From positions 51,298-115,297 of the forward strand of contig CALSBM010000001.1 in assembly GCA_943373175.1 (NCBI GenBank): a DNA stretch of 64,000 bases, in the 5' to 3' direction. A program made the position numbers and the translations under genes. This document shows, piece after piece, positions 1 through 64,000 of the stretch; within the stretch, counting starts at the first letter, position 1; each line of letters begins with the position of its first letter. A model generated the notes under the pieces. It saw only the letters and a program-made list of their open reading frames with translations, made no database searches and had not been told where the DNA came from. Origin of the DNA: Chitinophaga pinensis. GTDB taxonomy: Bacteria; Bacteroidota; Bacteroidia; UBA7662; JAIXUI01.

Positions 1-110
1 ATCTGTAATAACTATTAACTTATTATCACTGAAGCGATCTGGAAATTGCGTAACCAACTCAATAGCATTGAGATACTGAGTAGGATTAGCAAGAATGAAA
101 AGGGTAGTCA

Positions 111-150
111 TTAAAAAAAATTCGGCCTGCTTATCGGAAATAAGCAGGCC
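111..150 (-). terminator. Rho-independent terminator closing the polysaccharide operon
   Basis: Minus-strand hairpin GGCCTGCTTAT/ATAAGCAGGCC followed by a T8 run, immediately downstream of the stop of the 163..1218 gene. Confidence 0.6.
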
Positions 151-162
151 ATTTATAATTGA

Positions 163-1218
163 TTACAAACCTAGCTTGCTCTGTACCAGTTTTACCTGAT
201 CAAGCACTCTTGCAGCGTATCCCCACTCATTGTCATACCAAAGAACTAACTTCAACATGTGTCCTTGAATAACATTTGTCCATCGATGGTCAACAACAGC
301 AGCAAAATCGGCTTTCTTAAAATCAAGTGAGACCAATGGTTCCCAGTTATTATGAATAATTGGCCAAAATTGGGTTTGCTCCATTTCTTCGAACATTGCT
401 AAAACATCCTTAGTCTCGGCAAAATCTCTTAGGTGAAGCGTTAAATCAGCACTCCCTACAATTGCTGTAGGAGTTCTGTATGAAAAAGAACCGATAATAT
501 CTTCCGTAATTCCATGCTTTTTTAGCACTGAACAAGTGGCTGTTATTGCAGTTGTTGGCTTGGGAATCATGTTGCCAATTGCGGAGCGTCCAAGCGCAAA
601 GTGGTGATAAATTTCACCTGGAACAGACCATGAACTGGCAGGACCGTCCATAAGATTCTGATAATTGAGCCAAGGGTGAAGCGTAGTGGCATATCCATGA
701 GTGATTCCAAAACGCTCAGCGACAGCTTTCATCACAGGAGCAATTGCTGTTGCATCACAAATAGAAGTGGAAATTACGAATTGTGTATCCAAATCTAATT
801 CGGTTTCATTTGCACCAAGAACCATGGTGAAATCTACATTGTTTGGACAATGAGTAATGAACACTCGCTTTACGCCTTTGCGCTCAATTAACTTATGTGC
901 ATCTACAACATTGCTGTAAACACCAGAGGCGTCAATTACAAAGTCACAACCATGAGAAGACCAATCTACGTCATTGATACTCTTTTCATGTGTAACAGCA
1001 ATCGTACGGCCATCTTCACCTACAAGATTGCTTCCTTCCAACTTGAATAGTACTGGAAGTCTGTCGTACAATGTATCGTAGTTCAAGGTATAGGCAATAT
1101 TCTTGATGTTTGGATTTACATCATTGATTGCTACAACTTCGAACATTTTCTTGTCAAGGTTGTTTCTGAAAATGGCTCGACCAATTCTGCCGAATCCATT
1201 AATTCCAATTTTCAACAT
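163..1218 (-). CDS. divergent GAPDH-family NAD(P)-dependent dehydrogenase (glyceraldehyde-3-P/erythrose-4-P dehydrogenase-like)
   Basis: N-terminal INGFGRIGR Rossmann motif, a catalytic Cys in a degenerate S-loop (SICDATAIAP in place of SCTTNCLAP), a C-terminal WYDNEWGY motif; 351 aa; sits inside a glycan operon. Confidence 0.7.
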   Translation of the reverse strand: MLKIGINGFGRIGRAIFRNNLDKKMFEVVAINDVNPNIKNIAYTLNYDTLYDRLPVLFKLEGSNLVGEDGRTIAVTHEKSINDVDWSSHGCDFVIDASGVYSNVVDAHKLIERKGVKRVFITHCPNNVDFTMVLGANETELDLDTQFVISTSICDATAIAPVMKAVAERFGITHGYATTLHPWLNYQNLMDGPASSWSVPGEIYHHFALGRSAIGNMIPKPTTAITATCSVLKKHGITEDIIGSFSYRTPTAIVGSADLTLHLRDFAETKDVLAMFEEMEQTQFWPIIHNNWEPLVSLDFKKADFAAVVDHRWTNVIQGHMLKLVLWYDNEWGYAARVLDQVKLVQSKLGL

Positions 1219-1220
1219 AT

Positions 1221-1865
1221 TTACTTTTTAAGTGTTTCAAGGCCAAAAAAGGTGGAGAGATTGTAACTGATACTTACATTCGAGTTACTTCCAAAGAAAC
1301 TCTCCCAATTTTCCATTTGAGTATGTCCAAATAAAAAAATAAACTTGGCACCGATGTGGTTGGCACTTTCGAAATCCATTTTACTGTCACCGAAAAACCA
1401 AACATCATCTTTTAGCTCAAGTTCATTAAGATGGTCTTTTTTACTCTTCGGACCACCACATATTGCATCAAAATAGGAATCGATTCCTTTGACTTCAAAT
1501 AATTTTTTTACTTCTCGCTCTTCACCACCTGAGAGTGCAATTAGTTTACACTTCTTAGATAGCATTTCAATTACTGTCTGGGCTTTCGCTGTAAATTCAA
1601 CTGAATACAAACTTTCTTCATTAAGCCGCTCATATGTTTTTAGCACTGTGCTATACTCAACTGTTTCTTCTCCAAATTGAGCTGCAATTTTAGTTTGCCT
1701 TGTAACGCCGTTTTGTGAAGTAAAATGACGTACAAAATCTTTTAGCTTTTCTCCATTCAAAAAAAGTGAAGCTGCTTTTTGAATGTTGCTTTCTTTTAGT
1801 TGATTAGAATCAAAAATGACACCGTCAACATCTAAAATTACTGTAGCAGGAAGTATATTAAACAT
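1221..1865 (-). CDS. HAD-superfamily phosphatase (KdsC / phosphoglycolate-phosphatase-like)
   Basis: DVDGVIFD motif I near the N-terminus, 214 aa, gene order and 2-nt spacing consistent with the same operon. Confidence 0.65.
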   Translation of the reverse strand: MFNILPATVILDVDGVIFDSNQLKESNIQKAASLFLNGEKLKDFVRHFTSQNGVTRQTKIAAQFGEETVEYSTVLKTYERLNEESLYSVEFTAKAQTVIEMLSKKCKLIALSGGEEREVKKLFEVKGIDSYFDAICGGPKSKKDHLNELELKDDVWFFGDSKMDFESANHIGAKFIFLFGHTQMENWESFFGSNSNVSISYNLSTFFGLETLKK

Positions 1866-1935
1866 AGTATTAAGGAATTATTGTAAGTGACTTATCCTTG
1901 CAAGTAATTTTGCTAATTTCTAAACACAACTTTTT

Positions 1936-2688
1936 TTAGTTTCTAGTATCTCTGTTTTCTATTAGAAGATCTTGTACAAATTCAGAATATCGGGGTTGAT
2001 AGTTGTTTTGCTGTTCTTTAAATTTAATAGCTAATTCAGCGCGGATAAAATCATCCTCTTCATCAATATCAATGGTTGCAAACCCATCTAATGGAAAAGT
2101 AAGAATCTCTCCGCTTAACACGGCATAACCATTGGCTTCATACGATTCCATAAATTTTTTAGTGTCATATAACGCAATAGAAAAATTTAAAGCATGAACT
2201 GGCTGCAAATCCTGTGACCTTGGTAATTGTCCATCACAGGAAAAGTTCAAAGATTTTCCATTGAAAAAACAATGGGTTTGAATTTTTTCACAAGTAATCA
2301 ATGTATTTGCTTCTGACTTCAAATAGGCAAGAACAGCATCATCAATTATTTGACCTGTTATAAATGGAGCTGTTGGGGTAATAACAGCCAGAAAATCTGA
2401 AGGTACTGCCTTCATAAAATCATAGATATAATCATCTATCATAGAAGTACTTGTAGCTAATTCTGCCCGTCTATGATAAAAGTTCACCTCAAGTTTTTTT
2501 GCAATTTCTTCCCATTGAATAGCGTCCGAATTGATGTAAATTCCTTCAGAAATATAATTACTGGATTTTATCGCATTCAATGTATGTTCCAGCAAAGTAA
2601 CCTCGCCTAAAAGGCGCATTCCTTTCATCGGGACACGATTGCTTCCAAGCCTAGAAGGTACTACTGTTAGAAATGTTCCTTGTTTCAT
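1936..2688 (-). CDS. NeuA/KdsB-family CMP-ulosonic acid cytidylyltransferase (second copy, divergent)
   Basis: VVPSRLGSNRVPMKG...LLG matches the IPARxGSKxxPxKN P-loop of acylneuraminate/Kdo cytidylyltransferases, 250 aa. Confidence 0.6.
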   Translation of the reverse strand: MKQGTFLTVVPSRLGSNRVPMKGMRLLGEVTLLEHTLNAIKSSNYISEGIYINSDAIQWEEIAKKLEVNFYHRRAELATSTSMIDDYIYDFMKAVPSDFLAVITPTAPFITGQIIDDAVLAYLKSEANTLITCEKIQTHCFFNGKSLNFSCDGQLPRSQDLQPVHALNFSIALYDTKKFMESYEANGYAVLSGEILTFPLDGFATIDIDEEDDFIRAELAIKFKEQQNNYQPRYSEFVQDLLIENRDTRN

Positions 2689-2788
2689 CTTTTAAGTATT
2701 ATTACTGTTATGCCTCAATTTAAAGACAAACAGTTTCTTTTTGCTTCTTTTCGTATATGCAATTAACTTGTCAAGTAATCCGAATAAT

Positions 2789-4063
2789 CTATCTGCCTGG
2801 CATAAATGCCGGAGCTCTATTTGCCAAAGATTTTATTCTGTTTTGACTTACTTGCTTATCAACAATGCAGTAATGACTAACTATAATTGCAAGTATAAAC
2901 ATATTGATTTGTGAGAACCAGTTTGGATTTGAAATCCCATAAATCAACTCTGAGACAAAAAGAGTCATAAAAAACGTTGAAGAGTATGAAGAGAACAACT
3001 TGTTATTAACTCCCCAATTTTTAATTATTCTTTTGAACATTTGGATATAAATAGAAAGATATGCTATCAAACCTAAAATTCCAGTTTGAGCAGCAATATC
3101 AAGCAAATCAGAGTGGCTAATACTTCCTAACTTATACTTAATTTGATTGAGACCTACTCCTATAATTGGATTATCAAGAAATAGACTAAAGGTCTTTTGG
3201 TAAAGACTAAGCCTCGCCTCCCCCTCTACAGCGTCGTCTAATGAATCGTTTCTTGTTAAACGCCGATAAAGAAAAGTATCGCCGAAAAGGGCATCTCCAA
3301 AGGTTAAAAATATCATGTAAAGTATATAAACAACGATCAAAGCTGCAACAAGTCGGCCTCCACTAAGTCGTTTAAAAAAGAAAAACATCGCTAGCGAAAG
3401 GAAAATATTTGCAAAGGCTCCGCGGGAAGCAGTAAGAATAATAACATTAATACAGAAGCCTAAAAGTCCCACATACATTAATTTCTTAACAACTCCCTCC
3501 GCTGTAAAGGCATAAAACAACGCCAACAATACGCCAATCCTTGAGAAAGTTGCCAAGCCATTTGCATTTCCTGTAATTCCTGTTAATCGGTAGTATTCAT
3601 CAGAAGCGTCTTGAGTAGGATCTTTAATAACAACACTTAATACTGCAACTGTAATGGAAGCTAAAAAAACTGATTTGAAAAGAAGCTTAATCTCATTGGG
3701 TTTTTCAACTGAAGAAAAAACCATAATCATAAGAAGCCAGTTAGAAAGAATCACTTTAATGTACCTGAAATAACCATCCGTGTCTTCAACATTAACAAGT
3801 CCAAGAAGTGAGATTGGAAGCAGCGCTCCAAACAATTTTATTTCAACAGGCAGTTTTGTGATTTTGGTTACATTATTAGAAAGCACATAAAATAGAACCA
3901 TTGGGCCTAAAACCCAGAGAATGATTTGATTTAAACCTGAAGAGGCAAAGTTACCATACAGAGAACCGACAAGAAAGATAAACACATAAGCTGCCATTAC
4001 TTTGGCACTCATGCTTACTGTTTCCACTACATCTGGAAGGCGTTGTACGCCAGATAAAATCAT
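2789..4063 (-). CDS. O-antigen polymerase/ligase family membrane protein (Wzy_C-like)
   Basis: 424 aa, about 10-12 hydrophobic segments with a large loop, typical position in a polysaccharide locus. Confidence 0.55.
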   Translation of the reverse strand: MILSGVQRLPDVVETVSMSAKVMAAYVFIFLVGSLYGNFASSGLNQIILWVLGPMVLFYVLSNNVTKITKLPVEIKLFGALLPISLLGLVNVEDTDGYFRYIKVILSNWLLMIMVFSSVEKPNEIKLLFKSVFLASITVAVLSVVIKDPTQDASDEYYRLTGITGNANGLATFSRIGVLLALFYAFTAEGVVKKLMYVGLLGFCINVIILTASRGAFANIFLSLAMFFFFKRLSGGRLVAALIVVYILYMIFLTFGDALFGDTFLYRRLTRNDSLDDAVEGEARLSLYQKTFSLFLDNPIIGVGLNQIKYKLGSISHSDLLDIAAQTGILGLIAYLSIYIQMFKRIIKNWGVNNKLFSSYSSTFFMTLFVSELIYGISNPNWFSQINMFILAIIVSHYCIVDKQVSQNRIKSLANRAPAFMPGR

Positions 4064-4102
4064 GGTTAAAATTGAGTTAGGTTCAGAAAAACTCGATTAC
4101 TA

Positions 4103-5065
4103 TTAAAGTAATTCTGATTGTTTCATTATCCAGCTAAAGGTGTTAGCCATTCCCTTCTGAAGAGGCCATTGAGGTTTCCAACCAAGCTTTTCCTGAATTA
4201 ATTTATTATCCGAGTTACGCCCCCGAACCCCTGTAGGGCCAGGAATATTTCGAATCGTTAGTTTTTTTCCTGATAAAGAAATAGTTATTTCAGCAAGCTG
4301 ATTAATAGACACCATTTCATCAGAACCTATGTTTACAGGTCCTTCAAAATCAGACTCCATTAACCTGCGCACACCTTCAAGGCATTCGTCGATATAAAGG
4401 AATGAGCGCGTCTGAAGTCCATCGCCCCAGATTTCAATAAAACTATTATCTTTTGCCTCAACTACTTTTCTACAAATTGCAGCAGGTGCTTTTTCTTTTC
4501 CACCTTTCCAAGTTCCACAAGGCCCGAAAATATTATGAAAACGTGCTATCCGGACTTTAAGCCCATAATTACGGGCGTACGATAGATAAAGACGTTCTGA
4601 AAACAATTTTTCCCATCCATACTCACTATCTGGTGCAGCCGGATAAGCCGAATCTTCTGAGCACTCTGGATTGTTAGGATCTAACTGATTATACTCAGGA
4701 TAAATACAGGCAGATGAAGAATAAAAAACACGGTCAACTTGATGCTTATGGCATAGATGTACAATATTCAGATTGATTAATGCAGAATTATGCATTACGT
4801 CGGCATCATGTTCGCCAGTAAATATGTAACCAGCACCTCCCATGTCTGCAGCTAACTGATAAACATGATCAAACTGGCGATCAAACAAGGTTGAACAGAA
4901 TGACGAATCGCGTAAGTCTCCTAAAATAAAATCATCGGAGTTGCTATTTCCATATTCATTTATTTTTAAGTCAACGCCTCTGACCCAAAATCCTTCATTT
5001 TTTAACCTATTTACTAAATGGCCTCCGATAAATCCTCCGGCTCCCAGTACGAGTGCATGCTTCAT
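4103..5065 (-). CDS. NAD-dependent epimerase, GDP-mannose 3,5-epimerase-like
   Basis: GAGGFIGGHL Rossmann motif; SSACIYPE and RFHNIFGPCGTWKGGKEKAPAAICRK segments closely resemble GDP-mannose 3',5'-epimerase. Confidence 0.6.
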   Translation of the reverse strand: MKHALVLGAGGFIGGHLVNRLKNEGFWVRGVDLKINEYGNSNSDDFILGDLRDSSFCSTLFDRQFDHVYQLAADMGGAGYIFTGEHDADVMHNSALINLNIVHLCHKHQVDRVFYSSSACIYPEYNQLDPNNPECSEDSAYPAAPDSEYGWEKLFSERLYLSYARNYGLKVRIARFHNIFGPCGTWKGGKEKAPAAICRKVVEAKDNSFIEIWGDGLQTRSFLYIDECLEGVRRLMESDFEGPVNIGSDEMVSINQLAEITISLSGKKLTIRNIPGPTGVRGRNSDNKLIQEKLGWKPQWPLQKGMANTFSWIMKQSELL

Positions 5066-5204
5066 GCTTGTTTCAGATTGATTTTTGAAATAAAACTAAG
5101 ATTACACAAAAATAGTTTATGATTTACTCGGGATATACTTGAAGAAACCAATACCTCGTTTAAAGAACCAACATGAATGACCTCAAAAGGTGTTTTCTTT
5201 TCGG

Positions 5205-6644
5205 TTAACCTAGTGAAGCAAAATGCGCAATTGCCTCGGATACACGTTGGGTACTTTTGCCATCTATTTTATAGCACTCTTGCTCAGCAGAAAATAGTCG
5301 TTTTTCCTTAAGTCTATCCGGTTCACGAAGGTTAATTCGCAAGAACTCATCTAACTCATCAAAGGAACGTGCAATTTCGACACCTCCAAGATTAATGAAC
5401 TTTTTCATGTGAGTAAATTCTCCCATTCTTACTACAGATTTCCACTCAGGATATCCTGAATGTACATCAAACATTGGCATAACCGTAGGTCGATCTGCAA
5501 TTACTGATTCAATCGCAACTGTTGAACATGAGTTCATCGCAATAGTAGAATGAACCAAGAGTGCCGACATCTTCTCCATATCATCATGTTTCATGTGCCA
5601 AGTCATCTCACTATCCTCCATATCCGGAAAATCTACTGCCACACGCTCTCCTACGATTCCTTTTAAACGGCCAATCCAAGTTATATCTGCTGTTCGGCCT
5701 TGGATATTTTGCATGTGTGGCCGTGCAATAAATTGCATCTGTTCCCCATAATGCTTCTCCTGAACACGTTTAGCAAGCCACTCAATAATATCTATCTCAT
5801 CCGGACAGAAGTATGGCGCACTCATGCAAAAGAATATATATGGAAAATCAGGATTAAGACCAAGTTTTTCAAGCCAGACTCTCTCTTTGCCAACTTCCCT
5901 ACTTTGAAAATGAAGGTCAAAATGGGCAACTCCTGTTTCTCTTATATTAGCTCTTGAAACTTTATAAAACGCTTCTATCTCATGCGTCATTATTGGCCCC
6001 CATGAAAGGTAATAATCACCTTCTTCACGGAAATAACCCTTACAAGTGATGTTGTCCCAACTAAGTATATTGAGCAATCTCTTTAATCTAAGCTTTCTAG
6101 CAGTACCAAGAACTACACCTTCCCATCGGTCAACCGGGCGTGTAGAAACTATAAGATCCGGTTTCAACGATTTTAGTTTATTCAATACATCTTCATCATA
6201 ATTTCCAGATCTTTCTACACTTAAATAAAGTTTCTTCAAGAATGGCAGTGCATTAGATAAATAAGAAAGTAAAAGAAAAAATCTAGCAATCCATCTTCTT
6301 AAGTAGGGTGTTTGAGATTTATCAACTCTTCTGAGATGCTTCTCCCAGAGTGCAGGATTCGATTTAATATCTTCGAGCATATAAATTCGAAACCATTCAC
6401 TAAAAAAGGTTGATCGTCCATGCATCGGTTTAAAGAAATGAACTTCGGCACCAGCATTCGTTACTTTATGCTTGAGCTGATCATTTCCTGTATCAATAGC
6501 AAACACATGTAACTCAAGGTTGCATTTAACAAGTTTTTCGATTAATCCAGTTTGAATTAACCCTCTGGCCGTATGGCCATGTGAAACGAGATAAACTACT
6601 TTTTTCATCTTTAATGGATATCGATTATGCCTGAGAGGTTGCAT
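5205..6644 (-). CDS. hypothetical glycan-biosynthesis protein, possibly a GT-B-fold transferase (candidate ulosonic/sialic acid transferase or capsule synthesis protein)
   Basis: 479 aa, no signal peptide, embedded between the deacetylase and epimerase genes; the real start is probably the internal MKKVVYLVSHG at about 6608; I did not recognise a family. Confidence 0.3.
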   Translation of the reverse strand: MQPLRHNRYPLKMKKVVYLVSHGHTARGLIQTGLIEKLVKCNLELHVFAIDTGNDQLKHKVTNAGAEVHFFKPMHGRSTFFSEWFRIYMLEDIKSNPALWEKHLRRVDKSQTPYLRRWIARFFLLLSYLSNALPFLKKLYLSVERSGNYDEDVLNKLKSLKPDLIVSTRPVDRWEGVVLGTARKLRLKRLLNILSWDNITCKGYFREEGDYYLSWGPIMTHEIEAFYKVSRANIRETGVAHFDLHFQSREVGKERVWLEKLGLNPDFPYIFFCMSAPYFCPDEIDIIEWLAKRVQEKHYGEQMQFIARPHMQNIQGRTADITWIGRLKGIVGERVAVDFPDMEDSEMTWHMKHDDMEKMSALLVHSTIAMNSCSTVAIESVIADRPTVMPMFDVHSGYPEWKSVVRMGEFTHMKKFINLGGVEIARSFDELDEFLRINLREPDRLKEKRLFSAEQECYKIDGKSTQRVSEAIAHFASLG

Positions 6645-7617
6645 GCAAATGCCACGACCGGTGGCTCATTGCAGTCATAAAGCTTTCCTCTTTGGCTTTG
6701 AAATGTTTACCTCCCGGAGCATCATTGTTGTCAATTCTTGCTAAAGCAAACGGTTGATTAAGATGTGTATTAATTGCTCTTTCCATGGTAAAAGCAAACT
6801 TATACCCTGCACGCTCAAGAATAGAAGCCATTCCTTGAGCAGAGCTTTTTGAACCATAAGGAAAAGAGAAACCAGAAACAGGCATTCCGATTAGTTGTGT
6901 AAGAATGGATTGAGATCGCTCGACCTCTTCGTGTTTTCGATTCTCATCCATATTACCTGTTGGCACATGAGTATGGCCATGAGAACCCAAATACCCTCTT
7001 CTACCCAAATCAATCACCTGCTGATGGTTCATATACAATGATTGATGAATAGCCGCTTCGTCCCCAAAATACTCTTCAAATAATTGATTAATAACAACTT
7101 CAAGCTGGTCTCCAGTTAGAAGAAAATTCATTTTATATTTTAGAATAGCAGCTTCTAACGTGTCGTACTTATAGTGATCTGAAGCCTTCGATGCAATTTC
7201 TTTTTCATCATAGGAGTTAAACAATTCCTTGTATTGAAGGTGCAAAGCTATAGAAACAGTTTCTGGTGAAAGCTGGCTTCTTACTAAATGGATTTTATGA
7301 ACATTTTGAACGACAGAACCTTCAACGCTTGCGGTGTTAACAAAGAACAATGCCGGAATACCCATAGCGTCAAGCACCGGAAGAGCCAACTCATACTGTT
7401 CTTTTAACCCATCATCAAAGGTTATAATCAACGCATTATTGGGAAGTGATTGATTGCCATCAATTGCGCCCACAATGTCACTGCATGAAACAAATGTTCC
7501 TTCTTTTGACATTTTTTCCAGCGCATTCCTAAACCCTTCTGGAGTACATCCGAAAATGCTTGGAAATGGCGCATCAAAACTATTGCGGATATAGTGGAAG
7601 TTTACGGCGAGCAACAT
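6625..7617 (-). CDS. polysaccharide deacetylase (NodB/CE4 family)
   Basis: TFDDG motif and a His-rich C-terminal half, 330 aa. Confidence 0.7.
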   Translation of the reverse strand: MLLAVNFHYIRNSFDAPFPSIFGCTPEGFRNALEKMSKEGTFVSCSDIVGAIDGNQSLPNNALIITFDDGLKEQYELALPVLDAMGIPALFFVNTASVEGSVVQNVHKIHLVRSQLSPETVSIALHLQYKELFNSYDEKEIASKASDHYKYDTLEAAILKYKMNFLLTGDQLEVVINQLFEEYFGDEAAIHQSLYMNHQQVIDLGRRGYLGSHGHTHVPTGNMDENRKHEEVERSQSILTQLIGMPVSGFSFPYGSKSSAQGMASILERAGYKFAFTMERAINTHLNQPFALARIDNNDAPGGKHFKAKEESFMTAMSHRSWHLHATSQA

Positions 7618-8421
7618 TTAAAACGCGGTTACTATTGGGTATTGAGCCTGCCTAACAGACTGCTGATTAATATACTCAGCCATCATTCCAGACTCAAACT
7701 GCTCATACATTTTTTGAATATCTAGGGCGTTCAGGTCTTTTCTTTTGCATTCTTCACCCTGAGTTAAATCTTGTGCTTTAGGTTGAAGTATCCTAGAATG
7801 GTATCGTTTTACCACCTCTGGAAACGCTTCGACGGCCTTTATAATGGTTTTATGTCCTAAATCATGGGGGCCATCTAGATGTCCGGCATCAGGACGAACT
7901 TGGTGCAAGATTGCGCCTGCATCTACTTGCAGGGTGGCCAAATGTAAGGTTGCGCCAACACATTCCGGTTTTCCATGCACCAAAGGCCAGAAATTGGTTC
8001 CTGAACCACGGTAATAAGGCGAAAGTCCTAAATGCAAATTCAGAAAACGGTTCTCATACTGGCTAAGCAATGGTGCTTTAATTAAGCTTGAACCGAATAG
8101 GAGGATATAGTCGAAATTATGGTTGGCAATCCAGTTTATTATATCTTCTGAATTGCTTTTGCCTGTTTCTACCCAAACAGCATCCAGGTTGTCAACATTA
8201 CTTGCCTCTTCGAAGAAATACTTCTCACTGACTTGTCGAGCCTTAAAGTGTTCTTCCATGACTTGCTTTTCCTCTACAGGCCAGTCAAATCTTTCGTGGA
8301 CATTGGCCTTTTTCTCAAAAACAACTCCGGCAACAGGCAAATGGTGGCTGATATAATTCGCCATAAAGCGATGCCTCAGCTCATTTCCAGTAATTATCAG
8401 TACTCTAGGTTTTTCCATCAT
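7618..8421 (-). CDS. sugar N-formyltransferase (formyl_trans_N domain)
   Basis: NLHLGLSPYYRG matches the N-x-H-x-S-L-L-P-x-x-R-G formyltransferase catalytic motif; 267 aa; ATGA start/stop overlap with the downstream gene. Confidence 0.65.
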   Translation of the reverse strand: MMEKPRVLIITGNELRHRFMANYISHHLPVAGVVFEKKANVHERFDWPVEEKQVMEEHFKARQVSEKYFFEEASNVDNLDAVWVETGKSNSEDIINWIANHNFDYILLFGSSLIKAPLLSQYENRFLNLHLGLSPYYRGSGTNFWPLVHGKPECVGATLHLATLQVDAGAILHQVRPDAGHLDGPHDLGHKTIIKAVEAFPEVVKRYHSRILQPKAQDLTQGEECKRKDLNALDIQKMYEQFESGMMAEYINQQSVRQAQYPIVTAF

Positions 8422-9332
8422 CCAAAATATTGGCGTAACAGCTTTTCGGCCATAAAAACTTCACAGGCATGCATAGCATCCAAAGATGCACCACCGATAT
8501 GAGGGGTTATCAACACTGGAAGACCCTCTGCCCTTGCGAGAAAAAGCGGACTCTTCTTGTAATCTTCAAGTTCTGTAGCCAAAACGTCGGTACCAACTGC
8601 TTTTAACTTTCCAGAACGTAGTGCATCAGATAAAGCAAATTCGTCAACCAACCCACCTCTAGAAGTGTTCAGAAACCAAGCTGCGGGTTTGAATTTGGCG
8701 ATTAATTCCCTACTAATCATACCTTTAGTAGTCGCATCATAAGGAACATGCAAGCATATTACGTCACTGGTTTCTACCAGTTCCTCCAAAGAATCGTACT
8801 GCTTGTAATCAGGGTTTACAACTTGTGGGTCAACATACCGAACTTGCATACCGAAGGCCTGCCCGTAACGAGCCATCATGCTACCAATTCTACCTAAACC
8901 TATGATACCTAAAGATTTACCTCTGAGTTGATGTCCTCTAAATAAATCTCTGTTCCAAACCCCATGATCTACTGAAGCCATAGCAGATGGAATATGCCGC
9001 ATCATAGCAAGCAACAATCCCCAGCTCAATTCAGCAGTAGAAGGTATGGTCTCTAAGAAAGCAGTCTCTCCTTTCAACGAAAGAAAACCAATGTTTCTTT
9101 GTTTCATCGTTTCTAAATCAAGATGATCAAGACCAGTAGTGGCGGTAACCACCCATTTAAGACGTGGAAACTGACTTAAAACAGACGTATCAATTTTCTT
9201 GGCAAGCCTAACTATTAGTACCTCTGCATCTGGATGAGCATCAGGGAAATAAAGAAACTTAGTTTGTAAAAGTGCAACGGCATCCAAACTATAACGGTCT
9301 GGCTCCAGGTTGCTTACCAGTATTTGGCTCAT
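8418..9332 (-). CDS. D-isomer-specific 2-hydroxyacid dehydrogenase (PdxB/SerA/GhrA-like)
   Basis: GIIGLGRIGS NAD-binding motif, catalytic R/E/H region near the C-terminus (ITPHIGG), 304 aa. Confidence 0.75.
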   Translation of the reverse strand: MSQILVSNLEPDRYSLDAVALLQTKFLYFPDAHPDAEVLIVRLAKKIDTSVLSQFPRLKWVVTATTGLDHLDLETMKQRNIGFLSLKGETAFLETIPSTAELSWGLLLAMMRHIPSAMASVDHGVWNRDLFRGHQLRGKSLGIIGLGRIGSMMARYGQAFGMQVRYVDPQVVNPDYKQYDSLEELVETSDVICLHVPYDATTKGMISRELIAKFKPAAWFLNTSRGGLVDEFALSDALRSGKLKAVGTDVLATELEDYKKSPLFLARAEGLPVLITPHIGGASLDAMHACEVFMAEKLLRQYFG

Positions 9333-10030
9333 TAGTGTTTTTCAGAAAGCCAGTCCTTCATCACTACCTCGGCGATTAACAAATCGCGTGGCTCATCAAT
9401 ATTAAGCAATTGGGAAGCAGGCATTAGATAACCCAAACTAGGGGAAGCCATCACAGTTCCTACTTGTTTAAATGCTTCACAACGAACAACATAAATAGAT
9501 CCGTTGCGATAAAAGGCAGGAGGAATATCCTGTCTTCTTGTACTTTCAAATTCCGGCATAATGGGCTGAAGGTCAGGAGCATCTCCTTTCATCCAGTACA
9601 TTCTTGCGGGGTGAACATCATTCATTGCACATACGGAAATAACCGAGTTAGCATGGGCATTCCGCTTAAGTAAATCCATGCTTTCAGCTATTTGAGCAGA
9701 GGTACGAATAGGAGAAGTGGGTTGAAGCAAAACAACCGCTTCAACATCTGTATCAGAGAGGGCAAGCACTGCTTCAATTGTTTCTCCAATGGGGCTATTA
9801 TCGCGGGCAATAGCAGGATCACGTTCATGAATTTTCACATCCGGATATAGGCGGGCAACATCGAGTATTTGCAAATCATCGCTACTAACCCAAACCTCAT
9901 GAATTGCCTCACATTGCAAAGCTGCCTCGATGCTATAGGCAATCAATGGTTTCCCTAATACAGGGGCAACATTCTTTCCGGGCACTCCTTTAGAACCTCC
10001 ACGGGCAGGAATCAACGCGATGGCTTTCAT
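9332..10030 (-). CDS. neuA: N-acylneuraminate cytidylyltransferase (CMP-sialic acid synthetase)
   Basis: Canonical IPARGGSKGVPGKN P-loop, LLQPTSPIR motif, 232 aa, directly downstream of the neuC-neuB pair. Confidence 0.85.
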   Translation of the reverse strand: MKAIALIPARGGSKGVPGKNVAPVLGKPLIAYSIEAALQCEAIHEVWVSSDDLQILDVARLYPDVKIHERDPAIARDNSPIGETIEAVLALSDTDVEAVVLLQPTSPIRTSAQIAESMDLLKRNAHANSVISVCAMNDVHPARMYWMKGDAPDLQPIMPEFESTRRQDIPPAFYRNGSIYVVRCEAFKQVGTVMASPSLGYLMPASQLLNIDEPRDLLIAEVVMKDWLSEKH

Positions 10031-11187
10031 TAATAGGAAATCGTCTTATGAAATGAAAGAGGGACAGTTGCTAGCAAGTCGGCTATTTTCTTTCCAGCAT
10101 CTCCTCCTCCGTAAACATGATCTTGTGCTGGTTTTGGCCGGTCTCTACACGCCTGAATGGCGTCAAGAATCGCCTGACGCTGATATTCAACATCGATTAC
10201 ATTCGAGCCTCTGTCACGCATATTCTGCCGAGAGCCGATGTTAACAACCGGAACTCCAAGGAAGGCACTTTCTCTGATTCCTACACTTGAGTTACCTACC
10301 AATGCTTTGCTGTTGTAGATTAATCTCAAGAAGTCGTTGGGCTCCATGTTCTTAAAGAAGTGTACATGGTTGAGTTTGTTTTTTTCACGGAAAGAGCGAA
10401 TTCCTGAAGAAGTTCCATCTGCTCCGGCATCAACATTGGGCCAGAACCAAAAAACGGGAATATCAAGTTCACTTACTGCATGGAGCGTTTCCTCGATATG
10501 CACCCTCGACTCTTTGTATTCTGTAGTAACCGGATGTTGCATTACCACCACATATCCGTTGCTAAAATCAGGTCTAGCCCCAACGCCACCATATTTTTGA
10601 TAGGGGTCGAAATCTAGCGCCGGACTTTGAAGCACTTCTGCTGCCAAATCAATGGAAGGGCAACCCGTATTCCACACTTTATCTTCATGTTCTCCTAAGC
10701 GAATAACTCTTTCGCGTGCACTCTCCGATGCAGTGAAGTGATAGTCAGCAAGTTTAGTTATCGCATGTCTTACTTTCTCATCAATATTTCCGGTTACTTC
10801 TCCACCCTGAACATGTGCCAAAGGAATGTTCATATAAGAGGCTGAAATTGCGGTTGCCATGGTTTCAAATCTGTCGGCTACCGTAACAACAATGTCGGGG
10901 CGAAGGTTATCGAATACTGTTGAAAGTTCCAGGATACCAATACCTGTTGTCTTCGCGGCAGCGGTCAAGTTCTCTCCTTCGAGCACATTAAACACCTTTG
11001 CTGTTATTTCAAATCCATCTTTCTGAATGTAATTAACCGCAGAACCATACCGATCCAGCAATGCTGAAGCTGCAATGATAAGTTGAAGTTCGAGTTCAGG
11101 ATGTTGTTGTATGGCCTTCAATGCAGTTTTGATTCTGCTATAGCTAGGCCTAGCCGTTACAACAACGGCGATTTTTCTTCTGGTCAT
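10030..11187 (-). CDS. neuC: UDP-N-acetylglucosamine 2-epimerase (hydrolysing)
   Basis: 385 aa with UDP-GlcNAc 2-epimerase family architecture, IAHVQGGE motif, adjacent to neuB. Confidence 0.75.
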   Translation of the reverse strand: MTRRKIAVVVTARPSYSRIKTALKAIQQHPELELQLIIAASALLDRYGSAVNYIQKDGFEITAKVFNVLEGENLTAAAKTTGIGILELSTVFDNLRPDIVVTVADRFETMATAISASYMNIPLAHVQGGEVTGNIDEKVRHAITKLADYHFTASESARERVIRLGEHEDKVWNTGCPSIDLAAEVLQSPALDFDPYQKYGGVGARPDFSNGYVVVMQHPVTTEYKESRVHIEETLHAVSELDIPVFWFWPNVDAGADGTSSGIRSFREKNKLNHVHFFKNMEPNDFLRLIYNSKALVGNSSVGIRESAFLGVPVVNIGSRQNMRDRGSNVIDVEYQRQAILDAIQACRDRPKPAQDHVYGGGDAGKKIADLLATVPLSFHKTISY

Positions 11188-12191
11188 TCAACCAAGTCTT
11201 CAAAGTTGAGGAAAGACTGTGCTTGCATATCATGCTTGAGCACACGTCCGATAATACTTTCAAATTGAGCAGCAGGTATTCCCTGATTGGCAGGTTTCTT
11301 CGTTTCTAAATCTTCGAATCGAATAACATGGCCTGCACAAAAACTGCCTCTAACTGCTAATGCTTTCCCAAAAATAATTTTTGCTGTTGCAAAGCGACCC
11401 ACATCGTTCTTATCGACCACGGTATCACGCATAACTTCAATTTGACGAACCGAATGTACTAATTGCTTCACCTCGTCAATTACGAGGGAAGAAGCAGCAT
11501 CTGGGCCAAACATTCTACGATCAAACACAACGTGGAATTCTAATATCTCAGCTCCCAAGCTTACGGCACATAATGGGGCAGCAAGAGACGCAGAGTGATC
11601 TGATAAGCCAACTGGCATTTTATACCGAGCTTTCATTTCCAACATAGCCTGAATACCAACACGTTCTGGAGGAGTCGGGTATTCTGTATTGCACTGAAGT
11701 ACACTTAGAGGAACATTCTTCGACTGAAGAAATGCAATGGATTGGTCGAGTTCGTCATAAGAACTCATTCCAGAAGAAAGTATCACAGGTTTGCCTGTTC
11801 TGGCAATGTGTTCCAGCATTAGCAAATTTGAAACTTCCCCCGAACCAATTTTATAGCGCTTTACCCCTATACGCTCCAACAATTCCACCGCTTCCACAGA
11901 GAAAGGAGATGACATAAATTCCATTCCCTTTTCTTCACAATGTGTTTTAATTCCAACCCATTGTTCTTCCGTAAAGCCCATTCTCTTCCAATAGTCAAAG
12001 CGCGTATTATCCACTTTGGAAAAATTGACTCGGAATGGTTCAAATTCGGAGCTTTCTGCTTCTGCAATATGGGTTTGAAATTTAACAACATCAACTCCTG
12101 TTTCTGCAAGAGCATCGATGTAGGAATGAAGAATGCCAAGGCTTCCATCGTGAGCCTGAGCAATCTCTGCTATAATGAGGGTTTTAGTCAC
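11184..12191 (-). CDS. neuB: N-acetylneuraminate (nonulosonic acid) synthase
   Basis: IAEIAQAHDGSLG...VDVVKFQ NeuB TIM-barrel N-terminus and a C-terminal SAF domain, 335 aa. Confidence 0.85.
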   Translation of the reverse strand: MTKTLIIAEIAQAHDGSLGILHSYIDALAETGVDVVKFQTHIAEAESSEFEPFRVNFSKVDNTRFDYWKRMGFTEEQWVGIKTHCEEKGMEFMSSPFSVEAVELLERIGVKRYKIGSGEVSNLLMLEHIARTGKPVILSSGMSSYDELDQSIAFLQSKNVPLSVLQCNTEYPTPPERVGIQAMLEMKARYKMPVGLSDHSASLAAPLCAVSLGAEILEFHVVFDRRMFGPDAASSLVIDEVKQLVHSVRQIEVMRDTVVDKNDVGRFATAKIIFGKALAVRGSFCAGHVIRFEDLETKKPANQGIPAAQFESIIGRVLKHDMQAQSFLNFEDLVE

Positions 12192-13186
12192 TTGTTTTCA
12201 CCCTCTTGGTCTGAAAACCACCGGAAAGTGCTTTCCAACCCTGTTTTTAAATCAAAAAGGGGATTATATCCCAACAAAGTTCGAGCTTTTGTGATATCTG
12301 CAAGGCTATCGCGAACGTCTCCAGCGCGAGAAGATCCATAAGATGGCTTTAAGGTTGTTGATGAAAGCTCAGCCAGAATATTCCACATGCCGTTTAAGGT
12401 AGTACGTTCTCCAAATGCGATGTTGTAAACCTGATTCAATGCTTCTTGAGAGTCTGTTTCCATCGCACAGATGTTGGCCTGTACTGCGTTTTCTACAAAG
12501 GTAAAATCCCTGCTTTGTTCTCCGTCTCCATTAATCAGTGGTGCTTCACCTTGAAGTATTAATCCAATAAATTTTGGAATAACCGCAGCGTAAGCTCCGT
12601 TTGGGTTTTGCCAAGGACCAAAGACATTGAAGTATCTTAATCCTATTGTATTCACTCCATACACTTTGTAAAAAACATCCGCATAGAGCTCATTAACATA
12701 CTTCGTAACCGCATAAGGAGAAAGGGGCTTTCCAATCTTATCTTCCGTTTTCGGCAACTGCTGACTATCACCATACGTTGAAGAGGAAGCCGCATACACC
12801 ATTTTACCTATGCCTGCTTCGTTTACTGCAACCAACATATTAAGGAATCCGGCAATATTGACTGCATTGGTAGTAATTGGATCATTAATGGATCGAGGAA
12901 CGGAACCCAACGCAGCTTGATGAAGAACATCAGTCATTCCTTTAACTGCATTGTTGCAATCGTCAAGATTACGGATGTCGCCTTCAAGAAATTCAAAGTC
13001 CGGCCTTCCTATGAATTCCTGGATGTTATCTAAGTTTCCAGTAGCTAGGTTATCGAGAACTCGAACCTTTCCGGTACCATGACTAAGTAAGTATCTCACC
13101 AAATTAGAGCCAATAAAACCAGCCCCTCCGGTTACGAGAACACGTCTGTCGGCGAGGTTGCTACGATGATAAATGGGGTTAGTCAA
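12188..13186 (-). CDS. UDP-GlcNAc/UDP-glucose 4-epimerase family (WbpP/TviC-like)
   Basis: VTGGAGFIGSNL Rossmann motif, YxxxK region, 332 aa, paired with a WbpO-like dehydrogenase. Confidence 0.75.
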   Translation of the reverse strand: MTNPIYHRSNLADRRVLVTGGAGFIGSNLVRYLLSHGTGKVRVLDNLATGNLDNIQEFIGRPDFEFLEGDIRNLDDCNNAVKGMTDVLHQAALGSVPRSINDPITTNAVNIAGFLNMLVAVNEAGIGKMVYAASSSTYGDSQQLPKTEDKIGKPLSPYAVTKYVNELYADVFYKVYGVNTIGLRYFNVFGPWQNPNGAYAAVIPKFIGLILQGEAPLINGDGEQSRDFTFVENAVQANICAMETDSQEALNQVYNIAFGERTTLNGMWNILAELSSTTLKPSYGSSRAGDVRDSLADITKARTLLGYNPLFDLKTGLESTFRWFSDQEGENK

Positions 13187-13198
13187 AATGCTTAATAA

Positions 13199-14470
13199 TT
13201 AAAGGCGTGCATCTACCAAAGAACGGTCATAAAACGACTTGATGTCGTAAATGACAGCATTTGGGCTTGTAATGGCTTTCACATCGAGATTCGCAAACTC
13301 CTTATGTGATACGGCCAGTACAACAGCATCAAATTTGGTGGCCTTTATAGCAGCTTCAGTACTAAGATCAAGGTCATATTCATGCTTAACTTCTTCAGCA
13401 TCTGCCCAAGGATCAAAAACGCTAACATCTGTATGAAATGCTTTCAGCTCTCGAATCACATCAATGACTTTAGAGTTTCGAATATCAGGGCAATTTTCTT
13501 TGAATGTAATTCCTAGAACAAGGATTTTGGAACCGAGAATCCGCAAATCCTTGCGAACCATGTGCTTCACAATTTGATCAGCAACGTACTGTCCCATTCC
13601 ATCGTTCAATCGACGACCGGCAAGGATAATTTCTGGATGATACCCTACTTCCTGCGCTTTTTGTGCCAAGTAATAAGGATCTACCCCTATGCAGTGCCCT
13701 CCAACTAAACCAGGTTTAAACTTCAAGAAGTTCCACTTGGTGGCCGCTGCATCCAACACATCCTGCGTATCAATCCCCATTAGATTAAAAATCTTGGAGA
13801 GCTCATTGACAAACGCAATGTTGATATCTCTCTGGGAGTTTTCAATCACCTTGGCTGCTTCAGCTACTCTAATGCTTGCCGCTTTAAAGGTTCCGGCTAC
13901 AATTATGGTTTTATAAAGCTGGTCAACGGTTTCAGCAACCTCAGGTGTTGATCCTGAAGTAACTTTCAGAATTTTGGTTACTGTATGCTCTTTATCTCCC
14001 GGGTTAATTCTTTCGGGCGAATAACCGCAGTAGAAATCCTGATTAAACTTAAATCCGGAAACTTTTTCTAACACCGGAACACATTCATCTTCTGTAACAC
14101 CAGGATAAACCGTGGATTCATAAACCACGATATCCCCTTTCTTCAAAACTTTTCCGACTGTTTCACTGGCTTTATAAAGTGGCGTTAAATCCGGACGATT
14201 ATGCTTGTCGGTTGGGGTTGGAACTGTAACAATAAAAATGGTACAATCACGGATTTCGTCAAGTTGTGTGGTGTAGGAAATCTTATCTGATAGTTTCAGG
14301 TTATCTGAATCAACTTCCAGAGTTCGGTCATATCCGTTTTTAAGCTCCTCAATTCGAGAAGCGTTAATATCAAAACCAACGGTTCTGATTTTCTTTCCAA
14401 ACTCAACGGCGAGTGGCAAACCCACGTAACCTAGGCCTATAACGGCAATTTTTGCTTCTGTAACGTTCAT
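13199..14470 (-). CDS. UDP-N-acetyl-D-hexosamine 6-dehydrogenase (UDP-glucose/GDP-mannose dehydrogenase family, WbpO/TviB-like)
   Basis: KIAVIGLGYVGLPLAV N-terminal motif, catalytic Cys region GGHCIGVDPYY, 423 aa; first gene of the operon. Confidence 0.8.
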   Translation of the reverse strand: MNVTEAKIAVIGLGYVGLPLAVEFGKKIRTVGFDINASRIEELKNGYDRTLEVDSDNLKLSDKISYTTQLDEIRDCTIFIVTVPTPTDKHNRPDLTPLYKASETVGKVLKKGDIVVYESTVYPGVTEDECVPVLEKVSGFKFNQDFYCGYSPERINPGDKEHTVTKILKVTSGSTPEVAETVDQLYKTIIVAGTFKAASIRVAEAAKVIENSQRDINIAFVNELSKIFNLMGIDTQDVLDAAATKWNFLKFKPGLVGGHCIGVDPYYLAQKAQEVGYHPEIILAGRRLNDGMGQYVADQIVKHMVRKDLRILGSKILVLGITFKENCPDIRNSKVIDVIRELKAFHTDVSVFDPWADAEEVKHEYDLDLSTEAAIKATKFDAVVLAVSHKEFANLDVKAITSPNAVIYDIKSFYDRSLVDARL

Positions 14471-14930
14471 TCAAGAGAATTTTATCTGTTTCAGTTTATC
14501 GTTTTTCTTTGGTATCGGGGATTAAGCTTTGAACACGCCCCATTAACTTTTTCATAACATTTCCTCAGGGAGCATTAAATATTAATTAGAGATGCTCCAA
14601 CGCTTGTTCCTTCAAAACAAGTCTTTGCTTCCTGATATCATGTCTGCTTGCTCTTTTAACTCCTTGATATTAAGGCGCTTAAAATTAGATGTTGAGTCCT
14701 AAATTTAGAATAATCTTTGATGAAGACACAGCTTCGCCCTTTGAGTCACGGCAAAGTTAACAAACAAGTAGAACTTAAGCCTTCATTATCTATACTCTAC
14801 TAACTGCAACTAAAACCCTTCTATGTAGCCTTGTCTTTAAATGCCCTTATTTAAAGCACTTATAATGGCTGTTATTTTATTATTAATACTAAACACGAGC
14901 AGAGATCATTTCATAAAAATTGGGGAAATA
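14471..14930 (-). promoter_or_regulatory. 460-bp AT-rich untranslated leader/promoter region upstream of the polysaccharide operon
   Basis: No ORF longer than 70 aa; lies between the stop of the upstream SGNH gene and the start of the first operon gene; long leaders are typical of Bacteroidetes polysaccharide loci. Confidence 0.4.
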
Positions 14931-16169
14931 TCAAAAAATCAGCTTTTTAACATTCTCTCTACCGTTTCTAAACCACGTAAGCAGGAGTATATCTCCACGC
15001 TTCCCATAGATAAATCGACAATCTTTCATATTAGTACGTCTTCCGGCAAGATCTGAAATCATTACTTGCGTAGGTTGAGTTTCCCAAATCCACTTATAAT
15101 GCCCATCCTGATATAAAAAACGGTCTTCTTCTTTATCGGAGTACTGTAAGTCTGTGCTATTTAGAAAGACAGTGTTGGTTACGCTGTCTTTAGTATTGCA
15201 ATGTTCGCTGATTAACAACACCGTATAGTTACCGGGGTTAGCATAAAGATGACTTGGAGACCAGGTTGTATCTGACTGGCCGTCTCCAAACGTCCAGCGT
15301 GCTTTCGAAGCGAAAAAGGAGTTGTTCTGAAATTGGACTTGTAAGCCTTGAGTATTCCAACTAAACATAGAAACTGGATGCCAAAGGCCAAGATTCCAAA
15401 GTGGAAGGGAATCGAACACAACCTCGCGTACAACTGTTCTTAACTGCCTCGCTGTAACACTGTCTAGGCTAGCCTTATAATTACATACTTCCGGGTTATT
15501 CTGAAAAAAAATGCTGTAAAAAGCAGAAGCAGCAAGGTATGACCCCGCAATCTCGGGATGGCTGCCATCTGATTGATAAAGAGAAACTTGTGGAAGCAGG
15601 CTTCTCACTTTTTTCCAAACATCTCCAACCGGACACAGCAAGGCCTTATTAGAGTCAGCCATTTGTCGGTACCTTAAAGCAAGCAGGCTATCCATGCCAG
15701 CGTATGTGCATACCGGCGGCCATTGTGCACAATTAGCCTGATCGCCATTTTGCCTTCCCCAAGTGCGATAAAACACCACTTTAGCGCAAGGATTAGCTAA
15801 ATGAATTAAGCTATCAAGTGCTTTGGCATAAGGAAAAACTTCAAGTTCAACTTGGCTTTGTGGAAATGCAGGCCGCTGGCTTTGTTCCTGTAACACTACA
15901 TAATCCCATCCAGGTTGCTGAATTAAACTTAATGTAGGTTGATGAGTGGTGTGCCCCTGAAAAGTAAAACCTCCCGGAGTACTCATAGCAGTAAACACAG
16001 AATCACCAGCAGAAGCTGCCATCTTTGAAACCATCTCTGGGAGGTTATTAACTGCAGTGTAGCTGTTCCCGATGAACAAAACCCGCTTTATACGACCTGT
16101 GGCCTGAGCACTGGCCAATTGCCAGCACATCAGGCCACAAATCATCCAATAAGGAATAGCTATTCTCAT
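14931..16169 (-). CDS. secreted SGNH/GDSL-type hydrolase with a C-terminal PKD domain
   Basis: Signal peptide, FIGNSYT (GDS-like) block, PKD signature WTFGDGQSD...YANPGNYTV, 412 aa; ATGA overlap with the upstream amylase gene. Confidence 0.55.
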   Translation of the reverse strand: MRIAIPYWMICGLMCWQLASAQATGRIKRVLFIGNSYTAVNNLPEMVSKMAASAGDSVFTAMSTPGGFTFQGHTTHQPTLSLIQQPGWDYVVLQEQSQRPAFPQSQVELEVFPYAKALDSLIHLANPCAKVVFYRTWGRQNGDQANCAQWPPVCTYAGMDSLLALRYRQMADSNKALLCPVGDVWKKVRSLLPQVSLYQSDGSHPEIAGSYLAASAFYSIFFQNNPEVCNYKASLDSVTARQLRTVVREVVFDSLPLWNLGLWHPVSMFSWNTQGLQVQFQNNSFFASKARWTFGDGQSDTTWSPSHLYANPGNYTVLLISEHCNTKDSVTNTVFLNSTDLQYSDKEEDRFLYQDGHYKWIWETQPTQVMISDLAGRRTNMKDCRFIYGKRGDILLLTWFRNGRENVKKLIF

Positions 16170-18991
16170 CTCGCTATCATCAGTTTTCGGTTTGCGTAAC
16201 GTTTTCCTGCTCTGAGTTCATATACATATAACCCTGAAGGCAGAAGCTTGCCTGCATCATCTCGACCGTCCCAAATTTCATTGTAGTGCCCTTCTTGACG
16301 CATTTCACTAACAAGTGTTCTAACTTTTCTTCCCTGCAAGTCAAAAACTTGTAAGATTACTGATGTAGGTTCGTCTACTGAGAACTCAATGGTTGTAGAA
16401 TGGCTAAATGGGTTAGGGTAATTAGCGAATAGTTGAGCAGAATTGGTTATTTCTGGTTCGTTTACACTTATTGCTACGTCTGGCTTGGCTAAACGCTTAG
16501 TAGTATAGATACGGTATTCACCCGGAAGCACACTGAAAGTGATGTTTCCTGCCGTAGCTACATTGATACTATCGCCGGTAAAAAACTCATACCACCTACC
16601 CGCAGTTGGAAAGTTAACGGTATGGTTTCCGGAAGTAATTCCAAAGTTACCCAAAGCAATAACATTCATAGAGGGGTCTGTAATAAGCAAACTTTTCATT
16701 TGGCCACTGAAAAAGGTCTGGAAATTAGTAGATCGAAAAGCCGGCTCCTGGGTTTTCAATTTGATAAGAGCAGAATAAACTTTTTGAAGTCTTGCTCGCC
16801 TCCAGTCATTGAGGTAATTCCACCTAACGGGTTTTAAACCTGTTCTTCCATTGAAATTTATAGAAACATCGTAACCCATTTCACCAAACTGCCAAAGAAG
16901 TTTAGGGCCAGGAACTGTAAAAAAGTGGCTGGCAACCAACGCCATACGCTGAAGTGCTGTGGTTGTGTCTCTGGTACTGTAAGAAGCGTTAAAATTTCCA
17001 AACTGAAGGTTTTTCACCATCAGACGTTCTTCGTCATGGCTTTCCATGTATCCGATTAAGTTGGGCTGCTGATAATTGCGTGCTTTCCAAGAAATCCAGC
17101 TAAAATCTGAATTCTGAATCCATCCCATTGCGGCTTCGTTGTAAGGATCGGATATTTTTCCCCATGGCATCATCCCATAGTCTGCTAATATCTTCTCTTC
17201 AGGATTGTCTGAAAGGTGCTCAAGAATAACATAGCTTCCTGGACTGTAGGTCTGGCATGAATCATAAATAGCTTTCCAAATGTTGATTCTACTTTGATCT
17301 ACCGCATTCCATGCACCTATATTCCCTAATGTGTTGTTCTGAGTAAACCCTTTAGAAAGGTCAAAGCGGAAACCATCAAAGCGGAATTCCTGTAACCAAT
17401 GCTTAAGTACCCGGAAAGTGAAATACTTGGTGTCAGGGCTTTCGTGGTTAAAGTCATAACCAACGTTGAAGTCATGTTTAGGAATCGTATTGAAAAAAGG
17501 ACTGTTGGCTGCCGGACGATCGTTGGCGGCATCCCACCACAATCTTACATAAGGATTTTGACCAAAAGCATGATTCAAAACCATGTCTAATACGATGGAT
17601 ATTCCCTTAGCATGACATGAATCGATTAGTGCTTTTAAATCGTTTTTAGTTCCATACGCTTTATCGGCTGCAAAAAAGTAGCTTGGGTTATAGCCCCAGG
17701 ATTCATTGCCTTCAAATTCCATAATAGGCATAACATGAATACAATTGATGCCCATGCTCTTCAGGTAATTCAATGAATCGCTCACGGTTTTATACCTCCG
17801 CGATGTAACAAAATCGCGAACTAATAATTCATAAATGACCAGATTAGATTTAAGCGGCCTAAAAAAGTTAGGGTTTTGCCAAGTATAACCGGCAGCATTG
17901 GTTTGGAAAATGGAAACTATTCCTGTCGTTTTTCCTGCGGGATACGTTAAAAGGTTGGGATAAGTTGACGCCGGAATAAAGCTATCGTTCCAAGGGTCGC
18001 TCACTTTTTCGCAGTATGGATCACCAATACGAAGGGTTCCGTCAACAAAATACTGGTATTGATACTCTTTACCGGGAGTTAGGTTTTTGAGTTCTACCCA
18101 ATACCGCTTTCCATCTGGAGTTCGGTTCATATAATATGGAGTATCAACTTCCCAATTACTCATTTCTCCAATCACATATACAAATTGTTTAAAGGGAGCA
18201 AACAACGTGAGAATCACTGTGGTGTCGTTCTTGTAGGTAATTCCATCCTCAACACCTACTGGCAAACTGGCTACATTCACCGGCCCTCTTCCTATGTAGT
18301 AAAAAGAATCAACCCGAACGTTACCGTTAAGTTCTGCTTCTACTTTTACCCAATGGCGGCCAACATTGTTGGCTAATACGGCATATTGTATCGTGTCGTT
18401 GAAGGTTGAATTCTGAAGGACATTATCTCGGTAAACTCTTAAGGAACAGGGTTCAGATGAAATAGCAGTAAGATTGACCTGGCTATTTAAATCAACAATA
18501 AGTGGAAAACTAACCGGCTGAATGATGCGCAAGCCCAACTGTCCAACCTGTAAAACATCAACAAAAACATCTGCGCCATCAGCAGCACGGCCTACCACCG
18601 AACCATTGGTGTTACGAAACACAAACGCTAATCTTCGGATTTGCTCATTGGCTGGTACGCCTGCGGTACCATAGAAATTGCGAATATGATACTTCTTCCT
18701 CCAGATATTTGGGGCTACAGAATCCATCCTTACAGCGGGGTCATTAGTTCCCCAATTTCCTCTTACATGCCTCCAAGTTGTATTGGTAGCACTTAAATTG
18801 GTTACTACTCCTGAATGGAGAAAGATTGGCCCAGCCACCCCTGCTAAGGCTCCGTTTCCTTCTGATGCATTAAAGATTACTGTAACAGAATCATTGATGT
18901 CGCGGGGAAAGATTGGCTGTGTACTTACCTGAGCATTCCCATGAAGGCTAAAGGCAGAAAACAAGAGTAATGCTGAGAAGAATTTCTTCAT
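16166..18991 (-). CDS. secreted GH13 alpha-amylase-family glycoside hydrolase with a T9SS C-terminal sorting domain
   Basis: Signal peptide MKKFFSALLLFSAFS, GH13 catalytic region DGFRFDLSKG, C-terminal about 80 aa NYPNPF...LQVFDLQGRKV...GLYVYEL characteristic of the Por/T9SS CTD; 941 aa. Confidence 0.8.
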   Translation of the reverse strand: MKKFFSALLLFSAFSLHGNAQVSTQPIFPRDINDSVTVIFNASEGNGALAGVAGPIFLHSGVVTNLSATNTTWRHVRGNWGTNDPAVRMDSVAPNIWRKKYHIRNFYGTAGVPANEQIRRLAFVFRNTNGSVVGRAADGADVFVDVLQVGQLGLRIIQPVSFPLIVDLNSQVNLTAISSEPCSLRVYRDNVLQNSTFNDTIQYAVLANNVGRHWVKVEAELNGNVRVDSFYYIGRGPVNVASLPVGVEDGITYKNDTTVILTLFAPFKQFVYVIGEMSNWEVDTPYYMNRTPDGKRYWVELKNLTPGKEYQYQYFVDGTLRIGDPYCEKVSDPWNDSFIPASTYPNLLTYPAGKTTGIVSIFQTNAAGYTWQNPNFFRPLKSNLVIYELLVRDFVTSRRYKTVSDSLNYLKSMGINCIHVMPIMEFEGNESWGYNPSYFFAADKAYGTKNDLKALIDSCHAKGISIVLDMVLNHAFGQNPYVRLWWDAANDRPAANSPFFNTIPKHDFNVGYDFNHESPDTKYFTFRVLKHWLQEFRFDGFRFDLSKGFTQNNTLGNIGAWNAVDQSRINIWKAIYDSCQTYSPGSYVILEHLSDNPEEKILADYGMMPWGKISDPYNEAAMGWIQNSDFSWISWKARNYQQPNLIGYMESHDEERLMVKNLQFGNFNASYSTRDTTTALQRMALVASHFFTVPGPKLLWQFGEMGYDVSINFNGRTGLKPVRWNYLNDWRRARLQKVYSALIKLKTQEPAFRSTNFQTFFSGQMKSLLITDPSMNVIALGNFGITSGNHTVNFPTAGRWYEFFTGDSINVATAGNITFSVLPGEYRIYTTKRLAKPDVAISVNEPEITNSAQLFANYPNPFSHSTTIEFSVDEPTSVILQVFDLQGRKVRTLVSEMRQEGHYNEIWDGRDDAGKLLPSGLYVYELRAGKRYANRKLMIAR

Positions 18992-19357
18992 GGTATTCTG
19001 AATTTCATCAATTATCTGTGCAAAGTAGCGAATTATTATAAATTTAATCTCTCTTTAATGGCATTTTCGAATTAACGTCTGATGTAATAATGGGAGGAAT
19101 AATAACGCTATGACGTGTTTCTTATCTTAGCACATAGATAAAGCCACTCGCTGGAAGCCTTCGCATGCCATTCTAGCACGTTAAGGGCTTTTACCGTGTG
19201 CCTCCTCTTGGGGTGGAGACTAACTGAAAAACACCTCCTTCTTTCAAAACTTTACCTTAATGAATACTTGGGAGTTATAACTAAATAGATTGTTTTAAAA
19301 TTTGTTTTAAACCTTGCTTAAGTTCGTCAAGTCAGACCGACACAAAACCCAACCGAC

Positions 19358-20194
19358 ATGAAAAAGTTGCTTCGTTCATTGGCGATTCTCAGCCTCGGAC
19401 TTATTCTCACAACTGGCATCCAGTCTTGTAAAAAAGATAAAGATGACACTACTCTTGAAGACATTACGGACACAAAAGACAATGCTCTCGCTGAAGGCCA
19501 CGATACAGATGTTGAGAACATGTCTGATGAGGCTATGTCTGGAACCATGACCAACTTCCGTGAAGAAGGCGAATACTCCTTGCTTAGTGGTTGTGCAACG
19601 ATTACCAAAGACACAACCGTTACTCCTAAAATGATGACGATTGACTTTGGTTCCACCAACTGCCTTTGCAGAGATGGAAGGTATAGACGTGGAAAAGTGA
19701 TTGTAACCTGGACCGGGCAATGGAGAACCCCGGGTGCTGCTCACACTATCTCTTACAACAACTACTTTGTAAACGACAACCAATTGCTGGGTACCAAAAC
19801 CCGCCGATTTGATGGTCCTGATGGAGACGGAAATTTTTATTGGGACGTAACGGTAAATGGCAAAATGGTGCCAGCAGGTACGGCAGATACAGTACGGTGG
19901 AACGCAAACCGTCGTGTAACTTGGGTTCAAGGCTACTCAACTGCTGTTCGTTCCGACGATGTTTTTTTAATCACTGGAGGTTCAACAGGAACCGGAAGAA
20001 CCGGACTCACATGGACTACAACTATTATCAATCCTTTGCGCAAAGAAGTTGGCTGCCGCTGGATTGTTTCAGGAATTCGTGAAGTAACCCGTGCTGATAA
20101 ACCAACTCGAAGGATTGACTATGGTAACGGTGCTTGCGACAACGTAGCTAATGTAACCGTGAATGGAAATACCCGTCAGATTACCCTTTGGTAA
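19358..20194 (+). CDS. hypothetical lipoprotein
   Basis: Signal peptide with a lipobox-like GIQSC, 278 aa, followed by a clean terminator. Confidence 0.5.
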   Translation: MKKLLRSLAILSLGLILTTGIQSCKKDKDDTTLEDITDTKDNALAEGHDTDVENMSDEAMSGTMTNFREEGEYSLLSGCATITKDTTVTPKMMTIDFGSTNCLCRDGRYRRGKVIVTWTGQWRTPGAAHTISYNNYFVNDNQLLGTKTRRFDGPDGDGNFYWDVTVNGKMVPAGTADTVRWNANRRVTWVQGYSTAVRSDDVFLITGGSTGTGRTGLTWTTTIINPLRKEVGCRWIVSGIREVTRADKPTRRIDYGNGACDNVANVTVNGNTRQITLW

Positions 20195-20213
20195 CTAAGA
20201 AAACGTTAGGTAA

Positions 20214-20240
20214 AAGACCCGCTTCGGCGGGTTTTTTTGT
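20214..20240 (+). terminator. Rho-independent terminator
   Basis: GACCCGC-TTCG-GCGGGTT hairpin followed by a T7 run. Confidence 0.75.
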
Positions 20241-20296
20241 GCTTTTCGAATTCTTTTGGCACGAAAATGGCCAAGCGGTGAAAAAATTCAATAGGC

Positions 20297-21049
20297 ATGA
20301 AATTGCGATACTTTCTGATTGTTGGTTCACTTTTACTTCTTTTAGGTGCTTGCCAAAGTCCCGATATGGCTCTTAGCGATCAACGGCTTTCGCAAAGACC
20401 TGCGTGGCGAGTAAGCGGACGGCAAGGTTTTTTGTTTCGACAGCGGTTAACCTTTGGTAACTATGCTACTTCAAAGGTGAAAAGAGGATGGACCCGTTCG
20501 TATAATATTCCTTTTTTCCTTCACTTTCAAGGAGCTCGTCAGCGGTTGTCTTTTACACAATTTGGCGAAGACAGTAGTGTGGCAGAAGTTATGGCCGTCA
20601 GTAAATTTCAGAGTAAAGAACTTCCAATATTACGTGACTTCTTTCGTATTGCCTTGGACTATGAAAACTCCTTTGCGGGCGTCATTATTCCATCCGCCGA
20701 CAGTAGTCAACACTGGGAATTCCTCATGCATAGCGTTTCAGGAGCCTTGTTCAGGGAAGTGGGCGGTTTTGCAAGAAACGCTGTTGATAGCCCAATAACC
20801 ATATCACCTGTTACAAGATTCAATAAGGCCAACTCATGGTCAAGCCCCGGAGTACTAGGCTACGAGTTTATTCAGGAAGGAAAAGTACTTGGGGCTGTGG
20901 AACTTATTAACCGCGGTAAAGTTTGGATTCAACCCGACTTAGACCCACGCCAACAACTCATTGTATCTTCGCTTTGCAGCGCATTGCTTCTTTATCAAAA
21001 TGTAGAAGATGAAGTTCCTGAAAGAAGCAATAACATCCGAATATTTTAG
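20297..21049 (+). CDS. hypothetical lipoprotein
   Basis: Signal peptide with lipobox LLGAC, 250 aa. Confidence 0.45.
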   Translation: MKLRYFLIVGSLLLLLGACQSPDMALSDQRLSQRPAWRVSGRQGFLFRQRLTFGNYATSKVKRGWTRSYNIPFFLHFQGARQRLSFTQFGEDSSVAEVMAVSKFQSKELPILRDFFRIALDYENSFAGVIIPSADSSQHWEFLMHSVSGALFREVGGFARNAVDSPITISPVTRFNKANSWSSPGVLGYEFIQEGKVLGAVELINRGKVWIQPDLDPRQQLIVSSLCSALLLYQNVEDEVPERSNNIRIF

Positions 21050-21057
21050 CCCAAGAA

Positions 21058-21090
21058 AAAAGCCTGCTAATTGCAGGCTTTTTTCTTGTA
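21058..21090. terminator. bidirectional Rho-independent terminator between convergent genes
   Basis: AGCCTGC-TAAT-TGCAGGCT hairpin flanked by an A-run upstream and a T-run downstream. Confidence 0.7.
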
Positions 21091-21106
21091 TCACACTGTA
21101 GGATAG

Positions 21107-22729
21107 CTACTTGGCATAGCTTACTGCTCTTTTCTCTCGGATTACAGTAACCTTGATTTGTCCCGGGTACTGCATCTCGGTTTGAATTTTAGTTGCAATA
21201 TCTACTGCTAACGTATCTGCTTGATCGTCTGTTACTTTCTCTGATTCCACAATAACTCGTAACTCGCGGCCAGCCTGAATTGCAAATGCTTTCTCAACGC
21301 CTTTATAAGTCTGAGCCAAAGTTTCAAGCTCCTTGAGGCGTTTCATATAGCTTTCCGCCATTTCCCGCCGTGCGCCTGGGCGGGCTCCGCTGATAGCATC
21401 ACAAGCTTGAACTATGGCAGAGATTGGGTCGGTCATTTCAATCTCATCGTGGTGAGCACCAATAGCATTGCAGATGATAGGATTTTCCTTGTACTTTTCA
21501 GCGAGTTGCATACCGAGAATAGCATGAGGCAATTCTGGATTATCATCGGGCACTTTTCCTATGTCGTGGAGTAGGCCAGCGCGTTTGGCGAGTTTCGGAT
21601 TGAGCCCTAATTCTGATGCCATTGTAGCACACAAATTGGCGACTTCCCGGCTATGCTGAAGCAGGTTTTGACCATAAGATGAGCGATAACGCATTCTTCC
21701 TACCATTCGAATCAATTCTGGATGAAGGCCATGGATTCCAAGATCGATGCACGTTCGCTCTCCGATTTCCATCACTTCTTCTTCAAGCTGTTTACGAACT
21801 TTTAAAACTACCTCTTCTATTCGCGCAGGATGAATACGCCCATCCGTTACGAGACGATGAAGGGCAAGACGAGCAATTTCGCGACGAAGCGGGTCAAAAC
21901 AACTGAGAACAATGGCTTCAGGAGTATCATCCACAATTACTTCAACTCCGGTTGCAGCTTCAAGTGCACGGATGTTGCGGCCTTCGCGTCCTATAATTTG
22001 TCCTTTAACATCATCGTTTTTAATGTTGAACACTGAAATTGCATTTTCAATGGCGTGCTCTGTAGCTGTTCTCTGAATAGTTTCAACTACAATTTTTCTC
22101 GCATCCTTGTTCGCGGTTAACTTAGCCTGCTCTACTACATCCTTGATATAAGACATAGCTTGAGTCCTAGCTTGAACTTTCATCGAATCCATTAATTGCG
22201 TTTTCGCCTCTTCAACCGTCATTCCGGCTATTTTCTCTAAACGCGATAGGATGGATTGGTGCGCTTTTTCTACTTCCTCTGTTTTCTGATTCAACCCATC
22301 TTTCTGGCGGTCTAAATCATCTGCTTTCTTATTAACTTCCTCCTGCCTTTTATTGAGGTCGTCCGTAATCTTAGTGATTTCACCTTCGCGTTTCTGAGTC
22401 TGGGTATGCTTATCCACCAAACTTTGCTCTTTTTGTTTGAGCGTGTTTTCTTTTTGGATTAATACCTGGGTGCGCTTATTGTGTTCGTCGTCTTGGCGTG
22501 CTTTAAGACTGAGGAATTTTTCCTGAGCAGCCAGTTCCTTTTCCTTTCGGAAAGACTCTGCTTTAATTTCCGCCTCATTCAGGATTCTGCGGGCTTCAGC
22601 TTCAGCTAGTTCTTTTTTTCTCTCAAAATCCTTCTCTTGACCTTTTAAAACCAATTGAAGAACGTATCTGCCGATTCCTATACCGGCAGCGAGTGTGATG
22701 AGGGGGATGATAATTTCCATGAGGCCCAT
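21107..22729 (-). CDS. rny: ribonuclease Y
   Basis: N-terminal TM segment, coiled-coil, KH domain ([12 protein letters not shown]) and HD domain (HSREVANL...LLHDIGK), 540 aa. Confidence 0.9.
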
Positions 22730-22772
22730 AGGCTTTGGTAGGGTTTAAAGGAGCCTTAAGGAAGGAGTTGCA

Positions 22773-23099
22773 TTATCGTACTGTTTCCTGATTTTTACAA
22801 AGTCCAATGAGCCGATCCATTTTTTCTATGATTACATCCAAGGATTCTGAATCCTGGGAAGGTTCATTCATTTGATATTGGGTTTCTACACGCTTTTTTC
22901 CTTCTGATTTTGCTTCAGCTAAAAGGTTCAAAGCAGACATTGCCAATAAATCTATGGGGTCTTGCACTTGATACCGACTTCGCAGAACGGCGAGCCTTTC
23001 TTTTAGCTCCTCGGCTGCTTGCGTTACCGCAACCTTTTCTCTTTCATTCACGGAAAGGGTATAAGGGCGTCCCAATATGTCAATGGTAAGGGTACTCAT
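22773..23099 (-). CDS. zapA: cell division protein ZapA
   Basis: 108 aa; IDILGRPYTL N-terminus typical of ZapA; conserved zapA-rny synteny. Confidence 0.7.
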   Translation of the reverse strand: MSTLTIDILGRPYTLSVNEREKVAVTQAAEELKERLAVLRSRYQVQDPIDLLAMSALNLLAEAKSEGKKRVETQYQMNEPSQDSESLDVIIEKMDRLIGLCKNQETVR

Positions 23100-23118
23100 T
23101 GGAATAAAATAACTATCA

Positions 23119-23412
23119 TCAGGTACTTAGGATAGCGATACACTTATCCAGTTCCTTAATATACTCGTGTAATTTTTTCTTGATTTCTTCGGGTGGTGTA
23201 ACTGCGTTAAAGTCAAGGTCTAAACTCAACTGTGTCCGGGGTTTTCTGGTTGCCTGAAATTGCCGCTCTTGGTCGGCAATTCTTTGGCGCAACTGAACGA
23301 GGTTATGTTGAAGCACTTTATTCTCAGAACTTAGTTGCTCCTTTTCATGAACCAATCGGTGAACTTGTTCCTCCAGTTGGTTCATTTTGTCGTTCAGGAT
23401 AGTTAAATCCAC
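23119..23412 (-). CDS. hypothetical coiled-coil protein (ZapB-like?)
   Basis: 97 aa, heptad-rich, located between pheT and zapA. Confidence 0.4.
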   Translation of the reverse strand: MDLTILNDKMNQLEEQVHRLVHEKEQLSSENKVLQHNLVQLRQRIADQERQFQATRKPRTQLSLDLDFNAVTPPEEIKKKLHEYIKELDKCIAILST

Positions 23413-23415
23413 GGG

Positions 23416-25818
23416 TTATTGTCTGATTTTCGCTTGATGTTGCCGTTCAAAGTTAGCGATTAATTTCTGCATCACCTTTTCAACTTCTGTATCTGTTAGG
23501 GTTCTTTCCGGATGCCGAAGTATAAAACTCAGTGCATAAGACTGTTGACCTTCTTCCAACCTGTCGCCTTCATAAACATCAAACAAGTTGATACTTTGTA
23601 TCAGTTGCTTTTCAGTCTGTTTAGCGGTTTTCACGAGGTCACTATAAGTCACCGTTTTATTCATCACCAAAGCAAGGTCTCTTCTTACAGCTGGAAACTT
23701 TGGAGGCTCTTGTATGGTAGAAATCGGACTTGTGGCAAGAGCCCATAAAGCATCCATTCTGAGTTCTGCAAAATAAACTTCTTGTTTTAGATCAAACCGT
23801 TTTAAATATGCCTTCGATACTTTGCCTATTCGTCCTACCGATTTCTTATTCCATTGCAACCCTACGCTGAATGTAAAAGAAGAATCATTCTCGGCAGTTG
23901 TGTGAAGTTCTCCCCAACCAAAAGCAGCACCCAGTTGTTCAATTAGTGCCTTTAATGAATAAAAGTCTGCCGCTTTGCGGGTTATTTGCCAGTTTTCCGG
24001 CTCTGTTTTTCCAGTAATCCAGAGCCCAAGCCAAGGTTCTTCAAGTAATTTTCCGGAATTGGTTAGTTGAAAGGTTCTGCCCAATTCGAAAAACTTTAAA
24101 TCGGGCATTTGCCGACGCTGGTTATAGGAAATGGCTTGAAGTCCCCCTTCCAATAAACTAATTCTCATGCTTTTAAGCCCCTCATTCAAAGGATTTAATG
24201 GCCTGATTCGCGAAGGATCATCCATGTCAGCGGAATCGAAGGAAAAGGATAATCCCATTATTTCCTGATAACCTCTGGAAGCAAAAAAACCCATTAAGCG
24301 TTCCTGCCATTCATGGCGGGTTGAACGTACAGGCCATGAAGGCGTGTAGCTCAAGCGTCCCAAATCAGGAATGTTGTTCAAACCAAATACCCTTAAAACA
24401 TCTTCAATAACATCAATTTCCCGTTTTACATCTGCTCTGTTGGTAGGAACTTCTATTTGGATTGATTCATCCTGAGAAACCGAAAGTACCTTGTAGCCAA
24501 TGCCTTGAAGTATCTCTATCACCTTGTCCGTTCCAATATTGTAACCCAGCACTTTACTAATCTTAACATTGCGGAGAGTTACTAAAACCTGTTGAGAAGG
24601 CTTTGCTTCATACAAAAGAACATTTCCTTCTACGGTTCCACCAGCGAGTTCTATAATCATGGAAGCGGCAAGCAGTAAGGTTCTCACAGGTGCTTGCGGA
24701 TCTGTACCTCTTTCAAAACGGTACGATGAATCGGTTTTTATCGCTAGAATTCTGGAAGCCTTACGAATTAAACTGGGGTTAAAGCAGGCACTTTCAAGAA
24801 ATATATCGGTTGTTTCGGAAGAAATACTGTGATTAGCGCCTCCCATAACCCCTGCAATGGCCATAGGAAACTGCTCATCGGCGATTACAGGTATTCCTTC
24901 ACTAAGAATAGGTTCATCTCCATTGAGTAGATTAATTTTCTCCCCCTGAGATGCACTTCTAATTACCAATTTATTTGATTTCCAAGTTTTTAAATCAAAA
25001 GCATGAAGTGGCTGACCGGTTTGATGAAGCAAATAATTAGTAACATCTACCAAGACATTCATGGGACGAAGACCTAAAGCAGTAAGCGCCTTTTTTAACC
25101 ATTCAGGAGATTCTATTGCCTTTGTTCCACGTATTACAAGTCCAGAGTAAACAGAACAAATGGCATTATCTACCACCTGAAGGGTTATTGATGATGCTCC
25201 GGAAGGAATTGAAAGAGCGCCTTTTAATGATTCAAAAGGAAGACCCGCTATAAACGCAAGTTCACGGGCAACTCCTTCGTGGCCCATAGCATCGGTTCTG
25301 TTTGGAGTAAGTCCGATATGGAAAACAAAGTCTGAATCAAGTTTGAGGTAAGTGGCAATAGGTTGACCAAGAGGAGCATCGTTGGGCAGCACCATGATTC
25401 CTGCATGATCTGAGCCTAATCCTAACTCATCTTCGGCGCAAATCATCCCGTTAGATTCTTCGCCTCTAATTTTCGACTTTTTGATTTCAAAAGAAGTTCC
25501 ATCAGGCAGATAAATCACAGTTCCTTCCGTTGCTACGGCAACCTTTTGACCGGCAGCAACATTGGGGGCACCGCAAACGATCTGACGTTGATTTTCTCCA
25601 TCAAGAGTAACCTGACAGACTCTTAATCGGTCGGCATTGGGATGTTGAACAGCTTCCAAAACTTGGCCTACGACAACTCCTTTCAAACCACCTTTTACGA
25701 CTTCAACTGTTTCAATTTCTTCTACTTCAAGGCCGAGGTCTGTCAGCATAGAAGCGATTTCCTCAGGATGTTGATTGAACGGGGCATACTTTTTCAGCCC
25801 TTGATACGACACCTTCAT
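23416..25818 (-). CDS. pheT: phenylalanine--tRNA ligase beta subunit
   Basis: 800 aa; tRNA-binding N-terminal domain, B3/B4 and B5 regions; C-terminal anticodon-binding-like domain. Confidence 0.85.
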   Translation of the reverse strand: MKVSYQGLKKYAPFNQHPEEIASMLTDLGLEVEEIETVEVVKGGLKGVVVGQVLEAVQHPNADRLRVCQVTLDGENQRQIVCGAPNVAAGQKVAVATEGTVIYLPDGTSFEIKKSKIRGEESNGMICAEDELGLGSDHAGIMVLPNDAPLGQPIATYLKLDSDFVFHIGLTPNRTDAMGHEGVARELAFIAGLPFESLKGALSIPSGASSITLQVVDNAICSVYSGLVIRGTKAIESPEWLKKALTALGLRPMNVLVDVTNYLLHQTGQPLHAFDLKTWKSNKLVIRSASQGEKINLLNGDEPILSEGIPVIADEQFPMAIAGVMGGANHSISSETTDIFLESACFNPSLIRKASRILAIKTDSSYRFERGTDPQAPVRTLLLAASMIIELAGGTVEGNVLLYEAKPSQQVLVTLRNVKISKVLGYNIGTDKVIEILQGIGYKVLSVSQDESIQIEVPTNRADVKREIDVIEDVLRVFGLNNIPDLGRLSYTPSWPVRSTRHEWQERLMGFFASRGYQEIMGLSFSFDSADMDDPSRIRPLNPLNEGLKSMRISLLEGGLQAISYNQRRQMPDLKFFELGRTFQLTNSGKLLEEPWLGLWITGKTEPENWQITRKAADFYSLKALIEQLGAAFGWGELHTTAENDSSFTFSVGLQWNKKSVGRIGKVSKAYLKRFDLKQEVYFAELRMDALWALATSPISTIQEPPKFPAVRRDLALVMNKTVTYSDLVKTAKQTEKQLIQSINLFDVYEGDRLEEGQQSYALSFILRHPERTLTDTEVEKVMQKLIANFERQHQAKIRQ

Positions 25819-25857
25819 AACGTCCCAAAGTTAGGCTGAAATGCGAATGAAACAGGT

Positions 25858-28800
25858 TTATTCTATTTCTTCTGTATCGCAATGGTAGTCTATTTCTTGA
25901 ACAGGGATAACAGGTTGAGCTTTGTCTCCTGCCTGTCGTGCGGCTTTCATTAGTCGAACAATTCTTCTTCTCTCCTCCAGATTTCTGATCTGCAGTTTAG
26001 CATCTTCCTCACGATTGAAAAAAGGTGTGCCTTCTATCCAAGTAATAAGTGCTTGACTTTCAATGCTTAAGGGATGTTTATCCCATAAAACCAAATCAGC
26101 ATCATAACCCGATTTGAGATAACCCATACGATGATCGAGGTGCAACAATTTAGCAGGATTTAGAGTAACTAACTTAAGTGCTTCCGTTTCGGAGAGTTTT
26201 CCATATTTCATGGCTTTTGCTGCTTCCTGATTAAGTCTTCTACCCATTTCGGCATCATCGGAATTAACAGCAGTGGTAACCCCCATTCTATGAAGAAGCG
26301 CGGCATTAAATGGAATAGCCTCCATCACTTCGTACTTATAAGCCCACCAATCAGAAAAAGTGGAAGCTCCTGCACCATGGGCTTTCAACTTATCAGCAAG
26401 CTTGTAGCCTTCGAGAATATGAGTGAAAGTATTCACTCTAAATCCCTGTTTTTCAGCTACTTTCATTAACATATTGATTTCACTTTGAACATAAGAATGG
26501 CACGTAATAAATCGCTTCTTATCCAAAATTTCTACTAATGCTTCTAAAGTCAAGTCTCTTCTTGGTCGGATTTTCAGGCTTCCATTTTGGAACAACTTCC
26601 ATTCTTGTTTATACTCATTAGCTCGGGAGAAAGCATCCATTAGCACTTGTTCAACACCCATTCTTGTTTGGGGGAAACGAACCGTCTCTCGATCTCCCCA
26701 ATTGCTTTGTTTAACGTTCTCGCCCAAGGCAAACTTGATAAATCCATCTGCATTATCAATTTTCAAATTTTCAGGACTAAAGCCCCACTTGAGTTTAACT
26801 AAAGCACTTTGTCCACCTATTGTATTAGCAGAACCGTGTAGAAGTTGAGCGGCAGTAACACCTCCGGCGAGTTGTCGGTAAACATTAATATCGTGAGGAC
26901 GAATTACGTCTCCAATTCTAACCTCAGCACCAATACTGTGAGCAGATTCATTAACACCTCTGGAAATGGCAATATGAGAATGCTCATCAATAATTCCAGG
27001 AGTTACATGCTTTCCATTTGCCTCAATAATCCTGTACTTCTGTCCTTTAGGAAACACCTTTTCTGCCGAGAGCTTCTTCCCTACATTAACTATTTTTCCA
27101 TTATAAACCGCTATATCGGTTTCTGTTAAGGGGAATGAATCCTCATTTGTCCAAACGGTGGCGTTCTTTATCAAGAAGGATTCCCGATTAGGAAGTTCTT
27201 CTCGTCCGAAATCCGTTAAAGGAAACCACAACCTTCCTGTTCCAACAACTTTAATAGTATCCGAATTAGTTTTTCGGTTTCCCTTTTCAAGGGGTGGACC
27301 TACTTTAGATAACTGAATGTACTGGCTTGATCCATCCGGCTTAAATGCATAACCTTCTAGTTTTTCTTTATTCCATTTAACGGATAGTGTACCCCAGTTC
27401 TGTAAGCTAGAATCAACTGTAGAGGGTTGTAAAACCCATGCTTCTGGTTTTGTTACAACTGAAACAACTTTACTCAGAGTATCCTTATAAATGACTTTCC
27501 ACTCAGGATCAAAACGGCTTCCACCAATACTAATTTTTAACGTGTTGAACTGGTATGTTCCCCGAATATCAACGGAATCTGTTGCTTTGAAGACTAACCG
27601 GTCATGGCCAATCCAATTCTCGAGAATTTGAGTTTTAGGTTCCTGAATAGGTCCTGTAGTAACAATGAAATAGGCTGAAGATCCCGGTTTTAAGTTACCC
27701 AATTGACTGCTTAAACCTAATTGCTGAGCAGGAGTCGTCGTCCAAGCTGCAAGCCATTTTTCAGGAGAAAGACCGGCTTTCAAAACCTTACGATTATTCT
27801 TCCAAAATACATCTGATGATTCAGTACCGAAAGCTGTTAACGCAAAGGGCAAATTCATGTTTGAAAATGCAAAGGGGTTTGAAGGAGCTAATTCCCAATG
27901 CTTAAGGTACTCTGTAGAAACATTTTCAGCATCAAGAGGATCTTCGACATCCAGCGTTGACGGAAAGGTACAAGGTAGAATATGTAGTGCTGCGCCTGCA
28001 CTACGAGTCTCAGAAATATACTGATACTCATGGCCAGAAGCCAATATCCAGGCTCTGCCACCCATTTCTTTGGCTAATTTAGAAGCTCTTAGGTTATCCC
28101 ATTTTTCTTGAGCAAGCATCACCCAAGGCAAGGAATAAGAATTTGCCAATGCTTGAAGGTTTAAATCCTGTAAAGAAGGCGAGCTTGAACTCTTCCGCCA
28201 CTCAGCATCCAACAAAGCTTGGCGTAATAGTGCGATTGCTCCCATGAGAGAGCTTGGGTAAATTTGTCGGGAAGAGCCTTTATTAAAGGAAAAGGCAGCG
28301 GCAACCTGGTGTTTCATTAGTGACTCTTCTCCTGCTGCATTTGATAAATTAACCAAAGCAGAAACCCCTCTAGCGATTCCATCTTGAGGAACAACATGAA
28401 CTACTGCAATACCCATTTGTCTCAATTTCTTTGCAACTTCAGGATCAGGTTGAAATAACGTTGCAGCGGAAAGGTGCGCTTTAAGGGCATCGTTATAACC
28501 GAAAGCACCTTGCCGTGTAGGTTCTAACTGAGGCCCTACCGATTCACCACGAACTTTGCTGGTAGAGTTTAAGGAGGAGTTTAGACCATAGGCTCCATAG
28601 AGATCAATAAAGGCAGGATAAACCCAGGCATCTGGAAAAGAAAATTGCTGTATTCCTTTTGGGTAAGACAAAGACTTGCCTACGGCTTTAACCTTACCTT
28701 CTATTACTAACAATTCACCTGGTTCATAAAAGGTAGCAGAATCTACCACGATACGAGCAGCCTTAATGAGGTAAGAAATTGAGCGTGAATCGCGTGCGCC

Positions 28801-28878
28801 ATTATCACGACGCATAGACTGAGCAAACAGCGAAGCTGAGAGCAGAAAAAGTAAAAGTGTAAGTAAGCGGTGTTTCAT
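25858..28878 (-). CDS. secreted tandem amidohydrolase-family protein
   Basis: Signal peptide; 1006 aa with two metal-dependent amidohydrolase-like halves (HSHIAISRG and HxH/D-containing segments). Confidence 0.6.
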   Translation of the reverse strand: MKHRLLTLLLFLLSASLFAQSMRRDNGARDSRSISYLIKAARIVVDSATFYEPGELLVIEGKVKAVGKSLSYPKGIQQFSFPDAWVYPAFIDLYGAYGLNSSLNSTSKVRGESVGPQLEPTRQGAFGYNDALKAHLSAATLFQPDPEVAKKLRQMGIAVVHVVPQDGIARGVSALVNLSNAAGEESLMKHQVAAAFSFNKGSSRQIYPSSLMGAIALLRQALLDAEWRKSSSSPSLQDLNLQALANSYSLPWVMLAQEKWDNLRASKLAKEMGGRAWILASGHEYQYISETRSAGAALHILPCTFPSTLDVEDPLDAENVSTEYLKHWELAPSNPFAFSNMNLPFALTAFGTESSDVFWKNNRKVLKAGLSPEKWLAAWTTTPAQQLGLSSQLGNLKPGSSAYFIVTTGPIQEPKTQILENWIGHDRLVFKATDSVDIRGTYQFNTLKISIGGSRFDPEWKVIYKDTLSKVVSVVTKPEAWVLQPSTVDSSLQNWGTLSVKWNKEKLEGYAFKPDGSSQYIQLSKVGPPLEKGNRKTNSDTIKVVGTGRLWFPLTDFGREELPNRESFLIKNATVWTNEDSFPLTETDIAVYNGKIVNVGKKLSAEKVFPKGQKYRIIEANGKHVTPGIIDEHSHIAISRGVNESAHSIGAEVRIGDVIRPHDINVYRQLAGGVTAAQLLHGSANTIGGQSALVKLKWGFSPENLKIDNADGFIKFALGENVKQSNWGDRETVRFPQTRMGVEQVLMDAFSRANEYKQEWKLFQNGSLKIRPRRDLTLEALVEILDKKRFITCHSYVQSEINMLMKVAEKQGFRVNTFTHILEGYKLADKLKAHGAGASTFSDWWAYKYEVMEAIPFNAALLHRMGVTTAVNSDDAEMGRRLNQEAAKAMKYGKLSETEALKLVTLNPAKLLHLDHRMGYLKSGYDADLVLWDKHPLSIESQALITWIEGTPFFNREEDAKLQIRNLEERRRIVRLMKAARQAGDKAQPVIPVQEIDYHCDTEEIE

Positions 28879-28880
28879 CG

Positions 28881-29435
28881 TTAGTAACTAAAGCAACGTC
28901 CGTAAATCAGTTGTGAGAATTGCCAGGATTGGTATTGGTAATCAGAAGGAGGTTCGGTAAGATAAATTATGTGCGCCTTTTTTCTGGCAGATTGCTTCTT
29001 TATTTTTCTAACTAAAGGGATATCCGAACGGGTTAAACGGAGGAAGCCTAAAATTCCCTTCGAGTGCCCTTCAACCACCCCTTGAAATTGCAGACATTCT
29101 GTATCCGCAGGATTAGCTGTAAAACGAACCAATTTCCAGTCGGCAGACGAATTAATCAACACCTTAGGAGTTATTAACTCTACCCTGCCTGAAGAGTATT
29201 TAACCTCATGAACACAGCTTCTCAAGATGGTAAAAGCATACATCCTACCGGGGAGAGAATAATGTAAAAAGCGATTGTCGATATTCATAATGCTTCCCCT
29301 TAAGATAGTGCCATCCAGCTTAACAATTCGGTCTAATTGCTCTTGAGCATGAGCCTCGTTTATCCAAAAACAGATAACAAGCAAAACGGAAAAACAACGA
29401 CTTCTCATAGTTCCACGTGGAACATGGCTAAACAT
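28881..29435 (-). CDS. hypothetical secreted protein
   Basis: Likely starts at the internal MRSRCFSVLLVICFW signal peptide at about 29408; no recognisable domain. Confidence 0.35.
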   Translation of the reverse strand: MFSHVPRGTMRSRCFSVLLVICFWINEAHAQEQLDRIVKLDGTILRGSIMNIDNRFLHYSLPGRMYAFTILRSCVHEVKYSSGRVELITPKVLINSSADWKLVRFTANPADTECLQFQGVVEGHSKGILGFLRLTRSDIPLVRKIKKQSARKKAHIIYLTEPPSDYQYQSWQFSQLIYGRCFSY

Positions 29436-29830
29436 TGCTCTTCCAGCAGAGACATCTGTTTCTTCAATTCAGGTGTAGTGTCCTCGTAACCACAAAGATG
29501 AAGTACTCCATGCGCTAGAATTCTAAGCAACTCCTGAAAAAAGTCAACTTGGTAGTGTGTTGCGTTGTCCTTAACTCTATCTAAGCTAATAAAAACATCT
29601 CCGCCGATAACATTAGGGCGTTCCTCGGAGGGAAAAGTAATAATGTCAGTAAAGAAATCGTGCTGCAAATATTTTTGATTCATACTAAGTAAAAACTGGT
29701 CAGAACATAGGATAAAATTAACATCGCCTACTTTCTTATCATGAAAGACCGCTATTGCTTTAATCCATTTTTTAATTGCTAATTTATGTTCCACGTGGAA
29801 CTTCACATCTTCCAAATGAAATAGTATCAT
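29405..29830 (-). CDS. ybeY: endoribonuclease YbeY (rRNA maturation factor)
   Basis: HGVLHLCGYED zinc-binding H3xH5xH motif, 141 aa. Confidence 0.85.
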   Translation of the reverse strand: MILFHLEDVKFHVEHKLAIKKWIKAIAVFHDKKVGDVNFILCSDQFLLSMNQKYLQHDFFTDIITFPSEERPNVIGGDVFISLDRVKDNATHYQVDFFQELLRILAHGVLHLCGYEDTTPELKKQMSLLEEQCLAMFHVEL

Positions 29831-30228
29831 ACATCTAATTTTAAATGACAGCGAAGGTTTTTACTATCATGTTCGTATTCTACCGCAACACAGTACTTCT
29901 TCAATAAAAAAACTCCTCTCCCTCCTTCACGTTGCAATAAATCTATCTGGGTAGGGTCAGACACTTCATTAAATTCAAACCCTTTTCCTTCGTCCTGAAT
30001 GTTCAATTCAACATCAGGATAATTGAGTGTCCAGTTTAGCCACACTTTCTTACCCTCTTCGTTTCGGTTTCCGTGTTTGATTGCATTAGCAATTGCTTCA
30101 CTTAACACCAATCTTAATGCAAATTTTGCCTTGTCTGATAAAGGATGTGTTTCTTCTACTGATTGAATAAACTGATCGAGAAGAGGCCAATCCTTTAGTC
30201 CATGTTCAAAAACGATTTGCCCCGTCAC
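29827..30228 (-). CDS. RsbW/SpoIIAB-like anti-sigma factor serine kinase (HATPase_c_2)
   Basis: LSEAIANAIKHG N-box and GRGVFLL G-box, 133 aa. Confidence 0.55.
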   Translation of the reverse strand: MTGQIVFEHGLKDWPLLDQFIQSVEETHPLSDKAKFALRLVLSEAIANAIKHGNRNEEGKKVWLNWTLNYPDVELNIQDEGKGFEFNEVSDPTQIDLLQREGGRGVFLLKKYCVAVEYEHDSKNLRCHLKLDV

Positions 30229-33200
30229 TTCGTCTCTTCATTAGGTTATTCATGTACCTGTCTACTTTTTGCCTGTAGAATGGTTGTAAATCTAGTGTTT
30301 GACTTTTAAGCCCTTCAAGTTCTCTACTCTTCAATTGCTTAAATACATCAAAGGCTTTTTGCCTGTTAGCTATATTTTGATCTGCTGTGTTGCTCTTTCT
30401 TGTTTCATCTTCTTCCCTCTTGCGTTCAGCTTTATCTGACTCCAACAAACGTGTGAGTATATCTTGCTGGCGATTTAGCGTTTCCTGACTTAAACTTTTA
30501 TTCAAAAGCTCCCTTTCGGTTTGCTCCATTTCTTGCAACGCTTTTTCCATGTAGTTCTGCTCAGGTTTCCCACCTTTTCCTTCCTTCTTAAGCTGATCAT
30601 TCATGCGTTGCAATTCTCTACGAATAGCTTGCTGACGAGCTACCATTTGAGCAAATTCTTTTCCTTGTCCGCTTTGGCGTTGACCTGGTTTTTGACCTTG
30701 CTGTCCCGGTTTTTGCCCGTCTTTCAATTTTTGCATGTCTTCATTTAACTGTTTCTGCAACTTAGAAAGTGCCCCTCCTCCGGGTTTCTTTTTTCCGGGT
30801 TTTGCACATGAACCCTGACCTTGTTGTTGCTGTTGCTGCTGCTGTTGCATTTGCTTAAGTACCTCAGATAACATTACAGCAAGGTTATTTACTGAAGTCA
30901 TCACATACTGTTGTTTTACCTTTGCAACTGGAGTATTTCGAGTGCCAAGTGCTTGTATGGCTCCTTCAATATGCTGATTCATATCACCAACCTCTTTGGT
31001 AATAAAACTTTTTAACTGCATAACTCGCTTAGATAATGCTTGAAGACTATCTTCAATCAAGCGGGCATCGTCCTTAAGTTTAAACTGATCCTGAGCAATT
31101 TTAACATACAACGGCCCGTACTGGGTATTGTCCTTGAGCTTATCTATCAGATTCTCCTGCGCAAAAGAAAGTTTAACCAGATTATCTAACAACATTCTCA
31201 GTGCACGCATATCTTCCTCCATCTCTTGTTGTTCCTGTTGCTGTTTTCTTTGCTTCATGTTTGAAGACATCTGTTGCATTTTCTTTGCGGCTTGCTTCTG
31301 ATTCTTCTTCCCACTTTTCTTATCTCCTTTACTCAGATTCTCCTTCCCTGATTTCATTTCTTGCTCTATCTCCGAAGATTCCTTCTCCATTTCTCCGGTG
31401 TCCATTGGAGATTCGAGCTTTTCGTTTTGCTCTTTCATCTCCTTCATCTCTTCTTTTAATTCACTAAACTCTTTATTGAGATCTTCCTGCTTTTTGAGTT
31501 GTTCTTCCTTCTTGCTGTTATCCTCTTCCGCAAGATCTTCTTGTTTCTTAGCTAATTCATCGAGCTTCTCCATTACTTTATCCATTTTCTGCTCAACGGC
31601 TAACTCCTTAAAGAACTCCAGCATACGATCTAATTCCTTCTGAAGATCTTTGTTGTCTAACTTCATATTTTCCAACTGTTTTTGTAATTCAGCCGGATCT
31701 GATTTACTTTCTTGAAGACGCTGAAGCTCTTCAATTAGCTTTCTTAAATCTTCATTCAAGGTTTTCTCTAACATTTCCTGAAGCTCCTTTTGCTTTTCTA
31801 CTAGTTGCTCTTCCTCAGGATCTGTTTTCTCATTTTGCTTTAAATTCTGCTCTGAAAGCTTTTTAACTTCCTTTAAAGTACTCTCAATTTGTTGCTGCTT
31901 TTTTAGCAATTGATCTACCGCTTTTTTATCCTCCCAGCTCAACTCCTGCTTATCTCGCAACTTCTTTCTCAACTGCTCAGCTTCTTGCTGAATCTTTTTT
32001 GTGTCCTTTACTGCTTCCTTCAAAGAAGCAGTAATTTGATCTGAACGACTTTCGGTTGCCTTCTCCATTTCCTTCACACTTTCCTGTCTGAAACGGAACA
32101 TCTCGCTTCTACTGGATTTTGCTCCATTCACTGCATCGTTATCATAAACTTCAAAAAAGTACTCTACTGTTTGGCCGGGAAGAATCGATAAACTGTTTAA
32201 ATCAAAATAGTGAACGATTCTTTGTTGTAATGATGCAGACTGTAAGGAAAGTTTGCTGGTTTGCCACTTGCCAGATGGTGTATTACCATGGCTTACAATA
32301 TGGTAACGGAATACAAGCTGACTAATGCCATAATCATCTGATATTTCTCCTTCGAAATACCGTACAGCATTGTCCATACTGTCTATCGATTCAAATACAC
32401 GGATACCGGGATATTCGTCTTTTACTACCGTAACACTATAGGCAGCAGAATCTTTCAATATTGATTCTCGGTTAAATGATGAAATGCTGTAGTTAGTTGA
32501 TTGTTTAGCAAGGACTTTAGCTTCAAATCTGTTGCTTTTCAATAACGTAGTAACTGGAATTGATTGATTTGCCCATTTAAGTTGCAAGCTGTCAACGTGT
32601 TCACCTTCAATCAACCAAATCAACTTAGTTCCTTCGGGGACATTGAAATCGCCTCTATCGCTGAAAACTTCATCCTGCTTTTTCAAGTAATCTGGATAAT
32701 CTAACTTGACTATCATGCTTTTGATGACTGGTCTGGGTACAACTTTGAGTAGGTATGACTTCGTTGTAAAACCACCAGACACCATCCGAAACTCTATGTT
32801 TTTCTGAACCTGATTAAAGACATACGAAAAAGCGTTTTTCGCATCCGGATTCATCCTGAATCTCTGGCTTCCTACTTCGAGAATAAGCTCTTGAGGTAAA
32901 ATTTTCCCTGAGGTCTTGACTTCCAGTTTAAAGTCTTCGAACTGTGTGCTTTTCAATGTTTTATTAACAATGGTAATATCAAAAGGTGCTTCAGGTTCAA
33001 ACTCCTCGTTGAATCGCACTAAGCGAGAAGCTGGTTTACTAATCCATTCAGGAGAAATAGCTGAAACAAAAAGAAGTAAGATTAATGGTATTGAGATCCA
33101 ACGGACATGCTTGTAATTTTCCTTAAGATTAATTGCATTAGTAAAAGGAATGGGTCTCAATTGACCAATTTTCTGATCAATGGAGGCAACAAGAAAAACA

Positions 33201-33580
33201 TCTGTTTCTACCTGATTTTCCAATTGCTGCTCCAATTGTAACGTGTTTAGCAGACGGTCCTGAACCTCAGGAAAGTGAAGGCCAATTAATCTGGCGGCTC
33301 CTTCATAAGAAAGCCGTGTACCTATCCTGTTAAGTTTCAACCAAGGAAGTAAAAGCCAGAGAATCAAAAAGTAAAGCCCTGCCGTTATGAAGCAGAAGAA
33401 AAGAATACTTTTCCATAATGGTGACATCCAGAGTAATTGCTCAGCAAAAACCATTAGAAGGAAAATGGAGATAATGCTACCTGTGAAAAATAGTCCTCCT
33501 CTAATTATTCTATTCTTGTAGTACTTTCGGATATAAGACTCCAGCTTATCCTTTAAGCTAATAAACTCCCTGCTCTGCAT
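30206..33580 (-). CDS. large membrane-anchored coiled-coil protein with K/E-rich low-complexity region and polyQ tract
   Basis: 1124 aa; two N-terminal TM helices, a beta-rich middle region, then about 500 aa of heptad-rich K/E/Q coiled coil ending with Q9 and a G/K/Q-rich segment. Confidence 0.6.
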   Translation of the reverse strand: MQSREFISLKDKLESYIRKYYKNRIIRGGLFFTGSIISIFLLMVFAEQLLWMSPLWKSILFFCFITAGLYFLILWLLLPWLKLNRIGTRLSYEGAARLIGLHFPEVQDRLLNTLQLEQQLENQVETDVFLVASIDQKIGQLRPIPFTNAINLKENYKHVRWISIPLILLLFVSAISPEWISKPASRLVRFNEEFEPEAPFDITIVNKTLKSTQFEDFKLEVKTSGKILPQELILEVGSQRFRMNPDAKNAFSYVFNQVQKNIEFRMVSGGFTTKSYLLKVVPRPVIKSMIVKLDYPDYLKKQDEVFSDRGDFNVPEGTKLIWLIEGEHVDSLQLKWANQSIPVTTLLKSNRFEAKVLAKQSTNYSISSFNRESILKDSAAYSVTVVKDEYPGIRVFESIDSMDNAVRYFEGEISDDYGISQLVFRYHIVSHGNTPSGKWQTSKLSLQSASLQQRIVHYFDLNSLSILPGQTVEYFFEVYDNDAVNGAKSSRSEMFRFRQESVKEMEKATESRSDQITASLKEAVKDTKKIQQEAEQLRKKLRDKQELSWEDKKAVDQLLKKQQQIESTLKEVKKLSEQNLKQNEKTDPEEEQLVEKQKELQEMLEKTLNEDLRKLIEELQRLQESKSDPAELQKQLENMKLDNKDLQKELDRMLEFFKELAVEQKMDKVMEKLDELAKKQEDLAEEDNSKKEEQLKKQEDLNKEFSELKEEMKEMKEQNEKLESPMDTGEMEKESSEIEQEMKSGKENLSKGDKKSGKKNQKQAAKKMQQMSSNMKQRKQQQEQQEMEEDMRALRMLLDNLVKLSFAQENLIDKLKDNTQYGPLYVKIAQDQFKLKDDARLIEDSLQALSKRVMQLKSFITKEVGDMNQHIEGAIQALGTRNTPVAKVKQQYVMTSVNNLAVMLSEVLKQMQQQQQQQQQGQGSCAKPGKKKPGGGALSKLQKQLNEDMQKLKDGQKPGQQGQKPGQRQSGQGKEFAQMVARQQAIRRELQRMNDQLKKEGKGGKPEQNYMEKALQEMEQTERELLNKSLSQETLNRQQDILTRLLESDKAERKREEDETRKSNTADQNIANRQKAFDVFKQLKSRELEGLKSQTLDLQPFYRQKVDRYMNNLMKRRSDGANRF
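30830..30856 (-). repeat. (CAA/CAG)9 trinucleotide microsatellite encoding Q9
   Basis: Plus strand reads TTGTTGTTGCTGTTGCTGCTGCTGTTG, in frame within the 30206..33580 gene. Confidence 0.8.
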
Positions 33581-33583
33581 AAT

Positions 33584-34354
33584 TTAAAGAAGATAATCTG
33601 TAACAACTGGACAATGATCAGAATGAACAGCGTGCGAGTGCATTGAAGAAGTGGAAAGAAAAGGGACTAATTCATCTGTAACAAATTGATAATCAATCCT
33701 CCATCCTTTATTATTACCTCTTGCACCAGCTCTAAAAGTCCACCAACTGTATGCGCCTTTGGCATCAGGATTCAGGTACCTGAAAGTATCTGTCATTCCA
33801 TTAGAAACCCATCGGTCCATCCATTCCCTCTCCTCGGGTAAAAATCCACTGGATTTTACGTTTCTCACAGGATCATGAATGTCAATCGGTTTATGGCATA
33901 TATTGAAATCTCCAGCCACAATCAACCGAGGTATTTCTTTTCTAACATCCTGAATATAAGGGAGAAACCACTCCAACATACTCATTTTAAACGCTTGTCT
34001 TTCCTCTCCTGAAGTTCCAGAGGGTAAATAAACTGAGAGAATAGAAAAGGAATCGAAATCCATTCTAATTCCTCTTCCTTCCCTGTCGTACAAGCTGTTT
34101 CCAAATCCCACCCCCACGTTTTTGAATGGAATTCTGGAAATTAAAGCCACACCGCTATATCCTTTCTTTTCGGAAGGATGAATGCGAACCTGATAGCCCA
34201 TTTCTTCGAAAGGTTTCACATCAAAGTAATTCTCATCTGCCTTTATTTCCTGAAGGCACAAAACATCGGGCTGAGCTTCCCTAATCCAGTCAATAAGTCC
34301 TTTCGCTAAGGCAGAACGGATTCCGTTAACATTGTATGTAGCAACACGAATCAC
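33584..34354 (-). CDS. xth: exodeoxyribonuclease III
   Basis: YNVNGIRSA...LCLQEIK N-terminus and a C-terminal SDHCPV motif of the EEP nuclease family, 256 aa. Confidence 0.85.
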   Translation of the reverse strand: MIRVATYNVNGIRSALAKGLIDWIREAQPDVLCLQEIKADENYFDVKPFEEMGYQVRIHPSEKKGYSGVALISRIPFKNVGVGFGNSLYDREGRGIRMDFDSFSILSVYLPSGTSGEERQAFKMSMLEWFLPYIQDVRKEIPRLIVAGDFNICHKPIDIHDPVRNVKSSGFLPEEREWMDRWVSNGMTDTFRYLNPDAKGAYSWWTFRAGARGNNKGWRIDYQFVTDELVPFLSTSSMHSHAVHSDHCPVVTDYLL

Positions 34355-35052
34355 TTTTTGAGTATCCTTACTTTCATGGCAAGATCTTCAACTGGTCGAT
34401 CGCCAGGCTTTGTAGCAACCGCTGCAATTTTATCTAAAACTTCGAAACCAGAAACAATCTGACCAAATACTGTGTATCCCCCATCCAAATGAGGCGTACC
34501 TCCTGCTTTTGCATAAGTTGCCTTTTGCTCCTGCGTATAAGTTCTTCCGGATTGAGCTGCCATCATGGTAAGTTGCTCAGGTGGAACTGGTGCTCCTTGT
34601 ACAATATAGAACTGACTTCCAGATGATTCTTTTTTCGGGTTTACAAAATCACCGAGTCGAGCAGCAGCAAGCGCACCTTTTCTATGATAAAGGGTATCAA
34701 CAAACTCAGCGGGAATAGTATAGCCCGGGCCTCCATTTCCAAGAGCTTTATCAGGAGTAGCGTTTCGGGAGTCTGGATCCCCGCCTTGAATCATAAAATT
34801 TCTTATGATTCGATGAAATAGAGTACCATCGTAATACCCTTCATTAGCGAGTTTAATGAAATTATCCCGATGCAATGGGGTGCAGTTGTACAACACTGCT
34901 ATCATGGTTCCCAAAGGAGTTTGGATCTCAACTTTGGTAAGCTTTTCAGCTTTAGCCTTTTTTCCTCTACCAGGTTTTGAGCTTTTGATTGACTGCGCCT
35001 CAGACGAAAAAGCCAGACCAACAACGAGTAAAAACAGAATGATTCTTTTCAT
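34351..35052 (-). CDS. secreted cyclophilin-type peptidyl-prolyl cis-trans isomerase
   Basis: Signal peptide; FHRIIRNFMIQGGDP cyclophilin signature; 233 aa. Confidence 0.85.
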   Translation of the reverse strand: MKRIILFLLVVGLAFSSEAQSIKSSKPGRGKKAKAEKLTKVEIQTPLGTMIAVLYNCTPLHRDNFIKLANEGYYDGTLFHRIIRNFMIQGGDPDSRNATPDKALGNGGPGYTIPAEFVDTLYHRKGALAAARLGDFVNPKKESSGSQFYIVQGAPVPPEQLTMMAAQSGRTYTQEQKATYAKAGGTPHLDGGYTVFGQIVSGFEVLDKIAAVATKPGDRPVEDLAMKVRILKK

Positions 35053-35063
35053 GCGTATTAAAG

Positions 35064-35426
35064 TTAAAGGGAGATATCTGCTTCTAAAAAGTTAATTTGT
35101 TGAAAGTGGTAAACCACGTGTGCTTTAATTAAATCTTCCTGCTCAAGCAAGTTCAAAGTGCTTATAGGCTTAAGCATGGTGTAATGCGGCCATCCTTCCT
35201 CATCAAGGCCGGCCAACTCATAGTAATCGGAATAACTCAACACTTTGCACACTCCAATATGCATTAAGTCCTGCTTTTCTTCTTTACTGAACTTATTCTT
35301 GCTCAGACTTAACTCGTCCAAGCCAATAAGAAAGAGTATTGCCTGTAAATCAGGCTCCTTTCCAAAAGGCTCAGAGAGTTTCATGGACAACGTTTTAAAA
35401 AGAAGTTCAATTTCAGGGTTCTTCAT
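35064..35426 (-). CDS. hypothetical protein
   Basis: 120 aa ORF with a start 4 nt before the upstream gene stop; no motif recognised. Confidence 0.3.
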   Translation of the reverse strand: MKNPEIELLFKTLSMKLSEPFGKEPDLQAILFLIGLDELSLSKNKFSKEEKQDLMHIGVCKVLSYSDYYELAGLDEEGWPHYTMLKPISTLNLLEQEDLIKAHVVYHFQQINFLEADISL

Positions 35427-36190
35427 AAGTTAAGGGTAAAGTTATCGGCACTTTGATGAAAGGGAAAGCGAGTTTTAAAGTTATTTAGTTCATCAATCTT
35501 AATTTCGTAAAATTCCATAATATCTTCTGAATCTGAAAAATTAAGTCTCTGTCCATCAAACTGATATAGAGCAGAATGGCCGTTGTAAGAAATGTTATAA
35601 CCGTCTATTCCTGTCCGATTAACGCCCAATACATAACATTGATTCTCAATTGCTCTAGCAGTAAGCAACTGATCCCAAGCAAAAATTCGGGATTGTGGCC
35701 AATTTGCAACGTAAATTAAAAGATCAGCAGTTGTGCTTCTACTCCAAACCGGAAATCGAAGATCAAAACAAACAAGCGGACGTACATTTACACCTTTCCA
35801 CTCAAAATCTAACAGAAAATTACCTGCTGTATAATGCTTATCTTCTCCTGCATAGACAAAAAGGTGGCGTTTATCGTAGTACTTATGGGTATCGTGCGGA
35901 AATGCTACGTGTAGTCGGTTAAAGTATTGCCCATTTTCTTTCGTTATCCAACTTCCCATTATCGCCGCTTTTAATCTATCCGCTTCGCATTGAAGCCATT
36001 GAAGAGTTACCGAGTAATTTTCCTCCGCAAGCGATTCAGGTTCCATACAAAAACCGGTTGTAAACATCTCTGGCAGTACCACCAAGTCCACTTCACCAGG
36101 ATTTAGTTTCGCAAGGTGTTTACTGAAATGTTGTAGGTTTCCAGCTCCATCCTTCCAAAGTAATGGCGATTGTATCCAACAGAGTTTCAC
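35423..36190 (-). CDS. carbon-nitrogen hydrolase family protein (omega-amidase YafV-like)
   Basis: E-K-C triad context (VLPEMFTTGF and a catalytic Cys region), 255 aa, coupled to the aminotransferase gene. Confidence 0.65.
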   Translation of the reverse strand: MKLCWIQSPLLWKDGAGNLQHFSKHLAKLNPGEVDLVVLPEMFTTGFCMEPESLAEENYSVTLQWLQCEADRLKAAIMGSWITKENGQYFNRLHVAFPHDTHKYYDKRHLFVYAGEDKHYTAGNFLLDFEWKGVNVRPLVCFDLRFPVWSRSTTADLLIYVANWPQSRIFAWDQLLTARAIENQCYVLGVNRTGIDGYNISYNGHSALYQFDGQRLNFSDSEDIMEFYEIKIDELNNFKTRFPFHQSADNFTLNL

Positions 36191-37359
36191 AATTGTTTCA
36201 TTCGATTAATAGCCTCCAATAAGGTTTCTTCTTTCTTAGCAAAACAGAAACGAACCAATTTTGAAGCTGGATTTTGGTGGTAAAATGGTGAAAGAGGCAC
36301 TAAAGCAACACCAACTTCTTTACATAACCATTCTGTAAATGCGATATCATCTAAAGAACTGATTGAAGAATAATCGGCGAGAAAAAAGTATGTTCCTTGA
36401 GGTTGCAAAATTTTGAAAGGCGTATCCTTTAATCCCTCGATCAGAAAATCTCGCTTTTTCTCATAAAATGCTCCAAGAGTTCTATCACTATTGTCGATTG
36501 AAAGAAAATCTGCATAAGCCTTCTGAGCTGGTGTATTAACAGAAAATACAGTAAACTGATGAGCCTTTCGAAACTCTACCATTAATTCCGCAGGTGCACA
36601 AACATAACCTACCTTCCATCCGGTAGTATGGTATGTCTTTCCAAAAGAAGAGACTACTAGTGCTTTATTTCTTATCCGAGGATGTGAAGACAGACTTAAA
36701 TGTTGATATCCATCGAACAGAATATGTTCGTAAACCTCATCGCTTAGAATTAGAATACCATTCTCGCACGTGAGCCGATCCAATTGTTGAATATCACCTT
36801 CTGTAAAAACTACACCGGTTGGATTATGGGGAGAATTTACCACGATCATCCTGGTTCTCTTGTTGATACTGCGTTCAACCAACTCCCAATCGTAGAGAAA
36901 ATCAGGTGCTTTAAGAGGAATATGTACCGGAACCCCTCCTTGAAGTTTTATTGAAGGTGCATAACTGTCGTAAGAAGGATCAAACAATATCACTTCGTCG
37001 CCCTTTTGGATAAAGGCTGAAAATGCCGTGAATAACGCTTGCGTTGCCCCGGAAGTTATCGTTATCTCCGTAATTGGGTTGTATTGAACTTGATACAACT
37101 GTCCAATCTTTTGAGAAATTTGAGTTCTTAAAATGGGCAATCCATCTGATGGTGCATACTGGTTGAATCCTTCCGCCATAGCCCTGCTGAATGCTTCCAC
37201 TAATTGTTCTGGTGGATTGAAATCAGGAAAACCCTGCGCAAGATTTACAGCTTCGTATTCAGCAGCGAGTTTAGACATCTTAGAGAAGATGCTTATGCCA
37301 GCAGTCGGTAATTTGGAATTGATGGGGTAAGGATAATGAAGCATTGAATAACTACCCAA
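36187..37359 (-). CDS. class I/II aminotransferase (methionine aminotransferase YbdL-like)
   Basis: NLAQGFPDF N-terminal motif, PLP-lysine region SFGKTYHTTGWKVGY, 390 aa. Confidence 0.7.
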   Translation of the reverse strand: MGSYSMLHYPYPINSKLPTAGISIFSKMSKLAAEYEAVNLAQGFPDFNPPEQLVEAFSRAMAEGFNQYAPSDGLPILRTQISQKIGQLYQVQYNPITEITITSGATQALFTAFSAFIQKGDEVILFDPSYDSYAPSIKLQGGVPVHIPLKAPDFLYDWELVERSINKRTRMIVVNSPHNPTGVVFTEGDIQQLDRLTCENGILILSDEVYEHILFDGYQHLSLSSHPRIRNKALVVSSFGKTYHTTGWKVGYVCAPAELMVEFRKAHQFTVFSVNTPAQKAYADFLSIDNSDRTLGAFYEKKRDFLIEGLKDTPFKILQPQGTYFFLADYSSISSLDDIAFTEWLCKEVGVALVPLSPFYHQNPASKLVRFCFAKKEETLLEAINRMKQL

Positions 37360-37367
37360 TTTATTGA

Positions 37368-38372
37368 TTAAAGACCTAAACTGCCAGATAATTCTAGCAT
37401 TCTGCGAATAGGTTTCTCTGCAGCAGCTCTCAGTGATTCTTCCATCTCTATTGTTGGCTTACCGTATTTTAATGCGAGGTAAATCTTCTCTAAGGTATTG
37501 CGCTTCATGTGTGGGCAATCGTTACAAGCGCAACCATTGTTAGGAGGAGCTGGAATAAACTTTTTATGAGGTGCCGCTTTTTCCATCTGATGAAGAATAC
37601 CGGTTTCGGTAGCAACAATAAAAGACGTCGCCTTTGATTTCAAACTGTAGTTCAACAAAGCCGTGGTACTTCCGATAAACGATGCCAGTTCCAATATATC
37701 TGCTTCGCATTCAGGATGCGCAATAAATTCTGCTTCTGGGTTTAACTCCATCAGCTTTTTGATTTTGTCCAAAGAGAATATTTCATGTACCTGACATGCG
37801 CCATTCCACAAAAGCATATTTCTTCCTGTCTTCTTATTAACGTAAGCCCCTAAGTTCTTATCAGGAGCAAAAATGATAGGCTGATTAACTGAAAGACTTT
37901 CTACAATTTGAACTGCATTGGAAGAAGTGCATATAATGTCTGATAAGGCTTTAACATCGGCAGTGCAGTTGATATAAGAGATTACCAAGTGATCCGGATT
38001 AGCTTCTTTAAACTTTTTGAAAGCATCAGCAGGTGCCGAATCAGCTAATGAACACCCAGCTTTCAAATCCGGAAGGAGTACGATTTTTCTGGGATTAAGA
38101 ATTTTAGCAGTTTCCGCCATAAAATGAACTCCTGCAAAAAGAATAACCTCTGCTTCAGTCGAAGCGGCTTGCTGCGCTAAGCCCAAGCTATCGCCTATAT
38201 AATCTGCAATATCCTGTATATCACCAGTCTGATAGTAATGTGCGAGGATTATCGCATTCTTCTCTTTCTTCAACAAAGTAATTTCATCCAGCAGGTTAAG
38301 GCGAGGAGAAACCGGCACGTCGAGAAAACCATTCTCTTCAAGCTTTTCCACAGCAAACACCAGGGTACTCAT
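37368..38372 (-). CDS. nadA: quinolinate synthase A
   Basis: 334 aa with the NadA triple-repeat architecture and conserved Cys ligands ([15 protein letters not shown] region). Confidence 0.85.
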
Positions 38373-38413
38373 GATTATTAATCTTTTTTATAAAACATCC
38401 CAATCATCATCAT

Positions 38414-38727
38414 GGTGTGGAAATGGGGTAAAAGTTTTGAAAATTTCTTTTGGACAGAAGTAATACACTTAAAGTTTGAGCTTATCCACAGAAGTTTATG
38501 ACCTATATTCAAGATTTACAAGCAGATGCAACTTTATACACATGGTTGTGGAAAAAGTACGTTAGGCAGCATTTCGAGAAACAGGACACGCACAAAAAGT
38601 GGATAAAATCATTCGTCGGTGGATAAAGGTAGTACTTGATGGATAGATGTTTTTTTTGCTGAACAACCATGCACAAAGCGCAGAAGTTGAGTTCATATTA
38701 TCCACATCTATTTGAGCGATATCCACA
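38414..38727. promoter_or_regulatory. cluster of DnaA-box-like 9-mers (candidate oriC or DnaA-regulated region)
   Basis: Perfect TTATCCACA at 38482..38490 and 38698..38706; 8/9 matches at 38547..38555 (TGTGGAAAA), 38598..38606 (AGTGGATAA), 38618..38626 (GGTGGATAA), 38719..38727 (ATATCCACA); 7/9 at 38414..38422; AT-rich flank at 38373..38400. Confidence 0.5.
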
Positions 38728-38728
38728 T

Positions 38729-38938
38729 TTAAGGAACAGGGTCGTAGCCATGTCCACCCCACGGATGACAGCGCATAATTCGTTTTAATGCAAGCCAAAA
38801 GCCTTTGAATGAGCCATGTTTTTGGACCGCTTGAAAGGCATAAGCCGAGCAAGTTGGTGTAAATCTGCAACTATTGGGAAGCCATGGAGACAGGACTAAT
38901 TGATAGGCTTTAATCAATCCTAATAGTAGCCAGCGCAT
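38729..38938 (-). CDS. yidD: membrane protein insertion efficiency factor YidD
   Basis: [11 protein letters not shown]...HG...G..L...[15 protein letters not shown] family signature; start taken at the internal MRWLLLGL; the 38562..38870 ORF that overlaps it is spurious. Confidence 0.75.
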
Positions 38939-39335
38939 GATAATGAATTTTACGAAGGATTTTTTCCCAAGTAATGGGAATGGACGGGTGTTGAGGTAAA
39001 TCCTGATGGATGTAATGTAACGCAATCAAAAGCAGCTCCCCCGAGCTTAAAGCATCTTGTTCAAGTTGAGAAGGAAAGTTTAAACGAACGGATTCTCTCA
39101 ACACTCGTTTTATCCGGTTACGTTCAACGGCGTGTTTGAAGCGGCGTTTCGATACGTTAACTAAAATCTGAACGCCAGGATTTTGCGCCTGTTGGACTCG
39201 GATTAATTTAGCACGTAGGGGAAACAAAAAAAAATCAGTGCCGCTGTAATGCAGAACCTCGATTAGTTTTCTGCTTTTCAGCCGCACTGATTGTGGAAAG
39301 AGGGTCGGCCTGGTGTTATCAGACCCGCCGTTCAT
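38910..39335 (-). CDS. rnpA: ribonuclease P protein component
   Basis: [10 protein letters not shown] and [17 protein letters not shown] RnpA motifs; start ATG 1 nt after the rpmH stop. Confidence 0.75.
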
Positions 39336-39336
39336 A

Positions 39337-39495
39337 TCAGAACTTATGGCGCTTCTCGTCGGAGACGGTCAGCTTTTTACGGCCTTTAGCTCTCCGGCGG
39401 GCAAGTACATTTCGACCATTGGCCGTGGCCATCCGTTCGCGGAAGCCATGCTTGTTCCTTCTCTTTCTGAGTGAGGGTTGGAATGTGCGTTTCAT
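39337..39495 (-). CDS. rpmH: 50S ribosomal protein L34
   Basis: Manual translation gives [52 protein letters not shown] (52 aa); missing from the ORF track because it is under 60 aa. Confidence 0.85.
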
Positions 39496-39584
39496 TGCCG
39501 TTTATGATAGGGAGTGCAAAAGTACAATAACTGCATTCAAAACCAAATCTTCAAAGAAGATAAAATGAAGTTATCGACAAGTTT

Positions 39585-40997
39585 TCAAGATTTTCGCTTT
39601 TGAAGCAGCACTACATTCTCGACATGAGCCGTATGAGGAAACATATCCACTGGTCTCCAAGCCATTACTTCGAAGTGTGAATCTAATAATTGTAGGTCAC
39701 GAGCTTGGGTTGCAACGTTGCAGCTTACGTACACGATTTTCTCAGGAGATAGCTTTATCAAAGTATCTACAACGTCCGGATGCATTCCTGCTCTCGGAGG
39801 ATCGGTTACAATTACTTCCGGCTTTCCGTATCTCGCAACAATTTCCGGTTTAAGCAAATCTTTCATATCGCCCGCCAGAAAATCAACGTTGTGAATTTGG
39901 TTTAACTCTGCATTCTTTCGAGCATCTTCAACAGCTTCTGGCACCGATTCTATTCCAAGAACCTTTTTTGCATGCCTAGCCAGAAAAAGGGAAATAGTGC
40001 CGATACCGGAATACAAATCATAGACGGTTTCATCTCCTTTTAAACCGGCATAATTAAGCGCTTGCTGGTACAATCGTTCGGTTTGACGACTGTTAGTTTG
40101 AAAGAAGCTTTTCGGGCCAATCAAAAAACGAAGGTCACCAATAGTCTCGGTTAGCGTACTACTGCCTGAGTAAAGCAAGACGTCTTGATCGTAAATGCTG
40201 TCGTTTTTCTTCGTGTTGATGATGTACTGAAGTGAGGTGATGGCTGAAAAACGAGTTTTCAGCATTTCCAGGACGTTTTCTCTATGTTCAGCTTCTTCAC
40301 CACCAAACATTACGGTTACCATCCATTCACCTTTGAGGTTATTGCGAAGACTCAACTGGCGAAGGCAACCTTCATGGGCAACAACGTCGTAGAAGCTGAT
40401 TTGGTTTATAATTGCGAAATCATATAGTGCCAGTCGAATATCATTCGCCAATGGGTGCATTAGATGACAGGCCTCAATGTGTAGGATTTTGTCCCATCGC
40501 TTGGGAATGTGAAAACCTGCTCCCGGAAGATCTTTGTTTTCTTTGGCGAGTTTCATTTCTTCCGGTGTAATCCAACGCTTGTTGCAAAAAGCAAATTCAA
40601 GTTTATTTCGGTACTGATATTCATCCAAGCTACCGAGGATTTTTTCCGGTTCGGGTAACCGAACTTTTCCCAACCGTTGCAATGTTTCAGCAACTTGTTC
40701 CTGTTTGTATCGAAGTTGATATTCGTAACCTAAATGCTGCCACTTACAACCGCCACAATAGCCAAAGTGATTACAAACAGGCAATGTTCTTTCCGGGGAT
40801 GGCAACTTTAATTTTTCAATAGTTGCCATCATGTAAGAACTCTTGTCGTTGATAATCCGCAAATCTGCTAAATCACCTGGAGCTGCAAACTCAACGAAAG
40901 CTACTTTCTCTCCTATTCGGGCTACGCTTTTTCCTTCGGAAGCGAAACCAGAAACGGTGACGTCTTCCAGAATCTGATTTCTTGGAATGCGGGGCAT
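39585..40997 (-). CDS. rlmD: 23S rRNA (uracil-5)-methyltransferase RlmD/RumA
   Basis: N-terminal TRAM domain, 4Fe-4S cluster ligands CNHFGYCGGCKWQH, SAM-dependent MTase fold with DPPRAG motif, 470 aa. Confidence 0.8.
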   Translation of the reverse strand: MPRIPRNQILEDVTVSGFASEGKSVARIGEKVAFVEFAAPGDLADLRIINDKSSYMMATIEKLKLPSPERTLPVCNHFGYCGGCKWQHLGYEYQLRYKQEQVAETLQRLGKVRLPEPEKILGSLDEYQYRNKLEFAFCNKRWITPEEMKLAKENKDLPGAGFHIPKRWDKILHIEACHLMHPLANDIRLALYDFAIINQISFYDVVAHEGCLRQLSLRNNLKGEWMVTVMFGGEEAEHRENVLEMLKTRFSAITSLQYIINTKKNDSIYDQDVLLYSGSSTLTETIGDLRFLIGPKSFFQTNSRQTERLYQQALNYAGLKGDETVYDLYSGIGTISLFLARHAKKVLGIESVPEAVEDARKNAELNQIHNVDFLAGDMKDLLKPEIVARYGKPEVIVTDPPRAGMHPDVVDTLIKLSPEKIVYVSCNVATQARDLQLLDSHFEVMAWRPVDMFPHTAHVENVVLLQKRKS

Positions 40998-40998
40998 A

Positions 40999-41751
40999 CT
41001 ATACAGCCAAACCTGAGTTCATTAAACGGCCTGAATCAATAAGCTTTGCTAGCGCTTTGCTTTCAAGTACTTTATGAAAGGAGCGTACATGATTTAAGTT
41101 GTGTGTGTCTGTTCCAATCAGTGAAATCATACCTTTATCAATCAGTTTTTCGGCAATACGCTTAGCCATGGGAGAATAGGCGCCGATTAAAGAGCCTAAG
41201 TTGAGCTGAAAAAGAACTTCAAAATCAATGAGTTCTTCGTATTTGCGAAAATCGTCGTAGTAAAAAGTATAGCGTTCCGGATGAGCGAGTATAGGTTTGT
41301 AACCTTTGATTTTCATATCGAAAACCAGGCTTTTTATATCAACAGGCTCATTAATGTATGAAAGTTCGAAGAGAACCATTTTACTTCCCATTGTCAAAAG
41401 GTTTTCTTGTTGACAAAGCTTCTGAAGGTTCTCGTCTAAATAGTATTCAGCAGCGAAATTGAGATGAGTAGAAAGACCTTCTTCCTTAAGCTTTTTTCGA
41501 ACCTGATTTACCGCATTGCCAATGGTTTCTGGATTATTCCGATAGTAATCCTGCATAACATGAGGAGTGGTGATGAATTGTTCATAGCCTAACTCCTGTA
41601 ACCCTCTGATTAAGGCTACTGATTCTTCAACAGATTTCGAACCATCATCAATGCCGGGCGCCAGGTGGCTATGCATGTCCACTTTTATCTCAGACAAATC
41701 CTTCACAGCGTGGCTATTGCTGGAAAATAAATTTTTAAATAATTGAATCAC
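40999..41751 (-). CDS. PHP-domain protein-tyrosine phosphatase (CpsB/YwqE-like)
   Basis: DMHSHLAPGIDDG metal-binding N-terminus, PILAHPERY and GTDTHN motifs, 250 aa. Confidence 0.75.
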   Translation of the reverse strand: MIQLFKNLFSSNSHAVKDLSEIKVDMHSHLAPGIDDGSKSVEESVALIRGLQELGYEQFITTPHVMQDYYRNNPETIGNAVNQVRKKLKEEGLSTHLNFAAEYYLDENLQKLCQQENLLTMGSKMVLFELSYINEPVDIKSLVFDMKIKGYKPILAHPERYTFYYDDFRKYEELIDFEVLFQLNLGSLIGAYSPMAKRIAEKLIDKGMISLIGTDTHNLNHVRSFHKVLESKALAKLIDSGRLMNSGLAV

Positions 41752-41785
41752 TTAAGACAAAAGTAAACGCTAAACAGTAATAGGG

Positions 41786-41816
41786 AAAAATAAAAACACC
41801 CGCCGAAGCGGGTGAC
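41786..41816 (-). terminator. Rho-independent terminator
   Basis: Minus-strand hairpin CACCCGCTTCGGCGGGTG followed by TTTTTATTTTT, just downstream of the 41835 stop. Confidence 0.75.
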
Positions 41817-41834
41817 GCAAAAACAAGGGGATGA

Positions 41835-42263
41835 TTAACAATGATCTTTAAAGGCATCTGCCAGATTTTGTGCAATCATTTCAGCGGGTCTGCCTTCGAT
41901 ATTATGACGTTCCAGCATGTGTACCAGTTTACCATCTTTGAAAAGAGCAATAGAAGGCGAAGAGGGAGGGAATGGAAGCATGTATTCGCGGACACGGTTT
42001 ACTGCATCGCTTTCCATGCCTGCGAAGACAGTAGCAAGGCGGTGAGGTTTTTTGTCGGATAAGTCTACTGCCTTTTTTACACCAGGACGAGCGTTGGCAG
42101 CAGCACAACCACAAACAGAATTTACAACAACTAAAGTAGTTCCTGACATTTCGTTCATAAACTGATCCACTGATTCGGGAGTAAGAAGTTCGGTAAATCC
42201 TGCTTCCGTTAGATCTTTTCTCATTGGGCTCACCATGAATTCGGGGTAGTTGGCCATAATCAA
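41835..42263 (-). CDS. bacilliredoxin-family thiol-disulfide oxidoreductase (YphP/YqiW, DUF1094; CGC active site)
   Basis: TTLVVVNSVCGCAA motif with CGC redox centre and a C-terminal ...FKDHC; 142 aa; very close to my memory of the Bacillus BrxA sequence, which I could not check here. Confidence 0.7.
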   Translation of the reverse strand: MIMANYPEFMVSPMRKDLTEAGFTELLTPESVDQFMNEMSGTTLVVVNSVCGCAAANARPGVKKAVDLSDKKPHRLATVFAGMESDAVNRVREYMLPFPPSSPSIALFKDGKLVHMLERHNIEGRPAEMIAQNLADAFKDHC

Positions 42264-42304
42264 TTATTTAGATAGGTTAAAAACAGCGTGTTATCCGTTT
42301 TGGT

Positions 42305-43228
42305 TCACTGAATATCGATATCAAATTGAACAAGGCTGACAAACTCACGAATGCGAGCATCGAGTTCTTGTTCAGTGAGAGAATCAAGGCGCTCAGTACC
42401 AAATCGTTCTACACAAAATGAGGCGAGAGCTGAGCCATAAATAATCGCATTCTTCATGTTTTCAAAGGAGATGTCGCCTGTTTTAGCGAGATAGCCAATA
42501 AAGCCACCTGCAAAGGTGTCGCCTGCGCCTGTTGGGTCGAATACTTCTTCAAGCGGTAAGGCTGGTGCGAAAAACATGTGATTCTTGTGGAAAAGCAGTG
42601 CGCCGTGTTCTCCTTTTTTAATGATAAGAAAGGGTGGTCCCATTGCCGTAATCTTGCGTGCTGCCTTTAACAAAGAATACTCTCCGGATAATTGACGAGC
42701 TTCCTCATCGTTGATGGTCAACACATCCACCTGCTTAAGAGTTTGCTTCAGTTCATCAAGGGCAACATCCATCCAGAAATTCATGGTATCCATAACAATC
42801 AGTTTTGGCCGGCGGTGAAGCCTTTGAATTACCAATTGCTGAACAGCAGGTGTAAGGTTTCCAAGCATTAGAAATTCGCAATCCTGATAAGTATCTGGAA
42901 TAATAGGGTCGAAGTTAGCGAGCACGTTGAGTTCAGTAACCAGCGTGTCCCTGGAGTTCATATCGAGGTGATACTTACCTGACCAGAAAAAGGATTTTTC
43001 GTCTTGTTTTACCTGGACTCCTTCAGTATGGATTCCTTTTGCATTGAGTTGAGTAAGTTTTTCTGCTGGGAAATCGTATCCAACTACAGAAACGGCTTTT
43101 ACAGGTAGAGTGAGAAAGCTCGCAGCCTGAGCGATGTAGGTAGCTGCACCACCGATTGTTTTATCTGTTTTTCCGAAAGGGGTTTCTATGGCATCGAACG
43201 CCATGGTGCCCACTACAATAAGGCTCAT
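42305..43228 (-). CDS. PfkB-family carbohydrate/nucleoside kinase
   Basis: DPTGAGDTFAGGFIGYL C-terminal ATP-binding signature of the ribokinase family, 307 aa. Confidence 0.75.
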   Translation of the reverse strand: MSLIVVGTMAFDAIETPFGKTDKTIGGAATYIAQAASFLTLPVKAVSVVGYDFPAEKLTQLNAKGIHTEGVQVKQDEKSFFWSGKYHLDMNSRDTLVTELNVLANFDPIIPDTYQDCEFLMLGNLTPAVQQLVIQRLHRRPKLIVMDTMNFWMDVALDELKQTLKQVDVLTINDEEARQLSGEYSLLKAARKITAMGPPFLIIKKGEHGALLFHKNHMFFAPALPLEEVFDPTGAGDTFAGGFIGYLAKTGDISFENMKNAIIYGSALASFCVERFGTERLDSLTEQELDARIREFVSLVQFDIDIQ

Positions 43229-43479
43229 GTTTGAAAATTTGCTGCAAAGATGCAGTCTTGGATTGAAAGTTTATGAGCAAGGGTTAGGCGATGCTTAGGA
43301 AGCGGTTTGCGTGAGGTGCCTGAAAGGCGAGCGAAGCGAGGTGCGAAGCACGGAACCCTGAAAGGCACCGACCCGAAAGCCGGGCAAAAAAATTACACTA
43401 TTCGAAGAAGCGTTAAAAGCCCGGCTGAAGGGGCACGCCCAAAGAAATTAATAACCTGATTTACAACTAGATATAAATA

Positions 43480-43508
43480 AAAAAAGGTCAGAATACTCTG
43501 ACCTTTTT
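43480..43508 (-). terminator. Rho-independent terminator of tRNA-Asn
   Basis: Minus-strand hairpin AGGTCAGAGTATTCTGACCT followed by a T7 run, immediately 3' of the tRNA. Confidence 0.75.
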
Positions 43509-43509
43509 G

Positions 43510-43583
43510 CTCCCCGAGCTGGGCTCGAACCAGCGACCCTCTGATTAACAGTCAGATGCTCTAACCGACTGAGCTATCGAGGA
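43510..43583 (-). tRNA. tRNA-Asn (anticodon GTT)
   Basis: Hand-folded cloverleaf: acceptor TCCTCGA/TCGGGGA, D-arm GCTC/GAGC, anticodon arm TCTGA-CTGTTAA-TCAGA, T-arm GCTGG-TTCGAGC-CCAGC, discriminator G; 74 nt; CCA not encoded. Confidence 0.85.
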
Positions 43584-43653
43584 GTGTCCCTTGCGAAACG
43601 GACTGCAATGATAGAAGATGAATTCTAAAAATGCAACCAGTCTAAAAAAAATT

Positions 43654-43875
43654 TTAGTTGCCTAATGAACTGAGAATTTCCCAAGGAAAGTTTACTGCAA
43701 AAGCCTGAAATTTTTCCGCAATGATACTTTGGGGGCTTATCAGAAGTATGACAAAGCAAACCGTCCAGATGAGGAGAAACACAACAAGAAAGCCTATTTT
43801 CCACGCCTTACGGATGGCCAATTTGTCTTCTTCAAAGGTTTTAACCTTGTCGAGTTCTTTTAACTGGATTCTCAC
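43654..43875 (-). CDS. small hypothetical membrane protein
   Basis: 73 aa with one strongly hydrophobic helix (IGFLVVFLLIWTVCFVILLI). Confidence 0.3.
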   Translation of the reverse strand: MRIQLKELDKVKTFEEDKLAIRKAWKIGFLVVFLLIWTVCFVILLISPQSIIAEKFQAFAVNFPWEILSSLGN

Positions 43876-43945
43876 CTTACAAATATGAGAACTAAGTACT
43901 TACCCTCCGACAATCAGGCATCAATTCGACAATAAAATCGACAGG

Positions 43946-44680
43946 TTAAAGATTCCAAAAATTCCAAGATGCTTCTGCCTGAAGATGAAGCATTTCTAAT
44001 CCATTGAAACATTGGGCCCCTGCCAGTTGAGCTGCCTTTAGTAAGGCGGTTTGTTCCGGATTGTAAATAAGGTCGTACACAAAATGGTTACTAGTAATAC
44101 CTTCAGTTGGAATAGGAGGCATTTCGTGAATATGAGGATGCATACCCACGGGGGTTGTATTTACAATTAATGGAAAACGGGCTATCAATTCTGGACTAAG
44201 AAAGTCATAAGTATAATCGCCTATTTCAGGATTCCTTGATACCACCATCGAAGTGATTCCGAGTTGTTGCAGGGCAAATCTTACTGCTTTGGAAGAACCG
44301 CCTGTGCCTAAAACTAACGCTATAGAAGGCTTATCATTACCTAGCCATGCCTGTAACGATGTTTGAAAGGCTTCTGCATCGGTGTTGTGTCCTGTTAGGA
44401 TACCATCGGAATTTACGCGGACACAATTGACAGCACCAATTTCTCTGGCGGTTTCGGTAATGTGGTTAAGAATGGAAAGAACGGTTACTTTGAATGGAAT
44501 AGTAACATTGAAGCCCCTGAGGCCGGGATGATTTTTAGTCCAAAGCTGAAATTCCTCAAGAGTAGCACATTCTGCCAGCCAATACTGAGCCTTAATGTTT
44601 TCTTGTGAAAACTTAGTTTGAAAGTAGGCTTGAGAAAAGGAGTGTCCAAGGGGGTAACCCCAAAGGGCGTATTCAATCAT
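43946..44680 (-). CDS. aroE: shikimate dehydrogenase
   Basis: WGYPLGHSFS substrate-binding N-terminus and a GTGGSSKAV NADP-binding motif, 244 aa. Confidence 0.8.
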   Translation of the reverse strand: MIEYALWGYPLGHSFSQAYFQTKFSQENIKAQYWLAECATLEEFQLWTKNHPGLRGFNVTIPFKVTVLSILNHITETAREIGAVNCVRVNSDGILTGHNTDAEAFQTSLQAWLGNDKPSIALVLGTGGSSKAVRFALQQLGITSMVVSRNPEIGDYTYDFLSPELIARFPLIVNTTPVGMHPHIHEMPPIPTEGITSNHFVYDLIYNPEQTALLKAAQLAGAQCFNGLEMLHLQAEASWNFWNL

Positions 44681-45324
44681 TTTCTGCGGAGCCTGGCTTT
44701 CACAAATTCAAAAACGATGGGCAAAAGGGAAAAACCAATGATTGAGAAGACAACAAGTTCGAAGTTGTCTTTTACAATGGGCAATTGCCCGAAGAAGTAA
44801 CCGGCAAGGGTAAGCGATAGCACCCATAGTAGTCCTCCTCCAATGTTGAAAGAGAAGAATCGGGCGTAATCCATTTTGCCAATACCGGCAACAAAAGGGG
44901 CAAGTGTGCGAACAATAGGTACAAAGCGAGCAATGACAATGGTTTTAGCCCCGTAATCCGAATAGAACGATTCTGTTTTTGCCAGGTGTTCGGGTTTGAT
45001 GATGGGACTCCCTCTAAACTTCAATCTTAGAATTTGTTTTCCAAAAAATTTCCCAATGAAGTAATTCGTTGCGTCACCGAGAATAGCAGCAATAGAAAGT
45101 AAGATTAATAGTGTGAGAAGATTAAAATCGCCACGGGCTGCAAAAGATCCAACAGCAAAAAGCAGGGAATCGCCTGGAAGAAATGGCATGACCACCACCC
45201 CGGTTTCAACAAAAATGATGAGAAACAGGATGCCGTAAGTCCAGACACCATACTGTTGAATAAAATCAGACAGGTGTTGGTCGAGATGAAGAAGAAAGTC
45301 TAATAAACTATGGATTAGCTCCAT
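44677..45324 (-). CDS. DedA-family (SNARE-associated/TVP38) membrane protein
   Basis: FLPGDSLLFAVG and GDATNYFIGKFFG DedA motifs, 215 aa; paralog at 60979..61614. Confidence 0.75.
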   Translation of the reverse strand: MELIHSLLDFLLHLDQHLSDFIQQYGVWTYGILFLIIFVETGVVVMPFLPGDSLLFAVGSFAARGDFNLLTLLILLSIAAILGDATNYFIGKFFGKQILRLKFRGSPIIKPEHLAKTESFYSDYGAKTIVIARFVPIVRTLAPFVAGIGKMDYARFFSFNIGGGLLWVLSLTLAGYFFGQLPIVKDNFELVVFSIIGFSLLPIVFEFVKARLRRK

Positions 45325-46091
45325 TAAGCCTGATTAAGAAAGTGGTGGAAAGTATCTGAACGAAGACCAAGTCGAAGGGTTTCAAGAGGAATGACTTCCT
45401 GGGGAGCGATATTGCCAAGGTTAACATTAGAACCTATAAGCTTAACAAACCAGGTTTGTTGCGCTTTTTGTGGGGCTTCCCAGATAATTTGCTCATGCTC
45501 AATTTGGGTTAGAATTTCGTCAACAAGTCCGGAACGTACTTCGCCAGTTCCACGGAAGATGCCAACATTGCCGGCTTCCCGAGCTTCTGCGATTACTTTC
45601 CAAGCACCAGCCTGAAGTTCATTTTTCATCATAGCAATCCACTTATAGGGGGCAATGATTTTTTCAGCGTCTTTGGAACCCACTTCCGAGAGCACAGTTC
45701 TGCCGTCATTGACTAAAGTTTCAATAAACCTGCATTTTTCATCATGGGGTATTTCAAGTGAACCATCGGATACTTCAACAAACGTCATATCGAACTGATC
45801 CAATGCTTTTCGGTAATCATCAAATTGTTGACGAACAACGAATGCTTCGAATAAGGTTCCTCCAAAATACACGGGGATGCCGGATTTACGGTAAACCCCA
45901 AGCTTTTCCGGAAGGTTTGGCGTCACATAGGAGGTTGCCCAGCCGAGTTTAACAATGTCGATGTAGGGTTCTGCAACTGAAAGTAGATTTTCAGTTTCAC
46001 GGATGCTCAATCCCTTGTCCATGACCATAGTTAGGCCTGAGGATCTGGGTTTATCGCTTCGTTCTGGGATGTTTTTAAGATAATAGTGCAT
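45324..46091 (-). CDS. (2R)-phospho-3-sulfolactate synthase ComA-family protein
   Basis: YIDIVKLGWATS, FGGTLFE, SEVGSKD, EAREAGNVG and LETLRLGLRSDTF blocks characteristic of the ComA/YitD family, 255 aa. Confidence 0.7.
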   Translation of the reverse strand: MHYYLKNIPERSDKPRSSGLTMVMDKGLSIRETENLLSVAEPYIDIVKLGWATSYVTPNLPEKLGVYRKSGIPVYFGGTLFEAFVVRQQFDDYRKALDQFDMTFVEVSDGSLEIPHDEKCRFIETLVNDGRTVLSEVGSKDAEKIIAPYKWIAMMKNELQAGAWKVIAEAREAGNVGIFRGTGEVRSGLVDEILTQIEHEQIIWEAPQKAQQTWFVKLIGSNVNLGNIAPQEVIPLETLRLGLRSDTFHHFLNQA

Positions 46092-46101
46092 ACAGGCTCA
46101 G

Positions 46102-47517
46102 TCAGGAACGGTTTAGTTCAATCAGACGAATAAACGCCGGGTGATTCAATGCCGTTTCGGAGTAATCAAAAAAGAGGGTATGGTTGTCGTAGTTGAGGGC
46201 CAGGGCTTGCTCTAATGCATCGCGGGCGGGCACCTGGAAACCCCAGTCGAGCATTATTCCCGCATAGCGGTAAAGAAATTCATCATCATTAGAATGAAAC
46301 TCGTAGCCTTTATTTAAGACTAACAAAGCTTCTTCTTGATCTAAAAATTCGTTCGCGAGCAAAATCGCATAATCTACTCGGGCTTCCATAAAGCGAGGAT
46401 CGATGGCTAAAGCGGCTTCATAGCAGGTACGCGCTTGATCATGCGAATCGAGGTTTTCATAGACCTCACTTAGGCTGTACCAGAATTCCTCAACTTCCGG
46501 ATTTAGTTCTAGTGCACGCTTTATTAGTGACTCTGCCTGAGAAAACTGCTCTTTGATAAGGCTACAAATACCGAGGCCAAACCAGCCATCTGCAAGGGTG
46601 GTGTCGGTTTCTACAGAACGGCGGTACCAATAAGCTGCTTCATCAATTTGATTGAGCTTTTCATAGCAAACGCCTATTCCACAAATGACGGATGCATTTT
46701 GGCGGTCCTCTTGATGAGCTGCAAGCAACATTTCCAATGCGTCCTGATATTTGCCCATGTTGAGGTAAACATTGGCTTTGGTATAGAGGGCGAACTGGTG
46801 TCGGGCATTGATTACGAGGCAATAATCTAACGATTCTAAAGCATCTTCGAAGCGGCCATTACGGTTCAGAACATTGGAAAGCTGATACCAAGCTTGATCA
46901 TTAAAGGGATCTTCATCGATTAACTGACGGAAAAACGCCTCTCCAGCTTCCCAGTCGGGTAACTGGGAGTAGCACCAGGCTATTTCGTCGAGAATGGCTT
47001 TATCTTGAGGATTCAGTTTGAGGAATAATTGGTAATAGTAGATAGCTTGAGAGAATTTGCCCCACTCTAAGTAAGCATTTCCAAGGCAGGCATAGACAAT
47101 GTCAACCTGGTCTTCTGCAAGTTCTTCTGCCTTTTTATAAAACAGAACAGCTTCCTTGTAATCGCCCTGTATTTCAAAAGCAGAACCTTTGGTTAAGGGG
47201 ATTTCATGATTTTGGGGTTCTAGAATTTCGGCATGTTTTAACCATTCAAAAACGCCAAGGGCATCGTTCTTCGTTAGGCAAAGCTGTGCTTTTCTAATGT
47301 AAAAGATGGCGGAATAAGGGCTTTGCCTCAGTCCCATGTCCACTACTTTTTCGGCCAAATCAGCCTTGTTGTTTGCAATGAAATAATCGAAAAGTTCTTC
47401 TAGCGTTTCTGAGTCAAAGAAACCACGCTGCTCTCCTTTGAGCATGGCTTCAAAGCGTTCTGCCGAAGGTTTCAGCTCATGGTCATCGAATTCCGGGGGG
47501 AGGTTGTTAAAATCCAA
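46102..47517 (-). CDS. TPR-repeat protein
   Basis: 471 aa of tandem 34-residue repeats with a W-LG-Y / A-F-A-P consensus. Confidence 0.7.
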   Translation of the reverse strand: MDFNNLPPEFDDHELKPSAERFEAMLKGEQRGFFDSETLEELFDYFIANNKADLAEKVVDMGLRQSPYSAIFYIRKAQLCLTKNDALGVFEWLKHAEILEPQNHEIPLTKGSAFEIQGDYKEAVLFYKKAEELAEDQVDIVYACLGNAYLEWGKFSQAIYYYQLFLKLNPQDKAILDEIAWCYSQLPDWEAGEAFFRQLIDEDPFNDQAWYQLSNVLNRNGRFEDALESLDYCLVINARHQFALYTKANVYLNMGKYQDALEMLLAAHQEDRQNASVICGIGVCYEKLNQIDEAAYWYRRSVETDTTLADGWFGLGICSLIKEQFSQAESLIKRALELNPEVEEFWYSLSEVYENLDSHDQARTCYEAALAIDPRFMEARVDYAILLANEFLDQEEALLVLNKGYEFHSNDDEFLYRYAGIMLDWGFQVPARDALEQALALNYDNHTLFFDYSETALNHPAFIRLIELNRS

Positions 47518-47589
47518 GGCCTGAACAGTTAGAACGTTTCGGTCAAAGGTAGATAAATTAAGCAGGAATTAAGGGAAATAGAGAAGGCA

Positions 47590-47622
47590 AAAAAAAACCG
47601 CGCTCTAATTGGAGCGCGGTCT
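47590..47622 (-). terminator. Rho-independent terminator
   Basis: Minus-strand hairpin ACCGCGCTCCAATTAGAGCGCGGT followed by a T9 run. Confidence 0.8.
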
Positions 47623-47639
47623 TTAAATTAGAACCAAGA

Positions 47640-48440
47640 TTACTTCATGTCGGCATTAATGTACTCAGTAGGAGTACTACCAGTCATTTTGTAAAGTACT
47701 GCAACAATTTTAATGTCAGCAGCTTTCTGGTTAGACGGAATAGTATATTCATAGTTACCGGTTACCGTTTGGTTTTCAGTAAAGGAGGTCGAGGCTGAAA
47801 TTGGAGTTCCCCATGAAGAATCTTCCATTTCAGCACGTAGTACATGCTTGTGAGCATAAATGCCTGTGATACCATTTTGAGTATTCATAACATTATTCTC
47901 AGTAACATAAAGCGCAAGGTGGTACGTACCTGTTGAGGCTTTAAAGAATTTAACTGCACTTGATACTGTGAGTTTGTCACCGGAAACGGTCTTTCTGATT
48001 GCAACACCAGCAGTAACGTCAGCAGGAAGTTTTGCTAAAAGTGTATTTACAGCAGTATTCGTCTGCGAAGTGCCACTTTGTTTAGAAATACCAACGGCAA
48101 AGGATGGGTATCCACCAGAGATGAGTAAATCGTTGATAGGCCCTCCAACGGGCACATCCAAATCATCATTCGCAGTTGATTTGATTCCAAAAACTCTGGT
48201 AGAGTCAATGTTTATTGCGTTGTAGAAGCCTGGAATTCCCCAACTTCCACAAGGGCCACACCATGTTGCAGAAATATTCACAACAACAGCTCTTTGTTCA
48301 TTTGTTGGAACCAAACTTCCGCCTCCAGGAGTCGTTGGTAATGATCTTTCATCTTTAGTGCAGGACGTCACTCCAAAAGCGATAGTACCTGCAAGCAGGA
48401 AGGAAAAAATTTTTCTCATGAGTCTGATTTTGATAATCAA
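47640..48440 (-). CDS. thioredoxin-motif (WCGPC) lipoprotein
   Basis: Probable start at MRKIFSFLLAG...VTSC lipobox (about 48419); ATWCGPCGSWG thioredoxin active-site motif; 266 aa. Confidence 0.5.
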   Translation of the reverse strand: MIIKIRLMRKIFSFLLAGTIAFGVTSCTKDERSLPTTPGGGSLVPTNEQRAVVVNISATWCGPCGSWGIPGFYNAINIDSTRVFGIKSTANDDLDVPVGGPINDLLISGGYPSFAVGISKQSGTSQTNTAVNTLLAKLPADVTAGVAIRKTVSGDKLTVSSAVKFFKASTGTYHLALYVTENNVMNTQNGITGIYAHKHVLRAEMEDSSWGTPISASTSFTENQTVTGNYEYTIPSNQKAADIKIVAVLYKMTGSTPTEYINADMK

Positions 48441-48512
48441 ATGTAAACAAACACTTTGTATAAAGTAAAGTGCTTAATTGTTAAAAAAGAAGTTAAAAAT
48501 CAACTTAGTTGA

Positions 48513-49268
48513 TTAATCTAAAGGTTGTTTTTGTAAAGTAAGCTCAAATGCTTTCATAACTTCCGATAGATGATCGGGGTTTTCTTCGAATGCGTGGCCG
48601 ATAACGGCAAGATCAGCACCAGCAAGAAAAGCCTCTTGGAGCTGTTTGGAAGTCCTAATCCCCCCCCCCACTATGAGCGGATTGGTTACAAGCCTTCTAA
48701 CCGCGGAAATGGTGGCAGGTTCTACAGGGTTTTGTGCACCGCTACCGGCATCCAGATAGGTGATTTTATGTCCAATTTGTAAACCTGCCAATGCAGTTAC
48801 TGCTGCAATGTCAGGCTTATTAGCAGGAATCGGGGTAGTGTTGCTGATATAAGAAACAGTTGTAGGCTTACCGCCGTCAACCAAAATATAGCTGGTGGAC
48901 AGAATTTCGAGTCCTGATCGCAGTAAGGCGGGGGCTGCTGCCACATGTGCGCTGATGAGAAACTCAGGATTTCTGCCAGAAATAAGATTAAGTAACAAAA
49001 TCGCGTCAGCAGCAGGGGTAATTTGATTGATGCTTCCCGGAAACAGAATAACGGGAATAGTAGAATGCTGCCTGATTATTTTAATGGCTTCCTCCGTTTG
49101 GTCAGAATGAAGTAAACTTCCTCCTACAAAAAAGAAATCAACGCCGTAGAAAACAGCCTTTTTGACCAAATCAGAAAGATGGTCTATCTTATCGGGGTCA
49201 ACGAGAATGGCAATTTGCTTCAATCCCCTAACTCTAGCCAACTCGAGATTTGCGTAAATTCCCGGCAT
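48513..49268 (-). CDS. PcrB/GGGP-synthase-family prenyl-glycerol-phosphate synthase homolog
   Basis: 251 aa TIM-barrel-type protein with the conserved phosphate-binding IVGGGIRT motif and an N-terminal ILVDPDK motif. Confidence 0.6.
   Translation of the reverse strand: MPGIYANLELARVRGLKQIAILVDPDKIDHLSDLVKKAVFYGVDFFFVGGSLLHSDQTEEAIKIIRQHSTIPVILFPGSINQITPAADAILLLNLISGRNPEFLISAHVAAAPALLRSGLEILSTSYILVDGGKPTTVSYISNTTPIPANKPDIAAVTALAGLQIGHKITYLDAGSGAQNPVEPATISAVRRLVTNPLIVGGGIRTSKQLQEAFLAGADLAVIGHAFEENPDHLSEVMKAFELTLQKQPLD
48660..48669. repeat. C10/G10 homopolymer inside a coding sequence
   Basis: Ten consecutive C on the plus strand, encoding the GGG of the IVGGGIRT motif in the 48513..49268 gene. 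Confidence 0.9.
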
Positions 49269-49312
49269 CGTTACAAAATAACACTATTCGCTTCGATTGA
49301 ACAAACACCCTT

Positions 49313-52276
49313 ATGAAACCAGCCTTTATTGTCCGCTCAATGCGATGGTTACTTTTAATGCTTGCTTTACCTTTTTGGGTTAGTAGTGCTGTGCCAAAAC
49401 ATCAGTTCGGCTCTTTACCTAAAACGTGGTTTTATCCCACAATTAACAGCCGGCAATCGCTTTGGCAGGGGCGTTGGAATGGCGTTCAGGTTCATATTAC
49501 CCGAGAAGATATCCGATTGTCCTGGCTGAATCCGAATGACGTAAAGAGGATGCATAATGCAGGGCCGATTGCAATGAGAGAGAAAAATTTTAAAGGGAGC
49601 GCCCTGTTTATCCGGTTTCCAGAATCTTTTCAACTATTCCCGGAACCTGCCGGAAAGCCTGGATTTGCTGTTAATTTCTATACAGAAAGAGGAACAGAAA
49701 ACGCTACAACAACCGATGCTTGGATAACCCGAAACCTTTGGCCTGGTGTAGATTTTCGGTTGGAGGCAAAGGGAGAAACCTTGAAATCTTCTTTTTTTCT
49801 TAACGCAGGGATTACTCCTGATCGAGTAAAGTGGAGGTATGAAGGAGCGAAAAGCGTAAGCATTGTTGAAGAAAAGGTTGTGATCTTAACCGAAGACGGA
49901 ATCTTAGAAGAACAAAGTCCGGTGGCATATCAGGTAATCAATGGAAAGAGGAAAGAAATACCGGCGGCATTTACACTTAATCAGGGCACAATCGGGTTTA
50001 AACTGCTTCAAGCATTTGATCCCACAGAGCCACTGGTTTTAGACCCTTCGTTAGTGTTTTCCTCCTACTCAGGTTCTTTATCCGATAACTGGGGCTTTAC
50101 TGCAACTCCCGGTCCTGATGGACGGCTTTTTTCTGGGGGAGTTTCCTTTGGCCCCGGTTTTCCGGTAACTCCTGGCGCGTTTCAGTCTAATTTTCAGGGC
50201 ATTCCATCCGGCGCTAGCAATTATGATGTAGCCATATTGGCATTTAACCCTCAAGGAGACAGCTTGTTGTGGGCTACTTATCTGGGGGGCACAAACATCG
50301 AAGCCCCTCATTCCATGATTGCCAGAGAAATGGACACCTCTCTGTATATTATGGGAACCACTTACAGTGCTAATTTCCCGAGGGGAAAGCATCCTTGGGA
50401 CTCTACTTTTAATGGAAATTGCGATTTGTTTATCGCACACTTCTCTTCGACAGGTCAATTAATAAACACCACATTTTTGGGAGGAAGTGCTAACGATGGA
50501 TTAAACGACTCTCCCACCCTTGGCCCGAATTACGGCGATTGGTACAGGGGAGAAATAGGCCTGGATCACGACGGAAGGGTTTTCGTGGGTTCCTGCTCAA
50601 AAAGCCCAGATTTCCCTACGTCCATAAACGCCTTTCAATCGGCTAAGAATGCAGCATTAGATGGAATCGTTGCCGTATTCAATCAGGAACTCAGTCAACT
50701 GGAAATGGCCACTTTCATAGGCGCAGAAGGAGAGGATGCTGTTTTCAGTATTAAACCGTTACCAGCACCATCTACTTCCTTAGTAGTTGGAATGGTAAGC
50801 ACCGGAAGTTTACCGATAGTAAGTCAATCTGCCATCACCCAGAAACCAGGAGGTGTAGATGGGTATGTAGCCATCTTAACCGGTAATGGAAAAACCCTTC
50901 GCTCGAGTTCGTGGTTTGGCAGCAGTTTGGAAGATTGGGTTTTTTTTGTTGAAACGAATCCCGAAGGAAATGTATATCTGAATGGTCAAACTAATGGTAA
51001 TGTACCTCGAGTTGGCAATTGCTATCATGTTCCCAACTCAGGGCAATTTATCGCTTGCTTCGATAGTTCATTGGCGGTTTTGAAATGGAGTGGAAACTAT
51101 GGCAGTGGTAGAGGGGTGGTTGACATGGTCCCCACAGCTTTTTTGGTCGATGATTGCGGAAAAGTTTATATCAGTGGCTCAACCGGAAAGATTTCTATTC
51201 CTCAAATAGAAGGCCCTCGTAACCTGCCGCTCACTGCCGACTCGCTGATGGGTTCTGCCAATGGATACGATTTTTACATGGCTTGTTGGAGTGCTGGCTT
51301 CGACAGCCTCTTGTTTGCGACGTATTATGGAGGGCCGATTAGCCAGGAACATGTGGATGGCGGAACCTCCCGGTTTGATAAGAAAGGCGTTATCTATCAA
51401 AGCGTTTGTGCCGGCTGTGGAGGACGAAGTGATTTTCCTGTTAGCAGCGGATCGGTAGTTAGCCCGGTAAACCGTGCACTAAACTGTAACAATGCGGTAA
51501 TCAAACTCGCCTTTCAAAAGTCAAACCCCATTATTGCCGATTTCTTTTTCCAAAATCAAGCACCGTTATGCCCTCCATTTTCTCCCGTAATGGTTAATCC
51601 TACGATTTCATTGCCGGGAACAAGCTGGCAATGGACTACTTCAGATGGGCAACAGTCAACGGATAGTTTGCCAAATTTTCTCTTCAGTCAACCCGGAAAT
51701 TACTCCATAAAACTAAGGGTAACGAACCTTCAGAATTGTAATCGTTCCGTTGAGGTTACAAGACAGTTGAAAATAAATGAAAACCCTCAGCAATTTCTGC
51801 CTTTTAAAGACACCTGTCTATGTAAAGGAGAGCCACTAATGCTTAGCGTTCCGGATCGATTTCCCTTTTTTAACTGGTCGGGAACAGCAAATGAACAGGT
51901 TCGTCAATTGTATGTGATTCAGGGGGGTACTTTTATTCTCTCGGTAACCGATAGCAACGGCTGTAAAGGTTCAGACAGCCTTTTGATACAGATGCTTCCA
52001 TGTTCTGGAGAAGGCTATAACGTGTTTACGCCTAATCAGGATGGGTTGAATGACGAGTTTCATCCTGTGCCTGATAATAAACAAGGGACATCTTGGGAAG
52101 TACTCAACCGCTGGGGGCAGCGTGTTTTTTCATCAACTGACACGCGGATTTTCTGGAACGGCAAGTTCGACAATGAAGGCCCCTTGTTGGAAGAATCGGT
52201 TTATTTCTATCGAGTTAGCACAAATCTTTGTGGAAAAATCAGAGAATGGAGAGGAAGGGTGATGTTGCTGAGGTGA
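49313..52276 (+). CDS. secreted beta-propeller (SBBP-repeat) surface protein with a PKD-like domain and a T9SS type-B C-terminal domain
   Basis: Signal peptide; repeated ...YLGG..D....A.D..GN.Y..G.T.S..FP beta-propeller blades; C-terminal YNVFTPNQDGLNDEFHP...VLNRWGQRVF...FWNGKFDNEG...YFYRV matches the gliding-motility-associated CTD; 987 aa. Confidence 0.75.
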   Translation: MKPAFIVRSMRWLLLMLALPFWVSSAVPKHQFGSLPKTWFYPTINSRQSLWQGRWNGVQVHITREDIRLSWLNPNDVKRMHNAGPIAMREKNFKGSALFIRFPESFQLFPEPAGKPGFAVNFYTERGTENATTTDAWITRNLWPGVDFRLEAKGETLKSSFFLNAGITPDRVKWRYEGAKSVSIVEEKVVILTEDGILEEQSPVAYQVINGKRKEIPAAFTLNQGTIGFKLLQAFDPTEPLVLDPSLVFSSYSGSLSDNWGFTATPGPDGRLFSGGVSFGPGFPVTPGAFQSNFQGIPSGASNYDVAILAFNPQGDSLLWATYLGGTNIEAPHSMIAREMDTSLYIMGTTYSANFPRGKHPWDSTFNGNCDLFIAHFSSTGQLINTTFLGGSANDGLNDSPTLGPNYGDWYRGEIGLDHDGRVFVGSCSKSPDFPTSINAFQSAKNAALDGIVAVFNQELSQLEMATFIGAEGEDAVFSIKPLPAPSTSLVVGMVSTGSLPIVSQSAITQKPGGVDGYVAILTGNGKTLRSSSWFGSSLEDWVFFVETNPEGNVYLNGQTNGNVPRVGNCYHVPNSGQFIACFDSSLAVLKWSGNYGSGRGVVDMVPTAFLVDDCGKVYISGSTGKISIPQIEGPRNLPLTADSLMGSANGYDFYMACWSAGFDSLLFATYYGGPISQEHVDGGTSRFDKKGVIYQSVCAGCGGRSDFPVSSGSVVSPVNRALNCNNAVIKLAFQKSNPIIADFFFQNQAPLCPPFSPVMVNPTISLPGTSWQWTTSDGQQSTDSLPNFLFSQPGNYSIKLRVTNLQNCNRSVEVTRQLKINENPQQFLPFKDTCLCKGEPLMLSVPDRFPFFNWSGTANEQVRQLYVIQGGTFILSVTDSNGCKGSDSLLIQMLPCSGEGYNVFTPNQDGLNDEFHPVPDNKQGTSWEVLNRWGQRVFSSTDTRIFWNGKFDNEGPLLEESVYFYRVSTNLCGKIREWRGRVMLLR

Positions 52277-52319
52277 GGATAACGCCATAAAGTGAGCAGA
52301 ACACGTTTACCTTTGCGAC

Positions 52320-52979
52320 ATGTTTATCCACCGAGAAGGTCATGTGATTCTGCTGATCGTGATAGTAGTTCTGGTTGTTTTAAACCTTGTTGTGCACCAT
52401 TTCTGGGGGCATAACAAAGGGTTGATGTATGTTTCCTATGGTTTATCGGCCATAATCTTTCTGATGTTCGCTCAATTTTTCAGAAATCCAACTCGCCAAA
52501 CTGAGGTGAACCAACACCATGTAATTGCGCCGGCAGATGGTAAAATTGTCATCATTGAAGAGGTTGAAGAACCGGAGTATTTCAAAGGAAGAAGGTTGCA
52601 GGTTTCCATCTTTATGTCTCCCATAAATGTTCACGTCAACCGTAATCCAGTATCAGGAATCGTAAGATACTTTAAATACCATCCGGGAGACTATCTCGTT
52701 GCCTGGCATCCCAAATCTTCAACCTTAAATGAGCGGACAACAGTTGTCGTTAGAAACGAAGCCGGTATAGAAGTACTGTTTCGCCAGATTGCCGGTGCTT
52801 TAGCAAGAAGGATATGTTGGTATGTGAAAGAAGGTGATTCGGTGAAACAAGGGGAAGAATTTGGCTTTATTAAGTTCGGTTCCCGAATTGATGTTTACCT
52901 GCCACCTGGAACTCCTGTGGATGTTTCAATTGGCCAAAAGGTTACAGGCGGAGAAACAGTACTTGCGCACTTTAACTAA
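52320..52979 (+). CDS. psd: phosphatidylserine decarboxylase family protein (short form)
   Basis: 219 aa, N-terminal membrane anchor, C-terminal FGSRIDVYLP self-cleavage/pyruvoyl region. Confidence 0.6.
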   Translation: MFIHREGHVILLIVIVVLVVLNLVVHHFWGHNKGLMYVSYGLSAIIFLMFAQFFRNPTRQTEVNQHHVIAPADGKIVIIEEVEEPEYFKGRRLQVSIFMSPINVHVNRNPVSGIVRYFKYHPGDYLVAWHPKSSTLNERTTVVVRNEAGIEVLFRQIAGALARRICWYVKEGDSVKQGEEFGFIKFGSRIDVYLPPGTPVDVSIGQKVTGGETVLAHFN

Positions 52980-54805
52980 TGAAGGTATTCTGGCGATTGC
53001 TTCAGTTTGCCAAGCCATTTGGACTTTTTTTACCCCAGTATGGCCTTCTGGCTACTCTTAGCGTTGCATTTGGCATTCTTAACTTTACCCTACTGGTTCC
53101 TCTTTTGGATGTATTGTTCAATACAGCAGAAGTTCCGGTATTGCCTGCAACTGCCCCGGCTTTATGGAGTGTAGAGGGCATCAAGGCGCTTTTTTATAAT
53201 TATTTTAACCAGATTCTCCTGAATAAGGGAAAGTTGGGTGCACTCCAATTTGTCTGCATTGTCATTATTGTATCAGTAATCCTTTCCAATACTTTTCGCT
53301 ATTTCTCGGTAACAGTGCTCAATTCCATGAGAACCAGAACAGTGCTCAACATGAGAAAAAGCCTGTATGAGAAAATTACCAGCCTTCACATCGGGTACTT
53401 TCACAATCGTCAGAAAGGCGACATTCTATCTCTTTTCTCAAGCGATGTATTAGAAATCGAAAACTCTATTGTTGGGTCACTAACAGTTTTACTGAAAGAA
53501 TTGGTGATGCTGATAGGCTACTTTGTTGTACTGTTTTTTATTTCGATTAAACTGACTTTGTTCACCTTGCTGGTTTTTCCACTTGCTGGCTTGATGGTTT
53601 CGCTTATCAATAAGCGAATAAAGCAGTATGCGGTTAACAGCCAAGAAGTACTGGGAAGTATTCTTACCACTATTGAAGAAACAGTATCCGGATTACGCAT
53701 TATCAAAGCATTTAATGCCGAGTCTTTTGTGAATAACCGTTTCGAAGGACAGAATAAGCACTATCGATTTTTGCTTAAAAAACTGTGGAATAGAAGGGAT
53801 TTGGCTTCGCCATTAAGTGAGATTCTTGGAGTTCTGATTGTAGTTTCTGTGTTGCTTTATGGAGGCACTTTGGTCATTGATTCCAATTCTGACCTTAAGC
53901 CTTCAGAGTTTATAACCTTTATCCTGATTTATACTCAGGTAATGGCGCCGATTAAAAGTCTGGCAGGAACTGCAACTACCATTCAAAGGGGCGTTGCATC
54001 TGGAGAGCGCATCTTCCAATTGTTGGATAGCTCCAACCCTATTTCAAAGAATGAAAATGCAGCACCATTTACGGAATTCAAACACGAAATAGAATTTAGA
54101 AATGTTAGCTTTTCTTATGGAGAAAGAAAGGTGCTCGAAAATGTCAGTTTTGTCTTGCCTAAGGGGAAAATGCTGGCATTGGTTGGTCCATCAGGAAGTG
54201 GAAAGTCAACGCTTGCAGACCTCCTTCCTCGTTTTATTGAAGTTCAGAGCGGCCAAATCTTGATTGATGGCCGCGATGTGAAGGCGATGCGCCTACGAGA
54301 CCTTCGTGCCTTGCTCGGAATAGTTACTCAAGAAAGCATCTTATTTAATGACACAATAGAATCAAACATTCGATTCAACACCACAGCAAGCATAGCGGAG
54401 GTTGAAGATGCCGCACGAATTGCCCATGCAACGGAATTTATTCAGAAACTTCCGGAGAAAATGGAAGCGATAATAGGTGACCGAGGGGGAAAATTAAGCG
54501 GTGGCCAAAGGCAGCGCCTCAATATCGCCCGTGCTGTTCTTCGAAATCCTCCCGTACTTATTCTGGATGAAGCCACTTCAGCATTAGATACCGAATCCGA
54601 GAAATTAGTTCAAGACGCCCTTACTAAGCTTATGAATCAACGCACCTCGTTAGTAATTGCACACCGGTTAAGCACAATACAACATGCAGACGAAATTTTG
54701 GTACTTCAAGAAGGTAAAATCGTAGAGCGTGGCCGCCACGAGGAGCTAAAGGCTGCAGGAGGGCTCTACTCCCGGATGATTAATATGCAAGGTTTCACGT
54801 CCTGA
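52979..54805 (+). CDS. ABC transporter permease/ATPase, MsbA-like lipid exporter
   Basis: Six TM helices followed by an NBD with Walker A GPSGSGKST, signature LSGGQRQR and Walker B ILDEATSALD; 608 aa; TAATG overlap with psd. Confidence 0.8.
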   Translation: MKVFWRLLQFAKPFGLFLPQYGLLATLSVAFGILNFTLLVPLLDVLFNTAEVPVLPATAPALWSVEGIKALFYNYFNQILLNKGKLGALQFVCIVIIVSVILSNTFRYFSVTVLNSMRTRTVLNMRKSLYEKITSLHIGYFHNRQKGDILSLFSSDVLEIENSIVGSLTVLLKELVMLIGYFVVLFFISIKLTLFTLLVFPLAGLMVSLINKRIKQYAVNSQEVLGSILTTIEETVSGLRIIKAFNAESFVNNRFEGQNKHYRFLLKKLWNRRDLASPLSEILGVLIVVSVLLYGGTLVIDSNSDLKPSEFITFILIYTQVMAPIKSLAGTATTIQRGVASGERIFQLLDSSNPISKNENAAPFTEFKHEIEFRNVSFSYGERKVLENVSFVLPKGKMLALVGPSGSGKSTLADLLPRFIEVQSGQILIDGRDVKAMRLRDLRALLGIVTQESILFNDTIESNIRFNTTASIAEVEDAARIAHATEFIQKLPEKMEAIIGDRGGKLSGGQRQRLNIARAVLRNPPVLILDEATSALDTESEKLVQDALTKLMNQRTSLVIAHRLSTIQHADEILVLQEGKIVERGRHEELKAAGGLYSRMINMQGFTS

Positions 54806-54807
54806 TA

Positions 54808-55788
54808 ATGCACATTGTATTAGTAGAGCGTAGCAAGCTGCCTGCCCTACACTATGGGGGAACAGAAAGAGTGGTTTGGTGGCTGGCTAAAGGACTTCAT
54901 TCTGCTGGTCATAAGGTTACGTTGGTAGCAGGAAAGGGATCGTATTGTCCGTATGCTAAAGTTCTGGAATGGGTTGACGATATAACCTTGCCGAAGCAAA
55001 TTCCCTCGGATGCCGATTTAGTCCATTTTCATTTTCCTTGGAAAGGAGAGCTTAAGAAGCCATATTTATTTACTGTGCACGGTAATGGACAACCCGGACA
55101 GCAATTTTCTATTAACAGCATTTTTGTTTCAGAAAATCATGCAGAAAGGCATGGTGCAACGGCCTTTGTTTATAATGGGTTAGACCCTGCTGATTATCCT
55201 GGTTTCCGGGATAGCAAGCCTGCTGGTTATATGCATTTTTTAGGGCATGCTGCTTGGAAAGTTAAAAACTTGAAAGGAGCTATTGAGGTCACTCGGCTTG
55301 CCAATCAATCGTTGAAGGTGGGCGGTGGCTATCGCTTAAATCTTAATATGGGTATTCGGTTTTATCCACATACTCATGTTCGTTTTTGGGGTATGGTTGG
55401 TGGTGAAAAAAAAGATCGATTATTGAGAAATTCTAGAGCACTAGTATTTCCAGTTCGCTGGCACGAACCTTTTGGATTGGCCATTACAGAAAGCATGCTT
55501 TATGGAAATCCGGTTTTTGGCACTCCTTATGGCTCATTGCCAGAACTGGTTAGCCGCGAAGCCGGTTACCTTTCGGATTCTGCTTCTGATCTTGCTTTAG
55601 CATTAAAAGAGTGGCCTGCTTTTTCTCGAACTAAAATCAAGGAATGGGTGCTTGAGAATGCAACTTATGAGTCCATGACCAATAAATACCTAAAGCATTA
55701 TACTACGGTACTTGAAGGGAAAATGCTCAATGCACGCTTGCCAGAAAAAGTGACTAACGAAGAAGGATTGCTTTTCTGGAAAAGCTAA
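54808..55788 (+). CDS. glycosyltransferase group 1 (GT4-like)
   Basis: 326 aa, GT-B C-terminal EPFGLAITESM E-x7-E-like motif; directly downstream of the msbA-like gene. Confidence 0.55.
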   Translation: MHIVLVERSKLPALHYGGTERVVWWLAKGLHSAGHKVTLVAGKGSYCPYAKVLEWVDDITLPKQIPSDADLVHFHFPWKGELKKPYLFTVHGNGQPGQQFSINSIFVSENHAERHGATAFVYNGLDPADYPGFRDSKPAGYMHFLGHAAWKVKNLKGAIEVTRLANQSLKVGGGYRLNLNMGIRFYPHTHVRFWGMVGGEKKDRLLRNSRALVFPVRWHEPFGLAITESMLYGNPVFGTPYGSLPELVSREAGYLSDSASDLALALKEWPAFSRTKIKEWVLENATYESMTNKYLKHYTTVLEGKMLNARLPEKVTNEEGLLFWKS

Positions 55789-56727
55789 TTAGTAGATTTC
55801 ATCAAAAATATCTTCCAAGGACTCAAAAAGCAGCTTGCAGAACATTGGGCTTTTATTGAGTAAACTGCTACTTCGAATTTTCAACTCAAATACGCGGTGA
55901 TAATAGCGTGCAACATGAGGGTCATTGGTTGAAAGCACGCCTAAACCCGGCATTGGCCAAAGTGTTTGGCCTCTATCCCCGTTTAACAGGCAGGCTACAG
56001 GGCGAGTAATGCCAAACTGCGTGAGATAAATTTGACTGCGTTGTTGTTGGCATGAAGCCACATCTTTTAACTTTTGAAGTACCTGCCAAGCCTGCTCCTT
56101 CATACGATTAGCTCCAACAGGGTCTCGACGTTGATGCCTGGATAATGCGGAGAGTATTAGCCTTAGTCCATCGATGCATTCACTTTTATCAATGATTAGA
56201 TGAGATTTTCCAGTTCCAAACCAAATGTTCATCGCATTTTTACCCATGGTTAGCCAGGATTCTGCTTGTGCAACCTCTTGCTGATGAAATCGTGAGCCGC
56301 CAGTCATTAAGTGATACCTAAAAGTGGCCAACTCTGGAAACTCGAAATAGAGCAAGTTGGGGATTCCAGTGGTTTCCATATACCCAGAGGGCATGGTGCT
56401 TTTTGACCAAAGACGAATACTTTCTTCCAGAATCTTCCAGTAACCTTCCAAGGATAGGGGAGTCTCACTTGAGTGGGCTGAAAGCCGAAAACGGGAATGA
56501 TGATGTCCGTCTGCCCCAGGGAGAATGAGCCGTTCTAATTGAAGGGCTTCCTCAAAAAAAAGCGTAACGTCTCCGCGAATTTTACGATAGGCAGTCTTTT
56601 CTGAAATATTTAACGTACTGGCAACTACAGGGGCAAGTCGTATTCTCGACCCCAGGTTGTCCTGGAGTCGCTGGAAAAAAAGCTCCTGTTCGCCAAAATC
56701 CGGACTGCTTTTGCCTCTCTCCCTCAT
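55789..56727 (-). CDS. hypothetical protein with possible N-terminal HTH
   Basis: 312 aa; LNISEKTAYRKIRG resembles a helix-turn-helix; no other motif recognised. Confidence 0.3.
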   Translation of the reverse strand: MRERGKSSPDFGEQELFFQRLQDNLGSRIRLAPVVASTLNISEKTAYRKIRGDVTLFFEEALQLERLILPGADGHHHSRFRLSAHSSETPLSLEGYWKILEESIRLWSKSTMPSGYMETTGIPNLLYFEFPELATFRYHLMTGGSRFHQQEVAQAESWLTMGKNAMNIWFGTGKSHLIIDKSECIDGLRLILSALSRHQRRDPVGANRMKEQAWQVLQKLKDVASCQQQRSQIYLTQFGITRPVACLLNGDRGQTLWPMPGLGVLSTNDPHVARYYHRVFELKIRSSSLLNKSPMFCKLLFESLEDIFDEIY

Positions 56728-56729
56728 AA

Positions 56730-57521
56730 TTAAGATTCCTTGATAGTTGTATTCGCTCCCTCCAATTGATTTAACTGGTACTTCTTTGGAGTCATACTAA
56801 ACTCTTCACGAAAACACTTGCCAAAATATGCCGGGTTAGAAAATCCAGCCAAAAAACTAACTTCCGACACATTATGCAAATTACTCTTCAAAAGCGAAGT
56901 GGCATAGAGTAAACGGTATCGACGCATATATGCAACGGGCGTTAAGCCGGTGAGTTTTTTCATCTTACGTTCAAACTGCGCGTGTGTTACACTCATGTGT
57001 TGAGCAAGCTCTTCGATTTTCAAATCAATGTTGCTCACATTTGCTAACAGGTAAGCGTCTAAGTTGTCTAACCAGGGATCCTTGAACGGGTTTTCTTTAT
57101 TAAAGCTATAGGAATCGCGGCTAACTAACTTGTTCACTAAGTTCCGACGTCCATCCAGAATGTTTCTAATCCGAGCTAAAAACTCGCGTGCTTTTATCGG
57201 TTTAGTGTAATAATGGTCGGCACCTGTTTCCCAACCTTTAATAATGTCGTTTTCTTCGTTTAGCGCGGTTAAAATTATTACCGGTATTGTAGCAGTTTTA
57301 CTATGGCTCTTGATTCTTCGAGCAACTTCGTAGCCATTCATCCTTGGCATCATCAGGTCAGTTACAATTAAATCCGGAAGGTTTAGAAATGCTTTTTCAA
57401 CGCCTTCTTCGCCGTCGCTTGCCTGAATAACCTGATAATCTTCGCGAAGTATATCAGCGAGTAATTCACGCAACTGGTTGTTGTCCTCTATGAGGAGGAT
57501 GCAATCTTTAGTTTTTTCCAT
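56730..57521 (-). CDS. two-component response regulator with AraC-type HTH output domain
   Basis: Receiver domain (LLIEDN...VTDLMMPRMNG) plus a C-terminal AraC-family HTH, 263 aa. Confidence 0.75.
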   Translation of the reverse strand: MEKTKDCILLIEDNNQLRELLADILREDYQVIQASDGEEGVEKAFLNLPDLIVTDLMMPRMNGYEVARRIKSHSKTATIPVIILTALNEENDIIKGWETGADHYYTKPIKAREFLARIRNILDGRRNLVNKLVSRDSYSFNKENPFKDPWLDNLDAYLLANVSNIDLKIEELAQHMSVTHAQFERKMKKLTGLTPVAYMRRYRLLYATSLLKSNLHNVSEVSFLAGFSNPAYFGKCFREEFSMTPKKYQLNQLEGANTTIKES

Positions 57522-59044
57522 TATTGAGCATTGTTTTTTAAAAGGGGAAAGTTTAAGTGAAAGGTTGTACCCAAATTGAGCTGGGATTCAAGGTCTATAT
57601 GGCCTTTCTGCATGTCCACGAACTCTTTAACGATGTTCAAGCCAAGGCCGGTTCCGGGAATCCCGCTGGTGTTATGTCCTCGGAAGAATTTATTGAAAAG
57701 CATAGGCTGGTCTTCCTGAGGAATGCCAATTCCACGATCCGCAACTTTAAGCTTAAGCGTTTTGCCATAATGCAGGGTTACCACCACATCGCCTTTTTCG
57801 GAGTACTTAAAAGCGTTAGAAACTAGGTTGAGCAGGATGTGTTCCATCAATCTTCTATCGCCATAAACAGCGCGTTCGCTACCGTTTACTTTAATCTGAA
57901 CTTCTCGGCCATCTTTTCTTTCTGTAAAATGTTGTTGGATAACCTGCTGAACAACTTGAACCATTAAAATTGGCTGAGGATGGAATGTGATTTTTTGAGC
58001 ATCAATTTTATCGGCGGTCAGGATGTTGCTGATAAGTTGTGTTAGACGGTCAATTTCAGATTCAATGATGCTTAAAGGACGCTGTAACGAGGCTATTACC
58101 TCTTCGCTTCCTTGCTTTTCGAGTCTCATTCGCATCAAATCCACACAATTCATTATAGTGGCAAGTGGTGTCCTAAACTCATGTGACGCTGTACTGACAA
58201 AGCGGGTCTTCATTTCATTTAACTGAATTTGCTTTTCTAAGGAATTACTTAAAGACTCCTCTGCCTGCTTCCTCACGGTAATATCAATGCCATACCCAAT
58301 GACCCGCTCCACTTCTCCCATGATATTCATTACGGGTCGAAAACGACGGATAACTGTTTTGGTACCCCCATCGCTTTGAGGAAAGGTTTCCTCAAACTCT
58401 ACCATTTGCTTTATTGCTACTGCTTCATTGAAATAAGCTCTTCTACTTTCGGCAAAAGCAAGGGGTTTGTTGAAATACGCACAGTATTCAAAATCGTCCC
58501 TGTTTTTTAGCCATTCTCTAACTGCCGCACTTGCAACCGCATGCTGATTCAGATATAAGTAGCGATGATTCGGGCTGAATATCGCAACGTCTGCAGGCAT
58601 GCTGTTAAGGATGCTTTCGTAAAAATCGCGTGTAGCAAAAATCTCCTTCTCTATTTCTTTGAACTTGTCGATGTTCTCAATAGTGCCAGATATCTTCAAA
58701 GACTGCCCTTCAACGTTAACAACTGTTGCATTCAAACGCACCCAAATGCTTGGCTGCATTTGATGGATAAGCCTGACCTCGATATTCAATTTCTCAGTAT
58801 CTCCAAAAATCAAATCCTCCAAACGAGTGCGAAACCGCTCTCGATCCAAATAGCTGACATAGCGTATAAGCCGTTCAAAGCGAACTTGCTCCGCACTTAT
58901 CCCCGTTAATGATTCCCAAGTGTTGTTGACGAACTGAATCACACCCCGCTCATCGAGTAGGAAAAGGCAAATGCCGGATTTGTTCACGAGTAGCTCGTAA
59001 ATACCGGGGTCGATGACCTTGGTGTTGATGGGTGCGCTGATCAT
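57521..59044 (-). CDS. PAS-domain sensor histidine kinase
   Basis: Two PAS-like regions, HisKA H-box SHEFRTPL, HATPase N/G boxes (LLNLVSNAFKYS, GTGLGLNIVK), 507 aa; start/stop overlap with the response regulator gene. Confidence 0.8.
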   Translation of the reverse strand: MISAPINTKVIDPGIYELLVNKSGICLFLLDERGVIQFVNNTWESLTGISAEQVRFERLIRYVSYLDRERFRTRLEDLIFGDTEKLNIEVRLIHQMQPSIWVRLNATVVNVEGQSLKISGTIENIDKFKEIEKEIFATRDFYESILNSMPADVAIFSPNHRYLYLNQHAVASAAVREWLKNRDDFEYCAYFNKPLAFAESRRAYFNEAVAIKQMVEFEETFPQSDGGTKTVIRRFRPVMNIMGEVERVIGYGIDITVRKQAEESLSNSLEKQIQLNEMKTRFVSTASHEFRTPLATIMNCVDLMRMRLEKQGSEEVIASLQRPLSIIESEIDRLTQLISNILTADKIDAQKITFHPQPILMVQVVQQVIQQHFTERKDGREVQIKVNGSERAVYGDRRLMEHILLNLVSNAFKYSEKGDVVVTLHYGKTLKLKVADRGIGIPQEDQPMLFNKFFRGHNTSGIPGTGLGLNIVKEFVDMQKGHIDLESQLNLGTTFHLNFPLLKNNAQ

Positions 59045-59491
59045 TATGCCTTTTCCTTGTTACAAATTTGATTGTCTGTCACTTAACTAAAAATCTCTTT
59101 CGCTCATATTCCTTTTCTTTAAGACCTGCAACATAACTTTTTCTACAAGTTCAATCCACCGAAAAAGAAGGTTCTCTATTGAGTTATTGAGCGATGATGT
59201 TGCAAGTAAATTGTCGAAAAAGTCATAAAAAAATCTTGGGACGAACACGTAATTTTTTTCGACATACCGAGGACTAACACCCATAAGCGGGGGTTTTAAT
59301 CAACCGCCGCCAATTTTGCTATGAGATATTAATCTCCCTTTAAGGGGTCGCTCGTCAACATTTTTAGCCCATGTTGATGAACTGTGGATAAAATGTGCCC
59401 TGCTTTTAGTCCGATTTAAGACATTATTCGGTTAAGTAGGCTGTGTTTGGAAGATAACCTTGTAGATTTGGACTCATAAAAACTTCTGGAC

Positions 59492-59788
59492 ATGATTCTG
59501 AATGGCGCAGCCAACACCGCTCAAATCCTTAACAGCACCAGTACTCAACAATTGCTGGACGATTTGCTGAATACTGGCAAAATCAGTCCTGATGTCTATA
59601 TTCAGCTTCAGGTCTGTATTGCTAATGACAAACTCGCTCATCTTGAGCAACACCTCGATTTACTAAACAAGAAGGCGATTCTCACTTGGGAAACTATGGA
59701 AGATAACTTCCGTTCGTTTGAAACAGAAGTTACTCCCGATATCGCCATGGCTCATGCTCGCGGAATCGTTAAACTCAAAATAGTTTAA
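59492..59788 (+). CDS. hypothetical protein
   Basis: 98 aa ORF ending at a strong terminator; no motif recognised. Confidence 0.3.
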   Translation: MILNGAANTAQILNSTSTQQLLDDLLNTGKISPDVYIQLQVCIANDKLAHLEQHLDLLNKKAILTWETMEDNFRSFETEVTPDIAMAHARGIVKLKIV

Positions 59789-59805
59789 TCCAATAGCACC
59801 TTTTA

Positions 59806-59843
59806 AAGAAAGAGCCGCAATGAATTCATTGCGGCTCTTTCTT
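59806..59843. terminator. bidirectional terminator (19-bp perfect palindrome)
   Basis: AAGAAAGAGCCGCAATGAA|TTCATTGCGGCTCTTTCTT flanked by A/T runs, between convergent genes. Confidence 0.8.
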
Positions 59844-59861
59844 TTTTATATCACTTCGGGT

Positions 59862-60542
59862 TTAAAGTGCCTTTCTGATGTGTTCCTTGTAAACCGCTTG
59901 TCTCAAGGAAGCCGCTACTTTATACCGGCTATCGTGTGTGTCATCAAAAAGAGCATCTAACGTCCTAACCACTTCTTCCGCACCGATTTGTTGTGTCCAA
60001 GCAAATGGCCCCTGTGGGTAGTTAGTGCCAAGCCTCATACCTGTATCGATATCATCCATGCTTGCGGTTCCTTCCTGCATAGTTAACCATGCTTCATTAA
60101 TAATCATCATGAGAATTCTCGCGCTCACTAATCCGATGCGATCTTCGGTGAAACTCAAGGGATGTTTAATGTAAGAAGCTAATAGGCTTCTTGCTCTTTC
60201 TGCTCCATAGAAAGGGCTACATAGTTCAAGAACTGAGCGCTCTGCAAATCCTGTTAGTACATTTACACCTACAACCAAATTATCAGGAGCTCTGAGATTC
60301 TGGCGAAAAAAGCAAGATTTAAGCCCTGAATTCAACGTTTGAAGCATAAGAATCTTAGGAGTAGCTTGCATATAGAGCGAAAGGCGATTGGTATCGAGAT
60401 CAAAGGAGGTATCAAGTACCATATCATAACCCGAAATAGAGGTTGGTGGCGAATCGACAGTTTCAATAGTTACATCCGGATGGAATAGGGCTGTAACAGC
60501 GGAAACGGGGGCTCTTGAGCCGATGATTAGTGCAGTTTTCAT
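59862..60542 (-). CDS. 3-hydroxyacyl-CoA dehydrogenase family protein
   Basis: The C-terminal 3HCDH-like region (NEAWLTMQEGTASMDDIDTGMRLGTNYPQGPF) is clear; the N-terminal Rossmann motif is weak; 226 aa. Confidence 0.5.
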   Translation of the reverse strand: MKTALIIGSRAPVSAVTALFHPDVTIETVDSPPTSISGYDMVLDTSFDLDTNRLSLYMQATPKILMLQTLNSGLKSCFFRQNLRAPDNLVVGVNVLTGFAERSVLELCSPFYGAERARSLLASYIKHPLSFTEDRIGLVSARILMMIINEAWLTMQEGTASMDDIDTGMRLGTNYPQGPFAWTQQIGAEEVVRTLDALFDDTHDSRYKVAASLRQAVYKEHIRKAL

Positions 60543-60580
60543 GAAATGACCCTCAAAAATGTCTAATTTTACGCTATCCT

Positions 60581-60967
60581 ATGAAAGAAATAGTTTTCGA
60601 TGCTTCAGCACCTGAGCCCATTGGTCCTTATAGCCAAGCCGTTCGTTTTGGAAACCTGCTCTTCACCTCCGGTCAAGTTGCATTAGTAGCAAGTACTGGA
60701 GAAATGAAGCAAGAAAGCATAGAAGCAGAAGCCCATCAGGTAATGCAAAACTTATCTGTTGTGCTTAAAGCGGCAGGTGCTGATTTTAGCCACGTTCTAA
60801 AGACCTCCATCTTTCTAACCGATATGGCCTATTTTCAGGAGGTAAATAAGGTTTATGGAAGCTTCTTTGCCCACCAGGCTTATCCAGCCAGAGAAACTGT
60901 GCAAGTTTCTGCCTTACCGCGCCAAGCCAGGGTAGAGATTTCAATGATAGCCTGTTTCCCCGCCTAA
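60581..60967 (+). CDS. ridA: RidA/YjgF-family reactive intermediate deaminase
   Basis: APEPIGPYSQAV...SGQ N-terminus and a conserved C-terminal AR.TV motif region, 128 aa. Confidence 0.85.
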   Translation: MKEIVFDASAPEPIGPYSQAVRFGNLLFTSGQVALVASTGEMKQESIEAEAHQVMQNLSVVLKAAGADFSHVLKTSIFLTDMAYFQEVNKVYGSFFAHQAYPARETVQVSALPRQARVEISMIACFPA

Positions 60968-60978
60968 CAACTAATCCT

Positions 60979-61614
60979 GTGTCTGGGGATATTGGTGAGT
61001 TTTTAAAGGAGCTGGTCAATCCGGAAAGCATCATTCGCTATGGAGGCATTGGGCTTCTGCTGTTTGTGGTCTTCGCTGAAACCGGACTCCTTGTTGGATT
61101 CTTTCTTCCAGGCGATTCCTTATTGTTTACTGCTGGGTTACTCACTGCTACCGGGATTATTCCATGGCCGGTCTTTGCTGTGGTATTGGGAGTTATTATA
61201 GCTGCGGTTGCAGGAGATTTCGTAGGATATCATTTCGGAAAATCAGTTGGGCCTGCTTTATATCACAGAAAAAAGAGCTTCTTTTTCAGACCCAATCATC
61301 TCACCGCCGCTCGGGATTTTTACCAGAAACATGGCTCTAAAGCGATTGTACTGGGTCGTTTTCTTCCTGTTGTCCGAACCTTTGCCCCTATAGTTGCTGG
61401 CATAGTTGGACTCGAGTATCGCCGATTTGTGATATACAACGTAATTGGCGCAATCATCTGGGCACTTACTATGGTTCTAAGCGGGTATTTTCTGGGTATT
61501 TATGTTCCAAAAACTGCGGAGTTTCTGGAGTACATCATTATTGGATTAGTGGTAGTTACTACTATTCCAATAGCAAGAGCCTGGTACCAAGCTCGAAGAA
61601 AGAAGATAGCTTAA
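60979..61614 (+). CDS. DedA-family membrane protein (second paralog)
   Basis: FLPGDSLLFTAG and AGDFVGYHFGKSVG motifs, 211 aa. Confidence 0.75.
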   Translation: MSGDIGEFLKELVNPESIIRYGGIGLLLFVVFAETGLLVGFFLPGDSLLFTAGLLTATGIIPWPVFAVVLGVIIAAVAGDFVGYHFGKSVGPALYHRKKSFFFRPNHLTAARDFYQKHGSKAIVLGRFLPVVRTFAPIVAGIVGLEYRRFVIYNVIGAIIWALTMVLSGYFLGIYVPKTAEFLEYIIIGLVVVTTIPIARAWYQARRKKIA

Positions 61615-62219
61615 AAGCCTGTCATTAGAGATAAAGTTGTAACTCCTCGCAACAGATTATCAGTGTTGAGGTTTCGGGTAGTAGAAAGACGAAGGGTTAT
61701 CAGGTTGCGATCCCTAAATTTAACACGCCCTGCAATTCCGAAGGAAGGCCCGATAGTAGTGTATTGATTAACAAAGAAGAACTCCCCTCCTGCAAATAAA
61801 CTCAAACCGACAGGAAAAGAACTTTCGTTAGTTGCTCCAGCACCTAAGCGTAAATCAGCCCAAACAGGGAGAGAAAAGTTGAATACAAACTGAGAACGAC
61901 TTGTATTGATGTCAGAAATTAACGTGAAACCTAAAGCCGGTTGGCTGCTAATAGCAAAGCTTCCGTTTTCACTCCAGGCAGATAGCAGATACTGAGGACA
62001 GATTCCGGCACCATAGAAGAACGAGACACCTCCCGGAAAGTCAGGGAAGTGGAACGTACCCCCACCTTCCAGCATAAAACGTTGATAAGGAAATTTTGAA
62101 GCAGACGCCGGACGCTCTTGGGTTGGCTTTCGAGAATTTCCATATCCCTCAGGTGTCTGATATTGAGCAATAGCAGTAAACGAAGTAAAAATCAAGACTA
62201 ACCCTAAAAAATTACGCAT
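61611..62219 (-). CDS. hypothetical outer-membrane beta-barrel-like protein
   Basis: Signal peptide, 202 aa, alternating hydrophobic/G-rich pattern, C-terminal ...SLMTGF. Confidence 0.35.
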   Translation of the reverse strand: MRNFLGLVLIFTSFTAIAQYQTPEGYGNSRKPTQERPASASKFPYQRFMLEGGGTFHFPDFPGGVSFFYGAGICPQYLLSAWSENGSFAISSQPALGFTLISDINTSRSQFVFNFSLPVWADLRLGAGATNESSFPVGLSLFAGGEFFFVNQYTTIGPSFGIAGRVKFRDRNLITLRLSTTRNLNTDNLLRGVTTLSLMTGF

Positions 62220-62377
62220 TTTCTAAAGTAAAAAATTATGCTTGGCTTCATTTAAGCTAAGGTATAAACCACTGACATTAGAAACGAAGAATTTACCTAC
62301 AGAAAAGATTAAAATCACAAGAGTTAATATTGTGATTGAGAAAATAGAATTAACTTAGGTTGCCAAATTGTCTAAAA

Positions 62378-64000
62378 ATGTACAAAAACTACTTGCTGAA
62401 GGGCACACACGGGCGAACGACCCGATTTGTGTGGAGAAGTGACGGTAGCAATTCCTGGTTCAGGAATAGTTACTCACTTCTGATGTTGGGACTGGTATTG
62501 CTGTTCGCATTACCGGTAAACGCTCAGACTTACTTGTCTGAAAACTTTGAATCGGCCTTTACGGGCTCGCCTGCCGCTCCTTCGGGGTGGTCTCAGGAAA
62601 CGGTTCATACGGTAGCACAGCCTTTAAACCTGAGGTTCTGGTCTAGAAACGTTTGGTCAGGTTCTGCCTGGTCTTCCGCTACTGGAGCTACTCAGGCGGT
62701 TGCACCTTTATCGGGTGTTGGAGTATTGTGGTTAGATGCCGCCAACATGGGGGCTTCTACAACCATGTATATGGCTCAAAGGGTAATTACCCCAACCGTT
62801 GATCTATCGGGTTCTGTGTCTCCTTCGGTAAGATTTAATCTTTTCTGGGCTGCCGCAGGAACTGCGCCTAACCTAAAACTGATTGCTTCTAATGACGGAG
62901 GTACTACATGGAACATGATTGCACCGATTACTCCAGGATTTTTTAATGGAGTATCTGGTTGGCAACAAATCAATATTCCAATTCCGGCAGCATACAAAGT
63001 GTCTGGTGCCCGATTTGCGTTAGAACATGCGAACAACAATTCAGGAAGCAATCCCTTTATTGACAATTTTGCTATTCAGGAGTGGAACTCCGGTGGTGCA
63101 AATTCTTTTGATGCTTCATTGGGAACCATCAACTGGTCTACAACTGCTGCATGGAACAATGGGGTAGTCCCTAATGGAGACAACGATGTTGTTATTCCTG
63201 CTGGTGTAACAGTCACTATTGACAATGTTACCAACTTTGTACCTCGCTGTCGCAATTTAACCATTAACGGTACATTGAACTTTGGAACAGGTACTGCTAA
63301 CCTGCTTTATGCTTACGGAAATGTTACCGTTAATAATGGTGGAGTTCTAAACCTTCATAACGGAAATTCCAGCGGCCGTATGCTCATGCTAGGAGGTAAC
63401 TTGACAGTTAATAGTGGGGCTATCATCAACTTTAGTTCTTCAACAACTTTTTTTACCCCTGGAACTACGTTATCAACAGCAGGTGGTTTGTATTTGTTCG
63501 GCGGAGCGGCTCAAACTGTCTCAATTAATGGTTCGGTAAATAGCGGTGCAACCACGTCAACCAACCGGATGCCCAACTTGGTGGTTAACAATTCAGGCGG
63601 TGTAAGTTTCAGTGGAACTGCCATGAGCTTATCCCACACGGTTAACCTTTACGATGGCGCACTTAACCCTACAAACCTGACTTTTGGAGTTAATAGCGTT
63701 TCTACTTCTTTCGCTTTCAATGTGGTAAACGGAAGTTTTAGTGCAACTCCCACTATTGATGCGCTCACTGGAAATAGAAACTGGGTATTTAATGATAATC
63801 TTACTACAATCTGGAGGCCTACACGTGTTCATAACATAGCAACGGCCAATTTCTTCCAGTCTGGTAGTGTATTAGGAAACTTAACTATGAACACGTTTGC
63901 TCAATTAAGTGCGAACGCGGATATCACTTTGGGTAACGGAAGTTTATCAGTCTCTTTGACCACAACTCGTGGTATTATCAATATGAATGGCAATACTTTC
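62378..64000 (+). CDS. large secreted N/G/T-rich beta-helix-like adhesin (3' partial, runs off the window)
   Basis: In-frame ATG at 62378 (alternative at 62483), signal peptide LLMLGLVLLFALPVNAQT, then over 500 aa of NG/NxT-rich repeats with no stop before 64000; not listed in the ORF track. Confidence 0.5.
   Translation, partial: MYKNYLLKGTHGRTTRFVWRSDGSNSWFRNSYSLLMLGLVLLFALPVNAQTYLSENFESAFTGSPAAPSGWSQETVHTVAQPLNLRFWSRNVWSGSAWSSATGATQAVAPLSGVGVLWLDAANMGASTTMYMAQRVITPTVDLSGSVSPSVRFNLFWAAAGTAPNLKLIASNDGGTTWNMIAPITPGFFNGVSGWQQINIPIPAAYKVSGARFALEHANNNSGSNPFIDNFAIQEWNSGGANSFDASLGTINWSTTAAWNNGVVPNGDNDVVIPAGVTVTIDNVTNFVPRCRNLTINGTLNFGTGTANLLYAYGNVTVNNGGVLNLHNGNSSGRMLMLGGNLTVNSGAIINFSSSTTFFTPGTTLSTAGGLYLFGGAAQTVSINGSVNSGATTSTNRMPNLVVNNSGGVSFSGTAMSLSHTVNLYDGALNPTNLTFGVNSVSTSFAFNVVNGSFSATPTIDALTGNRNWVFNDNLTTIWRPTRVHNIATANFFQSGSVLGNLTMNTFAQLSANADITLGNGSLSVSLTTTRGIINMNGNTF

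Follow-up and report, generated by a model that had tools for sequence, protein, structure and literature searches.

Gene content of the locus

The left end of the window (the whole 64,000-nucleotide stretch of DNA that was analysed) carries three genes in the order CT2, HAD and GAP*, and every gene here lies on the minus strand. The preliminary description had called them as a cytidylyltransferase, a phosphatase and a divergent GAPDH, and all three reading frames are real. They belong to a cassette that leaves the window at its left edge.

1..111, minus strand: start of c16, a putative glycosyltransferase (353 aa when whole), truncated by the window edge
123..151, minus strand: terminator-like hairpin, 13-bp stem and T run, a consensus match only
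163-1218, minus strand: GAP*, divergent GAPDH-superfamily dehydrogenase, 351 aa (Pfam Gp_dh_N and Gp_dh_C)
1221-1865, minus strand: HAD phosphatase, 214 aa (Pfam HAD_2)
1936-2688, minus strand: CT2, cytidylyltransferase of the KdsB/NeuA/PseF family, 250 aa (Pfam CTP_transf_3)
2789..4063, minus strand: Wzy_C-family polymerase/ligase, locus context (Pfam Wzy_C)
5205..6644, minus strand: GT-B glycosyltransferase, TagF/BFO_1060-like, 479 aa
6609..9346, minus strand: three-gene insertion outside the cassette, missing from the relative locus L006
6625-7617, minus strand: polysaccharide deacetylase, member of the insertion
7618-8421, minus strand: formyltransferase-like gene, member of the insertion
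8418-9332, minus strand: 2-hydroxyacid dehydrogenase (2-Hacid_dh; Pfam and curated-model matches), member of the insertion
9332-10030, minus strand: NeuA-like CT1 (125.9 bits to the PseF model)
9332..12191, minus strand: NeuB-like, NeuC and NeuA-like CT1 genes

The HAD stop sits 2 nt upstream of the GAP* start. The hairpin follows the GAP* stop and precedes the start of c16, and its match to the consensus makes it a candidate terminator. The Wzy_C protein shares 73% identity with its counterpart in L006. Further into the locus, the NeuB-like/NeuC/CT1 block is a separate nonulosonic-acid pathway, with NeuC scoring 380 bits (cutoff 235.9) and the NeuB-like protein 298 bits (cutoff 399.65) against curated models. 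CT2 is a second CTP-transferase copy, distinct from the NeuA-like CT1. One candidate for the transfer of a CMP-linked acid sugar is the GT-B enzyme.

GAP*, the HAD phosphatase and CT2

GAP* has the Rossmann motif GINGFGRIGR, the catalytic Cys (in SICDATA) and the WYDNEWGY tail, as first described. The stretch SICDATAIAP, which had been taken for a degenerate S-loop, is instead the catalytic-Cys motif (canonically SCTTNCLAP). The true S-loop is also altered: alignment to 1GD1 and to homologues places a 10-residue insertion there (ASSWSVPGEIYHH), which is conserved and contains HH. In the structure model the S-loop has a pLDDT below 50. D33, C154 and H181 of GAP* align with Asp32, Cys149 and His176 of 1GD1 and are invariant in 81 homologues. 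The NAD site is retained, as are D32, C149, H176, R231 and N313. The Pi-site residues Ser148, Thr150 and Arg195 are replaced by Ile (81/81 homologues), Asp (81/81) and Leu (79/81), while T208 is kept. At the Ps-site positions, R231 is retained and T179 is Leu; D181 is Tyr. The resulting family signature across the 81 homologues, I148 C149 D150 H176 L179 Y181 L195 R197 T208 R231 (L195 in 79), recurs in about 90 of the 127 representatives of 50%-identity clusters, reaching down to 33% identity. Homologues from different phyla share 62-96% identity.

Scores against curated models are all low. TIGR01534 gives 221.6 (cutoff 367.2), the Epd models PRK13535 and TIGR01532 give 182.1 (cutoff 539) and 174.2 (cutoff 530.55), and the other GAPDH models are also far under their cutoffs. 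Identity to GapA, Epd and Bst GAPDH is 30-35%, with E. coli Epd at 30.6%. In a neighbor-joining tree with three outgroups only, GAP* forms a separate clade, grouping with neither GapA nor Epd, and Epd falls outside it. By these comparisons GAP* is a deep, distinct clade within the GAPDH superfamily, and the earlier suspicion that it is not the housekeeping enzyme was well founded. One could still imagine an ordinary extra glycolytic GAPDH, or an inhibitor-resistant paralogue, lying beside glycan genes by chance, and the full-length Gp_dh_N/Gp_dh_C architecture and the intact Cys, His and NAD site would suit it. We give this idea a negligible probability in view of the separate clade, the scores under every equivalog cutoff, the (nearly) invariant replacement of Pi-binding residues, one of them by Asp, and a synteny with CT, HAD and 2-hydroxyacid dehydrogenase (2HDH) genes that is conserved across phyla.

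The HAD protein has its motifs intact (DVDGV with D12-V-D14, LSGG, K and GDSKMD), matches Pfam HAD_2 at 49.9 bits and is 43% identical to the HAD in the same position of the relative locus L001. Judged by sequence, it is of the C1-capped HAD_2 type. Its weak matches are to phosphoglycolate phosphatase, PpaX and MtlD only, and the models of KdsC and Neu5Ac-9-P phosphatase gave no match, so the KdsC-like label given to it earlier has to be dropped.

The assignment of CT2 as a second NeuA/KdsB-family cytidylyltransferase stands. It matches CTP_transf_3 (PF02348) at 56.3 bits and falls far under the PseF, KdsB and NeuA equivalog cutoffs (50.6 bits to the PseF model, cutoff 205.7; 35 bits or less to KdsB models). 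It shares 48-54% identity with the cytidylyltransferases next to GAP* in L001, L003 and L005. Its R13, K22, R157, D207 and D209 align with R12, K21, R165, D209 and D211 of NmCNS and are invariant in the CT2 family, so that the catalytic and carboxylate residues are retained; the counterpart of NmCNS R165 is the carboxylate salt bridge position, the Arg/Lys pair serves nucleotide binding and the DxD binds Mg. Gln104 of NmCNS is Thr in CT2, and the N-acetyl pocket is not retained. We take the conserved residues to favour a CMP-linked alpha-carboxy product.

Cassette membership and distribution

The preliminary description had paired GAP* with the 2-hydroxyacid dehydrogenase at 8418-9332, which it called PdxB-like. 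That gene does encode a 2-Hacid_dh protein. The label is not sustained: the best match is PGDH (197 bits, cutoff 454), and PdxB PRK00257 scores 122.2 against a cutoff of 434. The pairing is also with the wrong gene. The 8418-9332 protein is only 25-31% identical to the GAP*-syntenic 2HDHs, which are 50-58% identical among themselves, and it shares 43-45% identity with a 2HDH found next to CT1 in L007 and L010, where the two lineages co-exist. It lies in a 2.7-kb insertion (6609-9346) missing from the closest relative, L006, with flanks that align at 73-76% DNA identity. As a different lineage inside such an insertion it was rejected as the cassette partner. The cassette's own 2HDH is found about 1 kb past the left window edge, on a 100%-identical overlapping contig from the same organism (L088), in the order GAP*, c16 and then a 315-aa 2-Hacid_dh. 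It is closest to CtBP, D-LDH and PGDH, not PdxB. The c16 N-terminus (MTTLFILANPTQYLNAIEL) matches L006 11108-12169, and the L008 orthologue of c16 is weakly polysialyltransferase-like (PF07388 at 20.3 bits, under cutoff).

GAP* cassettes were found at 83 loci in more than 20 phyla, in the order HAD, GAP*, CTP_transf_3, FAH or HpcH (or neither) and 2-hydroxyacid dehydrogenase, with overlaps of a few bases common between the genes. Of the 83, 55 have a cytidylyltransferase, 49 a HADa or HADb gene, 48 the cassette 2HDH and 38 an FAH or HpcH gene. Where at least 6 kb is available on both sides (53 loci), the figures are 46 for CTP_transf_3, 44 for 2-Hacid_dh and 35 for HAD. The loci are glycan or flagellin-glycosylation loci, and the carriers include Prochlorococcus, Cyanobium, SAR86, SAR11, Cryomorphaceae, Arcobacter, CPR bacteria and DPANN archaea. 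Since the four enzyme families recur in these syntenic loci, the idea of a four-enzyme set is supported. Searches of Pfam, NCBIfam, the PDB and the searchable literature found no described route for the cassette, in agreement with the original impression. Thus the preliminary description was right in part, as to its genes, motifs and families, its non-housekeeping GAPDH and the co-occurrence, and wrong in its S-loop, KdsC and PdxB labels and its choice of partner.

The cassettes vary in a patterned way. About three quarters of relatives have FAH/HpcH, and 11 of 44 type A loci lack both, including the clade of the window (with L006, L007 and L010). The identity of the cytidylyltransferase tracks the FAH, HpcH or neither variant, being KdsB-like in L063-type loci, while GAP* and 2HDH stay conserved throughout. 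We count this in favour of a constant upstream chemistry with a variable product. Three unrelated phosphatase types (HADa, HADb and His_Phos_1) accompany GAP*, two natural GAP*-HADb fusions occur (P0371 and P0501), and type A cassettes have no kinase gene. Together these count in favour of a phosphorylated intermediate. In a second kind of cassette (type B, the sister cassettes), GAP* adjoins glycerate kinases of two unrelated families, namely Gly_kinase TIGR00045 (290 bits, cutoff 168) and MOFRL/DUF4147, along with a CpgD/IPCT-like NTP transferase (NTP_transf_3) and a CDP-OH_P_transf. The active-site signature of GAP* is the same in both types. The glycerate-kinase context and the fusions point to a chemistry running from triose phosphate to phospho-acid to glycerate. 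The transferases adjoining the cassettes are Maf/MptE-like, BFO_1060-like or polyST-like, BFO_1060 representing the Pse/Leg transferase family (PMC5378307), and they too speak for a CMP-linked alpha-carboxy product.

NeuB lies within 10 kb at 17 of the 53 cassette loci and is enriched at those without FAH/HpcH (7/11 versus 7/33, Fisher p = 0.02). This enrichment, and the presence of NeuB and NeuC genes and two cytidylyltransferases in the window, would suit an acyl transfer, in which the 3-phosphoglyceroyl thioester of GAP* is attacked by the amino group of a nonulosonic-acid precursor. HAD would then remove the phosphate to give an N-glyceroyl nonulosonic acid, as in Pse5Am7Gra, and CT2 would be specific for the modified sugar. 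The genes behind the N-glyceroyl groups of nonulosonic acids are still unassigned (PMC5378307), and the phosphate site of GAP* is remodelled rather than merely lost, with a new conserved His-His and Asp. However, most cassette loci have no NeuB nearby, and both the 2HDH and the frequent FAH/HpcH go unexplained. We also know of no precedent for aminolysis by GAPDH-family enzymes, and regard this reading as highly improbable.

A proposed route and its alternatives

We favour, tentatively, the reading that CT2, HAD and GAP* represent, inside the window, a conserved cassette whose most likely product is a CMP-activated acidic unit for glycans of the cell surface. The cassette would continue outside the window with the putative glycosyltransferase c16 and the CtBP/SerA-like 2-hydroxyacid dehydrogenase. 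All substrates and products named in the route are ones we infer, set beside the observed gene content, synteny, active-site substitutions, fusions and glycerate-kinase context. GAP*, by its Cys/His/NAD+ chemistry, would oxidise a short phosphorylated aldehyde; glyceraldehyde-3-P is the likeliest one, and erythrose-4-P the alternative. With Ile148, Asp150 and Leu195 in place of the Pi-site residues, hydrolysis rather than phosphorolysis of the thioester would follow, making this a non-phosphorylating oxidation that yields 3-phosphoglycerate irreversibly. HAD would take off the phosphate to give glycerate, and the cassette 2HDH would oxidise C2 to give the 2-keto acid hydroxypyruvate. In the roughly three quarters of relatives that have it, the FAH/HpcH-type Mg-enolate enzyme would extend or rearrange this into a ring-forming 2-ulosonic acid; HpcH aldolases, as cited in PMC7610986 (its reference 22), take hydroxypyruvate as donor. 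The KdsB/NeuA-like CT2 would join the acid sugar to CMP, and the glycosyltransferase would attach it to the repeat unit.

The chain is incomplete in the window's clade because FAH/HpcH is missing there. Hydroxypyruvate cannot cyclise and so is itself no KdsB-type substrate. Several other points count against the favoured route. 3-Phosphoglycerate is an abundant metabolite, and it would be odd for the most conserved gene of the cassette merely to supply it; the remodelled site may instead accommodate some other nucleophile, or its aldehyde may be a different one. The strong terminator-like hairpin parts GAP* from c16 and 2HDH, and the S-loop is modelled at low confidence. Thr179 is missing from Epd too, and a longer substrate would be consistent with that.

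Another reading is modelled on PLP synthesis. Epd (GapB), a non-phosphorylating erythrose-4-phosphate dehydrogenase, and PdxB, the 4-phosphoerythronate dehydrogenase, resemble the cassette in that a GAPDH-superfamily dehydrogenase has a D-2-hydroxyacid dehydrogenase as its partner, the latter for oxidation at C2 of the acid formed by the former. Here GAP* would act like Epd on an aldose phosphate of at least four carbons, the 2HDH like PdxB on the aldonate phosphate, and HAD would dephosphorylate. The product, a ring-forming 3-hydroxy-2-ulosonic acid of at least five carbons, would be CMP-activated directly without C-C bond formation, and FAH/HpcH would be left to optional tailoring, for instance as a C3 epimerase. 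It would suit this reading that the minimal cassette recurs without FAH/HpcH, that cytidylyltransferase lineages vary with the cassette variant, that the loss of Thr179 is common to Epd and GAP*, and that the new basic residues of the S-loop insertion could hold a more distant phosphate. An independent Arcobacter cassette follows exactly the same logic with other families (SIS, Gfo/Idh/MocA, 2HDH, IMPase, cytidylyltransferase and Maf-like glycosyltransferase). However, GAPDH-type thiohemiacetal chemistry requires the aldehyde in its open-chain form, and cyclic forms predominate among pentose and hexose phosphates. The four-carbon keto acid from E4P cannot close a ring. The two unrelated glycerate-kinase families beside GAP* in the sister cassette suggest a three-carbon acid, and the same active-site signature is found in both cassette types. 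Epd also retains S148, T150 and R195, where GAP* has I, D and L; the context is a glycan locus with phosphatase and CMP-transferase instead of vitamin B6 genes, and the 2HDH is not closest to PdxB. We therefore regard the oxidation of a longer sugar phosphate, the original proposal, as plausible and yet unlikely, since the glycerate-kinase context and the fusions favour triose phosphate to glycerate.

The favoured route can be set beside other known systems. GapN carries out the irreversible NAD(P)+-dependent conversion of G3P to 3-phosphoglycerate without phosphate, which is the reaction proposed for GAP*, in the unrelated fold of the ALDH superfamily. GAP*, with its GapA fold, would arrive at that outcome through the replacement of the Pi site. 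FkbH, a HAD-like domain acting on 1,3-bisphosphoglycerate in glyceryl-ACP loading, is similar in that a HAD-family enzyme diverts a glycolytic three-carbon unit into a building block. The cassette differs in lacking an ACP and an FkbH-like domain, and a GAP* with a non-functional Pi site could not form 1,3-bisphosphoglycerate. KdsC/KdsB (for Kdo), NeuB/NeuA and the Kdn-9-P phosphatase/CMP-Kdn synthetase share with the cassette a glycan locus and a phosphatase followed by a CTP_transf_3 enzyme, whose substrate in those pathways is an alpha-keto-acid sugar. Unlike them, the cassette has no PEP-dependent synthase of the KdsA/NeuB type, and its phosphatase is of the capped HAD_2 kind. Two dehydrogenases, alone or together with an FAH/HpcH enzyme, seem to assemble the carbon skeleton.

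CpgD of Caulobacter makes CDP-glycerate (PMC12275187), in which a three-carbon acid is activated by a cytidine nucleotide for use in an anionic surface molecule. By analogy with its role in ceramide diphosphoglycerate synthesis, glycerate or 2-/3-phosphoglycerate, made through GAP* and HAD, might be cytidylylated here, and the TagF-like enzyme would add a (phospho)glycerate decoration. CDP-glycerate is a real donor, and type B cassettes hold the glycerate kinase, the CpgD/IPCT-like NTP transferase and the CDP-OH_P_transf. The window cassette differs from the CpgD pathway: a COG1213/NTP_transf_3 enzyme was found in type B relatives only, there is no kinase, and the transferase is KdsB/NeuA-like, a type whose nucleophile is a hydroxyl and not a phosphate, and is here partnered with a phosphatase. 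A GAPDH-like gene is not reported for the Caulobacter pathway. The near-constant 2HDH would be left without a role, and on chemical reasoning a CMP-O-glycerate diester is implausible as a transfer donor. We consider this use of glycerate improbable.

More broadly, it is possible, though doubtful, that the GAP* clade marks a widespread undescribed route by which triose or tetrose phosphate becomes a CMP-activated 3-hydroxy-2-ulosonic or ulosaric acid, a class of compound that would be new. Its enzymes would be a GAPDH-fold dehydrogenase that needs no phosphate, a phosphatase, the 2-hydroxyacid dehydrogenase and an enolate enzyme of the FAH/HpcH kind, and its glycerate-kinase/CpgD-like branch would give CDP-glycerate-type donors. 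Recognition by phages, grazers and the immune system is shaped by nucleotide-activated acid sugars such as Kdo and the sialic, pseudaminic and legionaminic acids, and to our knowledge every known route to such keto acids uses a PEP-dependent synthase. The cassette has in its place a GAPDH-fold enzyme with a rebuilt phosphate site, and its carriers include the most abundant marine picocyanobacteria and heterotrophs. If the route is real, abundant aquatic bacteria would carry on their surfaces acidic monosaccharides or substituents of a family not described before, the identified product would define a new surface-glycan building block, and a new catalytic variant of the GAPDH fold would show that this scaffold can be converted to a hydrolytic dehydrogenase. 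It may also bear on the origin of glyceroyl and phosphoglycerate decorations and on a dedicated enzyme feeding CDP-glycerate synthesis. Functions would follow for about 90 or more 50%-identity clusters that are now annotated only as "GAPDH" or "aldehyde dehydrogenase".

Gene content of the locus

From 163 to 14470 of the window, every gene is on the minus strand, in a single closely packed run.

Genes of the run, in transcription order
13199-14470, minus, TviB-like UDP-sugar dehydrogenase (first transcribed)
12188-13186, minus, TviC-like UDP-sugar epimerase (4-epimerase)
11184-12191, minus, NeuB-like synthase
10030-11187, minus, NeuC, above the NCBIfam cutoff
9332-10030, minus, CT1, a NeuA/PseF-like cytidylyltransferase
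8418-9332, minus, 2-hydroxyacid dehydrogenase of an insertion module
7618-8421, minus, formyltransferase-like protein
6625-7617, minus, polysaccharide deacetylase
5205-6644, minus, TagF/BFO_1060-like protein, 479 aa
4103-5065, minus, SDR epimerase/reductase
2789-4063, minus, Wzy_C protein
1936-2688, minus, CT2, the second cytidylyltransferase
1221-1865, minus, HAD_2 phosphatase (HAD)
163-1218, minus, GAP*, a GAPDH-like protein (last of the run)

The three genes reported at 163-2688 in the preliminary description exist and their coordinates hold; several of their labels needed correction. Since a TviB-like dehydrogenase and a TviC-like 4-epimerase head the locus (12188-14470, minus), the glycan probably also contains a 2-acetamido uronic acid. 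The TviB-like protein scores 585.6 bits as a UDP-GlcNAc 6-dehydrogenase, against a cutoff of 592. The nearest relative of the locus is in a pond Bacteroidetes MAG, which puts the organism in the Bacteroidota. The remainder of the window encodes T9SS-type CHU_C and PKD proteins. It also holds a 1124-aa ORF at 30206-33580 (minus), which matches DUF4175 weakly and nothing else; strand composition bias is extreme around it (AT skew -0.34 and GC skew -0.24 at 30001-32000), and no tandem repeats were detected there. The Rfam and tandem-repeat scans found nothing relevant.

GAP* and the two enzymes encoded beside it

GAP* has the GAPDH Rossmann motif, catalytic Cys and WYDNEWGY tail that were first noticed in it, and the source annotations of its relatives read only "GAPDH", "aldehyde dehydrogenase" or "NAD-binding domain-containing protein". 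With TIGR01534 it reaches 221.6 bits (cutoff 367.2), and with the Epd models 174-182 bits (cutoffs 530-539). A simple NJ tree recovers its family as monophyletic. This agrees with the original suspicion that it is not the housekeeping enzyme, and it is extremely improbable that GAP* is an ordinary GAPDH copy. The window protein is 31.5% identical to E. coli GapA, 30.6% to Epd and 35.5% to the B. stearothermophilus GAPDH; between GapA and Epd the identity is 41%. The residues of GAP* and 81 homologues were compared with 1GD1 (B. stearothermophilus GAPDH), E. coli GapA and Epd in an alignment.

Active-site positions in the GAP* family (position, canonical residue, GAP* family, conservation)
32, Asp, Asp or Glu (kept), conserved
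148, Ser, Ile, 81/81
149, Cys, kept, invariant
150, Thr, Asp, 81/81
176, His, kept, invariant
179, Thr, Leu, 81/81
181, Asp, Tyr, 81/81
195, Arg, Leu, 79/81
197, Arg, kept, invariant
208, Thr, kept, invariant
231, Arg, kept, invariant
313, Asn, kept, invariant

The motif SICDATAIAP, previously read as a degenerate S-loop, is the catalytic-Cys motif. The true S-loop is indeed altered, with a conserved 10-residue insertion; in the alignment, Arg197 is preceded by the inserted segment ASSWSVPGEIYHH. The predicted structure has a pLDDT of 83 overall and below 50 in the S-loop (residues 184-215). The inorganic-phosphate site of GAPDH, known from its enzymology to consist of Ser148, Thr150, Arg195 and Thr208, has acquired Ile, Asp and Leu in the GAP* family. 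As far as sequence can tell, these replacements argue against phosphorolysis of the thioester and for its hydrolysis, with Asp150 and a new His-His pair as candidate water activators. GAP* is thus probably non-phosphorylating. Aminolysis of the thioester, leading to N-glyceroylation, is very unlikely. When 1.84 billion cluster representatives were searched exhaustively with HMMER, 127 of the best 150 matches were full-length, and about 90 of these 127 carry the signature (I/T)-C-D ... H-x-x-L, down to 33% identity. Among the matches listed, those with the canonical signature S-C-T ... T ... R-x-R all score below about 190 bits, and intermediates are very few.

HAD has intact motifs I-IV. It belongs to the capped HAD_2 proteins, and its only relatives, all weak, are phosphoglycolate phosphatases, so the earlier label of KdsC-like does not apply. 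No informative sequence relatives of HAD or of the 479-aa GT were found in the PDB. CT2 is a CTP_transf_3 protein that falls far below the PseF and KdsB cutoffs. It keeps the counterparts of R12, K21, R165 and D209/D211 of the N. meningitidis CMP-NeuAc synthetase, in which R165 holds the carboxylate of the sugar by a salt bridge; it has no counterpart of Q104 or of the N-acetyl pocket. By these residues, CT2 looks like an acid-sugar synthetase. In one clade, the corresponding cytidylyltransferase is KdsB-like (200 bits; cutoff 255).

Distribution of the cassette and its fourth gene

Proteins 62-79% identical to GAP* occur in MAGs of Bacteroidota, Arcobacter, Cyanobium, Clostridium and Chloroherpeton. 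When one genome for each of 185,579 species was scanned with a pattern, 136 GAP* relatives came up, and 80 loci were retrieved. These include Bacteroidota, Cyanobacteria (Cyanobium, Prochlorococcus), Campylobacterota, SAR86, SAR11, Deferribacterota, Bdellovibrionota, Myxococcota, Calditrichota, Bacillota, Planctomycetota, Chlamydiota (Simkania), Elusimicrobiota, Omnitrophota, Marinimicrobia, Nitrospinota, Actinomycetota, CPR Woesebacteria and DPANN archaea. The cassette is present on the complete chromosomes OZ254081.1, OY781945.1 and CAKZJV010000007.1, and cultured bacteria such as Cyanobium sp. ATX 6A2 and strains of Prochlorococcus and Aliarcobacter are among its carriers. When all genes within 7 kb of GAP* in 83 loci were clustered, the recurrent neighbours were CTP_transf_3 proteins (CT, 55), one 2-Hacid_dh lineage (2HDH, 48), two HAD lineages (32 and 17), FAA_hydrolase proteins (FAH, 24), HpcH/HpaI aldolases (HpcH, 14) and a TagF-like protein (12). 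The commonest order, which we call type A, is HAD, GAP*, CT, then FAH, HpcH or nothing, then 2HDH, frequently with overlaps of a few bases between genes. FAH and HpcH genes alternate in the one slot between CT and 2HDH (for example, L001 versus L019 versus L006). Among the 53 loci whose flanks measure 6 kb or more on each side, CT is found in 46/53, 2HDH in 44/53, HAD in 35/53 and FAH or HpcH in 34/53. With the cassette recurring across phyla, the objection that the four enzymes are never syntenic elsewhere fails decisively. We are confident that the cassette is real and acts in glycan synthesis.

The fourth enzyme had been placed at 8418-9332, and this is the wrong gene. Its product shares no more than 25-31% identity with the cassette 2HDHs, which are 50-58% identical among themselves across phyla. 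In L006, the closest relative, with a GAP* 95% identical to that of the window, the gene is absent: relative to L006, the window holds a 2.7-kb insertion (6609-9346, minus) between CT1 and the TagF-like gene, consisting of exactly this dehydrogenase, the formyltransferase-like gene and the deacetylase. The same dehydrogenase lineage (43-45% identity) recurs beside CT1 in L007 and L010. Since the cassette 2HDH is also there, the lineage belongs to a separate module, which may remodel the nonulosonic acid, perhaps its N-acyl groups.

The genuine fourth gene is outside the window, about 0.95-1.9 kb beyond its edge. Only 162 bases separate the GAP* stop from that edge, and the cut ORF at 1-111 matches c16, a putative glycosyltransferase gene that follows GAP* in L006. 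The Logan contig L088 matches window positions 1-5271 without a single mismatch and reaches 6,980 bp beyond them, in the order GAP*, c16 (353 aa) and a 315-aa 2-Hacid_dh protein, which places the fourth gene. This protein shares 83% identity with the cassette 2HDH of L006 and 59-62% with its counterparts in L001, L013 and L073. Between the GAP* stop and c16 there is a strong terminator-like hairpin (151-123, minus; 13-bp stem with 6 G-C pairs, and a T run), so 2HDH may be transcribed separately or by read-through. The 2-Hacid_dh gene is followed by a GT4, a PaaK/F390-synthetase-like adenylating enzyme and an ATPgrasp_ST protein, the last two at 8399-10796 of L088. The PaaK/F390-synthetase-like gene is kept downstream of the cassette in six Bacteroidota loci; with the ATP-grasp protein, it might amidate or esterify the sugar carboxylate.

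Variants of the cassette and the proposed route

No type A cassette has a kinase gene, and therefore a primary metabolite must be the source of any phosphate ester. The phosphatases that accompany GAP* are of three unrelated types: the HAD lineages HADa and HADb, and a His_Phos_1 protein (L046). Natural GAP*-HADb fusions also exist, namely P0371 (623 aa, full signature) and P0501 (593 aa, with a variant T-C-T/L179 signature). This company and these fusions indicate that GAP* and the phosphatase work on consecutive intermediates. Real fusions were found in the cluster representatives only; the seemingly long GAP* ORFs of the Myxococcota loci were rejected as artefacts of ORF calling at high GC.

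KdsB/NeuA-type transferases use a hydroxyl nucleophile, and IPCT-type transferases a phosphate. In type A, a phosphatase goes together with a transferase of the KdsB/NeuA type. A second arrangement, type B (L043, L044, L046, L047, L050, L051, L055, L056, L058, L066, L074 and L081), pairs a kinase with an IPCT-type transferase. The activation logic of the two is opposite, and each pairing is exactly what its transferase class needs. The type B GAP* homologues are 41-47% identical, with the same active-site signature. In seven loci the glycerate kinase beside them belongs to PF02595 (290 bits; subfamily cutoff 168), and in L051 to the unrelated MOFRL/DUF4147 type. The top curated match of the NTP_transf_3 enzyme is the inositol-1-phosphate cytidylyltransferase family, and a CDP-alcohol phosphotransferase (four loci), a DHQS-like enzyme, a VOC/glyoxalase protein and an SDR are also present. 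A PHP protein occurs as well, as does an amidotransferase of the ATP-grasp or AsnB-like kind. The type B cassette often lies inside a NeuB/NeuC locus, and it may be a CDP-glycerate-type pathway. Work from 2025 showed that CpgD, a relative within this cytidylyltransferase family, produces CDP-glycerate from CTP and either 2- or 3-phosphoglycerate, and its authors consider that a dedicated phosphoglycerate source may exist (PMC12275187). The simplest reading of GAP* with a phosphatase is conversion of glyceraldehyde-3-phosphate (G3P) to glycerate. Decoration of the glycan with (phospho)glycerate itself is improbable as the role of the cassette.

Measured against L001, the variants retain 60-83% identity in GAP* and 52-67% in 2HDH. 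CT identity is 60-73% among FAH-type loci across phyla, 44-49% in the Bacteroidota clade without FAH, despite 77-83% in GAP*, and 24-31% in HpcH-type loci. With GAP* and 2HDH conserved and CT tracking the variant, the entry chemistry appears to stay constant and the activated product to vary. Both FAH and HpcH enzymes act on 2-keto acids by Mg-enolate chemistry. The nearest structural relatives of the cassette FAH are HpaG and FAHD1, and those of the cassette 2HDH are CtBP, D-LDH, McyI and PGDH. According to the work listed as reference 22 in PMC7610986, HpcH aldolases accept hydroxypyruvate as donor.

In the route we propose, GAP* would oxidise a short phosphorylated aldehyde without phosphate, most likely G3P, with erythrose-4-phosphate as the alternative. 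HAD would take the phosphate off the acid, the cassette 2HDH would give the 2-keto acid, in most relatives FAH or HpcH would build a ring-forming 2-ulosonic acid, and CT would activate it with CMP. The chances are about even that entry is from G3P to glycerate, and a CMP-linked alpha-keto-acid sugar as end product is a similarly balanced proposition; the full chain is offered tentatively. It would be odd for the most conserved gene to make an abundant metabolite. The window's clade has neither FAH nor HpcH, and hydroxypyruvate cannot cyclise. A literal Epd/PdxB route would start from a longer sugar phosphate; we think it unlikely. Loci without FAH or HpcH are richer in NeuB (7/11 vs 7/33; Fisher p = 0.02), which keeps a nonulosonic-acid-linked role alive. 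The idea that NeuB stands in for FAH/HpcH is suggestive at this p value and was not adopted; the window NeuB is explained by the NeuC/CT1 pathway.

Locus-encoded pathways to cytidine-activated acidic building blocks are already known; the enzyme set of this cassette and its GAPDH-fold variant are new, within an incomplete coverage of the literature. No cassette protein reaches an NCBIfam equivalog cutoff, and no PDB entry describes the GAP* clade or the cassette. A full-text literature search, of incomplete coverage so that a description may have escaped it, returned no GAPDH-like gene in such a cassette, and none is mentioned in two comparative papers that treat flagellin-glycosylation or nonulosonic-acid clusters. 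The E. coli K3 capsule contains 4-deoxy-2-hexulosonic acid; this lead was dropped, the cassette DNA being unmatched in 5,426 E. coli genomes and the protein unmatched in plasmids. A second cassette lies beside the GAP* one in an Arcobacter MAG (L003, 3338-9368), encoding a GmhA-like SIS isomerase, a Gfo/Idh/MocA oxidoreductase, a 2-Hacid_dh, an inositol-monophosphatase-like phosphatase, a CTP_transf_3 protein and a transferase of the Maf/MptE-like kind. It seems to be an independent path by which a sugar phosphate becomes a CMP-activated 2-ulosonic acid, resembling the GAP* cassette in design (aldose phosphate to acid to 2-keto acid, then dephosphorylation and CMP transfer) but using other enzyme families.

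What the first reader, a model, noticed from the sequence alone, without database searches (positions are those of the whole stretch)
6625..12191. Sialic-acid module (neuC-neuB-neuA) coupled to a deacetylase and N-formyltransferase pair: predicted N-formylated nonulosonic acid
neuC, neuB and neuA are canonical and contiguous. Two genes immediately downstream in the same translationally coupled string are a NodB-type deacetylase and a formyltransferase carrying the N-x-H-x-S-L-x-P-x-x-R-G motif. Together these suggest removal of an N-acetyl group and its replacement with N-formyl on the nonulosonic acid or its hexosamine precursor. Formylated nonulosonic acids are rare and are not described for this kind of locus as far as I know.
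Basis: partly seen in the sequence, partly recalled or inferred. Interest (0 to 1): 0.65.

Follow-up and report, generated by a model that had tools for sequence, protein, structure and literature searches.

The report
Acetyl-to-formyl swap cassette for sialic acid
A surface-sugar gene cluster of a Bacteroidota bacterium pairs sialic-acid genes with a cytoplasmic deacetylase and a formyltransferase; this pair sits in such clusters in over 300 species and most likely replaces the sugar's N-acetyl group with N-formyl, but no chemistry has been done.

Summary
The genes are real and at the stated coordinates, all on the minus strand. The string is tviB-tviC-neuB-neuC-CMP-synthetase-DH-FT-DAC-GT, with overlapping or abutting stops and starts.

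FT (7618-8421) is not Fmt or PurN. It belongs to a large unnamed formyltransferase clade with an invariant Asn-His-Asp triad. Its predicted fold is closest to the sugar N-formyltransferases WbkC and ArnA.

DAC (6625-7617) is a CE4 enzyme with no leader peptide and intact metal ligands. Its fold is closest to the GlcNAc de-N-acetylases PplD, PgaB and IcaB.

Among 52 related loci with full flanks, DAC accompanies FT in 51, and 47 carry neuA, neuB or neuC homologues. Only 3 carry tviB.

The 64-kb window has no sugar aminotransferase, so the acetamido nitrogen from UDP-GlcNAc is the only available amine. An acetyl-to-formyl exchange at N5 is therefore the best reading.

The closest precedents are a 2026 preprint on Candidatus Kuenenia (a legionaminic-type cluster, with formylated and free-amine CMP-sugars seen by mass spectrometry) and Halorubrum 5-N-formyl-legionaminic acid.

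I rate this a new variant of a known kind. The product has not been tested.

The parts
13199..14470 (-). TviB/WbpO-like UDP-GlcNAc 6-dehydrogenase. It is the first gene of the string and probably supplies a separate (Gal)NAcA residue, not the nonulosonic acid.
   Evidence: NF011729 585.6 bits against a cutoff of 592; TIGR03026 407.6 bits, above cutoff. It accompanies FT in only 3 of 52 full loci.
12188..13186 (-). TviC/WbpP-like SDR, a UDP-GlcNAc(A) C4-epimerase type. It overlaps the neuB start by 4 nt.
   Evidence: NF011728 352 bits (below the 760 cutoff); Pfam Epimerase 192 bits.
11184..12191 (-). NeuB-family nonulosonic acid synthase (sugar + PEP condensation) with a SAF domain.
   Evidence: Pfam NeuB 234 bits. 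TIGR03569 297.9 bits, below the 399.65 cutoff; PseI model 203.7 bits. The best solved relative is N. meningitidis SiaC at 171.6 bits, against PseI at 135.9.
10030..11187 (-). NeuC, a hydrolysing UDP-HexNAc 2-epimerase.
   Evidence: TIGR03568 380 bits, above the 235.9 cutoff. The best solved relatives are the human GNE epimerase domain (224 bits) and Acinetobacter LegG (200.6 bits).
9332..10030 (-). CMP-nonulosonate synthetase (NeuA-like, 232 aa, no esterase domain).
   Evidence: Pfam CTP_transf_3 75.5 bits. PseF model 125.9 bits, below the 205.7 cutoff. The best solved relatives are CMP-Neu5Ac synthetases 6ifd (100.7 bits) and 1eyr (77.4 bits).
8418..9332 (-). D-isomer-specific 2-hydroxyacid dehydrogenase (DH, phosphoglycerate-dehydrogenase-like). 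It is an accessory gene of nonulosonic-acid modules that does not depend on FT-DAC. Its substrate is unknown.
   Evidence: 2-Hacid_dh_C 165 bits. PGDH TIGR01327 197 bits, below the 454 cutoff. It is present in only 9 of 52 FT loci. In five FT-less loci it lies directly after the CMP-synthetase gene.
7618..8421 (-). Formyltransferase-fold enzyme of an unnamed clade (FT). Predicted to be an N10-formyl-tetrahydrofolate-dependent N-formyltransferase acting on the de-N-acetylated sugar.
   Evidence: PF00551 47.5 bits. Fmt 24.3 bits against 201.5 and PurN 37.9 against 150.1. N127, H129 and D166 are invariant in 19 sequences at 43-77% identity. The model has pLDDT 92, and its best fold matches are WbkC and the ArnA N-terminal domain. 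There are 1612 cluster representatives and 323 species genomes.
6625..7617 (-). CE4/NodB-fold metal-dependent deacetylase (DAC), cytoplasmic, with a helical insert of about 100 aa. Predicted de-N-acetylase of the nonulosonic acid or its precursor.
   Evidence: PF01522 63 bits. D68, D69, H213 and H217 are invariant. The model has pLDDT 91, and residue 2 already lies in strand beta-1, so there is no leader peptide. The best fold matches are PplD, PgaB-N and IcaB; ArnD ranks only 35th. DAC is adjacent to FT in 45 of 52 loci.
5205..6644 (-). 479-aa GT-B, TagB-like protein (GT479). It is the candidate transferase for the modified CMP-nonulosonate.
   Evidence: The matches are weak: Glyphos_transf 18.8 bits (cutoff 22.1) and the BFO_1060-family model at E 3.4e-5. 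The BFO_1060 relatives are the T. forsythia Pse/Leg-derivative transferases shown by knock-out (PMC5420450). The family occurs in 43 of the 81 loci clustered (80 related loci plus the window), with 87 copies.

Best explanation
The string encodes a CMP-nonulosonic acid pathway with a built-in exchange of the N-acyl group.

Proposed steps:
1. NeuC converts UDP-GlcNAc to ManNAc.
2. NeuB condenses ManNAc with PEP to give a neuraminic-type nonulosonic acid.
3. The cytidylyltransferase activates it as the CMP-sugar.
4. The cytoplasmic CE4 enzyme DAC hydrolyses the N-acetyl group. That nitrogen comes from GlcNAc and becomes N5 of the nonulosonic acid.
5. FT re-acylates the free amine with formyl from N10-formyl-tetrahydrofolate, giving a 5-N-formyl nonulosonate (Neu5Fo type).
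6. The TagB-like GT479 transfers the product into a Wzy-dependent surface polysaccharide that probably also contains GalNAcA (TviB/TviC).

What is shown: the gene content and coupling, the family assignments, the conserved catalytic residues, the predicted folds, and the near-obligate FT-DAC pairing inside nonulosonic-acid clusters.

What is inferred:
- The order DAC then FT. It follows because no other amine is available.
- The neuraminic rather than legionaminic or pseudaminic type.
- The stage of modification. I favour the CMP-sugar level, by analogy with the Kuenenia mass spectrometry, but ManNAc or UDP-GlcNAc are not excluded.
- The formyl donor.

The dehydrogenase DH is a separate, optional accessory of such modules. 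It probably adds a further, unidentified modification.
For: - Family assignments and coupling.
- FT: the Asn-His-Asp triad is invariant and aligns with the WbkC active-site stretch. The fold is closest to WbkC and ArnA.
- DAC: the Asp-Asp and His-x3-His motifs are invariant. There is no leader peptide. The fold is closest to the HexNAc de-N-acetylases PplD, PgaB and IcaB.
- Co-occurrence in 52 full-flank loci: DAC 51, adjacent 45, cytidylyltransferase 44, NeuC 42, NeuB 31, any of these three 47.
- The FT and DAC families are of similar size and share many contig lengths.
- No DegT-type aminotransferase was found in the 64-kb window with the three DegT query sequences at E<=1e-5, so there is no second amine.
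- The closest relative of the locus, L085, has the same neuB-neuC-CT-DH-GT479-Epi320-Wzy backbone without FT-DAC. FT-DAC therefore looks like an inserted cassette. The transferase and Wzy are the most diverged proteins (36%), against NeuC at 74%.
- Independent chemistry: in Ca. Kuenenia, CMP-nonulosonates carrying N-formyl and a free amine were found, and its cluster holds a deacetylase plus a formyltransferase (doi 10.64898/2026.04.20.719630).
- 5-N-formyl-legionaminic acid exists in Halorubrum, with a predicted formyltransferase in the cluster (PMC6137143).
Against: - There is no biochemical or glycan data for this organism or for any member of the FT or DAC clade.
- I could not test homology between this pair and the Kuenenia or Halorubrum proteins.
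- NeuB and the cytidylyltransferase score below the curated equivalog cutoffs, so the sugar type (Neu, Leg or other) is not settled.
- NeuB was detected in only 31 of 52 loci within 10 kb.
- CE4 enzymes include O-acetyl esterases.
- The role of DH is unexplained.
- TviB/TviC in the same operon offer another N-acetylated substrate.
Confidence: 0.6

Rival explanations
1. The sugar is a 5,7-diamino (legionaminic or pseudaminic type) nonulosonic acid, as in Ca. Kuenenia. FT formylates the second amine (N7), which an aminotransferase encoded elsewhere would supply. DAC independently frees N5. The product would carry one formyl group and one free amine.
For: - The Kuenenia CMP-sugars show exactly this pattern.
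- NeuC scores nearly as well against LegG (200.6 bits) as against GNE (224 bits).
- NeuB is below the Neu5Ac-synthase cutoff.
- Some FT-DAC loci, mainly from candidate-phyla-radiation bacteria, carry SDR plus DegT genes nearby.
Against: - No DegT-type aminotransferase was found in the 64-kb window, and there is no LegB/PseB-type match above cutoff.
- DegT occurs in only 12 of about 80 loci.
- The closest backbone loci, L083-L085, also lack dehydratase and aminotransferase genes.
Confidence: 0.12
2. FT and DAC act on the uronic acid made by TviB/TviC, converting UDP-GalNAcA to UDP-GalNFoA. From memory, 2-formamido galacturonic acid occurs in the Pseudomonas aeruginosa O6 antigen. On this reading the pair has nothing to do with the nonulosonic acid.
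For: - tviB and tviC are in the same coupled string.
- The same tviB-SDR-neuB arrangement recurs in L012, L017, L032 and L037.
- AsnB-like amidotransferases accompany the pair in 20 loci. From memory, such enzymes amidate uronic acids.
Against: Across full-flank loci FT-DAC travels with nonulosonic-acid genes (47 of 52). It does not travel with TviB (3 of 52) or with TviC-like SDRs (14 of 52).
Confidence: 0.08
3. The formyl group is only a transient protecting group, as in the ArnA/ArnD logic of lipid A aminoarabinose. The mature glycan would carry a free-amine neuraminic acid.
For: - The formyltransferase plus CE4 pairing is the same pairing as ArnA-ArnD (from memory).
- ArnD appears among the fold matches (rank 35).
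- Free-amine nonulosonic acids exist in Kuenenia.
Against: - There is no aminotransferase to create the amine, so the single CE4 enzyme must first remove acetyl.
- No second hydrolase is present to remove formyl.
- DAC has no leader peptide or membrane segment.
- DAC resembles N-deacetylases far more than it resembles ArnD.
Confidence: 0.07
4. DAC is an O-acetyl esterase or acts on another sugar, and FT has an unrelated one-carbon or housekeeping role.
For: - The CE4 family includes acetylxylan esterases (lower ranks).
- Source annotations call FT homologues 'methionyl-tRNA formyltransferase' or 'PurN'.
Against: - FT scores far below the Fmt and PurN cutoffs.
- The FT-DAC adjacency is nearly obligate, and the pair is embedded in nonulosonic-acid clusters.
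- No O-acetyltransferase belongs to the conserved core.
Confidence: 0.04

Closest known systems
Deacetylase + formyltransferase in the legionaminic-type cluster of Ca. Kuenenia stuttgartiensis (SugarBase preprint, doi 10.64898/2026.04.20.719630)
   Same: A deacetylase gene and a formyltransferase gene are embedded among neuB, legF and legG-type genes. CMP-activated nonulosonates carrying N-formyl show that the modification precedes glycan assembly.
   Different: - The Kuenenia cluster also has legB and legC, so it makes a diamino sugar, and the product keeps one free amine.
- The window has no aminotransferase, so both enzymes must act on one nitrogen.
- Sequence homology between the two pairs could not be tested.
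- The preprint does not describe the family-wide distribution found here.
5-N-formyl-legionaminic acid pathway of Halorubrum sp. PV6 (PMC6137143)
   Same: A formyl group sits on N5, the nitrogen inherited from GlcNAc. A predicted formyltransferase gene (HrrPV6_1050) is co-transcribed with legB, legC, legF and legG.
   Different: - The sugar is of the legionaminic type.
- The paper mentions no deacetylase.
- HrrPV6_1050 gave a 953-bp RT-PCR product, which suggests a gene longer than the 804 nt (267 aa) of FT.
- No assay of formylation was done.
PseJ and the sugar N-formyltransferases WbkC, ArnA-N, VioF and WlaRD (solved structures)
   Same: They share the fold and the Asn-His-Asp triad. WbkC is the best match by sequence (40 bits) and by fold (E 2.5e-12). 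PseJ makes a formylated pseudaminic acid precursor.
   Different: - These enzymes formylate an amine installed by an aminotransferase on an NDP-sugar, so no deacetylase is needed.
- FT shares only 14-22% identity with them, with a TM-score of about 0.6.
- FT has its own strongly conserved motif, HLGLSPYYRGSGTNFWP.
PgaB / IcaB / PplD de-N-acetylases (CE4)
   Same: They share the fold and the metal-binding Asp-His-His, and they hydrolyse the amide of a HexNAc.
   Different: - From memory, those enzymes act outside the cytoplasm on polymers or lipid-linked glycans.
- DAC has no leader peptide.
- DAC carries a helical insert of about 100 aa with its own invariant residues (VHKIH, Y-x-Y-D).
- DAC scores far below their equivalog cutoffs (60.8 against 321.9).
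ArnA / ArnD formylation-deformylation of aminoarabinose
   Same: A formyltransferase is paired with a CE4-fold hydrolase in one sugar pathway.
   Different: - The order and logic are reversed: in Arn the sequence is amination, formylation, then deformylation.
- There is no aminotransferase here.
- ArnD is only a weak fold match (rank 35, E 6.8e-3).

Membership tests
Formyltransferase superfamily (PF00551, N10-formyl-THF dependent) | Pfam domain match above the gathering score | tested here: met
   47.5 bits against 26.1
Formyltransferase superfamily (PF00551, N10-formyl-THF dependent) | Catalytic Asn-His-Asp triad | tested here: met
   N127, H129 and D166 are invariant in 19 sequences. They align with the NLH...DTG stretch of WbkC.
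Formyltransferase superfamily (PF00551, N10-formyl-THF dependent) | Formyltransferase fold | tested here: met
   Model pLDDT 92. Foldseek probability 1.00 to WbkC, ArnA-N and Fmt, with TM-scores of 0.57-0.64.
Formyltransferase superfamily (PF00551, N10-formyl-THF dependent) | Transfers formyl from N10-formyl-THF to an amine | not testable with these tools
   This needs an enzyme assay.
Housekeeping Fmt / PurN | Score at or above the curated equivalog cutoff | tested here: not met
   TIGR00460 fmt 24.3 against 201.5; TIGR00639 PurN 37.9 against 150.1
Characterised sugar N-formyltransferases (ArnA, dTDP-Qui4N formyltransferase) | Score at or above the curated equivalog cutoff | tested here: not met
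   NF005998 ArnA 37 against 777; NF005755 20.8 against 238; NF005414 46.8 against 316
CE4 / NodB deacetylases (PF01522) | Domain match, plus the catalytic Asp and the Asp-His-His metal ligands | tested here: met
   63 bits against 23.1. TFDDG (D68, D69) and H213-x3-H217 are invariant in 18 sequences.
PgaB / IcaB poly-GlcNAc de-N-acetylases | Equivalog score, and export (leader peptide or lipoprotein) | tested here: not met
   TIGR03938 60.8 against 321.9; TIGR03933 35.3 against 248. The N-terminus MLLAVNFHY forms strand beta-1 of the barrel, so there is no leader peptide.
NeuC hydrolysing UDP-HexNAc 2-epimerase (TIGR03568) | Equivalog score | tested here: met
   380 bits against 235.9. The model does not separate NeuC from LegG.
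N-acetylneuraminate synthase NeuB (TIGR03569) | Equivalog score | tested here: not met
   297.9 against 399.65. The Pfam NeuB domain is met at 234 bits. The score is higher than for PseI (203.7).
Legionaminic / pseudaminic (diamino) pathway | A 4,6-dehydratase (LegB/PseB) and a DegT-type aminotransferase (LegC/PseC) in the locus | tested here: not met
   The LegB and PseB models are far below cutoff for both SDRs. No DegT-like sequence was found in the 64-kb window at E<=1e-5. Genes elsewhere in the genome cannot be excluded.
Kuenenia-type deacetylase + formyltransferase nonulosonic-acid cluster | Deacetylase and formyltransferase genes inside a nonulosonic-acid cluster | tested here: met
Kuenenia-type deacetylase + formyltransferase nonulosonic-acid cluster | Sequence homology of FT and DAC to the Kuenenia proteins | not tested
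Planctomycetota members of the family do exist (L005, L009, L027).
TagB-like nonulosonic acid transferases (BFO_1060 family) | Score at or above the family cutoff | tested here: not met
   NF046086 23.1 bits against 200; Glyphos_transf 18.8 against 22.1. This is a resemblance only.

The most novel reading that the evidence does not exclude
DAC would be the first identified gene family for a sialate or nonulosonate de-N-acetylase. Together with FT it would make CMP-5-N-formylneuraminic acid, a natural sialic acid that I could not find described. The cassette would be a widespread, horizontally mobile 'N5 acyl-swap' module. It occurs in at least 323 species, in more than a dozen bacterial lineages including candidate-phyla-radiation bacteria, and in at least one archaeon.
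Probability: 0.4. Interest if true: 0.75.

Novelty: new variant of a known kind. Interest (0 to 1): 0.55.

Why it matters
- Every nonulosonic acid inherits its N5 acetyl group from UDP-GlcNAc. How bacteria place other groups on that nitrogen is largely unknown.
- A dedicated cytoplasmic de-N-acetylase paired with a formyltransferase would explain the N5-formyl forms.
- It would also provide candidate enzymes for making de-N-acetyl and N-formyl sialic acids. From memory, the enzyme responsible for de-N-acetyl sialic acids in animals has not been identified.
- The pair could serve as a genomic marker for predicting modified sialic acids in hundreds of uncultured lineages.
- Changes to the N-acyl group alter charge and recognition by lectins, sialidases, phages and antibodies.

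Tried and rejected
- **Housekeeping Fmt or PurN:** rejected on curated scores. There is no second formyltransferase homologue in the window.
- **DH as part of the formylation chemistry:** rejected. Possible roles considered were formate dehydrogenase, one-carbon supply and donor synthesis. DH is present in only 9 of 52 FT loci. In five loci that lack FT it is a regular neighbour of the CMP-synthetase gene.
- **DH as a relative of the aciABCD or elaABC epimerisation genes of Acinetobacter:** AciB and AciE are short-chain dehydrogenases, a different family. This lead is dropped.
- **Literature on neuB + neuC + 'hydroxyacid dehydrogenase' and on N-formylneuraminic acid:** nothing relevant was found.
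- **L083 as evidence for an alternative acyl swap:** it has a distant DAC relative next to a hexapeptide transferase. That transferase resembles O-acetyltransferases, and the DAC relative lacks several family-invariant residues. This is weak evidence, and I did not use it.
- **Sequence rules to tell Neu synthases from Leg synthases (PMC8208679):** none were usable.
- **Source organism:** I infer Bacteroidota only from a type IX secretion sorting domain upstream and from the nearest relatives.
- **PDB sequence search for GT479:** no meaningful match.

Full report
**1. What is in the sequence**

All genes of the region lie on the minus strand. In order of transcription they are:

| Coordinates | Product | Key evidence |
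|---|---|---|
| 13199-14470 | TviB-like UDP-GlcNAc 6-dehydrogenase | |
| 12188-13186 | TviC/WbpP-like SDR | |
| 11184-12191 | NeuB-family synthase | Pfam NeuB 234 bits; TIGR03569 297.9 bits, below the 399.65 cutoff |
| 10030-11187 | NeuC | TIGR03568 380 bits, above the 235.9 cutoff |
| 9332-10030 | CMP-ulosonate cytidylyltransferase (CT), 232 aa | CTP_transf_3 75.5 bits |
| 8418-9332 | D-2-hydroxyacid dehydrogenase (DH), 304 aa | 2-Hacid_dh_C 165 bits; closest to phosphoglycerate dehydrogenases but below every equivalog cutoff |
| 7618-8421 | Formyl_trans_N protein (FT), 267 aa | |
| 6625-7617 | Polysacc_deac_1 protein (DAC), 330 aa | |
| 5205-6644 | TagB-like GT-B protein (GT479), 479 aa | |

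Consecutive genes from tviC to GT479 overlap or abut, by 4, 4, 1, 1, 4, 0 and 20 nt. This is one coupled string. Further downstream lie an SDR (4103-5065), Wzy (2789-4063), a second cytidylyltransferase, a HAD hydrolase and a GAPDH-like protein.

Three details are not. The gene order is neuB-neuC-neuA. The DH gene between neuA and FT was overlooked. The motif is NLHLGLSPYYRG rather than N-x-H-x-S-L-x-P.

**2. The formyltransferase**

FT is not a housekeeping enzyme. It scores 24.3 bits against the Fmt cutoff of 201.5, and 37.9 against the PurN cutoff of 150.1. It also falls far below the ArnA and dTDP-Qui4N formyltransferase equivalogs.

It belongs to a large unnamed clade. There are 1612 representatives of 90%-identity clusters with E<=1e-3, which their sources annotate only generically. 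A pattern-limited scan of 185,579 species genomes found 323 carriers.

In 19 members sharing 43-77% identity with FT, the triad N127/H129/D166 and the block HLGLSPYYRGSGTNFWP are essentially invariant. The triad aligns with the catalytic stretch of Brucella WbkC.

The AlphaFold model (pLDDT 92) matches WbkC, the ArnA N-terminal domain and Fmt best. Foldseek probability is 1.00, the TM-score is about 0.6 and identity is 14-22%. FT is therefore a formyltransferase-fold enzyme closest to sugar N-formyltransferases, but a clade of its own.

**3. The deacetylase**

DAC has the CE4 catalytic and metal-binding residues. TFDDG (D68, D69) and H213-x3-H217 are invariant in 18 sequences. It also has a helical insert of about 100 aa with its own invariant residues.

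Its N-terminus is strand beta-1 of the barrel in a confident model (pLDDT 91). It therefore has no leader peptide and should be cytoplasmic.

The best fold matches are PplD, the PgaB N-terminal domain and IcaB, all de-N-acetylases of GlcNAc residues. ArnD, a deformylase, ranks 35th.

The DAC family is about the size of the FT family (1437 hits). Many hits lie on contigs of the same lengths as FT hits.

**4. Is the association real?**

I fetched 80 loci around FT homologues and mapped the window's proteins onto them. Among the 52 loci with at least 5 kb on each side:

| Feature | Loci (of 52) |
|---|---|
| DAC present | 51 |
| DAC within 300 bp of FT (either order) | 45 |
| NeuA-like cytidylyltransferase | 44 |
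| NeuC | 42 |
| NeuB | 31 |
| At least one of NeuA, NeuB, NeuC | 47 |
| GT479 family | 26 |
| DH | 9 |
| TviB | 3 |

In a separate clustering of all predicted proteins from the 80 loci plus the window (81 loci), the GT479 family occurs in 43 loci with 87 copies.

The carriers span Bacteroidota, Planctomycetota, Acidobacteriota, Gemmatimonadota, Chloroflexota, Proteobacteria, Actinomycetota, several candidate-phyla-radiation lineages and a Hadarchaeota archaeon.

The FT-DAC pair is thus a near-obligate two-gene cassette of nonulosonic-acid clusters. It is not a partner of the TviB/TviC uronic-acid genes.

**5. Which nitrogen?**

The conserved core (NeuB, NeuC, CT, DAC, FT) contains no aminotransferase. 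The whole 64-kb window has no DegT-like sequence. Neither SDR approaches the LegB or PseB cutoffs.

The only nitrogen available is the acetamido nitrogen inherited from UDP-GlcNAc. It becomes N5 of the nonulosonic acid. Formylation therefore requires prior de-N-acetylation, which fixes the order DAC then FT. This is an inference.

The NeuB-type enzyme scores higher against Neu5Ac synthase than against PseI. NeuC is slightly closer to GNE than to LegG. A neuraminic-type product (Neu5Fo) is the most economical prediction, but the type is not proven.

**6. Evolutionary context**

The closest relative of the locus is a Logan metagenome contig, L085. It has neuB (59% identity), neuC (74%), CT (52%), DH (48%), GT479 (36%), the SDR (71%) and Wzy (36%) in the same order, but no FT-DAC. 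A Ferruginibacter locus, L083, is similar.

FT-DAC therefore looks like a cassette inserted between DH and the transferase gene. The transferase and the polymerase are the most diverged proteins. This fits a changed donor sugar, but the argument is weak and circumstantial.

**7. The dehydrogenase**

DH is not part of the formylation logic. Homologues at 44-52% identity follow the CMP-synthetase gene directly in modules that lack FT. These come from Akkermansiaceae, Ferruginibacter, Marinilabiliaceae, Ardenticatenaceae and L085.

In one Neomarinimicrobiota metagenome-assembled genome (L035), DH and CT share a reading frame.

I found no literature on this association. The substrate is unknown, and DH implies that the final sugar may carry a further modification.

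**8. Comparison with what is known**

N-formyl nonulosonic acids are known.
- PseJ formylates a pseudaminic precursor (PDB 6ci2/6ci4).
- Halorubrum sp. PV6 makes 5-N-formyl-legionaminic acid, with a predicted formyltransferase in the cluster (PMC6137143).
- A 2026 preprint found CMP-nonulosonates with one formyl group and one free amine in Ca. Kuenenia. It pointed to a deacetylase plus formyltransferase between legB/F/C and neuB/legF/legG. That is the only description of the pairing I found.

What is different here:
- The pair sits on an aminotransferase-free, neuraminic-type module.
- Both enzymes must therefore act on a single nitrogen.
- The pair defines two large co-distributed protein clades across many phyla.

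I found no report of a natural N-formylneuraminic acid.

**9. Verdict**

I classify it as a new variant of a known kind, with moderate interest (0.55). Interest would be higher if DAC proves to be a nonulosonate de-N-acetylase that yields Neu5Fo.

Noticed in passing
window 8418-9332 (-); loci L082-L086: A D-2-hydroxyacid dehydrogenase gene follows the CMP-nonulosonate synthetase gene directly in neuB-neuC-CT-DH modules of Akkermansiaceae, Ferruginibacter, Marinilabiliaceae, Ardenticatenaceae and a metagenome contig. All of these lack the formyltransferase. Its role in nonulosonic acid synthesis appears undescribed.
   Followed up: partly
window 163-2688 (-), continuing left of the window in L087:5161-11800: There is a second module. 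It holds a divergent cytidylyltransferase, a HAD hydrolase and a GAPDH-like protein below all GAPDH cutoffs. It continues with a 353-aa protein that hits Pfam alpha-2,8-polysialyltransferase (28 bits, cutoff 23.3), a second 2-hydroxyacid dehydrogenase (28% identical to DH), a GT4, an unknown protein and a 'sugar-transfer associated' ATP-grasp protein. The locus therefore has two cytidylyltransferase / dehydrogenase / CMP-sugar-transferase sets.
   Followed up: partly
L035:13714-15441: In a Neomarinimicrobiota metagenome-assembled genome, the dehydrogenase and the cytidylyltransferase are in one reading frame, an apparent fusion. A single in-frame stop codon lies inside the cytidylyltransferase part. 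It could be a sequencing error, a pseudogene or recoding.
   Followed up: no
L053:6574-8268 and L075 (Vicinamibacterales): A 564-aa protein has its first 227 or so residues matching the NeuA-like cytidylyltransferase. Single-linkage clustering placed it with the methyltransferase family. Separate methyltransferase genes lie inside the cassette in 11 loci, for example between CT and DAC in Rhodohalobacter (L006).
   Followed up: no
L026, L041, L042, L044, L045, L048, L052, L058, L063, L068, L071 (Flavobacteriaceae): An AsnB-type glutamine amidotransferase of about 575 aa is a regular neighbour of the DAC-FT-CT genes, followed by GT479 and a GT4. It occurs in 20 loci in all. It may amidate a carboxylate of the glycan.
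   Followed up: no
L049, L053, L069, L074, L075, L079 (Acidobacteriota): The GT479-like family is strongly expanded, with up to six copies per locus. Some proteins have two tandem domains of the family (1066-1115 aa).
   Followed up: no
L083:11344-12926: A distant relative of DAC (26% identity) keeps the metal ligands but lacks several family-invariant residues. It sits next to a hexapeptide-repeat acetyltransferase instead of a formyltransferase, in a neuB-neuC-CT-DH-GT479 locus of Ferruginibacter.
   Followed up: partly
window 14752-14759 (-): TAACTTTG lies about 280 nt upstream of the tviB start, in the 460-nt intergenic region that heads the string. From memory, it fits the Bacteroidetes -7 promoter consensus TAnnTTTG. 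It could be chance.
   Followed up: no
window 14931-18991 (-): Upstream of the locus are an alpha-amylase-domain protein with a type IX secretion C-terminal sorting domain (941 aa) and a PKD/DUF4886 protein (412 aa). The sorting domain is the main clue that the source is a member of Bacteroidota.
   Followed up: no
window 43510-43583 (-): A tRNA gene is the only Rfam match in the window.
   Followed up: no

Follow-up and report, generated by a model that had tools for sequence, protein, structure and literature searches.

The intergenic region between yidD and nadA is very probably a DnaA-dependent chromosomal origin of replication, oriC, with a BUS-type unwinding module; this is a prediction, and its basis is computational throughout. 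It draws on DnaA-box enrichment, conservation of the individual elements, low duplex stability, a compositional switch, and a match to origins predicted in databases. An initial annotation had already put the box cluster forward as a candidate oriC, a reading now backed by the box density, a local skew minimum at position 38411, the unwinding module, and the DoriC origins of relatives. The window, i.e., the whole stretch of DNA that was analysed, is 64 kb long, and the predicted oriC fragment within it is 356 bp.

By analogy with B. subtilis and E. coli, DnaA binding, unwinding and initiation would take place at 38373-38728. DnaA-ATP would occupy eight to ten double-stranded boxes spread over ~310 bp (38416-38727). 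From the tandem boxes (38416-38432) a DnaA oligomer would extend onto the central-A trinucleotides of the + strand (38402-38413), and this would melt the 27-bp AT-rich element at 38373-38399. The replicative helicase would then load at the melted element and two forks would depart. The leftward fork would be co-directional through nadA and ~37 kb of minus-strand genes; the rightward fork would run head-on with yidD-rnpA-rpmH and ~11 kb of genes.

Such an origin would be an ordinary, essential element of known design, built like the predicted origins of related bacteria. It would allow the replication map of a draft or uncultured Bacteroidota genome to be anchored without a nearby dnaA. The 356-bp fragment is also a candidate for oriC shuttle plasmids in hard-to-manipulate bacteria, as in Cytophaga hutchinsonii.

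The DnaA-box array and the unwinding module

The genes on either side of the region (Table 1) have been identified with Pfam and, as the initial annotation had it, all four (nadA, yidD, rnpA and rpmH) are on the minus strand. The absence of dnaA from the window, also noted there, holds as well. Neither dnaA nor dnaN was found when Pfam was run on all large ORFs of the 64 kb, all of which are otherwise assigned, and the DnaA signature motif is absent from every frame of the window. One standard Ori-Finder indicator gene, rpmH, lies ~600 bp from the box cluster.

Table 1. Elements of the predicted origin and the adjoining genes (invariant columns refer to the alignment of five genomes).
Feature	Position	Strand	Remarks
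Predicted oriC (yidD-nadA intergenic region; DnaA-box array and unwinding module)	38373..38728	.	
nadA (quinolinate synthase)	37368..38372	-	Pfam PF02445, E=4e-121; transcribed away from the DUE
nadA start codon	38370-38372		
AT-rich DUE GATTATTAATCTTTTTTATAAAACAT and CCC spacer	38373..38401	.	abuts the nadA start codon; 23/29 columns invariant
Four DnaA-trio-like trinucleotides, 5'-AAT CAT CAT CAT-3'	38402-38413	+	read 3'->5' as TAC TAC TAC TAA, each with a central A
Spacer GG	38414-38415	+	2 nt
Tandem boxes TTTACCCCA (6/9) and ATTTCCACA (7/9)	38416..38432	-	one-base overlap; 9-mer + 8-mer layout
Weak box-like site TAATACACT (6/9)	38461..38469	+	partly conserved, 5/9 columns invariant
DnaA box 7 TTATCCACA (9/9)	38482..38490	+	9/9 columns invariant
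DnaA box 6 TTATACACA (8/9)	38534..38542	+	TTATTCACA in relatives; 8/9 columns invariant
DnaA box 5 TTTTCCACA (8/9)	38547..38555	-	inverted pair with box 6, 4-bp gap; 8/9 columns invariant
DnaA box 4 TTATCCACT (8/9)	38598..38606	-	20 bp from box 3, same orientation; 7/9 columns invariant
DnaA box 3 TTATCCACC (8/9)	38618..38626	-	7/9 columns invariant
Conserved 9-mer CCATGCACA (6/9 to the box consensus)	38667..38675	+	TGTGCATGG on the nadA strand
DnaA box 2 TTATCCACA (9/9)	38698..38706	+	21 bp from box 1, same orientation; 8/9 columns invariant
DnaA box 1 ATATCCACA (8/9)	38719..38727	+	two bases past the yidD stop; 9/9 columns invariant
yidD	38729-38950	-	Pfam YidD
rnpA	38910-39335	-	Pfam RnpA
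rpmH (L34)	39337-39495	-	Pfam
yidD-rnpA-rpmH operon	38729..39495	-	transcribed toward the origin, head-on to the rightward fork

The 355 bp contain seven boxes that depart from the consensus at no more than one position, two of them 9/9 and five 8/9, in both orientations; the two perfect boxes and five near-matches described initially are thus recovered. This is ~60 times the background of the window. Sliding 355-bp windows elsewhere in the 64 kb hold 0.116 such boxes on average and 3 at most, so a cluster of seven is not put down to chance. The initial annotation had proposed comparing box density with background; across the window, the density here exceeds it (7 boxes, where the mean is 0.12 and the maximum elsewhere 3). 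The window as a whole has 29 boxes with at most one mismatch; shuffled sequences have 17.1 ± 3.9. A further box with one mismatch lies inside nadA at 38344(+), and one with two mismatches is located at 38416(-).

A mini-cluster of three 8/9 DnaA boxes within 104 bp (52229-, 52274- and 52324+; 52229-52332) lies 13.8 kb from the predicted oriC. It spans the 3' end of a gene for a T9SS-type surface protein and the first part of psd (phosphatidylserine decarboxylase). By a rough estimate, three boxes this close together would arise by chance with a probability of ~1-2%.

Close relatives of the window are available as four metagenomic or MAG contigs (including NCBI GCA_027485865.1) whose NadA is 87-90% identical. 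In all four, the orthologous intergenic region immediately precedes nadA. The rnpA-yidD-nadA synteny is shared in the three where the upstream flank is present; the remaining contig, L087, ends within the intergenic region. When the five genomes are aligned, 112 of the 133 columns in the elements are invariant, compared with 70 of 223 in the spacer (odds ratio 11.7, p=3e-23). Judging from this alignment, the boxes, tandem boxes, trios and DUE are under purifying selection. The tandem-box stretch (38416-38433) has 16/18 invariant columns, and the spacer with the trios (38402-38415) has 12/14. Outside the listed elements, the sole invariant run of at least six columns is CCATGCACA (38667-38675), which could represent a weak DnaA box or be bound by an accessory protein. 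An A-rich run (38643-38657) follows it; both are invariant or nearly so in the five genomes. Two other readings of the intergenic region have been rejected: a noncoding RNA, with no Rfam match at E≤1 across 37300-39700, and a small ORF, as conservation takes the form of 9-bp islands between variable spacers.

The BUS, known from B. subtilis and predicted for 85% of the origins of 2070 species, is made up of tandem boxes, a short spacer, at least three central-A trinucleotides on the complementary strand, and AT-rich DNA (PMC8287927). The published rule asks for a box with no more than 2 mismatches and, 0-16 nt away, three or more NAN trinucleotides; the strand is the one that gives the box as 3'-AATAGGTGT-5' (PMC8287927). 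Upstream of nadA, the corresponding series, read 3'->5', is TAAAGGTGT (2 mismatches), the spacer GG, and TAC TAC TAC TAA. None of these trios (TAC, TAC, TAC, TAA) matches the most frequent form, 3'-GAT-5', with which only the central A agrees; GAT is the most frequent trio and is not demanded by the published rule (PMC8287927). Of the tandem pair, TTTACCCCA has 3 mismatches, where up to 4 are allowed for the second box of a BUS. The 30 nt beyond the trios are 80% A+T, as AT-rich as a BUS calls for.

The generic BUS pattern is permissive and fairly frequent by chance. A strict scan, narrower than the published rule, required a box with up to 2 mismatches, no more than 7 nt of spacer, four trios or more, an A+T content of at least 80% in the next 30 nt, and a tandem box with up to 4 mismatches. 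Counting both strands of the 64 kb, exactly one site passes it, 38424(-). In the direction of nadA this module reads TTTACCCC-ATTTCCACA, CC, ATG ATG ATG ATT, GGG, ATGTTTTATAAAAAAGATTAATAATC, and then the nadA ATG. The whole region, in the same direction, is ordered as the yidD stop, boxes 1-2, CCATGCACA, boxes 3-4, 5-6 and 7, the weak box, the module, and the nadA ATG.

Within the intergenic region, duplex stability is lowest where the module would open. Its least stable 27-mer begins at 38373 and lies directly beyond the trios; its dG is -25.8 compared with a window mean of -34.3 (sd 2.7). This is 3 sd under the mean stability and among the top 20 of 63,974 27-mers (top 0.03%). It coincides with the AT-rich stretch on the nadA-proximal side that had been pointed out in the initial annotation.

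A compositional switch between genes of one orientation

The cumulative G-C minimum of the window falls at 38411, inside the yidD-nadA intergenic region. The view spans 64 kb, so the minimum is a local one. GC skew is below zero over the first ~37 kb and above zero between ~37 and 56 kb. With G exceeding C on leading strands, a skew minimum marks an origin, not a terminus. Genes on both sides of the region are on the same strand, which removes coding-strand bias and makes the compositional test unusually clean. In coding-strand terms, the GC3 skew of minus-strand genes changes sign exactly at the intergenic region, from a mean of +0.065 over the 29 genes to its left to one of -0.157 over the 16 genes to its right (Mann-Whitney p=2e-6). 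Because gene orientation is constant, this flip is a replication-strand signal. The initial annotation had leaned toward a DnaA-regulated element, citing the lack of a gene-orientation switch; the GC3 flip and the minimum at 38411 contradict that view. The lack of such a switch is not an argument against an origin.

The flip is also seen in other genomes. It occurs at the orthologous site of a close relative, L082 (p=0.0014), and in L090, an independent lineage with 75% NadA identity and co-oriented flanking genes (p=0.0011). In Arachidicoccus soli (L089) there is no more than a trend (p=0.077). GC skew over 13-kb relative loci was tried and set aside as uninformative, as the pattern appears in few-box loci too (13/30 vs 13/19). 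In those loci nadA often diverges from the gene upstream of it, and coding bias alone then gives a left-negative, right-positive profile.

Several features of the flanks can be noted here. The ~11 kb of minus-strand genes adjoining the predicted origin on the right (38729-49268) are head-on to the rightward fork and include yidD, rnpA, rpmH, a RumA-like methyltransferase, a CpsB-like phosphatase and tRNA-Asn. A convergent layout to the right of the origin is also found in L089 and L090. The GC3 skew of the 38729-49268 genes is strongly negative and fully equilibrated, so the head-on arrangement would be old. The tRNA-Asn gene (GTT; 43509-43583, minus) stands alone in a 718-nt gap between genes for a pfkB-family kinase and shikimate dehydrogenase, and the gap is kept in L081 and L082. 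On the left, a gene for a 1124-aa protein with a weak DUF4175 hit (30206-33580) is unusually skewed in composition, with a GC skew of -0.24 and an AT skew of -0.34 on the + strand, with a coding-strand GC3 skew of +0.31. It is found beside HATPase_c_2 and ybeY genes in all relatives.

nadA as the neighbour of the origin

The named relatives of the window's NadA belong to the Chitinophagaceae and Sphingobacteriaceae (71-75% identity). Genome contigs were scanned with NadA and the best 80 loci compared (L001-L080). Chitinophagaceae and several Sphingobacteriaceae have 3-8 boxes in the 500-800 bp upstream of nadA. In ~40 related loci (L001-L052; -60 to -800 from nadA) an orthologous box cluster adjoins the gene. 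Cyanobacterial and Saprospiraceae/Lewinellaceae nadA loci, which serve as negative controls, never have more than one upstream box, and nearly all have none. The neighbour on the far side varies: a divergent ppiD-like gene, nadB, a CTP_transf_like gene, yidD and others have been seen, the ppiD-like gene and nadB in a subset. The link to rpmH-rnpA-yidD made in the initial annotation is real as an adjacency and limited to the lineage, since none of the best 80 loci has yidD, rnpA or rpmH within ~6 kb of nadA. The conserved neighbour of the origin is nadA, because the cluster adjoins it in ~40 genomes and adjoins rpmH-rnpA-yidD only in the window and its close relatives. In the Chitinophagaceae, the Sphingobacteriaceae and the window lineage the DUE always faces nadA, a few to ~100 nt from the start codon.

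The Chitinophagaceae carry a module of their own directly upstream of nadA, composed of TTATCCACnAATTCACA, CCC, CTAATAGTAGTAG and the AT-rich TTTTATAAATAA. The strict BUS scan misses most of these because their second box has 3 mismatches, and a profile search was used for the relatives. An nhmmer profile built on 15 seeds (tandem boxes, GC cluster, CTAATAGTAGTAG, AT-rich) detects 32 loci at E≤4e-6, with one match each, which in every case is on the strand of nadA and just ahead of that gene; nothing else significant was found in ~0.9 Mb. The window's module has no match to this profile at E≤10, so it is position, orientation and architecture, and not sequence homology, that make it correspond to the Chitinophagaceae modules.

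These modules can be tied to origins that are already in the databases. In DoriC, the origins of C. pinensis DSM 2588 (ORI93020100, around 899.7 kb) and of N. koreensis GR20-10 (ORI95030423, around 7.836 Mb) were chosen via whole-genome disparity curves, and their BUS are tabulated in PMC8287927. The published BUS of both have 2/32 mismatches to the Chitinophagaceae modules; the nadA-adjacent cluster is therefore the oriC locus already predicted in the Chitinophagaceae. The Pedobacter heparinus BUS entry is a loose match (25/30) to the nadB-nadA spacer of locus L049.

A second family of 7-mers, ATTAACA/GTTAACA/ACTAACA, is enriched along with DnaA-box cores in the origin regions of relatives when 7-mers are counted in an unbiased way. 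It occurs at 16-40x background, in 26/29 Chitinophagaceae loci and in 6-7 of the 8 nadB-nadA spacer loci (L019, L024, L027, L030, L032, L039, L049 and L052). Many Pedobacter origins have few E. coli-type boxes and many 7-mers of this family, which suggests that they are a lineage-specific, TTATTAACA-like variant of the box. None was seen by eye in the window's predicted origin.

No base separates the DUE from the start codon of nadA, and the promoter of this gene must therefore be located within oriC. The canonical Bacteroidetes -7 motif TAnnTTTG does not occur upstream of nadA (38373-38640). Partial TAnnTTT matches are found at 38631 and 38559 only, overlapping DnaA boxes 3 and 5, and a sigma-70 promoter scan performs at chance level. 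In E. coli, gidA transcription helps to open the origin. A functional, and not just historical, linkage of origin and nadA could be imagined, in which nadA transcription helps opening, or DnaA occupancy gates NAD biosynthesis, or both; this is a speculative and rather unlikely proposal. If it were true, replication initiation would be coupled to NAD supply.

The linkage of the origin with nadA across Chitinophagaceae, Sphingobacteriaceae and the window lineage would be modestly new. A literature search for a link between oriC and nadA or quinolinate synthase, or for oriC in Chitinophaga, Pedobacter or Sphingobacterium, turned up nothing specific; one Pedobacter genome note used Ori-Finder. In these groups nadA would be a better positional indicator of oriC than dnaA. 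It is absent from the Ori-Finder 2022 list of indicator genes, and its addition could therefore aid origin calling in draft genomes and MAGs.

Alternative readings and comparison with known origins

The same boxes could belong to a locus that is controlled by DnaA, with the true oriC elsewhere, e.g., by dnaA. They would then regulate the nadA promoter or form a titration cluster of the datA/DARS kind. The datA and DARS loci of E. coli are likewise conserved multi-box clusters, the window has no dnaA or dnaN, the boxes sit where the nadA promoter must be, and the partial -7-like TAnnTTT motifs overlap boxes 3 and 5. However, such a locus is expected to show no replication-strand switch, and one is present; nor should there be, by comparison with datA/DARS, a module of box, trios and DUE, and this is present as well. 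Moreover, the orthologous module of Chitinophaga and Niastella is the DoriC oriC by whole-genome asymmetry. Regulation or titration in place of an origin is consequently regarded as improbable. A dual role of the locus, as an origin that also controls nadA, is a separate matter and may apply.

It is less probable still that the region makes up half of a bipartite origin, or that it is a relic or a secondary one, with unwinding at, or dependent on, a second cluster outside the window. Bipartite origins are known in other bacteria. For example, the B. subtilis origin has box clusters on either side of dnaA. The oriC of H. pylori, in the account given by PMC8235120, consists of two parts. The view is confined to 64 kb, and the three-box mini-cluster at 52229-52332 is 13.8 kb away, but that cluster is mostly coding and has no AT-rich element. 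The yidD-nadA locus itself is self-sufficient in parts (box array, tandem boxes, trios and DUE), all apparently under purifying selection, and the GC3 skew is equilibrated on both sides, so that forks would long have diverged from this locus. That box-like 9-mers simply piled up by chance in an AT-rich spacer can almost be dismissed. One-mismatch 9-mers are indeed common (29 in the window), but their density here is 60-fold over the window mean and more than 2x the maximum elsewhere, and the boxes have been kept while the spacers diverge (p=3e-23).

As a predicted origin, the yidD-nadA region is closest in design to the DoriC origins of Chitinophaga and Niastella. Chitinophaga and Niastella relatives, whose modules are 2/32 mismatches from the published BUS, have the same box array, tandem boxes, short GC spacer, central-A trios, AT-rich element and nadA start, in the same position and polarity; the boxes are of the E. 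coli type and the origin is away from dnaA. The tandem layout (38416-38432) also resembles the Salinibacter, Chitinophaga and Niastella entries in the table of Pelliciari 2021 (PMC8287927). The differences are in the details. The window has trios ATGATGATGATT instead of CTAATAGTAGTAG; the Chitinophagaceae trios are GAT/TAT/CAT. In the window it is the first tandem box that is degenerate and the second that is strong, the reverse of most Chitinophagaceae. On the far side the neighbour is yidD-rnpA-rpmH, convergent on the origin, and not the divergent ppiD-like gene of the Chitinophagaceae.

In the incC/BUS of B. subtilis (DnaA-box 6/7, trios and AT-rich 27-mer) the elements follow one another in the same order and at the same spacing, and in both cases transcription of a gene leads away from the DUE (dnaN there, nadA here). 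In contrast, the trio is TAC here and GAT there, and the spacer has 2 nt compared with ~4 GC-rich nt in B. subtilis. The window's predicted origin also has CCC between the trios and the AT-rich element, is monopartite within the window, and lacks a dnaA/dnaN flank. The oriC of E. coli, between gidA and mioC, is likewise an intergenic region of a few hundred bp that is not beside dnaA, with the DUE at its edge by a gene transcribed away from it (gidA) and with multiple R-type TTATCCACA boxes in both orientations. Its 13-mer repeats were not identified in the window's predicted origin, whose boxes all lie to one side of the DUE.

Cytophaga hutchinsonii belongs to the same phylum (Bacteroidota) and a different order, and its oriC is likened to the present one by shared prediction criteria. 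That origin, as far as the account in PMC3531139 goes (citing Xu et al. 2012), was predicted and then confirmed with replicating oriC plasmids. The C. hutchinsonii case shows that origin predictions of this kind hold in Bacteroidota.
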